Positions 1-50,933 of a DNA stretch of 50,933 nt are shown in pieces. The position numbers and the translations under genes are program-made. The notes under the pieces were generated by a model. The model was given only the letters and a program-made list of their open reading frames with translations, was not told the origin of the DNA and made no database searches. This DNA comes from Craspedostauros australis (taxonomy: Eukaryota): positions 1 to 50,933 of the forward strand of contig JALAGF010002054.1 of NCBI GenBank assembly GCA_030167865.1. The letters run 5' to 3'. Each line of letters opens with the position of its first letter. Position 1 is the stretch's first letter.

Positions 1-961
1 GTGGTGATGGCAATGTGCGGTCTTCAGCAGGCAACAAACGCAATTCGGTGGCTGTGTACTCTGGCATCCGCATCCGGCACGCCATTCAGGATGTCGCCAA
101 AGAGGACAGCGACAGTAGCAGCGGGAGTAGTAGCAGCAGAAGTAGCGGCGACCAAACGAACACAATGGAACAAGATCCCATCCTGCAGCAATACTTTGGC
201 AACTGTGCCTACTGCCTCACCGGCAACGACGACAACATCAACCATGGTAGCGGCATCAAGCGTGATACCATGAGAGGCTGCTTCATCATCTTCCGCAACA
301 CCTTCCCCCTTCTCCAAGCCCACCGCCAGCACGAATGACGAGAGCGTCCCTTGATAGGCATGATCCGAGACCGAGCACGTCCAGCAACAGATGTGACAGC
401 AGATCGAAGATGCCAAGATCCCCATGGACACCANCAGGCCCATCATCGATCGACTCATCGACAATGCCGATCGTCTCTTCGAGTTGGGGATCGACTTCCA
501 AAATCCCTTTGCGCGACGGGCCAAGGCGATGGTGGCCACCAACGATAACCGCAACTGCAACCGCAACTGCAACCGCAACTGCAACCGCAACTGCAACCGC
601 AACTGCAACCGCAATGGAGGCACCAGCGCACGCCATACCACAGTTTCTTGGACAGGACACTAAGCAGGCCATCGAAGACGCTTATTGTCTGGGCAACGCC
701 ATTCAGCGGTACACCATGCAGTACAATGTACAAGCCAATGGCGGGATCAGCCTCGAAGACATCCTGCAGATAGAATACAAGGACAAGCGATGGTCCACCA
801 TCGCGACCATCATGGATATCACGGCCAAGGTTGGTCTGCTGGGATAGCTGGAGTCCTCGTTGGGGCCGTTGGCCAAGTTCTGGGATGTGTTCTTCTTCAT
901 CATGGACAAAACGGGCTTTGCGAAGAAGATCTTTCTGGGTGCTGCTGTTCCGAGGATATGA
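1..961 (+). pseudogene. Decayed FAD-dependent monooxygenase (aromatic-ring hydroxylase type), 5'-truncated by the window edge
   Basis: Fragments lie in three frames. GDGNVRSS (DG-motif-like) and YSGIRIRHA start at nt 3; PIIDRLIDNADRLFELG is at ~440-490; APAHAIPQFLGQDTKQAIEDAYCLG (degenerate GDAAH-x-P-FLGQG-x-NQAIEDA motif) is at ~620-695. An in-frame TAG at 845-847 is followed by LESSLGPLAKFWDVFFFIMDKTGFAKKIFLGAAVPRI and TGA at 959-961. One ambiguous base (N) at 434. Confidence 0.75.
547..614 (+). repeat. 12-bp tandem repeat (AACCGCAACTGC) x ~5.5 inside the pseudogene
   Basis: Directly visible; produces the TATATA/NRNC/QLRL runs in the ORF track. Confidence 0.95.
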
Positions 962-1123
962 GAATGTGTGGAAGAGTGCGAAATCGCGCTGTGATGAAGG
1001 TAGATTATGTGGACGGCTTTCGCTTGTTGTTGATGGACCAGCCATACTCGAACGATCTAGACATTCCATGCTTCTCACCTACCACAACACACAATCGCAA
1101 TCATAATCACAGGCGAACACCTC

Positions 1124-1178
1124 CCAATCAATCAACCAATCAATTAACCAATCAATCAACCTCCCAATCACCCAACCA
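1124..1178 (+). repeat. Imperfect (CAAT/CAAC)n low-complexity repeat
   Basis: caatcaatcaaccaatcaattaaccaatcaatcaacc... Confidence 0.8.
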
Positions 1179-1255
1179 TCTCCCTTGTTCCATCTTACAC
1201 CTACAACAATACACTCACATGCACCAGAGTATCAATACTGTCTTCATGCCCTGTT

Positions 1256-2728
1256 CTAATTACTCGACGACCAGAGTACTCCAAGGCAATCCAGGATCTC
1301 ATCAATCGTCGATGTGTCTTTCTTTTCCACACCGCAAGCAGAAGGATCATCAATTTGGACGAGCCGATCCTCTCTCTTGTCATCCCACGCCTGTTTCAAC
1401 GTCTCACTGCCCTGCAACAGAACGTTGAAAGTCTCGCTCATGGGATCCATTGCACCGATTAGACCCATTAGACGCATGAGACCCATTTCCGCCATTTCAG
1501 TCATTCTACTCCGATGTTTGCTTGTTCTCATCAGCATCTTTCCAAACAGGGCCAGTGGCTGCGACCATGTTGGAAGGGAACACAGAACTGCTCTCACCTT
1601 GTTGCGATGATTTCGCCGCAAGATACGTTCAACAAGCGCATTGTACGAATGGACATGTTCGTCAGGCGGGCGTGGTCGAATGTGGAGATAGGTGAGTTGG
1701 GTAGTCTGCTCCAAGGCTTGCTGAAGTGCTTCCATTTGTGCCGAGAGGGTCTCAGGCGGAGCTTCAAACATGTTGGGATCCCCAAAGGCACCACATGTCA
1801 GAGATGGCAAGGTCTTGTTTCCCAGAAGCGATATCAATGCGTCGAACCTTGTCATCTGCGCTTGTCGCGACGATCCGTCCCAAATACCGGAAACACTGAG
1901 CTTCTTCAGGTGTGATGCATCTGAAAGGAGTTGGATGATCGGGTCGATTTCTTGTTGTGAATAGATATGTTGGGCGCTGTTGTCCCGACAGAGACTGATG
2001 TGGAGCTTGTTGATGCGCTTGTTTGACTGGAATAGCTTTGCCAAATTATCGCAAGTGACACGGGTGCGGAAAAAGGATACTCCGGTGACGCTGCAATTGT
2101 TCGGAGACAGCCATCTCCACAAATCAGCGCCCCCATTGGCGAGCTTACAGATATAAAACACAACGTATTTCGAATTTTGGGAGATGTTGAACATGAGGTT
2201 GTCGCAATCAACAAGATCACATGAATACAAATCCACACGATGTGTCACAAGAGGGATATCATGTAGCTGCTTCATCTTCACGAAGTCCCGAGTCAAATGG
2301 ATGCCTTCGTCGGATGAAGATTTGAGTGGGTGTTTGGCAGCCAATCGAAGTACGAAGCGAATCGCTTGCTTGTCTTCTTCTCCGAATTGGTCATCGCAGC
2401 CGAATTCCAGAAACGGGTATCGAATACACATCTGCCAACAGACCCTGAAATACCTATCGCTCAGTAGAACATGAGGTGATACAGCAACGTGCTTGTGCCG
2501 CTTCACCATCGATTCCAAGTCTGCAAAGGTGAATCCTGCGTTGATGGCCATGTCCCAGTGTTCCATCTGCTTGGGTGTGACACTGTAGCAGTAAATCTGC
2601 TGTCTTGGATGACTCTGCACATTGAACACAGTCTTTGGGATCCACCATTTCCGATGGAGGTGTTTCCAGAAAGTCTTGAAGTCTGGATCATGATCGCTGT
2701 TGATATTGATGTTGACGACAGCATCCAT
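1256..2728 (-). CDS. Hypothetical protein with degenerate RNI-like leucine-rich repeats (paralogue A, 490 aa)
   Basis: Intact 490-codon ORF, colinear with the ORF at 6120-7478. LxxLxL/V-type units include INKLHISLC, LKKLSVSGI, LPSLTC and LTYLHI. C-terminal 'ERILRRN' cap resembles diatom RNI-like proteins. Confidence 0.75.
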   Translation of the reverse strand: MDAVVNININSDHDPDFKTFWKHLHRKWWIPKTVFNVQSHPRQQIYCYSVTPKQMEHWDMAINAGFTFADLESMVKRHKHVAVSPHVLLSDRYFRVCWQMCIRYPFLEFGCDDQFGEEDKQAIRFVLRLAAKHPLKSSSDEGIHLTRDFVKMKQLHDIPLVTHRVDLYSCDLVDCDNLMFNISQNSKYVVFYICKLANGGADLWRWLSPNNCSVTGVSFFRTRVTCDNLAKLFQSNKRINKLHISLCRDNSAQHIYSQQEIDPIIQLLSDASHLKKLSVSGIWDGSSRQAQMTRFDALISLLGNKTLPSLTCGAFGDPNMFEAPPETLSAQMEALQQALEQTTQLTYLHIRPRPPDEHVHSYNALVERILRRNHRNKVRAVLCSLPTWSQPLALFGKMLMRTSKHRSRMTEMAEMGLMRLMGLIGAMDPMSETFNVLLQGSETLKQAWDDKREDRLVQIDDPSACGVEKKDTSTIDEILDCLGVLWSSSN

Positions 2729-3585
2729 GTTGCGGTTCGTCCTTTACTTGTTGTTGTTGTTGTTGTTATGGCTGCTGCTGATTGGTGGTCGTTCCTGTTG
2801 GTGGTACAATCGTACGAGTGGAGTAGGTAGAGCAGGTAGAGTATGCAGTCCCAAATCAGTTGCGCTTGGATGGCGATTGTGAGCTCATCTGCTCAAGCTT
2901 GCTGTCCTCCATTTCATGATCCTGTGAATTCATTACAATGCAACGTGTCGTCAGCCAACACGCCTGCATGGACTTGCGCATTTCCACCACGGTGTATGGT
3001 ATGGTGTGGTATGGTATGATACGACTGTGGACAGCCACATCATGATCCGAAGCTGGCTAGCTCGCTCGCTCGCACGATACGACCTTCGATGGTGCCCAAC
3101 TTGGCCACGCTGCGCAGTTGTGCTTCTTCATGTGATACCATAGCTCGTGCAACATGAGTATAGTACATCCCTTTGTGATGGTCTTGGGGGAGTCAACCAT
3201 TGTGCCATACGAATGCATGCTATGTGCTTCGGCCGTTGGATGTCATTGAACGACTCCGATGGAGTGATCCACGATGTGGAGAATCCACCACGATGACTTC
3301 TTCGGTGGACATCAGAGGCGTTTCTCGTCTTTCGTGGTGATGACGATGACAACGATGGCGATGACACCACTCGTGTTTCAATTCGCCACAAACGTATCCA
3401 GGACTCATCTCGCCTCACCCAATCATTGCGAACTCTGTGGCAATGATGATGGCCATGGTGATGCAGACATCGCCGTAGAATGCTGATACAGATCATCACA
3501 ACCGCAACGCTCACATGATGATCACCGCTGCCATCAAGTATCTATTCACAGAGCATGCCAATGCTCCGTCTCTCCCTCTCTCTCT
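1380..3585. repeat. Segmental duplication, copy A (LRR gene plus ~850 bp upstream)
   Basis: Colinear direct-repeat homology with 6163-8412, starting at TCATCCCA and ending at ...GCCATCAAG..TCTAT..CAGAGCA followed by a CT tract. Confidence 0.9.
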
Positions 3586-4133
3586 ATTTCTAGAGAGACT
3601 TCGAACGATGCCGGCTGGTTGACTTGGTTCCTCACCCATTGATCGCCCAACCACAGAGACAGCCACAACCAGAAGAATCACAACGTTGGCACCAATGGCA
3701 GCCATGACACCAACGACGTGGTTGATGCATCAAAAGAGGATGATTGGTGTCATCTGCATCGCGTGCATGGTGGTGGCGACGAACTCACTGCCATCACCAT
3801 CCCCGACACTTTTCTTCCGTTGTGGATTGAGAACCACCGACGGCCAATTCCTCTGGCAGGCCCAGCAATCGCAGCAACGAGACCATCATCAACATCAACC
3901 ACATTGTTGTATCGCATTGCATCAGCCCATTGCCTCACTGGAGGGAGAGAAAGAGAGAGAGTAGATCCACCACTGGACATTGAACATTGGATACTGCACC
4001 ATCGGCAACTACGTTAGTCACAAACAGGCCATCCATTGGACATTCAACATCGACCATTGTGCGATTGAACGATTGAACGAAACAGCAGAGCGGATCATTC
4101 CCAGAACAACACAACACAACAGAAGACAAATCG

Positions 4134-5662
4134 ATGGAAGACAACAGATTCCCGTTCACCAGCAAGGCTTCACGGTCGTCCTCCTCCACGTCCGGCATTG
4201 AACGCAAGACCGGTCACCAGTACGGCCGCAACTCTGCGCCATCACCAAGCTCCATGTCGTCATCCGCAGCATCATCGCCCACCGGCTACGCTTCCGCCTA
4301 CACCTCCAAGTACATGGACGCCCTGGGAGGCAAGCAGCAGACCGTGTCGGCGACGACAATGAGGCAGAGTTCTCCATGCACTCACAGCAGAACTTCGACG
4401 CCGACATGGTGGACTCCACCAGCGCGAGGAGGGTGGTGGACAGCGACGAGGAGCCCTTCGACGAAGACCTGGACGATGACATTGACAGCGACAACAGCGA
4501 CGACAATGAAGGTGCCGACGCCAACAGCCGCAGCCACAGCCAGAGTCACAGCGTCAGCGCGGGTGCTGGCGCCAACACGCAGCAGATAGATGACGACATC
4601 CCCTTCATCCACGACGACGACGACGACGGTGACGACATCGATAGCCAGTGTTCCGATGAGCAGGCGGGCGACAAGATGTCCAATGGAGTCTTCGATGAGT
4701 TCACAGACGAGGACGACTCCACGCGAGACGACTCCTTTCGTGACGAATTCCGTTCCACATCCTGCCAGCCTCCACGCGAGATCGGAACATCTCCCGACAC
4801 CAGCAACACCACCACCGCGACGTCCAGGACGCCCCAGCTGGCCAGAGGCAGCCCCAACGCCTCCTCCAACGGGGGCTCGTCCTTCGGCTTCTCCTGCGCA
4901 AAGAGGATGTCCTTCATCTGCCAGGAAGGTGGACTGGAGCCAGTCGTCGAAGGCGAGGAGGGCGACGAGACGGAGCGACCGTCCACCAGAACTGTCAACA
5001 AACGCAAGCCAAACGAATTCGGTGCCCATTCCAATGAGGACTCCGGGATCTTCTCCTCCATGTTCTCCGCCAATAACGATGGGACCCAGCGCACGACCGC
5101 CACCTCCAATTCATTCAACAGCAATCATGGCAACCAGGACTCCACCAACTCCCTTTCCAAGGAATCCAATCACAGCAATGTGGACATGGACGGTGAGGAT
5201 CCAGCTTCCAACAAAGACCCAGCATCAACCTACATCTCCACATCCGCCATCCTCCTCAACGAGACCAACGACACCAACGAGACCAACGAGGACATGCCCA
5301 CACAGCTCGTCTCGCGCACCAACTCCATCGAAATATCCATCAGTCCCATGATACTCACAACTGATCCGGAGCAAACCATCACTCAAGATCCACCAGTCAC
5401 GCAGCTCACGCGAAAAGAATCCATCGGACCCTCCAAGGGATCCAGCAAGCATCTCGATCCAAAGAACATGGTCGAGCAGGACACCGGCAACACCACAAGC
5501 ATGTATTCCGTCGATATTGAGGCGCAGACAGCCACCACGACCACAACGACGACGCTGCAGGAACCAGCACCAAACAAAAGCAACATCATGATCCCCGTCA
5601 TCATCGTGGCTGTCCTCATCATCGGCGGTGGCATCGCAGCAGGCGTCGTGCTGGCTGGCTGA
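4134..5662 (+). CDS. Acidic Ser/Thr-rich low-complexity protein with a single C-terminal transmembrane helix; apparent 1-nt frameshift near 4325
   Basis: ATG 4134 (after a CA-rich leader) reads MEDNRFPF...KYMDALG. Coding-like sequence then continues in another frame as RQAADRVGDDNEAEFSMHSQQNFD... to IMIPVIIVAVLIIGGGIAAGVVLAG and stop at 5662. Codon usage is GC3-rich in both parts. Confidence 0.6.
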
Positions 5663-6119
5663 AACATCAGTTTTGTTTTTGCGACTCTCGCTGCCGACGC
5701 CTCTGACTTTCGTTGACCGCAAGTCAAACATGCTGATCGCCGGAGATAGAGTATCCCAAATAGTAGTATCGTAATAGTATTATCGTGACTCTCGTTGCTT
5801 TTTGGTGTTGACACTGCGTGGTTTCTCGTCGTTGCGGATGCATCACCGTTGCGATCTTGGCAAGAACACGTACGGGAATACACATGGGTGCTACATCCAC
5901 ATACTCGATTCGCTCGCAGTCAGTGGAGTTAGACGAGAGAAGTTGTCTTACAGTTGTTTAAGGTGATACAGCATCGTATGATATCAATCATCGACACACC
6001 TTTCTTTGCTTTGTAAACGCCGAGCGCCAATCAGAAGCTCCGTCGCTTTCACGAGTGTGGTCAGTTGGCTGCCAATTTCATTACGCTGACAGAAGGCTGA
6101 TGACCTTATCACGGCAGCG

Positions 6120-7478
6120 CTATTTCTTTTGTCGTTTCTGATCATGAAGTTCGGCACGACGATCATCCCATGTCTGTTTCAACATCTCACTGCACTGCAG
6201 TAGAAGATGAAAAGTCTCGTTCGTGGAACCCATTGGATCAAGTCTACTCCGACGTTTGTTTGTTCTCGTCAGCATTTTCCCAAACAGGGCCTGTGGCCGC
6301 GGCCATGTTGGAAGGGAACACAGTGCTGCTCTCACCATGGTGCAATGATTTCGCCGCAAGGTACGTTCAACAAGCGCATCGTACCAATGGGCATGTTCGT
6401 CAGGCGGGCGTGGAGAAAGGCGGAAATAGGTGAGTTGGGTAGTCTGCTCCAAGGCTTGCTGAAGTGCTTCCACTCGTGCCAGGAGGGTCTCAGGCGGAAC
6501 TTCAAACATGCTGGAATTCCCACGGGCAGAGTATGTGAGAGATGACAAGCTGTTGTTTCCCAGAAGCGAAATCAATGCATCAAGCGTTGTATCCTGTTCT
6601 TGTCGCGATGACCAAGTCCAAACATTGGAAACCTTTAGCTTCTTCAGATGCGATGCATTTGAAAGGAGCTTGATGATCCGATCGATTTCTTGTTCGAAGT
6701 AGATGGGAAATCCGAGGTAGGACCGACAGAAATCAATTTTGAGCTTGTTGATGCGTTTGTTTGACTGGAGTAGATTTGCCAAGTTATCACAAGTGATACG
6801 GGTGCCTGAAAAGGATACTTCGGTGATGCTGCAATTGTTTGGAGACAGCCATCTGCACAAATCAGCGCCCCCATTGGCGAGCTCACATTCGTTCAACACA
6901 ACCCATTTCGAGTTTTGGGAGATGTTGAACATGAGCTTGTCGCAATCAACAAGATCACATGAATACAAATCCACACGATGTGTCACAAGAGGGATATCGT
7001 GGAGCTGCTTCATCTCGACGAAGCAAGGAGACAAGCTGATGCCTTCGTCGAATGGAGATTCGAGTGGGTGTTCGGCAGCCAATCGAAGTACGAAGCGAAT
7101 CACTTGCTTGACTTCTTCTCCGCATTGATTATTGCTGCCGAATCCCAAATTCAGGGATCGAATACGCATCTGCCAACAGACCCTGTAATACCTATCGCTC
7201 AGTAGAACATGAGGTGATAAAGCAACATCCTTGTGCTGCTTCACCATCGATTCCAAGTCAGCGAAGGTGAATCCTGCTTCGATGGCCATGTCCCAGTATT
7301 CCATCCGCTTGGGTGTGACACTGTAGCAGTCGATCTGCTTTGCTGGTGGGTAGTGCAGAGTGAACACGGTCTTCGGTGGCAGCTCTTTGCCCTGGAGTTG
7401 CTTCCAGAAAGTCTTGAAGTCTGGATCATGGTCACTGTTGGTATTGTTGTTGGCGACATCATCCATGTCGCGCTTCAT
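6120..7478 (-). CDS. Hypothetical protein with degenerate RNI-like leucine-rich repeats (paralogue B); basic C-terminus QKRQKK
   Basis: Intact ORF. First ATG at 7478 (alternative 7466; the track start at 7535 is GTG). Colinear with 1256-2728. Confidence 0.75.
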   Translation of the reverse strand: MKRDMDDVANNNTNSDHDPDFKTFWKQLQGKELPPKTVFTLHYPPAKQIDCYSVTPKRMEYWDMAIEAGFTFADLESMVKQHKDVALSPHVLLSDRYYRVCWQMRIRSLNLGFGSNNQCGEEVKQVIRFVLRLAAEHPLESPFDEGISLSPCFVEMKQLHDIPLVTHRVDLYSCDLVDCDKLMFNISQNSKWVVLNECELANGGADLCRWLSPNNCSITEVSFSGTRITCDNLANLLQSNKRINKLKIDFCRSYLGFPIYFEQEIDRIIKLLSNASHLKKLKVSNVWTWSSRQEQDTTLDALISLLGNNSLSSLTYSARGNSSMFEVPPETLLARVEALQQALEQTTQLTYFRLSPRPPDEHAHWYDALVERTLRRNHCTMVRAALCSLPTWPRPQALFGKMLTRTNKRRSRLDPMGSTNETFHLLLQCSEMLKQTWDDRRAELHDQKRQKK

Positions 7479-8412
7479 CCTTTTCTTGTCGTCACTGTTG
7501 ATACGGCTGATGCCGATTGTTGCTGTTGGTGGCACAATCGTACGAGTAGAGTAGGTAGAGCAGGCGGAGTATGTGGTCCCAAATCAGTTGCGCTTGGATG
7601 GCGATTGTGAGCTCATTTGCTCAAGTTTGCTGTCCTCCATTTCATGATCCTGGGCATTGATCACAAAGCAACGTGTTGTCAGTCAACACGCCTGCATGGG
7701 CTTGCACAGTTCCACCAAGGTGCATGGTGTGGCGTGGTATGGTGTGGCATGCGATGGTGTGGTGCGACCGTGGACAGCCACATCATGATCCGAAGCTGGC
7801 TAGCTCGCTCGCTCACACGATACGACCTTCGATGGTGCCCAACTTGGCCACGCTGTGCAGTTGTGCCTCTTCATGTGAGACCATAGTTTGTGTAATATGA
7901 GTATAGTACATCCCTCTGTATTGGTCTTGGGGGAGTCAACCATTGTGCCATACGAATGCATACTATGTGCTTCGGCAGTTGGATGTCATCGAACGACTGC
8001 GGTGAGCGGATCCACAATGTGACGAATCCACCACGATGACTTCTTCGGTGGAATCCAGAGGCGTTTCTCACGTTTTGTTGCGAGGATGATGATGATGACG
8101 ATGATGGTGACACCACTCGTGTTTCAATCGACAACAAACGTATCCAGGACTCATTTCGCCTCACCCAATCGTCACAACCAACAATCACTCGTGAATGAAT
8201 CAGCGACCAGTCCCGTGTGCCACAACAAAGGATCGAGAAAGGATTCTTCGTGTGACGATGGCGATGGTGATCGTGGTGGCGCTGCGGAAATCGCTGCAGA
8301 ATACTGATGCAGATCGTCGCAACCGCAATGCTCACCGATGATCACCGTTGCCATCAAGCGTCTATCCGCAGAGCACGTATTCCAACACACCCACTCTCTC
8401 TCTCTCTCTCTC
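6163..8412. repeat. Segmental duplication, copy B
   Basis: Homologous to 1380-3585; ends in a (CT)n tract at 8394-8412. Confidence 0.9.
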
Positions 8413-8723
8413 GGAGTTGTTCTCTTCATGCAAGCGTACGGTTGATTATAGTGTTTTTACTTTGAGTGGAATAGAGCGCAGCGCCTCGCGAGTAGGCCTG
8501 CAGTCGCACTCCACTCGATCTGCATTGGCTGTTTGGTTCTGCAACATCGTGGCAAACGCCGCAAGACCTGCCAATCAATGGGGCAGTGCACATAGTGACC
8601 ATGGTATCATTTGTTTTGGGTTTCGCCTGTGTTGTTTGCTCCAGTTGCACAATGGGAGCCAATGTACCATACCGATGGCATCGCGCCCGCTTCATCTACT
8701 CCTCTCGTGGGAGTGCGAACGCT

Positions 8724-10623
8724 CTACTCAAAGTAGGAGTTGAAGAGCTCGGTTTCTTGGCCACCCTTCAGGATCACCACTGGCAGATGCAGGGCACGCG
8801 GCTCCATGGCGGCGTAACGATCGGCCGCGCCCATGGCAGCCAGCTTCTCCTTCTTGTCGGCACCTCGCCCAACCCAGATGTACAGCTCCCAACCGCTGTC
8901 GAGGAGGAACACGTCGTCGTCATCGAGATCGGACTTCTTGAGGCAAGGCACGACGGCGGAAGTCTTCTTGATGGGACTGCCAGTGGCCACCTGGTCCAGC
9001 GCCTTGGAGGGATCACCGTCAACGCGGTACAGGATGGGGGCGAATTCCTCAATTTCCGCATCATCATCCTCGTGCGGTCCGATGGTGCCCTCGCCGAGGA
9101 ATTTCCAGAACTCCCCGTACTCTTCGTCGCCGCTGCCCTGATCCAGCGTGGTGACTGTGCTCATGGTGCACATGTTCTCCGCCCACGCGGCGCATCTCGC
9201 CTTCTCGAGCGGCTTGGCGCCCTTTCCATGCCAGCACCAGACCTCGCGATCGCTGCCGAAGAGGATGAAGGAGTCACCCTCGTTGAGGGATGACTTGGAG
9301 AGCGGCATCTGCGTGAGGGCCATCTTCTTCTTGTTTCCCTTGACGCGGAAAAGGAAAGGATTTTCTGGCGTTGGCTCGACGTGGTTGAATCCGGATTCGA
9401 TGCCACCCTCCAGGTACTCCAGACGGTCGAAGTAGCTCACGAACTTGCTGCTTTCGTGGCCTTGCACTTGACGATGCTGAACGGGGACGCCTGTTTGACG
9501 ACGACCACGATGATGGCAGAGTGCGGCGACGTTGCATGTGACGGAATTGTGCGGCAGTGCAGAACAGAGCAGAATGGTTAAATGTGAGGAACACAGTCTC
9601 GTCGTGGATGCAGGAGGGGATAGATTCTGATTGCGACGCCAACCAATTGCGCAATTTACTCACCTCCCAGGTAGTCATCGGCCTCCACCATCTTGTAGGC
9701 CGCAGTGCCGTACTCATCTTGGGAGCTCTCTTCTCCGATCCAAATGTGGACATCGTGGTGGAGCGCGTCGCTGCCTTCCTTCTGGTAAGTGTGAAGGACT
9801 GCTCGAATTGCATGTCACGCGGAGGTGAGTGAATCGAAGCGTGTGAAAAGCGAAAGCATGTGCAACATACGAGTGGAGGCAGGAGTTGAATAAGCGGGTG
9901 TGAGTGCGCGAAGAGGCGATGCTGTGATTGCGGTGTGCATTGTGTAGCGTAGCGTCGCGCTGTGATGTGGTGTGCCGTGATGCGATGGGCTGTGATGCGA
10001 TATACAGCCCTCACATATGTCGCCAATAAGCCGCACGTTACATCATATCCACACAAGCACTTATAAGATATTGTACCACGCTATGTCGCACCGCAGACTG
10101 ACTCACCGATGTAGGAATCTCCCTTGTGGAATTGTCCATGATACTTCTCCGGCCATGGCACGACCTTGAACTTCTCGATGCGCCAGACTCTGGTCTCCGG
10201 CGCCTTCTGGCCCATGCCATCCCATGCTGCCTCCAGCTGAGCGGCCTCGTGCTTGATCTTGTGGTCAAGATCGGATCCGACTGTTGATGTCAATGTGGGT
10301 GTGGGCGTGAATGTCGGTGTGAGAGTTGATGTTTGTGTCCATGTTGTTCATGTTGTTGGCGTTGGGAGACAACGAGAGGTTGGTGATTGGTGTTAGCATG
10401 AGCACGAGCATGAGGACAAAGACGAGGCTGACTTGTCACCATGGTTACTTGTGAGAACCCATCCCATTGCCCTGAATGGAAGATCACATGACATGACATC
10501 ACATCGCAGCGTCATGAAGACGAGTAAAGGCAGTGAAGCAGTGAGGCAGCCTGGCAGCGTTGGTGAAGAGAGCAATCACGTACTCAGGGCCAAGTTCGAT
10601 TCCTTCCACGGTACGTTCGGCAT
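8724..10623 (-). CDS. Gelsolin/severin-like actin-severing protein (three gelsolin domains, 371 aa); exons 10623-10584, 10280-10107, 9798-9664, 9490-8724
   Basis: Splicing at GT-AG sites gives a continuous frame: MPNVPWKESNLALIGSDLDHKIK...VWRIEKFKVVPWP...FHKGDSYIVLHTY...[42 protein letters not shown]...SLNEGDSFIL...DVFLLDSGWELYIWVG. These are classic gelsolin-family motifs. Confidence 0.95.
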
Positions 10624-11357
10624 GATGATGTTGCTGTCGTTGTTGTTGTCGTTGGAGGGGGTGGTGCTGGTGCTGTTGATGGGAGCTTTGCGTTTGCGTC
10701 TGTCCTGTTGCTGCTGTTTTTATGGGGTGATGGAAGGGAAGACGAGACTCGGTCTTTCTGTCTCCTTGACGTGTGGTGTACACGAGCTTCGATCTGCTAC
10801 GACTATGACCCATGCGCTTTCTCTTTGCTCTTTGCACCCTTGTTCGCTTCTCAAGATGCGATCCTCTCCTCCCCTTCCTTGGATTCCTTTCTCTGCCTTC
10901 CCACTCGTGATGGAGAGGAGGAATCCAATCCCATTTTTACATGCGCTTTGCTCTTGCGCAACTCCGTGTCCCTGTGACCCCTGTCGTGTCGTGTCGGGTT
11001 GTGATGTGTCGCGTGTTGAGTTCTCGTCCAGTGAAGTCGGTATCTTTTTCGCTCCTCCTTCGTGATTCAATCAACCATGAGTTCTGCGATCGTGGATACA
11101 AACCACGATGGAATCATTCGACTGATCTCTTGGTGTCAACTGAGTGACGTCAGCATTGGGTTTGGATCATCAAAGAGGAAAACGCAATGCGCAAACGCAT
11201 GAGAATCCGATTGAAGGAGTGGCAATGACGGAGGAGGTTGAGATGAGGATGGCAGTTGCGTTGCGTTTGTGGGAGGCAGCTTGGAGACCTCTCTTGTGGA
11301 GTGAGTTGATCGTCAGCATCTGAGAGACTTGTGCAAAGCCACATCAAGAGCATCAAC

Positions 11358-11416
11358 AGCAATAGCATCAGAAGCAATAGCACCAGAAGCAATAGCACCA
11401 GAAGCAATAGCATCAG
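11358..11416 (+). repeat. 15-bp tandem repeat (AGCAATAGCAYCAGA) x4 in the leader upstream of the FTHFS start
   Basis: Directly visible. Confidence 0.9.
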
Positions 11417-11482
11417 CGCAGCGAATAGAATTCACAACAAAGAAAGCAACAGCCACAGTCGCAATAACAGTTGACAACAACA

Positions 11483-13955
11483 ATGACAGAAACAAACGCC
11501 CTCGGATACGCCAAGCTGAACGCCAAGACGCCCGTTCCATCCGACATTGAGGTCAGCCAGCAGATCGTCAAGGAGGTTGGTCTCTTGCCCGTCGCGGATG
11601 TGGCCAAGCAGTGAGTTCGACAATCGGTTATGACATGATGTCTGTTCTACTCCATGATACCTTGTCTTGACTTCACTTGACTTCACTTGACTTGTCTTAC
11701 TCTACGTCGGCATGCCTGGCATCTCCACTCATGCACAAAGGAAAGCCTTTCTCACAACAATCTCACAACAATCTCACAACCATATTCACATTCGTATCCA
11801 TTCTCGTGTCATTCCTTGCTCTGCAGAGTCGGTCTGGCAGATGATGAGGTGATCGCTTGGGGAATTGCCAAGGCCAAGATCTCACTCAAGGCGCGCGATC
11901 GCCGTGCGGATCAGCCCGATGGCAACTACGTCGTCGTGACGGGGATCAACCCAACGCCGTTGGGAGAAGGCAAGTCCACCACCACGATCGGTCTGGCGCA
12001 GGCCCTCGGTGCCATCCTGGGAAAGAAGACCGTCGCCTGCATCCGCCAACCCAGCCAGGGTCCCACCTTCGGCATCAAGGGCGGTGCGGCCGGCGGCGGG
12101 TACGCCCAGGTCGTCCCCATGGAAGAATTCAACCTCCATCTCACGGGCGATATCCACGCCGTCACGGCCGCCAACAACCTCCTCGCCGCCGCCGTCGACA
12201 CGCGCATGTTCCACGAGGCCAGCCAGTCCGACGAGGCCCTCTTCAAGCGTCTCTGTCCGCCCGGCAAGGATTTCTCGCCCGTCATGAAGCGCCGTCTGCG
12301 CAAGCTCGGCATCGACGATACCCTCAAGCCGGACGACCTCACGCCTGATCAGAAGAGCGCGTTTGCGCGATTGGATCTGGATCCCGATACCGTCACGTGG
12401 CAGCGCGTTCTCGATACCTGCGATCGTCATTTGCGCAGCGTCACGGTGGGCCAGGGGAAGAAGGAGACCGTCAAGTCCAAGACGCAGGAAGGTCAGCGCG
12501 AGCAGCACTCTCGTGCCACGGGATTCGATATCACCGTCGCCTCCGAGGTCATGGCCGTTCTGGCCTTGGCCAAGAATCTTGCGGATCTCAGGGACAAGGT
12601 ACGTACCAAAAGAATGTCCGATATGCTCTGTCTTGCCTGCTTGGCATGGTTTTGCATGGCTTGGCTTGGATGCTTGTGTCGATTGCTATTGTGTTTGAAT
12701 GTTACTGTGTTGAGTGTTGGGCGTTCTTGTGGTTATTGTTACTGGTTGCATGCATTGTCCTGCTCCACTCTGCCCCCGCACGGTTTAAATGCCCACACTT
12801 GCATCCAACATCACACTCACATTGTACCATGCAAACACCATACCTCCAAACACAATCACAACCACAAACTCGGATACGGAATATCGACATGCACAGCTCG
12901 GTGCTATGGTCGTCGGCTATTCCCGTGGAGGCAAGCCAGTCACAGCGGACGACTTGGGTTGCGGCGGAGCATTGACTGTCCTCATGAAGGACGCCCTCAT
13001 GCCAACGCTCATGCAGACCGTGGAACGCACGCCGGTCCTTGTGCATGCCGGACCATTCGCCAACATCGCGACTGGAAACTCCAGCGTCGTCGCGGATGAG
13101 ATCGCCCTCAAGCTGGTCGGCGAGGATGGATTCGTCGTCACGGAGGCAGGCTTCGGTGCCGATATTGGAATGGAGAAGTTCTTCAACATCAAGTGCAGGT
13201 ACAGTGGCCTCAAGCCCAAGGCGGCCGTCATCGTCGCCACCGTCCGTGCGCTCAAGATGCACGGCGGCGGTCCACCCGTCAGCGCAGGCAAGCCGCTGCA
13301 GAAGGAGTACACGGAAGAGAACGTGGAGCTCCTGCAGAAGGGCGTCGTCAACCTCGTCAAGCACATTCAGAACGCGAAGAAGTTCGGCGTCAACGTCGTG
13401 GTTGCCGTCAACAAGTTCAAGACGGACACCGACGCCGAGATCGAGGTGGTCCGCAAGGCCGCGCTCGATGCCGGTGCCTACGATGCCGTCCTCTCCAATC
13501 ATTGGGCCGAGGGTGGCCAGGGTGCCGCCAATCTCGGTGAGGCCGTCGTCAAGGCCTGCCAGGCCAACGACTCCGCCAACTTCAAGTTCCTCTACGGCCT
13601 CGACCTCAGCATCAAGGAGAAGATCGAATCCATCAGCCGCGAGATCTACGGCGCCGACGGCGTCGATTACTCTGACGTCGCCAACCAGCAGATCGCGCAG
13701 TACGAAAAGGCGGGATTCAACAAGCTGCCCATCTGCATCGCCAAGACGCAGTACAGCTTCAGCTGCGATCCGGCCGCCAAGGGAGTTCCAAAGGGATTCC
13801 GCATCACGGTCCGCGAGATCCGCAGCTGCGCCGGCGCTGGCTTCCTCTACCCCATCTGCGGAGACATCATGACCATCCCTGGCCTCCCGACCCGACCGGG
13901 CTTCTACGATGTCGACATTGACACGGAAACTGGTGATGTCATCGGACTCTTTTAG
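11483..13955 (+). CDS. FTHFS: Formate--tetrahydrofolate ligase (monofunctional FTHFS, 652 aa); exons 11483-11610, 11827-12598, 12897-13955
   Basis: Exon 1 encodes [26 protein letters not shown]. Hallmark motifs: [79 protein letters not shown]. Introns 11611-11826 and 12599-12896 have GT-AG ends that keep the frame. Confidence 0.97.
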
Positions 13956-14405
13956 ATGATAGCCTGTGCATGCTGACGTACGATCTTGATGAAAATCGCA
14001 ATACAAATAGCGCTACTCCACGGTATGTAGTTTTACACTACGCAATGCCATGGATCGGTACGAGTGATACATGGTGTGTACATTGTATAATACTAATTCT
14101 ACTCTACTATACTCCACAAGTATGTACCTGTGTGGCGACGTGGAGGATTCGTTGTATGGTGCCGCATGCTGTATGCTGCATGTATGGAAAGGATCAGCAA
14201 AGAGACGGAGAGACAAGACACGGTCGAACATATCGGCCCGACCGCTGCATGCCTGCGTCTGCATCCAGATCTCTATCTCCACCTTGCTTGTACGCATCCG
14301 TGGCTTGGCTGCGCAAACATCCAAACATAAAGTTGCTTTCGCCACCGGCGTCATCACCAGCACGAGAGAAACGTCAGAGGTACACCAATCCAATTTCCAC
14401 CCCAA

Positions 14406-17327
14406 CTACTGATGTTGTGCGTCGGTCTCTTCGTTGCTTTCGTCCGCAGGTGCGCCATCTCGCCCCTCCATCTCCTGCAGATACTTGATCACATGAGCAG
14501 CACCAGCCGACTTTGCTTCGTCCATGACGTTGTTGCCCCAGCGATCCACCACTTCAAGATCGGCATCGAACTCCACCAGCACCTTCAAGGCCGTGAGGTT
14601 GCCTTCCGCTGCAGCCACGTGCACAGCAGCGCGCTTATCGTAGTCGGAAGCGTTCACATTCATCCTCGCCGTGAGAAGGCTTCGCAGCCGCACGATATCA
14701 CCGTTGAAGACAGCGGCGCACAGGATCGATGCGGACTTGGCGTCGCTCATGCACAGCTTGCCACCGGCATTGAGCAGTATCCGCATGATCTTGTCATGGC
14801 CGTTGCGCGTGGCTTCGTACAACGCGGATGTGCCGTGCATGTCGGTGAGGTTTGGGTTGGCATGGAATTCGAGCAGCTTCTCCACGGCCTCCTGGTTGCC
14901 CTTCATGGATGCCACCATGAGGGCCGTGCGGAAATCGTAGTCGGCGCTGTTGGGGTCGAATCCTTGGTTGCACATGAGCGTGATCGTGTCGGTGTCGGAT
15001 CGCGATGCCGCGAAGAGGAACCGGGTCGTGTGGTCGTCCTTCTGCTTGTTCTTGTGCATTCGCACGAGATTCTGCACGCCGGTCAAGGCGGCTCGAGCAT
15101 GCGCCGTCGCCACCGTCTGGCGTCGGTCATCGTGATCATCGACCATCTTCATGAGGTTCTGATCGAAGACGGACCCGGCTCGGACGAAGTGCAGCCTCTT
15201 GGCGGCGGTCGGATCGGACGATGCCTCGGAGGCGTCCTCCTTGTCCTGCAGGGCAGTGATGAGGTCCTCCACCTTGCGCAGCAGGTTCTCCAGTATCTTG
15301 CCGGCGCTGCTGGGATGATCCTGCGCCAGCATCTTGTATGCCGTGCGTGAGATGCTGAGGGTCTTGCAGACCGTCTTGGTGCGAACGGTGTCGACCTCCG
15401 GCGTCGCCGTGAAGAAGCCGATCTCGTTGATGAAGTTTCCGTCGTAGATCTCTTCGTCGGCGTTGGTGGCACCGTGTCCCGGCACGCCACCGTACTCCAC
15501 GGTGTCCGCGATGCTGCTGGTGCCGTGGTAGGTGTTGGCGCCGCCGATGCCATCGCTCTCGCTGGCGGTGCGCGTGTTGGAGATCCACGGCATGACCCGG
15601 ACGATGCCATCGACGAGGAGGTATAGATCGGAGGCCGTCTTGCCGCGCATGAGGAGCTCCTCGCCGGGGCTGAATATTTCCACGCGGCATGCCGAGAGGA
15701 ATTCGTCCATGAACTGCCTGCGCATGCCGTCCATGAGCTGGGTGCAGGTGAGGTAGGGCACGTAGAGGCGACGCAGCACCTTGCGTCGGACCTCGTCGGG
15801 GAAGTTTGAGAGGACGTTCTCATCCGACAGCTCCTGGTTCTTGAACTCTAGGTAGAGCTGCGTCTTGAGGCGCTTGTGAAAGGCGGGTTGCAAGTCGTGA
15901 AGGTTGGCGTAGCGGTTGAGCTCGAATAGGCTCTCGCGGAAGTTTCCCGTCTTTTCATCATTCTTGACGATGAGGAGGGTGATGGAACCGATGATCCATG
16001 AGTTGACGATGATGTTGAGGAGCATGTAGATCATGCCCCATATCTGCTCGATGACGTTGACGGGCGAGTAGTCGCCGTATCCCACCGTGGTGAAGGTGAC
16101 GATGGACCAGTAGAGGGCGGTCATGTAGCGCTCGAAGTCTGAGACGTCGTCCTCGTCCATGAGGGATGGTCCGATCCAGGTCTGGTCTGGGTCGAAGTCG
16201 TACCTGCGCGCGATGTAGTACATGGTGCAGGCCGCCGAGTGGGACCACATGAGAGCGACGAAGAAGTTGCGGATGAGGGTGAGCCAGATGAGGGAGATGC
16301 GCGTGTTGTACTTGAGGCTGTGGAATATCTCTCTGACGCGGTAGAAGCGGATGAGACGGATGAGGCGCACGAGGGAGAGCCAGTGGGCCATATCTGAATC
16401 GCGGGCTTCCCCCTTCTTGTGTATCTCGCCGGTGATGGAGAGGAGCGTGACGTAGAAGGGCAGGATGCTGATGATGTCGACGAAGAGCATGTTGTGCCTG
16501 TAGTTGATGGCGATCTTGCGACGGTCGACGATCATGTCGTCATGCTCGTCGAAGTAGGCCACGTGGAAGCGAATGAGTATGTCCATGACGAAGATGGAGA
16601 TGAGGAGGTATTCGACGATGGCCGTGCCCTCCGAGAAGGGTCGGAAGCCCGCGGGTGGGAAGGCGATGAGGTAGGTCTCGAAGAAGACGGTGAAGATGGC
16701 GGCGACGACGGTGACCGTCCGCCATGCCTTGTACCACGGATTCCACGGCAGGATGACGAGCTTGTCCCATAGTTCTAGGCAGGCGTTGCGCTGGTTTGGC
16801 TCTGGGGGGTCGTTGGCATGCGCCGCAGCAGCCTGGCGCTTGAGCTCGCTGTGCATGCGCTTGCGTTCCGACGCCGAAGTGAGGCCAGAGACGATGACGC
16901 TTCCCGTCCTGTGGCTTTGGTTCCGAAGGCTCCTGCCGTCCCTGTCCTGGCCGTCCAGTCCCCTCAAAGTCCTCATGGCCTCCGACGAGCTCGTCGCTGA
17001 TCGCGTCCAGGTATCTGCCCCGTTGGTGTCTTTCGTTGGCCGTGGTTGGAGCTGTGTCCTGGGCTGTGGCCTGGGCTGTGGCCTGAGCTGTGGCTGTACT
17101 CGTCTGGGCACCTCTTGGGTTGCTGGTTCAGGGGCTGGCTCAGCGGCTGGTTCAGCTGCGACCCTGTTGCCATTGGCATGGACATCACGAAGAGCAGCAT
17201 TAGGAGATTGTGAGCCAGGTGCTCCGTTCGAAACCTCCTCCGACAGGCTGCCGTGGACGCCAACGTTCGTCCCAGGCATCACATCGTCACCGCCGTCGCT
17301 GCCGCTCTCATCCACCTGGTTGTCCAT
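14406..17327 (-). CDS. Plant Shaker-like (AKT/KAT-type) potassium channel with cyclic-nucleotide-binding homology domain and ankyrin repeats
   Basis: Six hydrophobic segments, S4 LVRLIRLIRFYRVR, pore YWSIVTFTTVGYGD, CNBD (FSPGEELL...LYLLVDG...EIGFF) and ankyrin repeats (DYDFRTALMVAS, GTSALYEA, DYDKRAAVHVAAAEG). First ATG at 17327; the frame is open upstream to GTG 17399. Confidence 0.93.
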   Translation of the reverse strand: MDNQVDESGSDGGDDVMPGTNVGVHGSLSEEVSNGAPGSQSPNAALRDVHANGNRVAAEPAAEPAPEPATQEVPRRVQPQLRPQPRPQPRTQLQPRPTKDTNGADTWTRSATSSSEAMRTLRGLDGQDRDGRSLRNQSHRTGSVIVSGLTSASERKRMHSELKRQAAAAHANDPPEPNQRNACLELWDKLVILPWNPWYKAWRTVTVVAAIFTVFFETYLIAFPPAGFRPFSEGTAIVEYLLISIFVMDILIRFHVAYFDEHDDMIVDRRKIAINYRHNMLFVDIISILPFYVTLLSITGEIHKKGEARDSDMAHWLSLVRLIRLIRFYRVREIFHSLKYNTRISLIWLTLIRNFFVALMWSHSAACTMYYIARRYDFDPDQTWIGPSLMDEDDVSDFERYMTALYWSIVTFTTVGYGDYSPVNVIEQIWGMIYMLLNIIVNSWIIGSITLLIVKNDEKTGNFRESLFELNRYANLHDLQPAFHKRLKTQLYLEFKNQELSDENVLSNFPDEVRRKVLRRLYVPYLTCTQLMDGMRRQFMDEFLSACRVEIFSPGEELLMRGKTASDLYLLVDGIVRVMPWISNTRTASESDGIGGANTYHGTSSIADTVEYGGVPGHGATNADEEIYDGNFINEIGFFTATPEVDTVRTKTVCKTLSISRTAYKMLAQDHPSSAGKILENLLRKVEDLITALQDKEDASEASSDPTAAKRLHFVRAGSVFDQNLMKMVDDHDDRRQTVATAHARAALTGVQNLVRMHKNKQKDDHTTRFLFAASRSDTDTITLMCNQGFDPNSADYDFRTALMVASMKGNQEAVEKLLEFHANPNLTDMHGTSALYEATRNGHDKIMRILLNAGGKLCMSDAKSASILCAAVFNGDIVRLRSLLTARMNVNASDYDKRAAVHVAAAEGNLTALKVLVEFDADLEVVDRWGNNVMDEAKSAGAAHVIKYLQEMEGRDGAPADESNEETDAQHQ

Positions 17328-18567
17328 TGTTGGAGCACTTCCAGAGATTGATTGGTTCGCTCTTCCTTGAATCTCTCCTCTTGGAATTCTTGGAATCACA
17401 CCCTTGGTCTATCGCTAGATTGATCGCTTTCCTTTCCTTTGCTTAGCTTAGCTTTTGCGGCTGCTCAGATGTGGATTGTGTATAGTAGAATAGCATGGAT
17501 CTTGTCATCCTCTGGACTCTCTGAACTTTCCCACACTTCCTTCCTCCCATCTTGTGGAACATCGTCTTTCTGTTTGGCGCCACCACTGCATCCACTGCAT
17601 CCACTGCGGTCACCACAACCTTCACAGCTTGTCGTGTTTCGATAATGCGAACGGTTTTCGACTTTTATGATGTCTTTGTGGACAAATGCTGCGAACCTCT
17701 CTCTCGTTCCACCTCCTCCGCGTGCTTTGTGGTTAAACACATTCGTGATTGTTGTCTCCGAGTTGGGGCAATTCTGCTGTTTTCTTCTTCACAAATGGCC
17801 AAACTTCCGGTGTTGAATCGTGAACTTCGGTTCGTCGTTGCGCTTGTGTTTTGCTTGTTGAATGGTACTCAACGACTTCTCTGGTACAATCACGATGGTA
17901 TGTATTCTTGCTCACTATCAATCATGATTCAACGTGTTCACCGCAGACCCCACATGAAACGTGCTTCCTCCCTTTTTCGATTCTTCCAGGTTCAGCCGCC
18001 GATTCATGTCGCATCGTCGATCGTTGTGACACGCAGTTAACGACAACAATGGGAGCAATAGCGCCAGCACAGGGTCAACAAAGTACCAGCAACTGCACGC
18101 GTCGGCGTAAGAGCAGAACGTGACCGCAACAACGTGGAAGCTTGATCTTCGGCACGCTCTCAACTCCACGACCACCTCCTCCACGCGACCATTCGTTGAT
18201 GGCAGCAGAAATTGATGGAGCGAGATGGGGATCATCTGACGCTGAGCGCCAAAGTGCCGGCGGAGAACGGCAGAACGTGATGTCTGGGTCACCATCCACT
18301 CTGTTGTCGATATCTCATAGAATACGTAGAAAGTTGAAGCATCTCCTTTGCTTTTGGTGCGCTGCCTCAGAGCCACCATGCTCCCAAAATTGCGGCTGAA
18401 TGGTATCATATAATAGATCGTGCTTGTACTCTGCAGGCACGTGCCATGATCGGACGTATTATCCATACGATCATGAGCCACGGAACCGCGAAGTGAAACG
18501 GACCAGGAGCCGTTGGGCGAGCAGCGTTACCCCTGGCAACCTCACTCGGATGCACTTGTTGTCTTGC

Positions 18568-18594
18568 TTGGTTGGTTGGTTGGTTGGTTGGTTG
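18568..18594 (+). repeat. (TTGG)n microsatellite
   Basis: Directly visible. Confidence 0.9.
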
Positions 18595-20042
18595 CTATGT
18601 ACTATGAAACTTGGTGTTCCTCCGTTGGTTCGTCTCACGAGCGGGATGTGCTCTCGTTTTATCATCGCAAGAAACGTCATGGATATCGTTCACATCAGTG
18701 ATTGGATCAACACGCCCTGATAAAACCCAGATAGAGGAGAGGAGGCCACCCAGACATCGTACGTATGTGCAATTGTCAGAAGCGGAAGTTCGCTACTTTT
18801 GTCAACCGAAGGTTTGAATCACTTGCTTCTTCGGTTAGGGGTTCGCCGGTTGGCATTTGATTGCCCGACGAGCTCTTTGGGCAGAGAGCCCGTTGCTTGG
18901 CGTGATCGACTGCGTCGTCCGCCGTTCCGCCCCAGAGTTCCATTGTTCATTGTTGACAAACAAGAGAGACAGAGAGGGGGCATCGTTCTTGGCGCATTTG
19001 TGCGTGTATGCAAGCAGTTTGATCCCCGATATTCCGTTTTGTTCGTGATTTCTTGGTAGCTGGGCGCAAAATTCCCATTGTCATGATACTTTGGTTTCGA
19101 TGGAGGCGAACATCTCACCATTTCCAAAAGGTACAAGCACAACGTTTGCAAGCCCCCAAGGACTGACCCCACAGTCGCAGAAATGGAAACACCATGCGTG
19201 ACGGCAACGCATCGTTGCCCGCTGAGCGCATCGCTTCACATCATTGGACATGGATGGCAATGGATCAACAATCCCGTGTTTGTGAATTTCCGGCTGCGTT
19301 GGTGGTGGTCTTCCTTGGCGCGTTGGGTGGTGCTGATTCTCTCCTTCTCTTTCGCATCGCTGCGTCTGCTCACGTTTTGCATTTTGCACTTGCATGGGTG
19401 CGATGCACGTCGCCGACATCCGGGGCCGTCTTGAATCGTACTCGTGCCTCCTGCTATACTTTGTTGGCGCGATCAGCACCTACGAGTCAGAATTAGACCA
19501 GAGCAACAGCTGCGCAGCTGGGACTGGAGCGAAGGGTCTCGTGATGATGATGATGACTTGCTTGGCCCTGAAGATACTTGCTGCTTCAGATTCAGTCTCC
19601 GATCGTCCGCACTCGTAGTCGTAGTTGCACTCCTACTTGCACAATCGAAGCGTGAAGTGCCATGGTCGTACCTCTTTGAAGCCCTTCGCTTTGGTGTGTG
19701 CGTCTTGCCTGTTGGGATGGCACCGATCCGTCATGTGCTTCCCCAACAGTGTTGCGCGAATATGCTAGTACCTGCTCCTACAATGCTCATGCACTGGTTG
19801 CATGTTGTATCGTGCATTCCGGGCCTCAGCCAAGGCGCTTGACGTCGAAAGATGCACAGCCATGTGGTGATGTTGTTGCTGCGGAAGCGTGTACTCCAAG
19901 GTCTGCTCGGATCTCGTTGTGAATCAAGGCCTAATTCGTGTGATAATGCAGTGTACTATATTACTCGTAGATCATCGCGATCGCATACGACGTGTTCCCC
20001 CACGGCCGTCTTCGCCCTTGTCGACTCTGCTGCACTCGTGCT

Positions 20043-20750
20043 CTACCATCCCTTCATGGCTTCTCTCGCGTCGATGCGAGCGACTCTGTACGCTGCTGCC
20101 TGACAATGCCGAGTGGCTTGCTGGTACGAGCGAGCGATTCTTGCGGCATCGTTCTCGTCTCCCAGCAGGCCCTGCTGCAGCTCCTGCTCGCTCATCACCA
20201 CGCGCAGCGCAGCCTGGCGGCTCTTCTGCTTCTTCTCGGCGACTCTGGAAACACGGCTTTCCAATCCGCGGATGGTGCTGGTTGCCATCAGCGTGGAGTC
20301 CACGCTGCAGCTTCCGTCGCAGGGCTGGTCCTGCTGCTGCCGCGATGCTGCGATGTCTTTGAGGAGCTGCGTGTCGCTTTCCTTCATCTGGCGCAGATCG
20401 TGCTTGTTGTACCACAGCTGCTGCGTCATCTCGTCGGAGTAATCGTCGAGGCCTGGCACCAGGCGGGCTCTGACGCTGGTGCAGAACGCGACCTGCTTCC
20501 TGGCCTGCTTCATGCTGCAATCGTCGGCTGGCACCATCTGGCGGCACGCGTCCCTCACGTTGGTGTTCGTCGCGTAGTGGTGGCATGCCTTGCGGCCCAC
20601 CGAGATGGTGGAGTGCTCCGATGTCTCCGTAGGATCGGGCGAGGCTGCGGCCGGTGGAGCTGGCGGGACCTTCATGTGGCTCATGGCTCGCTTGGGTTCG
20701 ACGTTGATGACTTGCATCTGCTGTCTGTGCTGTGGTTGTCTTGGGGCCAT
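20043..20750 (-). CDS. Uncharacterised 'VxF-WY-RGLE-EQ' family protein, member 1 (235 aa)
   Basis: RKQVAF...LWYNKHDL...IRGLESR...VMSEQELQ...IARSY...DAREA; aligns with three other ORFs in the window. Confidence 0.85.
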   Translation of the reverse strand: MAPRQPQHRQQMQVINVEPKRAMSHMKVPPAPPAAASPDPTETSEHSTISVGRKACHHYATNTNVRDACRQMVPADDCSMKQARKQVAFCTSVRARLVPGLDDYSDEMTQQLWYNKHDLRQMKESDTQLLKDIAASRQQQDQPCDGSCSVDSTLMATSTIRGLESRVSRVAEKKQKSRQAALRVVMSEQELQQGLLGDENDAARIARSYQQATRHCQAAAYRVARIDAREAMKGW

Positions 20751-22106
20751 GTTGGAGTTGTTTGTTTGTTTGTGATGTGTTGTGTTGTGTGTGCGAGTGT
20801 GGCTGTGAGTGTGAGATTAGCTTGTGTTGGTTGCTGTTTGCGTTTGGTGTGGTGTTCGATTTGTGAGATGAAACGGGGCACAAAGCTGGCTGAGAGTGTT
20901 TTTCTTTGTGTGGCTCAAAATTCGCGTCTGCTTGCCCACAGCACCTCCCAAGCATCCGCTACTCTCCTTTTCCTCTCGTTCTTTTTTCTTCGTTGACACC
21001 GTCCAACCCTGTTCGCCAGATCGCTTCAACACGCAGTTGTCAGCGTCGGCGACGTCCGGCGTTGGGCGCTGGGGATTGGACTTGCCGGAACCCACAAAGG
21101 CGGAGCACGCCGTCTCGTTTCATCAGCGTGACAAGCTCACCAACACGGTTTGTGTTGTTTGTTTGTTGCGCACAGGCTTTTGCTGCGCGTGTCAGACATG
21201 GAGGGCGATCCGGGTTTGTCGAACCGTTTCGGTTAAGTATATTATCGTCCGCGAGGAACAAAGTCCCCGTGATTCCACCATCCAAACACGCCCAAGGAGC
21301 GACGAACCAGAGACAGTCGCTGATACAAAGTCAGACACGAGTGTCAACAGTGTTGATATTTGATTGCAATTCAACTTCCAATTGTGCTGGTTGAGATGTC
21401 GCAATCGGTAGACACTTCTCCTGTTGAGGTACAGATGCCTCTCTGTGATTTCTCAGCGGTACTCCGTTGTCCAATGAGGAGACCGGAATAGGACATGGAA
21501 ATCACCCTGGGACCGATCCCAGTTTTCAGTGCGTCTGTTGCGCGATAGCGCCATGGTCGCAATTGCAATACTCATTCGTGTCCCATTCTCGGGAATGGTA
21601 ATGGTCGATGGAGTCGATTCGGGCTTGAGATCAGCATCCCTGGTCGTGTCAATTTCGTTTAGTCACGTCAATTGGTGAGTGACTGAGTAAGATTGTCGTT
21701 GTTGTCGTTGTTGTTGTCGCCGGAAGGGGGCACTCTCGCAACGCACGCAATCGAACGAGGAGAGTGTTGGTGCCGAGCGAGGAGTCCGCAGAGTATGGTA
21801 CTATACTCTATGCTGATACGAGCATCGGTTGATGTTGCCGCCGGAGTATGTAGAGCGTCTCATTTCACTCCACTCCATTCTACTTCACTCGACGCTTACA
21901 ATCACTGTGAGAAGGTCATGGCATCATGTTGGACATGATGTTGTAAGTAGTGCATTGACTATCGTGAAGCCGAGCATTGTGATGAGTTGTCTAGGTCGTA
22001 TGATCGCGCCCCATGGTATTGTATCACGGAGGACTAATATCCCTAACGAGAAATGGATAAGATCGAGTTTCCACCATCTACGCACTCGACACTGCTCGAT
22101 GCACGC

Positions 22107-23306
22107 TTAGTTGGCGAATCCTCTGTACTCTCCTTTCGACTCGTCGAGATCTGGCGTGAAGCTATCACTCATGTCACCCAAGGCGCCGGAGTCGATGACG
22201 TCCTCCTGCAGGTTGGCCCATTGCGTGGCGACCTGCTTCTCCATCTCGTTCTTCGCCCGGAAGCCGAAGCTCTTGCTGCGGACGCTCTTGAGCTGCGCGA
22301 TGGAAGAGGCCATGAAGCTGCCCACGTACTCCAAATTCTGAATGACGGGGAGGCCGTTCGCATCCACCTTGGCACCGTATCCTGGCACGCATTCCTTGCG
22401 GACGATGGCCGAGGTGAATCCGGCATCCTTCAGGCGAGCCAGCTCGTTGACGAAGGCATTCTCGGCCGGCTTGACCCGAATGGATCCAACGATGGGGATG
22501 CGTTTGGAGAGGGCCTTTGGTATCTGCGGCAATGCGGTGCCGGGAGCGGGTTCGGCCTCCTCGTCCGCATCAGCCTCATCATCGGCAGCTTTCTCGCCAG
22601 CCGTGCTTTCATCAGCATCTGTCAGGGCAACGTTGACCGTCAGCATCACCGAGACCGGGTCCTCCCCGAGGATGTCGGCCACCTTCTCGACCACGATTGT
22701 GACGTCGCTCTCGCTCCACGACTCGGCGGTGGACTCCTCGATGATGATCTCCGGAACGGGCTGCAGGCCGGCGCCGAGCACCATCTCGCACGATGCCGAC
22801 AGATCGCTGGATGCGAGATCGTCCGCGCTGGCAATGTTCTCGCAGGACACGACCATCCCGGTGGCGCCAGCATCTGCAGCTCGCTCCAGCAGGTGCTCCA
22901 TGTCCTCGTCATCATCCGTGTCATCGGAGCTCGCGCAGTAGACGACGGGCAAGGGACCCGGGAACTGGCCACGCGCCTCCTCCTGCTCAGAGCAGATGGT
23001 CCGCAAGGCCGAGATGGCACCGTCCACGAAGATGGCATTGGCGTTGGCCTGCTTCCTCAGCTTGACGGACATCCCGTTGAGGGCGGTGGCCTGCAGCAGC
23101 AGCGCAGTGGGGTTGTCATTCTGGCTGGAGATGTAGATCTCCGGGCTGATCGTCAGCTTGCCCGAAGGCGAGGAAAATGCTCCGAAGCACGCCGCCTTGT
23201 TCTCCTGCGCCGTGCGTCGTGCCGCCAGTCCGGACACTGCAGCAGGCGAAGACAGCAGCACGGTGAACAATGCTGACAGCTGTGCGGCGGTCATGATGAA
23301 CTTCAT
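22107..23306 (-). CDS. Signal-peptide-bearing, probably plastid-targeted, IGPS-like TIM-barrel protein
   Basis: ATG 23306 gives the hydrophobic leader MKFIMTAAQLSALFTVLLSSPAAVSG/LAARR. The alternating strand/helix pattern (ISPEI, AIFV, PVVY, AGATGMVV, GLQPVPEI, IVGSI, AGFTSAIV) resembles indole-3-glycerol-phosphate synthase. The gene itself is well supported; the family assignment is tentative. Confidence 0.7.
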   Translation of the reverse strand: MKFIMTAAQLSALFTVLLSSPAAVSGLAARRTAQENKAACFGAFSSPSGKLTISPEIYISSQNDNPTALLLQATALNGMSVKLRKQANANAIFVDGAISALRTICSEQEEARGQFPGPLPVVYCASSDDTDDDEDMEHLLERAADAGATGMVVSCENIASADDLASSDLSASCEMVLGAGLQPVPEIIIEESTAESWSESDVTIVVEKVADILGEDPVSVMLTVNVALTDADESTAGEKAADDEADADEEAEPAPGTALPQIPKALSKRIPIVGSIRVKPAENAFVNELARLKDAGFTSAIVRKECVPGYGAKVDANGLPVIQNLEYVGSFMASSIAQLKSVRSKSFGFRAKNEMEKQVATQWANLQEDVIDSGALGDMSDSFTPDLDESKGEYRGFAN

Positions 23307-23334
23307 CTTTTCAACGTGCTTCTGCAATGTGTCC

Positions 23335-23377
23335 GTATCGGTATCGGTATCGGTATCGGTATTGGTACTGGTACTGG
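23335..23377 (+). repeat. (GTATCG)n hexamer repeat just upstream of the 23306 start
   Basis: Directly visible. Confidence 0.9.
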
Positions 23378-25543
23378 CAATCGTACTCGTACGGTGGTAA
23401 AAGATGGTGCTGACACTTGGTGTGGCTCGTGGTGAAGTGATGCTCCAGAGAGGGGAGGGAGGCAGGTGGCGATGTACGACGATTCATCGATCACAGCATT
23501 GATGTCCGCGCTTGTTGATGTCTCTTCTTTTGGTGGTGATGGTGATGTCGATGTTGATGTTCTGCCAAAAACGACGATGAAAACGAGCCGAGTACGTTCG
23601 TTTGTCTGGATCGCCAGTGGCGCCAAAGACATCGACGACAGACATGCAGACCGAATGTGTCATTCATGAATAAAGTGTGACGTGAGTGAACAACACAGGT
23701 CTTGACATAGGATGTCCGAGATGTGATTTCAACGAGAATTTGTGCGAGCGGATTAGGGTGTCCCGATATATGAAGACAACAATCAAGCAACGCAGAGCAA
23801 CAAATTGGATCGTTCAGATCAGGACTGAGCCCAGCCCACGAAGCATGTCGAGGAGGGAGCACCGTCCTTCGTCCAGATGAACCAAATGCTGGCTCGACTC
23901 CACTTCACTCCACTAGTGCGAATACTCCGTGAGCTGCTCGAGACGTACCTACTCTACGTGTGCAATATTTTATTTTGTTGGTACTGCGCTGAAGATCTAA
24001 TGTATTTCTATTCGTGCCGATGACTATGCATGCGTGGGTCCTCGGACTGGTCGACGTCACCAGTCCCGCCGGCTGTTTCGCCAAGAGCAGAGAACAAAAT
24101 CGGAGTAGATTGTGTACAAACACGCGTCATACGATTTGCGAGTTGCGAGATGTGAACATGGTGAGTGAAGGCAAGGAGCGAAGTGCGTGTTCTACCTGCG
24201 TTGGAATGCTACGGCAAGCACCAAGCTTTCGCCTTTTTGGCGACATGCGTGATGCGCCACCCGCATTTGCGGTTGCATGTGTGACGTCAATCTTGTCAGA
24301 GTGCAGACATGATTTCGAGAAGAGTGCTGGTGGCAGAAGAGGGAGACGGAACTCGCCAACCGGTGAAACCGTTTTGTCCAGGAGCAAAGAGAAGCGAGCG
24401 TTCCACGCGCAGACAAATCCGTCACAAGAGAACAACCACGAAACCCGCGGTGTGGAAACGCTGGGTCGTGGAGACAAAACTGTGTGTCACAAATTGAAGA
24501 TGTGGAACGGGATGGCATAGATGTTACCTTTAAAATTGAGCACAACACCCAACAAGTCGCAGAGCTGGCGACGGAATGGACGCTTCATTCCTTCCACAAA
24601 TTCAGAGAGAACACAAGATAGAAAATGCAGCAGAAATAGTCCGGGATGTGAACACAAGTTGTGTGCCACAGAAACCAACAATGGCAAACAAGCAAACAAC
24701 AGCAGACTCTCGAGACGTTTTGTATCGTAGCTCGGTTGAAGAAATGGGCTGCGTAGCGGGAAAAAACGGTTGAGGAAGAGAGAATCGTTGAAGGATAAAA
24801 CATGCACTCGAAAGATAGCGGCCTTCTCAGGCATCACCACTAAGAGTGCAATCGCTTATGGCATTGGCATTTCTGGACAGAGCATCATAGAGGCCTCGTT
24901 CCAGATCCCGCGCAGTTTGATACTGTTGATCAGTGCGCAATCGCCGCGGATGTGGCTATAGGTGTGGTGGACGCGGAGTCGGGTTTGTATTCGACGATAT
25001 TTCGTGACGGAAACGCTCCGTCTGTGGTCCCCCTGCCCTGTGCCCTTGCCAGCGCCAGACATCATTTCTCATCCGTTCCGAGTTTGTCTCTGTTGGATGT
25101 CTCGTTCGGCCAACGACGGAGATCATTGACACGACCGCTGGGGGTTGATTGTTCCGCGCGCCACAAGAGACGAGAAGCGGAAAAGACAATTGCTGACCAC
25201 AACCAAGGACGGCAGTCATGCACCGTCTTCAACAACTAAGGATCAGCACCAGCGGAAGGTGTAGCATGCGAAAATCAAGCAACACAATTCCGCGCAGAGG
25301 AGATCATGTGGACGCGTAACTTAATCCTTCTGTTGCGTCGGCACATAACCCCCTCAAACATCGCCGATGCTGCTGCTTCATTGTTCGCTTTTTCATCCGC
25401 TGTATCGTCCTGGGCGAAGACAAACAGCTTGAGAGTCACATGGCGCATCCAAGCCGAAACAACAAGGCCCACAGTTTCGTCACAGAGGGAACAACACTAC
25501 TAGCGACATCCACTTAATTCATCTCATAAAATTCAAAGATCAC

Positions 25544-25763
25544 CACAACACAACACAACACAACACAACACAACACAACACAACACAACACAACACAACA
25601 CAACACAACACAANNNNNNNNNNNNNNNNNNNNNNNNNNNNNNNNNNNNNNNNNNNNNNNNNNNNNNNNNNNNNNNNNNACAACACAACACAACACAACA
25701 CAACACAACACAACACAACACAACACAACACAACACAACACAACACAACACAACACAACACAA
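25544..25763 (+). repeat. (CAACA)n pentanucleotide microsatellite spanning an assembly gap (Ns at 25614-25679)
   Basis: Perfect CAACA units on both sides of 66 Ns; true length unknown. Confidence 0.97.
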
Positions 25764-25794
25764 ATACACAGCCATTATCAACACACCCATCAAC

Positions 25795-26436
25795 ATGACA
25801 ATCGCAAAGACAACAGCTGGCACATCACCGCAAGCAAGGCTTCAGACTCCAACAAGTCTGTACTCCGTCAAAGTTTCCGAGGCACAACCCTCGGCACTGT
25901 CCTTGCCGTCACCACCGGCAGCCTCATTGGCTCTGGGCAGATCATCCGAACACTCCACGATCACCGTGGATGGCCCAATCAAGACAAACTCCAAAGCAGA
26001 CAGGCCAAAGCCATCATCCAGACGGAGGCAAGTTCAGTTCCGTCCCACCGCCTTCGTCCGCAAAATCCCTCACATCGACGACTTCGATGAGGACATGATT
26101 GAATCAATTTGGTACACACCCGATGAGATGAGTCAGATCAAGAATAGCGCGAAGGACATCGTCGAGCGGGTCAAGCTGTTCGGGGTCGTCGGCCTGCGCA
26201 AGGACGAAACGCTCCGCGGCTTGGAGTGCAGGTTGCCGGCAAACGTCAAGAGGCGCCTGCTGGTCAAGAACGACGCCTGGGATGCCGTGCTCAACGAGCA
26301 GGAAAGGCAATGGGATGCCTTTGAGCAGGACCAGGAGGTTCTGGCCAAGGCGTACGAACCGATCGCGCGCCGTGCACAGCACGCTGCCTTTCAAGTGGGT
26401 CGGTCAGATTCCCGGGAGGCACAGAGGGCGGCTTGA
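25795..26436 (+). CDS. Uncharacterised 'VxF-WY-RGLE-EQ' family protein, member 2 (213 aa)
   Basis: RRQVQF...IWYTPDEM...LRGLECR...VLNEQERQW...LAKAY...DSREA. Confidence 0.87.
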   Translation: MTIAKTTAGTSPQARLQTPTSLYSVKVSEAQPSALSLPSPPAASLALGRSSEHSTITVDGPIKTNSKADRPKPSSRRRQVQFRPTAFVRKIPHIDDFDEDMIESIWYTPDEMSQIKNSAKDIVERVKLFGVVGLRKDETLRGLECRLPANVKRRLLVKNDAWDAVLNEQERQWDAFEQDQEVLAKAYEPIARRAQHAAFQVGRSDSREAQRAA

Positions 26437-27548
26437 GCATGGCTCGGAGGATGGCGCAGTTACGGCCACCGCCACGACCTACTATGATATTGCATTAATG
26501 GTTCTCGGTCGGCGATGACAGTACTGCAACTATACTAAGTACCAGTCCATTTTCTTCAGAAGCCATCAAGTATTGCATAGCACTCCACAATACCATACCA
26601 TACCGCAGCTCATACCACATCAGACTTGCACACCACGCACACATACGCGCACATCCGGGCATGCTCGTATCTATTCCATAAATTATATTGTAATAACAGC
26701 ATTGACTAGAAAGCCAATCGATGTAGCCTACCATCTGCTATGGGTTTGTTCCATAGCCTACTTCGTGTAATCACCAGTGAAGCTCTACATTCCATGACAC
26801 CGACGGGTCATACAGACAAGCATGTGTACGTACACTGCTCGTAATGCACAACTAGGACGAGCTCTGGGACACACACGCACGAGCAATGCCGCACGCAGCA
26901 AGCTCACGAGTATAGCGGATCCAAGTCATACCACGTGACAAAGATCGCATCAGCATTGATGCAGAGACATGGTGTGGCGATAGCAAATTGCACACTCGTC
27001 CCCCAATGTACGCGCATAGTACCTATTCTATTCTACATACAGACAGTGAAGTATTCTAATACTTTGTCTGATGGACATGACGCCGCCACGCAAGCAGACA
27101 AGTCTGTGTTGCTCGCGCTTGCGTGGCCACAACTTCAAGCACAGGAGAGCGTATCATCTCTGGATGCGCTCTGGCATAGTTGGAATTGCCTTGTTCGTGG
27201 AACGAAGTTAGTCTGCGCGCGGCCTACACGAGTGCTCGCACTGGCGACGTTCGTCATACCGTCCAGACTCATCCGCAGCCGAAGGATGAAATCTGGGCAT
27301 GACCAGAGCAAGGGAATGTGACAGAGCGACTCTGGCGGCGATAACGCATTGGAAATGGGAGCCATGGCACCAAAGCTCGTACACAATAGGTCGCATGATG
27401 CACGTGATGGCACGACTACATGTGCGTTGATTGAGAAAGATGGAGATCAGTGGCATTCCTTCCGCAGCGGCTTTTTGGCCGCCACCTCATTCATGCCGGC
27501 CGAAGAGGCGGTCAATGTTGCATGCAGAGAGGAGAGTCCCCAACCTGT

Positions 27549-27550
<2 letters not shown>

Positions 27551-27585
<35 letters not shown>
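27551..27585 (+). repeat. (AG)n microsatellite
   Basis: Directly visible. Confidence 0.95.
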
Positions 27586-27588
<3 letters not shown>

Positions 27589-29497
27589 CGCGAACTGCTC
27601 GTACGAGTACAAGCAATGGGAGGTGATCCTTCTCCCATCCGGTTTGCTTTCAGGCCATGATACTCCTGGAGGTGCTCGTACTTGTACTCGTACTTTTTCT
27701 ATTACTACGATCTATTCTAGAATATTCTATATCATTATTACGACCACCACACTGAACGGTCCACAGCCTGCCTTGTGCGTGAGTGGGTGATGGACGTGTG
27801 TCCATCTGCATGCCAACATTCCGTGTGCGAGTATGTGCGCTTGGTCGACGACCAAACCGGATGCCCCATCGCCCAAAAGGCCACGGGGGGCTGTCACTCT
27901 CTTGGTTCTGGTTTGCGCTCCCCACGACGCGCAGCTGCCTGACGAAATGGGAACGACACAACTTCTGCGATGGCATCTGATAAATCTTGGAGATCTTCGA
28001 ATCGGCGCGAACATGCACAAACAAGAAGCTTGGGCAAACCCGAAGCAAGGCAAACATCAACGATTCGCCCAGACCGACGCCAAAGAACTAAGACTTCTCC
28101 CAAGTTGCGCAGAGTGAGCGGAGGGCGGAAGGCGAAACCTCCTGTCTGCTCATGGGTGGAGCAACTCGGAGAGTAGAGGGGCGGAGACAGAGATAGATAG
28201 ATAGATAAAGAAACAGAGAGAGAGAGAGAAACAAGTAGCCACAAGCCAGAAAAGATGATGTTCCAATTGCAATCGACTCTCAGTACCTCCCGGGGAGTTG
28301 TAACTTGCGTGCAGTGATGTTTCGGAGAGCGTTCACCGCATCGTACCATGGTCAGCAACTGCTCTCTCTTGCGTCCAGTATCGGCACGCAACAAGTGGTA
28401 CACAGTACGATGATAGGCCACGATGGCGTCTGCTCTGCTCCACTCTTTTCTGTTGGTCTTCGTCGTAGCTCGTGTTGGTGTCCTGTGGTCTGCCCAATCC
28501 TGGTGTGTATTGCGGTGGTTCGTGTTAGGTTTGTGTGCGGGTAGAACAATCGAGACTACTATATTCGGCGGAGATCCATGACCGCGTCGTCATAGAAGTG
28601 CAATGACTGGTATTCGCGTTTATCATGTTCGCTATTTGGTTTCGCTGTGGTTGCGGTCGTTCATGAGGAACAGTTGTCTTCCGACCGAGGAACGGAGTGG
28701 TCATTGTTGCCTGCTTGGTTGCCTTCTTTGTGAACGCTTGCTTCAAATTGTAATGACTGGACCGTGTCTCTCTCTTTTGTGGCGCGTGCATCTGCTGGTG
28801 TTTCTTAAGCGTGACGAAAAAGCGAAGTTTACGACTGCAGTGACGATCTTCGCGGACGCGTATCACACAACAAACACTTCAACACAACGAACAGCACTGT
28901 GCTGCGACGTGTGTTGGGCAGTCCTCGTGCGACTATTTCAGTGGATTCATAGTTAAATCCATTTGCGTGCTTCTGAGTCTGGAACAGGAAGTTTGTGACA
29001 CGCTGTTCCGCAGAACCCGAGTTGAAGTTCCACCAAAGAAAGGCCCAACGGAATTGAGACGTGTCTCTCAAAAGTCCGGCCACAAAACATGAACCAAAAC
29101 CGCCAAAAACGAAAATCGAGAGTGAAAACGGATAAGACGCCCGCGCGATGGTGGCGGTGTCGATGCATCCGCGAGTGCTGTGGACTGGGAAAGTCGGTCG
29201 ACAGCAGCGTGGCGCTGGCCGATGATACTCTTCTGACACACACGAGTACCACGTCCGCGCAGTGGCGCGCCTGTGTTGTGCGCACAGGGTCAACAAAAGC
29301 AGAGAGGCAAAAGAAGCAGAGGGGCTCGTGTGTGATCATGGAAATGGACTCGCGATGGACACAACGTCCACACGTCAATGATCCGTTGAGCTCACAAAAC
29401 GTTCATCACCAACCATCACATACTCCATTCAGCACCCGTCTAGCACCCGTCCAGTACCCGTCCAGCACATTCAGCACGCACACAACAAATCACAGCA

Positions 29498-30211
29498 ATG
29501 TCACCGAGTTTTGAAGTAGGAGTCATGATGCGAGGACGCAGCAACAGCACCGCCAGCAGCCGCAGCATGAACGGTAGTCTCAGCAGCATGAACGGTATCA
29601 TGAACGGCAGCATGCACAAGATCGTCGATGACGATAGCAGCGGGCTGGTGACTTTGGACTGCGACGACTATTCCCTGCTGTCATCCAGCTCCTTCCATTC
29701 GTCCGCAACCACGTTGAACCACTCCGTGCGCTCCGACAGGGTCATGCAAAGAACGAGTAGCTACAGTCGCAAGATCTCCAAACGAAGGGTGTCCTTCGCT
29801 GAACGGAGCCACCTCATCATCGAGATCCAGGATGATCGAAGCAACGATGATGCGGATCCTCATGATCATGCTGACGCCCAAAGCACATGGTACTCCAAGC
29901 AAGAGCTGGAAAGCATCAGGAACGAGAGCGGCGAGCTGGCTGAGATGTACAACGCAGGAAAGCCGATGGATTTGCGCAACGACTGCTTCCGCGGTCTGGA
30001 GTCTCGCATCCTGCCGGCATCGCAGAAGAAGATCCGGCTCAAAATGAAGGATCGATGCATCGGTTTGGTGCTGGAGGAGCAGCACCGGCAATGGAGCAAC
30101 GCCGAATGGGACCCCGACCAACTGGCTCGCATCTCGCTCAGGGAGACGCGGCAGTGCCAATCCATCGCATTCCGGCTAGGGCGAGCTGACTACCGCGAGG
30201 CCCGCAAGTGA
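29498..30211 (+). CDS. Uncharacterised 'VxF-WY-RGLE-EQ' family protein, member 3 (237 aa)
   Basis: KRRVSF...TWYSKQEL...FRGLESR...VLEEQHRQW...LARIS...DYREA. Confidence 0.87.
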   Translation: MSPSFEVGVMMRGRSNSTASSRSMNGSLSSMNGIMNGSMHKIVDDDSSGLVTLDCDDYSLLSSSSFHSSATTLNHSVRSDRVMQRTSSYSRKISKRRVSFAERSHLIIEIQDDRSNDDADPHDHADAQSTWYSKQELESIRNESGELAEMYNAGKPMDLRNDCFRGLESRILPASQKKIRLKMKDRCIGLVLEEQHRQWSNAEWDPDQLARISLRETRQCQSIAFRLGRADYREARK

Positions 30212-30213
30212 TG

Positions 30214-30240
30214 GGCTAAGCTGAGCTGAGCTGAGCTGAG
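30214..30240 (+). repeat. (GCTGA)n repeat immediately after the stop codon
   Basis: gctaagctgagctgagctgagctgag. Confidence 0.85.
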
Positions 30241-30967
30241 TCCTTGCGACCGTTGGCACCAACCTTCACGTTGAATGCATTCATTGGAATGCCTTCTTCT
30301 TTTCCCTCCTCTTTCTTCTGGTGCTCTACGATCCACCGTCCATCCACACTCAGTCACTCGCGCTCGTTCGCACCGCTCCCAATATTGATCTTGGCTGCCC
30401 CTCCAAGCATCCGCATGATACTATAAGAGGGCAACGCAGGGGAGTAGCGAACGAAGATTTTGACACATTCATTCTACGATAATATAATACCACTTTAACT
30501 GGAATATCTCCACACCCCCATTTTCTTCTTTCCCATGTTCATTGTCGATCATGCATCGCTTCCGTATGGATACCAAACATGAGCGCTGTCCGTCCGCGTC
30601 CGAGCACGCGTACTAGCATGGTAGCGGAACAAGGATAGTGAAGCGCCAGCAGTACCTCGTGCCCAAGACGTGGTGGGACTGAGAGCACTTTGCAGCTTGT
30701 AGATCGAACCTGGGCTTTCGAGGAGCTCGAGCAGCCTTGGCTTGTGGGTTGATCATGGGTATGCGCAGTTGGCAAGCTTCTTCGTCCTTGTGGCGGGCAC
30801 GCACCTCGCCGTCATGGTCAGCGACAAGGACCACCGTTGGTTCAGTCGAGCTCATCGGAATACTCGCGGTCTTGTTTTCTGTTGATGAGTGCTTTGTTGC
30901 GATTGAGGTTGAGGTTGCTGTGGCTTGCCGCCGCAGGCAGGAAGACATCGGAGGGCAGATGGTATAC

Positions 30968-33475
30968 TCAGTCCAGCAATTCAAAATCCTGCCTGGCTTC
31001 GCACATGTCGGTCGTGGTGTTCCAAGTGCAAGCGCCCAAACAAAGCCGCATCAGGTTGGTGCTGTTGGTGGTGCTGTTGCCTTGGCTTGCTAGTATATCC
31101 GTCGTGTTGCATCCGCTGTTGCTGCTGCTGTTGCTGTCAACGTCGCTGCTGTTGCTACAGTTGCCTCTCTGCATCCATTCGTCCATGCTGTCCAGGGGGA
31201 TGATCCAGCCATCATCTGTGACGAAAGGACACACGTCGCACGACGATTCGTACACGCTCATGTTGCAGGCCACGTAGCTCGTGTTCACGAATTCGACCGC
31301 AGGCTCCTCCTGGCGTTCGCATACATCGGAGTACGGATCGCAGCACACATGGCAGCACGAGCAGACCGTGTGCGACAGCCGCCGTCCATCCAGCGTCGAA
31401 CCTGCGCAGTTGCTCCACAATGACTCAAGGTGCGGATGCCGTTCCGCATCGCAAAAGATGCCGTCCAAGTTCCCAACAATCTTCGTTCGCTCAATCTCGA
31501 ATGACACGAGGGAGGTGAGTTGGCCAAGCTCTGTGGGCACCGTGCCTGTCAGTCCGTTTTTGTACAAGGTGAGGTTGGTGAGATTTGTGAGCGCCCCAAG
31601 CTCAGATGGGATTGGCCCCGTCAGCTGGTTCGTGCCAAGCCCCATCGATCGGAGGTTGGTCAACCGACCCAGCTCGGTCGGGATTTTGCCCATGAGCCGC
31701 CCGGTGTCGAGATACAGCGTTTGCAGGCTTGTCATTTGTCCGATCTCCGGGGGAATCGGTCCCTCCAATTGAGATCCGACAAACATTAGGGTCGTCATCG
31801 CGTCCATGTCGAATATCCACGGGGGGAGCGTCCCGCTGATGGTGACGGTGGCGTTAGCATCGGCGAACACGGCCAGCACCTCCAAGTCTTCGAGGTGGGA
31901 GATCTCTGGTGGGATGGGGCCATCCGCGTTGCTGTCAATATCAACCACGATGCCCAAGACGGTGGCATTCGAGTTGCAGAAGATGCCATTAAAGGGCAGA
32001 TCATTCCAGGCGCAGATCCCATTGTTCGACATGGCGTCAAACTGATTCAACCAATTCGGACCATTCCATGATCGGTACATGCTCGCGACACAGTAGCGCT
32101 CCAGCAGGAAGTGAATGTAGGCGTCGTCGCCGTTAGCGTCGGCTGCTTCGTCGTTGCTGCTGCCCAACAGCACGTATAGGCTGCTCAATATATCGGTGTT
32201 GGCCATCCAGTCGATGATCTCGTACGGAATGGTGCTGGTGTTGACAAAGGTGGATGAGTCGAGGTTCGTCGGTGCCCCCATGAGGACCGGGCTGAGCTTC
32301 TCGACGATGGTGAAGAACATGTCACTCTGGTCGATGGAGCTTTCGGTCGGCGCATGCGTGGGTGAACCGCTCGGCATTGTGCTCGGCGCTGTGGTCGGCC
32401 TTGTGCTTGGTATTTGGGATTGCCGACCTGAAGGTACGGTGCTGGGTTGCTTCGTTATCGTTGGTCGCTGCGACAGCGACAGTAGCAGCGATGGAGAATG
32501 CGAGTACGACTTTGATGAAGCCATGGTTGGCGATGCTGATGTGGTTGATAATGTGGATGATGGCGGTGGCACTGTTGACGGTGGCGATGGCTGTGACGTT
32601 GGTGGTGGGATTGTCGGTGGTGCCGTTGGCACTCTCGTTGGTACCGACGCATTGCTCTGCTTCGAGTCGTTGTCGTTGCTGCCATGGCTTTGATCGTTCA
32701 GAACAACAACGGCTGCGACGATGACACCAGCCACGACGACAACGATCAAGGCCAGAATCACAGCGATCACCAGCCTCCGTCGCCTGCGAGCAGACGGGTC
32801 CGTGGCGGCTTTGGAAGACTGCCTCTTGTTCCGATGGATAGCATCCTCCAGTTCTGAGCTGCTTTCACCAACATTCATCGTCTGGGAAGATCTGCCGTCC
32901 GCAGTTGCGCCTTGGGAGGGACCATCGCCATGAAGGTCAGCGGACGTCGGCACCGGAGAAGTATCCGCGCTGGCATCATCGTCGGTGTGACGAATGTCAC
33001 CATGCATCAACGATCTCGCGTATCCATCCACGACAGGCTCCGCCACGGCCATGGGTCGATCATGCAGCCGCTGCTGCACTTCCAAATCCACCCTGCTCTC
33101 AAATTCGCGTTCCATCTGCTGCGCGATCTCCTCCCGAAGTGCGATGCGCATCTCATCCTGCGTGGGGGCGAGCTCGGCCACGACCGAGGCCTGCGAGGAT
33201 GGAACACCGAGCAGACGACCATCATCGGATGAAGCAGCGACGGAGGCGAGTCTGCTGCTTGCACCCAATGTGGATTCCATGCCGGATTCCAAACCGGATT
33301 CCAAGCTGCCTTCTCCGCCACGCGGACCATCGTTGCAACTCCTCACATTGTTGTTGTCGTCGCCATTGTTGCCACTGCTGTTGCTGCTCCTGTTGGTCCG
33401 GTCTAGATCGGAAGGCGGTCCCAGGCGCACACGGGGCAGCAGGATATCTGGCAGGACTTTCTCCGAGGGCTTCAT
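30968..33475 (-). CDS. Type II membrane leucine-rich-repeat protein (receptor-like, no kinase; 835 aa)
   Basis: Disordered N-terminus, RRRRR followed by TM LVIAVILALIVVVVAGVIVAAVVVL, Pro/Thr/Ser stalk, LRR N-cap (ERY...W...C-x-W...GIFC), plant-type LRRs (LxGxIPxELGxLTNLxxLxL) and CSCCHVCC C-cap. Confidence 0.92.
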   Translation of the reverse strand: MKPSEKVLPDILLPRVRLGPPSDLDRTNRSSNSSGNNGDDNNNVRSCNDGPRGGEGSLESGLESGMESTLGASSRLASVAASSDDGRLLGVPSSQASVVAELAPTQDEMRIALREEIAQQMEREFESRVDLEVQQRLHDRPMAVAEPVVDGYARSLMHGDIRHTDDDASADTSPVPTSADLHGDGPSQGATADGRSSQTMNVGESSSELEDAIHRNKRQSSKAATDPSARRRRRLVIAVILALIVVVVAGVIVAAVVVLNDQSHGSNDNDSKQSNASVPTRVPTAPPTIPPPTSQPSPPSTVPPPSSTLSTTSASPTMASSKSYSHSPSLLLSLSQRPTITKQPSTVPSGRQSQIPSTRPTTAPSTMPSGSPTHAPTESSIDQSDMFFTIVEKLSPVLMGAPTNLDSSTFVNTSTIPYEIIDWMANTDILSSLYVLLGSSNDEAADANGDDAYIHFLLERYCVASMYRSWNGPNWLNQFDAMSNNGICAWNDLPFNGIFCNSNATVLGIVVDIDSNADGPIPPEISHLEDLEVLAVFADANATVTISGTLPPWIFDMDAMTTLMFVGSQLEGPIPPEIGQMTSLQTLYLDTGRLMGKIPTELGRLTNLRSMGLGTNQLTGPIPSELGALTNLTNLTLYKNGLTGTVPTELGQLTSLVSFEIERTKIVGNLDGIFCDAERHPHLESLWSNCAGSTLDGRRLSHTVCSCCHVCCDPYSDVCERQEEPAVEFVNTSYVACNMSVYESSCDVCPFVTDDGWIIPLDSMDEWMQRGNCSNSSDVDSNSSSNSGCNTTDILASQGNSTTNSTNLMRLCLGACTWNTTTDMCEARQDFELLD

Positions 33476-33761
33476 GCTGATCTGCTACGGTGGTCCCTTG
33501 CCGAACACCTCCACTCCAATGCACGTCCTTCTTCTTTGAGCACGCGGGGGGATATGGGTGTGTTGGTCCCAATGTGCAGTTAGCGATCGATATGGAGTAT
33601 AAGGTGATGTAATACAATATAATGGTAGAGAGAGTGCAGTGCAGCAAAGAGTTCTGGGTCCAAAGGCCTCTAGATTGCATCCGTAGGCTACGCACGGGGC
33701 GTTTTGACTGGTTTGCGGCCCTGTCCTTCGACTTTGCCGCTGTTGTTGGTGCTTGTCCTGC

Positions 33762-33800
33762 TGCTGATGGGTGCTGATGGGCGCTGATGGGTGCTGATGA
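33762..33800 (+). repeat. 10-bp tandem repeat (GCTGATGGGY) x ~4
   Basis: gctgatgggtgctgatgggcgctgatgggtgctgatga. Confidence 0.85.
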
Positions 33801-34875
33801 ATGCGATGTCTGCAATCGGTGCCCAGAGAGGAGTCTGAGTGGAAGAGAGCCAGGCTCTGCACAAGGCCAGCGATCAGGAACCAGCAATGCCGACAACACC
33901 GACGTAAATGATGTCAACGAAAGTGGCAATGAAAACCAGGGCGATGGCAGCCCGGTGTCTTGGTGTCGCAGGAGGCAATGTGCTGCTGCCTCTTGCAGTG
34001 CGATGCCTCTTGTCCTGCGTGAGCGGGTGCTGAACGACGCTCTTTGGGGTGAAGTGATACGAGGGATGATGGCGACGATGGAAGCCAAAGCGAGGAGCAA
34101 TCTGGCTTGCATCAGCGAATTCACACCAACAACACGGGGCACGAGTCCTGTTGTTTCCAATGTTTCTCACAAACGTGACCTCTGTCGCAACGCTAGCGAT
34201 TCGAATGATACAATTTTCAAAGAACTTGTTTTGGAAGAAGGCTCTCCGATTGTCCCAGTTCTGGTTCGTAAATGCATTTCTGTTGATTACGGCCCATTAA
34301 AAGCCCAAATGAAAGCTGAAAATATGCACAACAACGATAAAAAAGTTGTTTGGGGTTTCAATAATCATGTTATGAATCACTTCTGGTGGTGGAGCTGACG
34401 TGACTGCCGGCACATTGAAATCGAGAGTTTTGGTCGAAGTAATCCATGACATCGCTTGGTGGATGTGGCGATGGTTGTCTGTCTGTTTGATTTTATGGTC
34501 GGAGAGTTGTCTGCGAGTCCTTTCCAGTGCGAAACAGTCACAGTGAGAAGTGTCGACAGAAAACAGACAGGGATACACATACATACATATGTACAGACAT
34601 ACATATAGACAGACAGATATAGATGTATAGAAAGACAGACATAGAGAGAAAACTTGGGGGGCGGAACACGCGCAAACGAAGAACACATGGTGCTGTCTTC
34701 ACTGGTCGCCATGTGTGGGCCATTCCGCACGCGTCTTCTCGCCAACGCGGCCTGCCGAGCAAACAAGCGGACAAGCTAATGAGGAGGTGGAGGCTATGCA
34801 GGACGGCTGAACAAACGCTGGTACACGATCGTGGCATGCTCGCATGGGATGAATCGAATGAACGGAAAAATTCAC

Positions 34876-36297
34876 CACGTGGGGTGGCTATGAAAACGGG
34901 TTGGAGCGATTAAGCTTGGCTGTTTCGTCGTGAACAGCGTTCGCAGAAGGGGATGAGGAGCACACGTGATTGGGACGGATCTCTGGACAGGAAGCAAAAA
35001 GGTTCTTTGGATGATTCGCAGGTACAAAAACAGACCGGACTGATGCGACTCGTGATCGAAGCATCGTATGGCGGGCAAGAGAAGTCCTCCCACGTGTGTT
35101 GTAAATACGCCCGTCGCAGCAAGAGGGGAAGGCGGATTGAGACTTGGTCGCCACGAACACACGAATGATTTGGTATTGATCGAACGAGTCGATACCAGGA
35201 CGAAGTTGCTGGCACCAACACTCACAGTAAAGTACTGTCCAAACGGTAACTTCGCCTCTCCTCCAACATTGAACTGCCCTCTTCGTTCACAAGTTAAACG
35301 TTGCTGTTGTCGATGGACCACTTCGCATGGAGGCTTCTTGCGACCGCCCAATTAGAGCGGGGACCTTTGCTCTTCCATGGACGTGAGCAGGCGCGCAAGC
35401 GAAGGTTGCGATGCCCTGTTTTAGAATCCCTCGTGACTCCTGTTCTGCTCTACGATCTGTGCAAGCGCATCAATGTTGCAAGAAGGATGTTGCAACAACT
35501 CCGGCACCGGATGATACAACAGTGACAAAGCTCGAATGCGAAGTGAGAAAGACAGAGCGAGAGAGAAACCTCTCTGTTGCGGACCCGCGAGCGGTGACAC
35601 GCGCTGCATGGATCTGGGGACGAAGATCTCTGCTTGCGATCATCTTCGAACAACAGGTCTGGAACTCGGTGCTGCTACGGTTGCTGTCTGTGCTGTTGTT
35701 GCTGGTGCTATTGCGTTGGGTTTGTCAAGCGACGGAATGTTGGACTCCACAACAACGAACCTGGCGGGAAGGAGATAATTTTGACGTGTCGGAGATGCGC
35801 AGTCTGGACTGTTAGCGTCTGATGGTTTTACACGTGGTCTGGCCGTTCTGTGGAAGCCCATTTCGTCTTGGGCCCTGTCCTGGTGGGCCAACGTGGAACA
35901 TTTTGGAAGGGGTTGCCCCAGAGAAAGGCTAAGCTTGCATACAGGGCTTCGACGAGCGATTCTATTCGCAGCATCATTTACGGGACCGTCAGCTGTCTCT
36001 TCGCGGAGGACGAAGACGAAGATAAACAAGCGACCAGGCATCAACCGTCAGTGACTAAATGTCGGTAATGGGCATAGTTGTGCAGGTACAAGACAAACAA
36101 CGACTAAATTGGCATAATTATGGCCACGTCGTTCGCTAAGGAAGGGTCCATGTCGTAGTACCCACGCCGCGCTGATCGTCCATCCACGTTGTTTCGCACG
36201 TCGTTTGGTGCTGTTGATTGGTGGGGAGGCCTGCTTCGGGACGCCAAACCTCCCTGCGAATGCGCACACCCGCGTTCACTTCCACCATGGTCACGTG
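34876..36297. promoter_or_regulatory. Cluster of five palindromic CACGTG (G/E-box) motifs in a divergent intergenic region
   Basis: CACGTG at 34876, 34963, 35091, 35831 and 36292; function is inferred only. Confidence 0.35.
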
Positions 36298-36792
36298 GTG
36301 GTGTGATTGCGAGCGCGATGTACGCGTGTGGTAGATTGTGCACGGACGCGCAAGTACACCGCAGTTGTTGTATCCGCAGACACGAAGTCACGCAAATTTG
36401 TGGGGCTTTGTACATCACAGTTCCCTCGTTTGTCCAACCACACCAACAGGACCAAAGATGCATCAAAGCCCTTCACGAGATCAACAGCAGCGCCAACAAC
36501 ACGCATGGTTGGTAGGCAGATCACCGTTTGTGTGCCACAACAAACAGCGACGACATTGCGTGTCTGAAACGATCGCAAGGAAACCACGAAAGTTAGTTGG
36601 TACGAATACGTTCCAACACAGACCAAGCAGAATCCTCATAACTTCATGAGCATTGAGGCCAGCAACAACAGAAAGCACAACAGTCATATCAGTACCATAC
36701 CATCATAGAATACCATCGGACCATCATAACACAACTCACAACACACAATTCAATACGATTGCATGGTCTAGAGCGTACTCTTGCACAACAAG

Positions 36793-39273
36793 ATGATAGC
36801 TACCACAGGCATGACGACGACCAGCATCCGTCTGCAGTGCGCACACAGCATGTGCATGACAAAGACCTGCGCGGACCCCTCCTCACAACCTCCCGTGCAG
36901 CCCTGCAGACGGAGGAGCAGCTCCAGCCACTACAGGCTGAGCTTCACGCATGCTTCCAACCCTCGCTCCACCTGCGCGCCGTCCATGCACTCCACAGCTG
37001 GCGCTGCGGCCATCGCTGCCCTGGCCATCGTGAATGGCAGCGGCCGCGGCAGTCTGCTCAGCGAAGACGGAGTGGATGAGATGGGTGTAATGGGTGAGAT
37101 GGACGAACTGCGCAACAGCGCAACATGCTCCACCTTGCAGAGCAGCAGCCGCCAGGGACGCAGCATCCACCGCACCAGCATGCTGAGCAACCAGGGCAGC
37201 GGGCACCACAGAGGCGCCTCCCGCGAGTTCCCCCCGCTGAAGGCCATCCGCACGTTCCACCAGATGACCTCGTCGCGCAGGATCAGCGATCTGGACGATG
37301 AAGAGGGGGACTTCGACTTGGACGAGGAGACGGTCAACGCGGATGATCTCATGCGCTTCACCAGCAACGCTTACTACGGTCGCTGCTACGAACGTCTGCA
37401 GGTGCTCAAGATCGCCAAGCGACGCGAAAGCGAGATCCATCCCAACGACGAGATCGTGTGGGATCCCGCGGATTGGGAGGGCGATGACGAGATCTGCGAT
37501 AGCTCTCACGCGCCCGTCACCTGCGGGGCCATGTACTACGAGGCCGATGAAGATGACTCCATCCACCACTCCCTCTGCGACTCTGTTCATGTGAAGGCTC
37601 GTTCCGCACCGTCTACACTGCCTGCACTGTCTACACTGTCTACACTATCTACATTGACTGAACCTGCTGCGGGTGCACTGTCTGCATCCTTCAGCAACTT
37701 CAACCTCAACACCAACATGAATGGCAACACCACTAACAACAACAGGAGCAAGAACAACATGAATAACACAAGCAAGGGCTATCAGAGAAGCTGCCTTCCT
37801 CCCACCAAACCATGTCGACGACCCAACCGCCGATCGATAGGACAGCAGTTCAAACCCAACCGCCTCAACTCCGAGCAGACGGCGCCCACCGTTGCCTCCT
37901 CCGTGGACTACGAGCAGGAATACCGCCATCAGCAACAGCAGCAGTACCAGCAACACGCCCAAACCAGCTTCAGCGAGGCTGATGGAGACGATGATATCAT
38001 CGATGACAGCACCTGCGACTATCAGCAGCAGGAGATCGTGGACGACAGCCACGACCACAGCAACACGGAACATGACCAGGAACATGAGCAGCAGGAGGAG
38101 GAAGACGAGGTCGATGATGACTTCGTGGACTACCCGCTCCATTTGCAGCCTGTCTCGTCCTCGCATGCCGTCATCCGCCTTCTCGCTCACAACGAGCACA
38201 ACAACCGCCATCAATACGACTGCGGTGAGAAGAAGGTCAGCGAAGATGAGGATGCGGCGACTGCAACGGACATTGATGACAGCGACGATCACGATGTGGA
38301 CTGCTTCGATATCGCCGATGGGTTGGACATCGTGCGTGAGGCAGCGCAGCGCATGCAAGTCATTCAGGCTCTGCCGCGTGCATCTGCGAAGAAACGACAG
38401 CTCAGCGATGGCACCACTGCCAGCCGGGCGACCATCACGGCAAGCAACACCAGCAGCCTCCAGGCCAACCGCATCCAGGCCAACACCAGCAACACTGCTC
38501 TCGATGCTGTGAAGAAGACCAAACGACAACGCCGCGTTGTGCGGTTTGCCTGCAACGTCCGAGTACGCAACGCCCTCTCCTTGAACGATTACACGCCCCT
38601 GGAGATGCAGCAGTGCTGGTACCAAGACGAGGATTACGACGCCATCATCCGGTCCTCCTACCATCTCATCCATCTCTACGAAACGGTGAGTCGCCGCAGT
38701 GCACACACCAACAACAACAACGATGACATCAACGACAGCGACCACGATGCGAGTGATCCCATCGTCAGCGTCGACATCGATGACAACGGCATTCACAACG
38801 ACGACACCATCCGCGGCCTCGAAAAGATGACCGCGGATGGCCTGCGCAGACGTGATCGCCGTCGCAACAAGGCCTACGGCGCCGTCCTCGAGGAGCAGGA
38901 GGGACAGCGCAACGAGCATGGCCACGTGGATGCGCAAGTGCTGGCGGAAGTGTATTACGCCATCTCATCCAAGTGCCAGAAACGTGCCAGGAAGGTGGGC
39001 AAGGCGGATGCCGCCAGTGCCATGGAGATTCATAACGAAGCCGAAAACAATGATGATGCTGATGGTGATGATGCTGCTGCTGATGAACCATCATCCTCCG
39101 AGCTGCTCCTACCATCGTCTTCGCCAGAACACAATGGTGCAAGCAACGATCACATCGACTCCTCGCCAACCCTGCCGGTTAGAACGCGGGCTCCTCTCAC
39201 TCTGGAGACGGACATCAACCCAATCCCAATCTCCAATCCGAAATGTTTCAGCCCAGTCGCTCGGGCTGCCTAA
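36793..39273 (+). CDS. Large acidic low-complexity protein with C-terminal 'VxF-WY-RGLE-EQ' domain, member 4 (~826 aa)
   Basis: Long open frame with first ATG at 36793. RRVVRF...CWYQDEDY...IRGLEKM...VLEEQEGQ...LAEVY...DAASA. Confidence 0.87.
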   Translation: MIATTGMTTTSIRLQCAHSMCMTKTCADPSSQPPVQPCRRRSSSSHYRLSFTHASNPRSTCAPSMHSTAGAAAIAALAIVNGSGRGSLLSEDGVDEMGVMGEMDELRNSATCSTLQSSSRQGRSIHRTSMLSNQGSGHHRGASREFPPLKAIRTFHQMTSSRRISDLDDEEGDFDLDEETVNADDLMRFTSNAYYGRCYERLQVLKIAKRRESEIHPNDEIVWDPADWEGDDEICDSSHAPVTCGAMYYEADEDDSIHHSLCDSVHVKARSAPSTLPALSTLSTLSTLTEPAAGALSASFSNFNLNTNMNGNTTNNNRSKNNMNNTSKGYQRSCLPPTKPCRRPNRRSIGQQFKPNRLNSEQTAPTVASSVDYEQEYRHQQQQQYQQHAQTSFSEADGDDDIIDDSTCDYQQQEIVDDSHDHSNTEHDQEHEQQEEEDEVDDDFVDYPLHLQPVSSSHAVIRLLAHNEHNNRHQYDCGEKKVSEDEDAATATDIDDSDDHDVDCFDIADGLDIVREAAQRMQVIQALPRASAKKRQLSDGTTASRATITASNTSSLQANRIQANTSNTALDAVKKTKRQRRVVRFACNVRVRNALSLNDYTPLEMQQCWYQDEDYDAIIRSSYHLIHLYETVSRRSAHTNNNNDDINDSDHDASDPIVSVDIDDNGIHNDDTIRGLEKMTADGLRRRDRRRNKAYGAVLEEQEGQRNEHGHVDAQVLAEVYYAISSKCQKRARKVGKADAASAMEIHNEAENNDDADGDDAAADEPSSSELLLPSSSPEHNGASNDHIDSSPTLPVRTRAPLTLETDINPIPISNPKCFSPVARAA

Positions 39274-39788
39274 ATGACTCAACGCAGCACGACATTCCAC
39301 GAAGCACAGCGCAAAGAAGCACAAGACAGATCAGCGTCTTCGTGGTGAGTGGTGCGAGTAGTTATTCTTATATTATTAATAGTACTCCGTCATCGCCAAT
39401 AGAAACAAGGACAGTACCTACTAAAAGCAAAACATATCACATCATCCATCAACAAGGAAAATACTGTGTTTGTCCGTACAATACATGCGTCGCAGCACTT
39501 CCGTCTGCACCATCGACATCGTCTCATACTGGGAATGGCAGCGCTCCTACTGCCGTACGATTCCTCATTGACCTGAGCATGCAGAACAGCAGGAGAGAAT
39601 GTCATCACCATTGCTTTGCTGTGACAACTATGGTACTGTATAGTATATAGTACTGTAGTGGTGGTGAACACTTGAGACTATGACGCGCTTGCTATGACGT
39701 GCTTGTGATATGCATTGCTGTATTGATCATGCCGGTCTACAACATGCCATGTCCTGCACAGCTTACTCTGCAAATGTTGTGGATGCTG

Positions 39789-40844
39789 CTACTGGTATAA
39801 CCGAATGAGCTCATCGGACACGGCGCTGGGGGTGAGGACGCCGAGGTCGGTGAAGAGCAGCGTGATGAACTTGGCAGGCGTGTAATCGCAGAGCGGGTTC
39901 TCGCAGGCGACCTTGTCGGGCAGGTCCTGTATGACGCCTGTGGTGGTCTGAGCTGAGGCTGGTGTGGATGCCGTCGTGTCGCAGACCCTGATCGGTATCT
40001 TCGTGGTGCTGTAGGGCAGATCCTTCTGGTTGAGGGGATAGAGACGCGCGAACTTGTAGCTCTCCGCCCCGACGTAGAAGGGCTTGCCGTGTGCCTTGGC
40101 GCAGGCCGCGAGCGCGTAGGTGCCTATCTTGTTGACGCAGCCGCCGTTCTCCACGACGGACTCGGCGCCGACCAGGACGATGTCCACGGACTCCATGATG
40201 TAGCCCATGGCCGAGTCCAGCACCACCTTGGTGGGTATGTTGTTGGTGCTGTGCGAGGCGTAGAACCTGGCGGCCTTGGCCCCCGCAGCGTCCGGGCGTC
40301 CCTCCAGGATGACGATGTCGAAGTTCTTGGTCTCGGCGGCCTGCAGCAGGATGGAGGCGACCACGCGGCTCCAGCCGTGCGTGAGGACCGTCTGTCCCTC
40401 CTGGATGAACTCGGAGGCCACCGTGGCGATGCGGTCGCGCGCTGTGAGGCTCATGCCGGCAAACCTCTGGCCTCTCTCCAGCACCTCCTGCCGGCAGGAC
40501 TCGAAGTTGGGCAGCTCGAGGAAGGAGCGCGTGACGTACTTGAGGAAGAGGTCGCAGCCGCTGGCCAGCGCGATCTGGCTGCGTCCTTTGCTGCTGCTGC
40601 CCCTCGACACCTGCAGGTCGTCCAGCATGATCTGCTGGGCCTGGCGCAGCTCGTCCTGCAAGCCCATCATCGTGGTGGCCTGCGAACGCTCCACGACGCC
40701 CAGCAAGGCCTTGATGGCCGCCACGGGAGTCGCCATGACGCTCTTGTCGAACAGTGACGACGTCTCGCCTTGCCTCTGCTTCAGGAATCCACGCAGATCC
40801 TTCAGCACCTGCGGAATGCTCTCATCGCCGCCCTCGTCCACCAT
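39789..40844 (-). CDS. EIF2B1: Translation initiation factor eIF2B subunit alpha
   Basis: AAIKALLGVV..SQATTMMGL, LASGCDLF, VLTHGWSRVV, LEGRP, LDSAMGYIMESVDIVLVGAESVVENGG, AESYKFARLYPLNQKDLP, DYTP..ITLLFTDLGVLTPSAVSDELI. ATG at 40844. Confidence 0.96.
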   Translation of the reverse strand: MVDEGGDESIPQVLKDLRGFLKQRQGETSSLFDKSVMATPVAAIKALLGVVERSQATTMMGLQDELRQAQQIMLDDLQVSRGSSSKGRSQIALASGCDLFLKYVTRSFLELPNFESCRQEVLERGQRFAGMSLTARDRIATVASEFIQEGQTVLTHGWSRVVASILLQAAETKNFDIVILEGRPDAAGAKAARFYASHSTNNIPTKVVLDSAMGYIMESVDIVLVGAESVVENGGCVNKIGTYALAACAKAHGKPFYVGAESYKFARLYPLNQKDLPYSTTKIPIRVCDTTASTPASAQTTTGVIQDLPDKVACENPLCDYTPAKFITLLFTDLGVLTPSAVSDELIRLYQ

Positions 40845-40851
40845 TGTTAAC

Positions 40852-40915
40852 AATTATATTATATTATAGAATATTATATTTTACTCTATTATGCTCTATT
40901 ATACTCTATTATATG
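40852..40915. repeat. AT-rich low-complexity tract with (CTCTATTAT-x) x3 directly upstream of the eIF2B alpha start
   Basis: attatattatattatagaatattatattttactctattatgctctattatactctattatatg. Confidence 0.75.
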
Positions 40916-41336
40916 ATAGAGTACTAGTGTTGTTGTTGTTGTTGCTATGGTCTGCTCTGCTCTGCTTGGCATCAAGTGTCAGTTGGTTGCGATCGTGTTT
41001 GAGGCTGCGTTTGCGGCCGCGCGTTTGGAAGGATCCAACTCAAGAGATTCGCGCCATTGTCCACTTGTTACCTGCGACCTCGAAGCGCATGACAGACAGT
41101 ATCGAAGATCTGCACGTTTGAGTTTCCACGCTATCCAACATCAATTTGCGCGCTTTGGCAGATCCCACACGAAGCAAAGCAAGATCTATCATACTCGTAC
41201 GACTGCTGGTGTGCTCTCGACACTTCCATTCTAGCAAGGATTCAAGTGGCCGATGAATGTCGCTGTCCCCTTATATCGCAAGGCTATTGGTTGCTTCGCG
41301 TTAAACTAGAGTGCTCTACTTTGTTTGTTTGCTTGT

Positions 41337-41651
41337 TTATCTGCGGCCGAATCGTGGTGGTGGGGTGCGGATGCGGCGGTTGGTGCGGGAACGTCCACGG
41401 ACGACACGCTGATGCACGGCGGCTTCGACGCAGTAGAACATTTTCAGGTACAGCTTTGGGAGCTGGTATTCTTGGTAGGCGGAGGCCTCCTTGATATCAC
41501 GCAGGGAGGAGGCATCGACGATGTTACGCACGATGAAGCGCTTGATCGCCTTATCCTTTGGGATGGCCTTTCCTGTGCTAACGCATCGGACACGCTTGAC
41601 GTGCCCGCGTCCCTTCTTGTTGCGGCCGTGGTTACGTCTCTTGACAGTCAT
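41337..41651 (-). CDS. RPS26: 40S ribosomal protein S26 (eS26)
   Basis: [23 protein letters not shown]...[17 protein letters not shown]...[25 protein letters not shown]. Confidence 0.98.
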
Positions 41652-43069
41652 CTTGCAATTGAATCTTTCTGTTTCTGTGTCATTCGATTGGGTGTGTGTC
41701 AGTTGGCGTCAAATGGGTGGTTGTTGATGTTGGGAAGTTATATCGAACGTCGTGCAAAGGTAAACACAAAGTGAGAAATCAATCGTTGATGTCAGCAAAG
41801 AATGGCGCGCAACGCAGCTCGTCTTCAATGTGGACTCAGGTGGAAGGGGGATGTGTCCAATGTGGTGCACGGGTTGTGGCTGATTGTGGCTGCTTGTGGT
41901 GTGGTGTTTTCCACCATGACATTCGTTGGTTGGTGCCGTTCGAGTGGCTGTATTTGCTCATCGCATCGTGGTCGTTCAGCTTTCCACTCTCTGAATCCCA
42001 CTACTCATTCCATCGGTCTCGGACAGCCGACCATCGTCGCTGAGTGCGCATGGATCCTCCCGTTTGATTTGGCTTGCTCTGCTCCTCCCATGGTCCTCTC
42101 TCTCTCTCGTCGATTCTCGGCTTGCGACGTCTTGTGCTTTCCTGATTCTCATGTTGACGGCACCCTCCTTGAATGCATGGACAACGCCTCGTTCACAACC
42201 GATACCCACAACACACCACACCACCCCACACCCTCAACGATCCTCGCACACCTCAACCGCATCCCGTCATGCATCGCCTTCACGAGACCTCCATCACATT
42301 CTCATCTTGGTTCAGCTCCGTCGTCAAAACACCATCTTCAGGACCGTACCTCCGACACTTGCTCTGTGATCCTCTCAACGTTGGAGCTGCTACCGTTGCT
42401 GGTGTTGCTGCGTGGTGGTCCTGTTGCTGTTGTTTGGTTTTGCCAACCAACATGGCAACACAGCCTCCTCGCACGAAAACTCGCGATGTCGTGTCGTGTT
42501 ACTCGAAATTAGTAATCAGGTATTGAGGTTGATTCGTTCGAGTGCAAAATGAAATTAGTCGATTTAGTCAATCGTCAGTTTTTCGTCGCGTTTGTATTGA
42601 TCAGTCTACCAGAACGAGTAGAGAGCCTCGAAACGATAAGGATGGAAACAAGCGCAACCAACACGGACGAAGCTCAACTAGTGGAGGAAAGTCGATCGTA
42701 GAGCAGGATAGTCCACTATTTCCTCGATTCCGCTAAATATAAGGCAACCGTTGCGCTCTTGATGGGCTGTGCAAGATGGCGAAGGAAGAAGCAACAACCA
42801 GCATTGCGATGATGAGAACGAAACCATTCGTATCCACACTACTTCAGGTCGTACACGTTTCTGTTCACAATGAAGAGGATCTCTAAAGCTCTGCTTGAAA
42901 CGTAGTGCTGCACTCCAAAGTGCTCTGGAATACTCTTATAGAGAGTATTCTATGTAATGAGATTTCACGAGTATTGTATCAATCGAGCAGGGTATCTTCT
43001 TGCAAACCACACCACCTTCATGGGGCAGTGTGCTCTACCCGCACATACTCCACTCGTTTGGCTTCCAAG

Positions 43070-43960
43070 TCAATGGCATCGTCTGATGAGATGTTCGATG
43101 GCGATGGGGACGTCTTCAGGGAGCAAATCGTAGTACACCGGGTTTGCATCAAGATTTGTCTTGGTGATGAGGATGTTGTTCCTCCAGAAACCTTCGTATC
43201 CGATTGGAAGCTGGGACACTCGGTCGCTGCGAGATATAATGCGCTGGATGCATTGGTTGGATTGGGAGACGCCGTCCACAAGGTAGTCGTCCTTGTGAAC
43301 GATCTGGATGATGAGCTCGTTCCCAATGCGGCCGGCGCGGTTGAAGGACCTAAAGCCAGGGATGTGCTGATCCGTCTCCAAATCCCAAAACGAAGGGCCT
43401 TCATCATCTTGTTTCAAAGTGCAAAGCAGCTTGACCCAAACCGGAGTTTCGGATCTCTCTGGAAGGAGGAGAGCAATGGCTGTATCCGGGCCAGAGGTGG
43501 GGTATTTAATGTTGCAGAAGATCCTGTGGACAGGCCAATGACTGGCTTGGCATGCCTTGGAGCAGAAACGGACATCGTGACACGATCCGCAGGTCTTTTT
43601 GGTTGCACGGAAGCAAACGCTGCAGGATGATCCAGGCACAAAGCTGGTAGGGTTGCTGACCTCCGTCAGCTGCAGCGGAAGATCTCGGATTTGGTGTTCT
43701 GGTACGCCATATCGGCGCAAGAACGCTGCCATGGTCTCATCGTCGACTCTTGTCCCAAAACCAATCTGGCCGGTGTGCAAATCAAAGTACGATCCTCCAC
43801 CGTCGCCGATACCGATCATCTTGGTCACAGCATTGACTTGTGCAGATGCATTTGGGTTGTATCTCAAGCGGCTGTCCGTAACAGTAAGGAAGACTCCAGA
43901 TGTGGGATCATCTCCATATGCCACGGAAATTGGATAGTTGTTGATCTTGTGTCGAACCAT
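43070..43960 (-). CDS. MYND-type zinc finger protein with uncharacterised N- and C-terminal domains (296 aa)
   Basis: CSVC...CGSC...FCSKACQASHWPVHRIFC matches the MYND C4-C2HC pattern; intronless ORF. Confidence 0.88.
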   Translation of the reverse strand: MVRHKINNYPISVAYGDDPTSGVFLTVTDSRLRYNPNASAQVNAVTKMIGIGDGGGSYFDLHTGQIGFGTRVDDETMAAFLRRYGVPEHQIRDLPLQLTEVSNPTSFVPGSSCSVCFRATKKTCGSCHDVRFCSKACQASHWPVHRIFCNIKYPTSGPDTAIALLLPERSETPVWVKLLCTLKQDDEGPSFWDLETDQHIPGFRSFNRAGRIGNELIIQIVHKDDYLVDGVSQSNQCIQRIISRSDRVSQLPIGYEGFWRNNILITKTNLDANPVYYDLLPEDVPIAIEHLIRRCH

Positions 43961-44736
43961 GCTGGTGTGTCGTGTATCCTCGCCGTGCGAATCGCTTGCG
44001 TATGGTGCTTGGGGTGGAAGCTAATTTTGTGGACCTTGGCACTCGTAGTTGTACGAGTATTGACACTGTGCCCCCGCCCACCATCTCGCTCTTTTCCTTG
44101 CTTCAGCATATTGCGGGGTACAAGCACAAAAAGTTCGTATGCACTGTACCATGGTAAGCCATCTTCAACCCCATCATGATGACTTGTTGTGCGTGGCATC
44201 ACAGTAGTGATTTCAGCAGAATGAAATTTCCCGAGCAGTGGCCCCACCCTGGTCACTCTCATGACGAACGCAAAGATACTTCTTTGCCAAAGGATACCAT
44301 AGCACATTCTCCTCCAGATCTCGAAGGTGATCTGGTCATCATTGGATCTAATGATGCGACTTGAATCACAGTCCGTAAGGGATAGAGTAGTGCTTGATGT
44401 GGTGCATGCTCCGAGTACCCCTGCGCTCCTCCATTCAGGCAGATCCGTTGATATCATCCAATTGCTCGTATTGATCATTGACCTCCAGGTTTGTCCACAG
44501 CCTCTCATCCTTCCTCAGATGGTTACCCAGCATTCACTCGTGCTATACGAGTACTCGTAGCTGCGTGGTATGAGAGCTTTCCGAATCAACTGAAGGAGCA
44601 CTGCCTCCAAGGCATGAGCACAACAGGGACAGGAAGATGCACTCATTGACGAAGATTCGAGCTGCCATCAGCTTCATTGTCAGGAACAGCTTTGAGGAAG
44701 TTGAGGTCAGCCAGCCAGAGAGATGGAGGTTGTGCT

Positions 44737-44910
44737 TGACGTGCTTGACGTGCATCAAGGGCCGAAGATCAAAGGCGTGCGCCAATGGGCCGCTGTTGGT
44801 ACTCGGAGGGACGAGTAGCTGCAGGTATCGAGGGAGTGCCGTTCATCGTGTTTGTGCTCAAACCGTGCGACGTGAAGCGGAGGAACTCAGACGTGCTGCG
44901 GTGTGACGTG
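44737..44910 (+). promoter_or_regulatory. Cluster of five GACGTG motifs (three as TGACGTG), bZIP-type sites
   Basis: TGACGTG at 44737, 44746 and 44904; GACGTG at 44869 and 44890. All on the same strand, ~370-540 bp upstream of ATG 45276. Confidence 0.4.
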
Positions 44911-45275
44911 GTGATGGACTCAAGCAATTTCGACCAACACGAATCAACCAGTCCCGAGATATCGTCGCATGTCTCGTTCTGTGCAGTTTTGGAACGCAAA
45001 CCAGTGGAAGCGCAAAACTGCACAGACGGAAACCACTCACACAAAAATGGTGAAAACGACACCAAACACGATGACGATCGAACACACTCCGACGCCTGAG
45101 CAGGAGGGTGAGGTGCCTCTTCTCTCTCTCCCTCTCTCTTGCGGTCTCCTCACATCCATCTGATCATAAAACCAGCACCTCAACAGCCTTGACACATTCA
45201 CATCTTCACACTCAAGCCAACTCAAATCAACTCAAATCAACTCAACCAAAACCAACACAGCACAACATATTCAAC

Positions 45276-45683
45276 ATGTCTTCCAACTCCACACGCAATC
45301 CAAGCATGATGCTCATCGTCCTCGCGATCATCGCGATGATTCAATCGACGTCGGCATGGTCCATCGGTCCTTTCGCGATGAGCGTTCCCATCGTCAAGCC
45401 AAGATCAACAATGACAGCAACAGGCACAGCGACAGGGGGTTTGCCAATTGCATCGGCATTCATGCCAACAGGCGTCACAGCTGATCTTCTGGACTCCGAA
45501 TCCGTGGTTGCCAATGCCAGAATGCAGCCAACGCAGCTCCCCAGCCAACTGTCAGCATCGGGATCGGCAGTTGCTCCCGAGATCGTGGTGGATGCGACGT
45601 CCTTCACATTGGACGATTCATTCCGATCGTCGACTGTCGATATGCTGTATCACCAATCCATGCAGCGAGCTGGTTTGGAGTGA
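45276..45683 (+). CDS. Small hypothetical protein with N-terminal signal peptide (135 aa), possibly plastid-targeted
   Basis: ATG follows a CA-rich leader. MMLIVLAIIAMIQSTSA/WSIGPF has a hydrophobic core and W at +1 of the likely cleavage site (ASAFAP-like). Confidence 0.7.
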   Translation: MSSNSTRNPSMMLIVLAIIAMIQSTSAWSIGPFAMSVPIVKPRSTMTATGTATGGLPIASAFMPTGVTADLLDSESVVANARMQPTQLPSQLSASGSAVAPEIVVDATSFTLDDSFRSSTVDMLYHQSMQRAGLE

Positions 45684-45922
45684 ACGTTATCGTGAACGCA
45701 ACTGCGGACAGAGAGAGAGAGAGAGTCGATCTTCTATTCCAGGATGAACCCTTCGAATCATCCAATTTTCAACACTTGCAATCAGGAGCAACTTGTGTTC
45801 CTCGACAAGGAGTGCCATCACTGCACCATACAAAACAGAATAGACTTAACATACACTACAATAGAATACAATGAGTACACGACACAATCCAATCTTATGC
45901 GATGTCCTTATTATCGACTTGC

Positions 45923-48900
45923 TCAGTGCATGAATGTGGACTCGAACATGTCTTCGCTGCAGTCCGCGTATCCTTGGATGAGCTCCATGTTCGTACTAAA
46001 CCGCTGTTGCCGCAATGGTTGCTGCAGCTCTTGGTATTGATGCGGATAGTGAGCTTCCTCTGGCTCATCTTCTGCATTTCTGTAGCTGTTGTGGATGGCG
46101 TCGTGGGTATCGTTATCTGGCTGGGTATACAATGGCGCATCTTCACGCACATATGCCGTCCCGTTGACATCGTCCACCAGCATGCCATCGTTGTCGTCGT
46201 CACCGTTATAGCCATGATCATTCAATTGCGAGGTCTCCTCAGTTGCTTTCTCATCGTCCACATTCGCTTGATCGTCGCTTGCCTCCTCCAGCATGTCGTC
46301 AGAACCATTGGATTCAATGTTCATGGCGGAGGCAGTCGTTGTAGAAACATCTGCGATCGCTTCGTGACGTGCTTCCTCTTCCGCTTGTGAGAAAACTGCC
46401 AACCAATTCTGCTGCAGCTCGTCGTGCTGTCTCCCTTCTGGCATGATTTCCATCTCTTGAGACAGATCGCCGCTGTTGTTCGATGTTGTCTCTGTTTTGT
46501 TTACCATGGTGGCCACCTTGGCAGAGTTGAAGATGGCAGCTTGTGCCTCATGTTGATGATGGTGTGCCTCCGGCTGTTGCTGTTGGTGAGAATCACCTGC
46601 TGATTTTGGGACGCATGCACCTGTTTGTGGTGGAGGCACAGGGTCGGTCCGAACCTTGGAATCGGGCGCCATTTCGGTTTCAGCGACGTGTGCTTCATCT
46701 TGGGACGCACTTGCTGCAGATGCTGCTGCTGCTTCCACCAACGCTTCCAGTGTTGCGGGAGGCCGACTTGCGGCTGGGATGTCGTTGGCGATCGCTCCGT
46801 TCTTCACGATGCTCACGCTGTCACTTATGCCCACCGTTGCTGCAGCGTCAGCGATCCTGTTACGTTTGCTTGCCTTATCATCCACAGTGCTCACAGCTTC
46901 GCTTATGTCCTCATTCGCATTTGCGGTGAAAGTTGTCGCTTCATTGTCTCCAGCCACCGGCGCGCTGGTCTGTTCGATGGTTTCAGTGATTGTCGCGACA
47001 TCGCCCCCGTTCATGTCAACACGGTGCTCACCCGTCATGCCTATGCCCTCATCGTTCCCATTCCCGTTGCCGCTGTCTTGTTCAGCAGTTTGCCGGTCAG
47101 TGGAAGCGTTCGTTGACGCAGTCGCGACATGATCGTCACCGCTTTCATCAATCTCTCCTTCCTCTTCATTCTCGCTACTGCTCTCACTGTTGCCATTGCC
47201 ATTGCCATTGCCATTGTCTTCGCTATCGGCATTGCCAGTGTCAACAGCAGCGTCAACTTCACCCTCCTCTGCGGCGCTGTCGCCATCGCCTTCGTCATCG
47301 TCCATGACGGGAAAGAATTGGAAGGTGGGAAGTTCGTCGTCACATTCTGCCGCCCACAGCTGCAATGATCTTACCTCATCTTCGCTCAGTGGAGACCGGC
47401 GATGATCTCGTCGCTTGCGTCGCCTTAACGACTGTTGGTCATCGGCGTATCCCAACTTCGCCATGTCGTCCAGGTTTCGAATGTGGTATCTCACGCCTGA
47501 TAGGCATCTCAGGAAGCTCAGCCCTTCGATTTCCTGGATGCCGGCATCATTCGAATTCGAATCCGTGTTGGCGACACTGGGGAAGTAATAGCGAATGCCA
47601 TCCTTCCGGAAACCGCTCTTCTTCAGCATCGTCTCCGCTTCTTCATCCGTGATCGGGGCGTACGAGAGTCTGGGAATGTCCCAACTCTTAATGTTCGCGA
47701 ACATGATCCACCTCTTGAGATCGGTTTGTTCATCTGCGGTCAGCCTGTAGAGATTGTCTTGGTAGAGAGGAATACCCTCTCGGCACAGGAATTTGCGAAG
47801 AGCGTTGATGCTCTCGAATCGGTCCAGGTGCGACATGTTGGCAGACGTCTCTCCCGGGAGCCGGTACGTGCCGCTGTACGTGCATCCGCACTTCATGAGC
47901 AGATTCCAAGCCACGGATGTTGTTACCAGCGGCTCGAATGGAATCGTTCCTTGTGGGAAGTCGTCTGAAGTTGCCGATGCGTCAGCTTCGATCTCGATCT
48001 GACCTTCAGATTCGGATTCAACCTCTATCTCAGTGTTTGTCTCACTTTTCATGGAGGCATCACCATCACAACCGCCCGTACCATGCTTGCTTCCGCTGAC
48101 AGCATGATGCGAGTGTTGGCTGTCGATCTTTACACCACTAGCTGCTTCACGATTGTTGTCGCGACTACCTCCACTGTTGGTGCCATCATCGTCGACAGGC
48201 AACCCATTCATCGCGGTGTTCTGTTCTCCCTCCTCCTCTCTCTGCAATTCCACACCGTCTACGAGGTTAACCGCCTCATTCTCTTCTTCCTGTTCTTTGC
48301 CGTCGCTACCATCAGCGGCATCCTTGCTTTTCTTGTGGGACGGGTTGAGGATATGCAGTGTTTCCCACTGCGCACTTCCATTTTCCAATTCACTCACTTC
48401 GATGTCCTCGTAGGACTTGTCCATTTCGGCGTGATCACTTTCTGGGTCGTCACCGTAGGTTGGAATCGGCGCTCTTGAGGTTGCCAGCCACAATCGCAGG
48501 GCCAGCTCCTCGCCATCATTCAGAATCTGTTTGATTTTGGTGGTTGCTCGTCGTGCCTTGCGTCCGGTTCGGGAGGAGGTGGTGTTCTGTTCGGAGCACG
48601 CCTCCTGAAGGTCTGGAATGCCCCGCAGGTACCGTCGCAGATGCTTCAGGCTGACGAATTGCTTGAGCGGCAGCCCGCTCTGCGGTGGCGCAGTGATCAT
48701 GCCTGTCCGCGGAGCTTTCTGGAACCCATACTTTTGCAACAACCCCCAGGCTTCCTTGGAAGTCAGCAGCCTCGTATCCAGCTTCTGTGCGAGCCAGGCC
48801 GACTTGGGATCGTTGCTGTGCCGCGCAAGAAGCTCAACGATGCACCGCGTGCGCTCGTCCAGTTCCTCCACATTGGGAATGCCATGCGTCAGAAAGAATC

Positions 48901-50716
48901 GGAAGGGAGCATTCTTATCGCAGAAACGCTGCGAGTAGATGGCGGGGTTTTGGTTGGCCATGTAGTACGCTCCATCGCTGGTGGAATGCTTCATGCCAAT
49001 GGCCTTGAGCAGCGGGTGGCGTTTGGTCATGCTCAGAATCGGCATGTAGTGCATCCATGGTGCCACGTTGTCTTCGCGATCGCACTTGACATTCAGCACC
49101 GTGTTTCTGCGTCTCTGTTGCAGATGCGCATCTTGTTTCAGACGCTTTTGTCCCTTCTTTTGTTGCCTCTGCTTCTTGGCAGGCGGGGTGCCGCGCTTGC
49201 CTTTCTTCTGGGCAGGTGACGCTTTGGGGCCGGTCTTGGTCGATTTTGGTTTCGGAGAGGAGGTCTTCTTGCGTGGCACATCAGCTGCCTTTGGTAGTTG
49301 GTCATGAACTGACTTTCTCTTGACACCCTTCTTCTTGAGAGTTGTTGGAGCGGAGTTGCTTGTGGGAGCTTCTGTGTTTCCGGTTGCGACGGCAGATGTG
49401 GGTGTGGGTGTGCTGGCTGCACCAGTTGTTGAACTCCAATTGTAGTGCTCATAGCAGAAACGCTTCAATTCATCCCTCGTCATGAGAGGGAAGGGAGATG
49501 CGGAGCTGGATGGGACTTGGTACATGAAGATGTTTTGGTTCGTTTGGGAGGCACCTCTCGCGTTGCCAGCGTTGCTGCGATCCACTCTGCGGGATGTCAT
49601 GCCAGCAAAGGTGAGCTTGATCATGACCGCGGCAAAGTCATCGGTTGGTTCCAGCGGCGAATCCAGTTTCGGTGGAACGGGCGGTGGCGCCGTGCTGGTC
49701 GATTTCGCTGTAGGCGTTGATGGCGCAGACTGGCTTGTGGTCTGATGAGCGTTGATTCGCAAATCCTTGGCAGTTGATTGCTGTTCGCTGCGCAAGGGGA
49801 TGACCGTACTTGCACCAACGGAGCGATCATCCGTGGTGTTGCGAGTGCAGGTGGAGACCGATGTCGAGTCTTCCGCAACGGAAACGGCCGCAACACTCCG
49901 GCTATCCCAATGTGTCTCTCTTGGAGGTCGCTGTGGTTGTGCTGGCTGAGATTGCAACTGCTGCTGTTGTTGCTTTGGGGGGAGTCCCAACCGTTGTCTG
50001 CATCTTTGCTCAAACAAGGTGTATCTGTGCTCGTTGGTCACGGCTGCGCCCCCAACGGAGACCGCCGTCTGCTTGGAGGTCCTGCGTTGTTGGATGTACG
50101 ACATGACTTCATCCAGAGCTCGGTGGAAGATGATCCAGTCGTCGTCCGCGGCAAAGATCTCGCGCCGGTTCATCTGATGGTACATGTAGGGCTTTCTGCC
50201 TCGCAGGAATTCCGTGCACTCGTTGACGTGGCCCTTCGTGAGGACCATGATTTCCAACGGATATCCGAACAGCTTGGCGAGCAGAGGTTGAGCATGCTGT
50301 TGGTTCGACGGTGCATCCATTTCCAAGCAATCATCGGCGCTGAGCATGGACTCCATGAAAATGGCGGTGAGTGTCGTCTGTGCATCGTTCCATTGTTGCG
50401 GTGGCATGATCTTCTCCAGATCCTCCAGCATCTCATCAAAGTCAGGATACACCACAGCGGGCCAATGGATCGGAGGCGATTCACGTTGTTGCTGCTGCTG
50501 CTGTGTTGCGGGAGTCTCCGCGAGGTCTGGTGATTGTGCTTGTTGCACAGGCAGAGAGGTGGTGTGGAGGGGAATCCACATGAGCGTCGGTCGCATGATC
50601 TGCGTCGCTTTCATCGTCTGTCGTTGCTGTTGCTGCTGCTGCTGCAGTTGAGAAGAAGGATCCATGGTGTTGGGCGCCCGTTGATCGGCAACTTGCGAGG
50701 TAGCAGCTGCTATCAT
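45923..50716 (-). CDS. Large putative nuclear protein (~1597 aa): PWWP-like N-terminus, basic NLS-like region, internal repeated domain, acidic disordered tail
   Basis: Open frame of 4.9 kb with first ATG at 50716. LMWIP...HWPAVVY...AKLFG is PWWP-like; KKKGVKRK and PAKKQRQQKK are NLS-like; LL-x-K-x-G...Y...F-x-S...LR modules recur. Confidence 0.85.
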   Translation of the reverse strand: MIAAATSQVADQRAPNTMDPSSQLQQQQQQQRQTMKATQIMRPTLMWIPLHTTSLPVQQAQSPDLAETPATQQQQQQRESPPIHWPAVVYPDFDEMLEDLEKIMPPQQWNDAQTTLTAIFMESMLSADDCLEMDAPSNQQHAQPLLAKLFGYPLEIMVLTKGHVNECTEFLRGRKPYMYHQMNRREIFAADDDWIIFHRALDEVMSYIQQRRTSKQTAVSVGGAAVTNEHRYTLFEQRCRQRLGLPPKQQQQQLQSQPAQPQRPPRETHWDSRSVAAVSVAEDSTSVSTCTRNTTDDRSVGASTVIPLRSEQQSTAKDLRINAHQTTSQSAPSTPTAKSTSTAPPPVPPKLDSPLEPTDDFAAVMIKLTFAGMTSRRVDRSNAGNARGASQTNQNIFMYQVPSSSASPFPLMTRDELKRFCYEHYNWSSTTGAASTPTPTSAVATGNTEAPTSNSAPTTLKKKGVKRKSVHDQLPKAADVPRKKTSSPKPKSTKTGPKASPAQKKGKRGTPPAKKQRQQKKGQKRLKQDAHLQQRRRNTVLNVKCDREDNVAPWMHYMPILSMTKRHPLLKAIGMKHSTSDGAYYMANQNPAIYSQRFCDKNAPFRFFLTHGIPNVEELDERTRCIVELLARHSNDPKSAWLAQKLDTRLLTSKEAWGLLQKYGFQKAPRTGMITAPPQSGLPLKQFVSLKHLRRYLRGIPDLQEACSEQNTTSSRTGRKARRATTKIKQILNDGEELALRLWLATSRAPIPTYGDDPESDHAEMDKSYEDIEVSELENGSAQWETLHILNPSHKKSKDAADGSDGKEQEEENEAVNLVDGVELQREEEGEQNTAMNGLPVDDDGTNSGGSRDNNREAASGVKIDSQHSHHAVSGSKHGTGGCDGDASMKSETNTEIEVESESEGQIEIEADASATSDDFPQGTIPFEPLVTTSVAWNLLMKCGCTYSGTYRLPGETSANMSHLDRFESINALRKFLCREGIPLYQDNLYRLTADEQTDLKRWIMFANIKSWDIPRLSYAPITDEEAETMLKKSGFRKDGIRYYFPSVANTDSNSNDAGIQEIEGLSFLRCLSGVRYHIRNLDDMAKLGYADDQQSLRRRKRRDHRRSPLSEDEVRSLQLWAAECDDELPTFQFFPVMDDDEGDGDSAAEEGEVDAAVDTGNADSEDNGNGNGNGNSESSSENEEEGEIDESGDDHVATASTNASTDRQTAEQDSGNGNGNDEGIGMTGEHRVDMNGGDVATITETIEQTSAPVAGDNEATTFTANANEDISEAVSTVDDKASKRNRIADAAATVGISDSVSIVKNGAIANDIPAASRPPATLEALVEAAAASAASASQDEAHVAETEMAPDSKVRTDPVPPPQTGACVPKSAGDSHQQQQPEAHHHQHEAQAAIFNSAKVATMVNKTETTSNNSGDLSQEMEIMPEGRQHDELQQNWLAVFSQAEEEARHEAIADVSTTTASAMNIESNGSDDMLEEASDDQANVDDEKATEETSQLNDHGYNGDDDNDGMLVDDVNGTAYVREDAPLYTQPDNDTHDAIHNSYRNAEDEPEEAHYPHQYQELQQPLRQQRFSTNMELIQGYADCSEDMFESTFMH

Positions 50717-50933
50717 GGGATTTGTGTGAAGATGCACCTGCCGAAGCCGATGATGATGTGCGTATGTGCTCAAAGACCCTTGCGCCCTGCTGTATTCCAA
50801 GCTGATCGAGGAGGGAACGATACGAAGCCAATCAGTTAGTGCCAAATCGCCGACAAGCGAGACGCCCGTTGCTTCACGATGATGCCAATCGTTGTTGCTG
50901 TTGATGCAGCAGTTCTGGCCTTGGTTGGAGTTG

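Follow-up and report, generated by a model that had tools for sequence, protein, structure and literature searches.

The genome of the diatom Craspedostauros australis (66 Mb) harbours at least 69 distinct copies of one domain of ~140 residues, while only three PP1 catalytic loci are present in the same genome. Since nearly all members of this family carry the PP1 docking string, diatoms may steer PP1 with dozens of related subunits. Judged by sequence and by analogy with known regulators, the domain likely defines a diatom-expanded family of PP1 regulatory subunits, which would form holoenzymes with the PP1 catalytic subunit. Family matches in the genome number 84 in total, with internal stops in none of them, and most copies are only 23 - 38% identical to each other, with the motifs kept. 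The public family comprises 6,438 clusters at 50% identity (median length of members 221 aa), all named members are diatoms, and sets derived from the transcriptomes of other diatoms (MMETSP/EukProt names) also contain relatives. Four members, numbered 1 - 4 below, lie in the window, i.e. the whole stretch of 50,933 nucleotides analysed here (contig JALAGF010002054.1). The preliminary description of this window had proposed a lineage-expanded PP1-docking family; the proposal withstood the sequence tests named in it, and the family proved far larger than had been supposed.

It is the subunits that determine the specificity of PP1; dozens of paralogues would thus make up a main layer of signalling in diatoms. 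If the proposed reading is true, it provides a testable function for one of the large unannotated families of diatoms, and a conserved folded body beside the docking string would be a novel means by which the PP1 surface is remodelled. Among the papers listed by the literature search, none concerned this family, which may appear as an unnamed orthogroup in gene-family tables of diatom genome papers; its members would be the first candidate PP1 regulators in diatoms, none earlier having been found in print by the literature search.

The RVxF string and its surroundings

The family consensus reads [KR][KR]x-V-[STRH]-F-x(3)-V-x-V...H..DY..E...WY; a helix, RGLE and a helical hairpin come next, and low-complexity N-terminal tails that differ between members precede the whole. 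Its beginning corresponds to the RVxF consensus [KR]-x(0,1)-[VIL]-{P}-[FW] (as given in excerpts of PMC10731240). Conservation of the V and F positions in the wider family, proposed earlier as a check, is indeed high: among 167 public domains, V accounts for 86% and I for 7% of the first position (V/I 93%), and F for 95% of the second, with K/R in 84% two residues before V. The next two hydrophobic columns (~F+4 and F+6) are V in 55% and V/I in 77%, respectively, W is present in 95%, and the four residues of RGLE are kept in 97% (R), 100% (G), 89% (L) and 98% (E). This conservation also holds once selection bias is removed: a query without the RVxF string retrieved 23 distinct copies, 19 of which have a strict RVxF, versus one of 19 control windows, and the count is 15 of 18 when the window members and one contig-edge copy are set aside. 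Within the genome, the strict consensus is found in 61 of the 69 distinct domains (after two hand corrections); eight depart from it, one of them without the Phe. Similarly, 133 of 150 public proteins possess a strict RVxF versus a mean of 32 after shuffling (maximum 46), and for RVxF plus hydrophobic-x-hydrophobic the numbers are 109 and 9.

Besides the string itself, its flanks are distinctive. At 56 of the 62 sites from this genome a K/R stands just upstream, versus 6 of 31 background sites (p 1e-11), the x position is polar or basic in 57/62 versus 14/31 (p 2e-6), and an acidic, Pro or bulky residue occupies it only once among the 62. Judged by these residues, the context is that of PP1 sites and not that of any VxF. 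On the side of the phosphatase, all 21 PP1 surface residues checked in P0155, one of the three isoforms of this genome, are identical, and its docking pockets for RVxF, phi-phi and Trp are intact (surface positions mostly taken from excerpts of PMC7599070 and PMC10731240).

The helical body and known PP1 regulators

For the domain of member 2, AF2 predicted four helices (pLDDT 93.7, pTM 0.70), preceded by 22 residues without secondary structure; a helix starts three residues past the conserved Trp. Prediction without residues 1-22 returned the same helices (pLDDT 95.6, pTM 0.74), and in the monomer residues 11-30 have a pLDDT of 87-94. Covariation links A+79 with Y+105 (z 7.6) and R+59 with D+123 (z 6.0; numbering from Phe), whereas the V, F and V-x-V columns do not figure in any of the 35 strongest pairs, near-invariant columns having little power in such a test. 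The distance from Phe to Trp is 24 residues in 118 of 127 cases, and long indels between VxF and Trp are tolerated, with both kept, in L007, L028, L076, L077 and member 3.

A match to a characterised domain of other function, named in the preliminary description as a possible refutation, did not emerge from Pfam or PDB sequence searches. No Pfam family scored above cut-off for the four window proteins, 103 aligned members or 30 longer members, and the whole-domain profile found no PP1 regulator among PDB sequences at E <= 10, its one match (E 1.8) being due to chance. Fold searches against the PDB and viral models gave no significant match (with Foldseek, none at E <= 0.001), which does not establish a new fold; the VIA fold search reached at best Z 7.8 over 69 residues, with generic hairpins only. 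Because of the WY pair we considered the oomycete 'WY domain', and rejected it, as there was no PDB match by sequence or fold. The N-terminal profile, which had been selected for RVxF, matched best the GADD34 peptide 4xpn_B, in register and not significantly (E 0.38); its second PDB match, ILHVNGYSEEE of G-alpha-s (E 0.67), is dismissed as a chance helix N-cap likeness.

Among known regulators, Phactr1 and spinophilin share with the diatom family the order RVxF, phi-phi, Tyr, Trp and amphipathic helix; in Phactr1 these elements are F522, phi-phi 527-530, W542 and helix 545-565 (excerpts of PMC7599070). However, Phe and Trp are 20 residues apart in Phactr1 as excerpted there and 24 in the diatom family, the two Trp being presumably equivalent, and the Arg motif located between phi-phi and Trp in Phactr1, PNUTS and spinophilin has no conserved counterpart in the diatom family, where no column between F+9 and F+24 exceeds 11% Arg (167 domains). 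The diatom family also possesses a further RGLE/hairpin body of ~90 residues, absent from Phactr1 and spinophilin, and is devoid of RPEL or PDZ and of any sequence or fold match to the two proteins; homology to RPEL or the Phactr C-terminus was likewise not found in Pfam or PDB searches.

In GADD34/CReP (PPP1R15A/B) and viral proteins of the ICP34.5/DP71L type, RVxF is followed by V-x-V in the same register as in the diatom family, but the likeness stops after 16 residues, and there is no sign of the eIF2alpha-binding part in the diatom family. Of the named ESM Atlas clusters, those closest to the diatom family contain PF10488 PP1c_bdg (scores 0.87-0.88, in 16-29% of their members), and small viral PP1c_bdg-like proteins score 0.87-0.89; scores under 0.9 are leads only. 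PF10488 was not among the Pfam families listed for the four window proteins, 39 N-terminal modules and 103 members (25 of 59 families listed), and its model had no match anywhere in the genome, a search that is uninformative. The CSRNP family (PF16019 CSRNP_N) consists of PP1 regulators with SILK and RVxF. It resembles the diatom family in RVxF plus a hydrophobic pair and is a distant Atlas neighbour (0.76), whereas SILK, a CSRNP feature, is rare in the diatom family (upstream of RVxF in four of 150 public proteins). Membership in CSRNP was rejected: L064, the CSRNP-like gene of the genome, has a different motif set and a noise-level score against the family profile, and members have neither PF16019 among their listed Pfam families nor the combination of SILK and Cys-rich tail.

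Possible modes of action

If Phactr1, spinophilin and GADD34 are taken as models, V and F would enter the RVxF groove of PP1, V-x-V would add a strand to beta-14, the Trp would pack near I133/Y134, and the helix after it would line the hydrophobic substrate groove. Since RGLE, V..EQ..Q, Y, A and D hardly vary across thousands of otherwise divergent paralogues, the helical body probably contacts one shared partner, which would be PP1 or a third subunit common to them. Location, timing or substrate choice would be set by the variable surfaces and tails, and a Ser/Thr at the x position would offer an off-switch by phosphorylation.

Within PP1 binding, targeting or specificity subunits are weakly favoured over pure inhibitors. 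Inhibitors or sinks, whose long helix or RGLE loop would cover the active site so that induced copies switch PP1 off, are a fairly unlikely sub-case, the probability of which is part of that given to PP1 binding as a whole. Such a role would suit the small size of most members, the absence of a fused substrate-binding domain (none of 30 longer members passes the Pfam cut-off) and the polar residues that stay invariant (R, E, E, Q, Q, Y and D), which suggest one shared target surface. It has a precedent in inhibitor-2 (PPP1R2), which binds PP1 by RVxF and SILK and with a long helix that spans the active site (excerpts of PMC11536154) and resembles the diatom family in RVxF and long helix. However, most diatom members are without SILK, no sequence match to inhibitor-2 structures was found in PDB profile searches, and the Trp-plus-helix layout is like that of Phactr1 and spinophilin, which leave the PP1 active site open (excerpts of PMC7599070). 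A general inhibitor, moreover, would have no need of 69 or more divergent copies in one genome. Inhibitor-2 is a low-copy gene, in contrast to the dozens of copies of the diatom family.

Several observations count against PP1 regulatory subunits altogether: the Arg motif is missing, the Phe-Trp distance deviates from that of Phactr1, SILK is rare, eight of 69 domains are without the strict consensus, RVxF is a short and common pattern, the whole-domain profile matched no PP1 regulator in the PDB, and the Pfam lists contained neither PP1c_bdg nor CSRNP_N. The confident AF2 monomer near the motif and the fixed spacing also fit an intramolecular fold, as would be expected of an autonomous helical module for dimerisation, scaffolding or ligand binding, in which VxF is an internal anchor or the site of another partner and the likeness to RVxF is incidental. 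This we consider unlikely: the strongest conservation does lie in the helical body, where covariation supports an internal fold, but removal of the VxF segment does not impair the prediction of the body, indels separate VxF from Trp without loss of either, the basic flanks and the restricted x position fit the PP1 groove rather than a buried strand, and the V, F and V-x-V columns are missing from the strongest covarying pairs, for what little power these columns have. Finally, high copy number, clustering and the intron-free appearance of the four coding frames in the window could point to a repeat, or to the product of a mobile element, that has no function of its own as a protein. This very improbable reading is already largely refuted by the complete lack of internal stops, by relatives in transcriptome-derived sets, by the lack of a Pfam transposon domain in 30 longer members, and by low identity despite conserved motifs, as is typical of old duplicates under purifying selection.

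In the most ambitious form of the PP1 reading, which we consider slightly less likely than not, a single, hugely expanded and undescribed homologous family would run diatom PP1, with at least 69 distinct domains for the three catalytic loci here and thousands across diatoms. Each member would clamp PP1 via the RVxF-phi-phi-Trp string and place a new helical body on the substrate grooves, so that one fold diversified by duplication would constitute a combinatorial phosphatase code; this would contrast with the situation in animals, where most PP1 regulators are not related to one another.

The four genes of the window

Member 1 (20043..20750, minus strand; single ORF of 235 aa, domain ~20046-20513) has the string KQVAF at residues 85-89 (20484..20498, minus strand) and EHSTISV in its N-terminal tail (20598..20618, minus strand). 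Member 2 (25795..26436, plus strand, as are all following features; single ORF of 213 aa) carries EHSTITV in the tail (25948..25968), RQVQF at residues 78-82 (26026..26040), with the Trp of WY 24 residues after Phe, and RGLE (26215..26226) in a loop predicted to precede the long helical hairpin; its domain (26008-26433) was used for fold prediction. Member 3 (29498..30211; single ORF of 237 aa, domain ~29768-30208) displays RRVSF at residues 96-100 (29783..29797), and 7 additional residues inserted between RVxF and WY, while neither V-x-V nor DY is clearly recognisable. Member 4 (36793..39273; ORF of 826 aa, domain ~38518-39036) possesses a low-complexity N-terminal part of ~575 aa, RVVRF at residues 581-585 (38533..38547) and an acidic insertion preceding RGLE.

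All four reading frames are intact and free of internal stops, and their description as clustered paralogues with an ordered signature is borne out by mutual blastp matches (23 - 32% identity, pairwise E = 1e-6 to 2e-21) and a four-way alignment, in which V, F, W, Y, RGLE, V, EQ, Q, D, A, Q, A, D and A are invariant. The four RVxF strings, the EHSTI[ST]V common to members 1 and 2, and the DY/DF of three members (1, 2 and 4) are likewise as first described, while the element [LI]A-x-x-[YI] fails as written in member 3 (LARIS). The RVxF pattern is short and common, with 120 matches in the six frames of the window. Each member has one such site, positioned at the domain's N-terminal edge, and the longer pattern VxF...W[YFW]...[RI]G[LI]E occurs exactly four times, at members 1 - 4. 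A 103-sequence family profile recovered the same genes (E 2e-37 to 2e-48), with no further match below E 0.1. Homologues were found by HMMER searches, whereas a word-index search with member 2 gave 272 candidates, none at E <= 0.001.

The gaps upstream of the members (1,356, 2,488, 3,061 and 3,317 bp) have the lengths initially reported, and had been taken to suggest separate transcriptional control. By approximate, ORF-based bounds, however, upstream gaps of 492-3,317 bp also precede 12 other gene calls of the window, and two of the four members share theirs with a divergent neighbour; such gaps are commonplace here and therefore no distinguishing feature, and we reject them as evidence of separate control.

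The local cluster itself is the least important part of the finding. Four copies in 51 kb are more than the 0.065 expected under a uniform distribution (Poisson p ~7e-7, post hoc), but two other contigs also hold four matches, and 30 of the 84 matches lie on contigs with at least two; clustering is usual for the family. With respect to a recent tandem origin of the four, member 3 clusters with copies from two other contigs, its closest relatives (SH-aLRT 95-97), but a tree that constrains the four to one group was not rejected (p-AU 0.178; 59 rows, after removal of 11 that were partial or long-branch). Contigs from one sequencing run, the RNA status of which is a guess, extend over 19984-20352, 38913-39043 and 39100-39262, where the 3' parts of members 1 and 4 lie, and none over members 2 and 3; we do not count them as evidence of expression. 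Within the window, an eIF2B-type gene adjoins member 4 and was treated as a chance neighbour.

Four diverged paralogues in one contig

The four open reading frames lie where the preliminary description placed them, at 20043-20750 (-), 25795-26436 (+), 29498-30211 (+) and 36793-39273 (+), are free of stops and encode proteins of 235, 213, 237 and 826 aa (members 1 to 4, respectively). Pairwise alignments span approximately 140-170 residues with 23-32% identity (E values of 1e-6 to 2e-21), and the ordered signature described for them is invariant in the four-way alignment, except that [LI]A-x-x-[YI] does not hold for member 3, which has LARIS. Member 3 is also otherwise the most deviant, with a 7-residue insertion, no DY and no clear V-x-V. 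A six-frame scan of the window found the ordered motif pattern exactly four times, a deeper profile search revealed no fifth member there, and a Pfam search of the four proteins returned nothing above the cut-off. Two further copies in the genome, and one or two public ones, also carry EHSTI[ST]V, which is therefore a subgroup marker. In the form SEHST[IVM][ST] it lies in disordered N-terminal tails (20598-20618 (-) and 25948-25968 (+); also loci L006 and L028 and protein P0036) and is possibly a second short docking or phosphorylation motif.

Four copies in 51 kb exceed a uniform scatter; contigs C2099 and C2070 likewise carry four matches each, and 30 of the 84 matches in the genome share a contig. 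The nearest relatives of member 3 are located on other contigs (50-51% identity, SH-aLRT 95-97), and the four window members do not form a group in either of two quick trees (65 and 59 rows), while a tree forcing them together was not rejected (p-AU 0.178). The four members are old duplicates. Their upstream gaps, previously regarded as a sign of separate transcriptional control, resemble those of other genes in the window, where such lengths are usual, and this argument is dropped.

Among the neighbouring genes, a potassium-channel-like protein of 973 aa (14406-17327 (-)) combines ion-transport, cyclic-nucleotide-binding and ankyrin domains, the layout of plant AKT1-type Shaker channels. Two clearly similar ORFs of ~450-490 aa (1256-2728 and 6120-7478, both (-)) have no Pfam match above the cut-off and lie on either side of an ORF (4376-5662 (+)) whose acidic product has a hydrophobic stretch at the C-terminus. 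Between members 3 and 4 lies a leucine-rich-repeat protein of 835 aa (30968-33475 (-)) with a membrane-span-like stretch ahead of the repeats. An IF-2B family gene (eIF2B subunit; 39789-40844 (-)) stands tail to tail with member 4, which is of note solely because GADD34-PP1 acts on eIF2alpha.

Size and range of the family

A single query against the 65.9 Mb genome yielded 84 matches among 115 candidates, on 66 contigs and without internal stops in any of the 84; this is not a copy number, as the search gives a lower bound and near-duplicate contigs occur. Collapsing near-identical sequences among 100 fetched, partly overlapping loci (some apparent duplicates among the 84 were left out) gave 70 rows, one of which is the second half of another, hence at least 69 distinct domains. 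Among public sequences clustered at 50%, a profile of the four domains matched 6,438 representatives with E <= 0.001 and 2,090 at 1e-10. All members with an organism name are diatoms (Stauroneis, Craspedostauros, Nitzschia, Pseudo-nitzschia and Fragilariopsis, FRACYDRAFT_234694), a range drawn from the named best matches, most matches being unnamed. In the ESM Atlas the best three matches scored 0.96, Bacillariophyta were commonest, and the 30 matches returned had no Pfam family in common. These numbers agree with the suggestion of a lineage-expanded family. We found no description of it, or of diatom PP1 regulators, in the open-access literature searched. In raphid diatoms tandem expansion of signalling families is common, according to the Seminavis genome paper (PMC7335047), in the main text of which the word "phosphatase" is absent.

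Two domains per protein occur in 27 of the best 150 public matches, and in the genome at contigs C2099 (loci L015, L079) and C3826 (L080), each copy usually having its own RVxF. Judging from their sequences, such proteins could bind two PP1 molecules.

Conservation of the RVxF motif and of PP1

In 167 public domains the first columns are K/R (62%), K/R (84%), x, V (86%, plus I 7%), S/R/T/H and F (95%), and the later ones V (55%), V/I (77%), H (74%), D (61%), Y/F (76%), E (78%), W (95%) and Y (83%). Since the profile that ranked these matches itself holds the RVxF, the search of the genome was repeated with a motif-free query that began two residues ahead of the Trp (52 matches, 30 fetched, 23 distinct copies). 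The strict motif [RK]x(0,1)[VI]{P}[FW] was present within 53 residues upstream in 19 of the 23 copies versus 1 of 19 control windows. Once the four members of the window and one copy at a contig edge were removed, it was present in 15 of 18, the three misses retaining hydrophobic-x-Phe. Conservation of V and F, proposed earlier as a check, thus extends to the wider family. Overall, strict RVxF is found in 61 of 69 own-genome domains (counting locus L021 with RAIRF), and RVxF in 133 of 150 public proteins against a shuffled mean of 32.

A basic residue precedes V by one or two positions at 56 of 62 aligned own-genome sites versus 6 of 31 VxF sites of 11 other window proteins, and x is polar or basic at 57 of 62 versus 14 of 31, site sets that are partly biased by the query. 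The sequence context of VxF in the family is PP1-like; the consensus and the pocket residues were taken from PMC10731240. Ser or Thr occupies x at 23 of 62 own-genome and 90 of 167 public sites; phosphorylation abolishes binding, as stated in PMC11536154. PP1 catalytic subunits are encoded at three loci of the genome. At 95-97% identity to named diatom PP1s, the PP1 of this genome puts the window in a diatom. For one of the three loci the docking surface was compared with human PP1, and the 21 residues at the RVxF, phi-phi, Arg and Trp/hydrophobic-groove sites were all identical. A divergent isoform (contig C333, locus L031) has a Ser/Pro-rich N-terminal extension.

Predicted architecture and possible function

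The AlphaFold2 model of the member 2 domain (103-sequence alignment; pLDDT 93.7, pTM 0.70) has helices at 28-34, 38-62, 77-103 and 109-141, and no secondary structure in residues 1-22, which hold the RVxF and V-x-V. Removal of these 22 residues left the same helices (pLDDT 95.6, pTM 0.74), a weak test that compared helices and scores. Covarying pairs (262 sequences) join positions of the helical body (A+79/Y+105, R+59/D+123) or positions of the short loop-helix that precedes the Trp. Searches against solved and viral folds matched generic hairpins only.

The earlier proposal of a PP1-docking family agrees with the motif, its conservation and context and the lack of a Pfam match, docking itself being presumed. 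With a predicted helical body and an intact receptor also at hand, we consider the four genes and their family probably to encode PP1-binding subunits. The RVxF would dock onto PP1, the Trp may take part, and the invariant RGLE/EQ/Y/D face would contact a common partner. Of this probability the larger share goes to a targeting or specificity role, at a little under even odds overall, and the smaller to an inhibitory one, which is rather unlikely. A domain that stands on its own, its VxF being incidental, is slightly less probable still; it keeps this standing because the fixed Phe-to-Trp distance (24 residues in 118 of 127 public members) and the confident monomer model suit it; some own-genome members have many residues inserted or deleted between RVxF and Trp and retain both motifs.

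The order of elements is that of the Phactr1/spinophilin class, but the family lacks the conserved Arg and its Phe-Trp spacing is longer, so that the function would be class-like at best, and membership in the Phactr family was rejected on the same grounds. A search of 177,635 PDB sequences with a profile of 39 N-terminal modules put the 4xpn GADD34 peptide at the top (16 residues in register, E 0.38); as these modules were chosen for RVxF, and an unselected whole-domain profile gave no such match in the PDB, the rank is an illustration and not proof. The nearest named ESM Atlas neighbours of the N-terminal module are large-DNA-virus proteins of 69-87 aa, some with PF10488 (0.87-0.89), possibly PP1-docking mimics and as such a lead only. 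A CSRNP-like gene on contig C3167 (L064:1054-2613 (+)), with KHVTF, a GGWPLG stretch, a Cys-rich tail and a weak PF16019 match (E 5.5e-4), belongs to a separate family and is a candidate for a second kind of PP1 regulator in this diatom.
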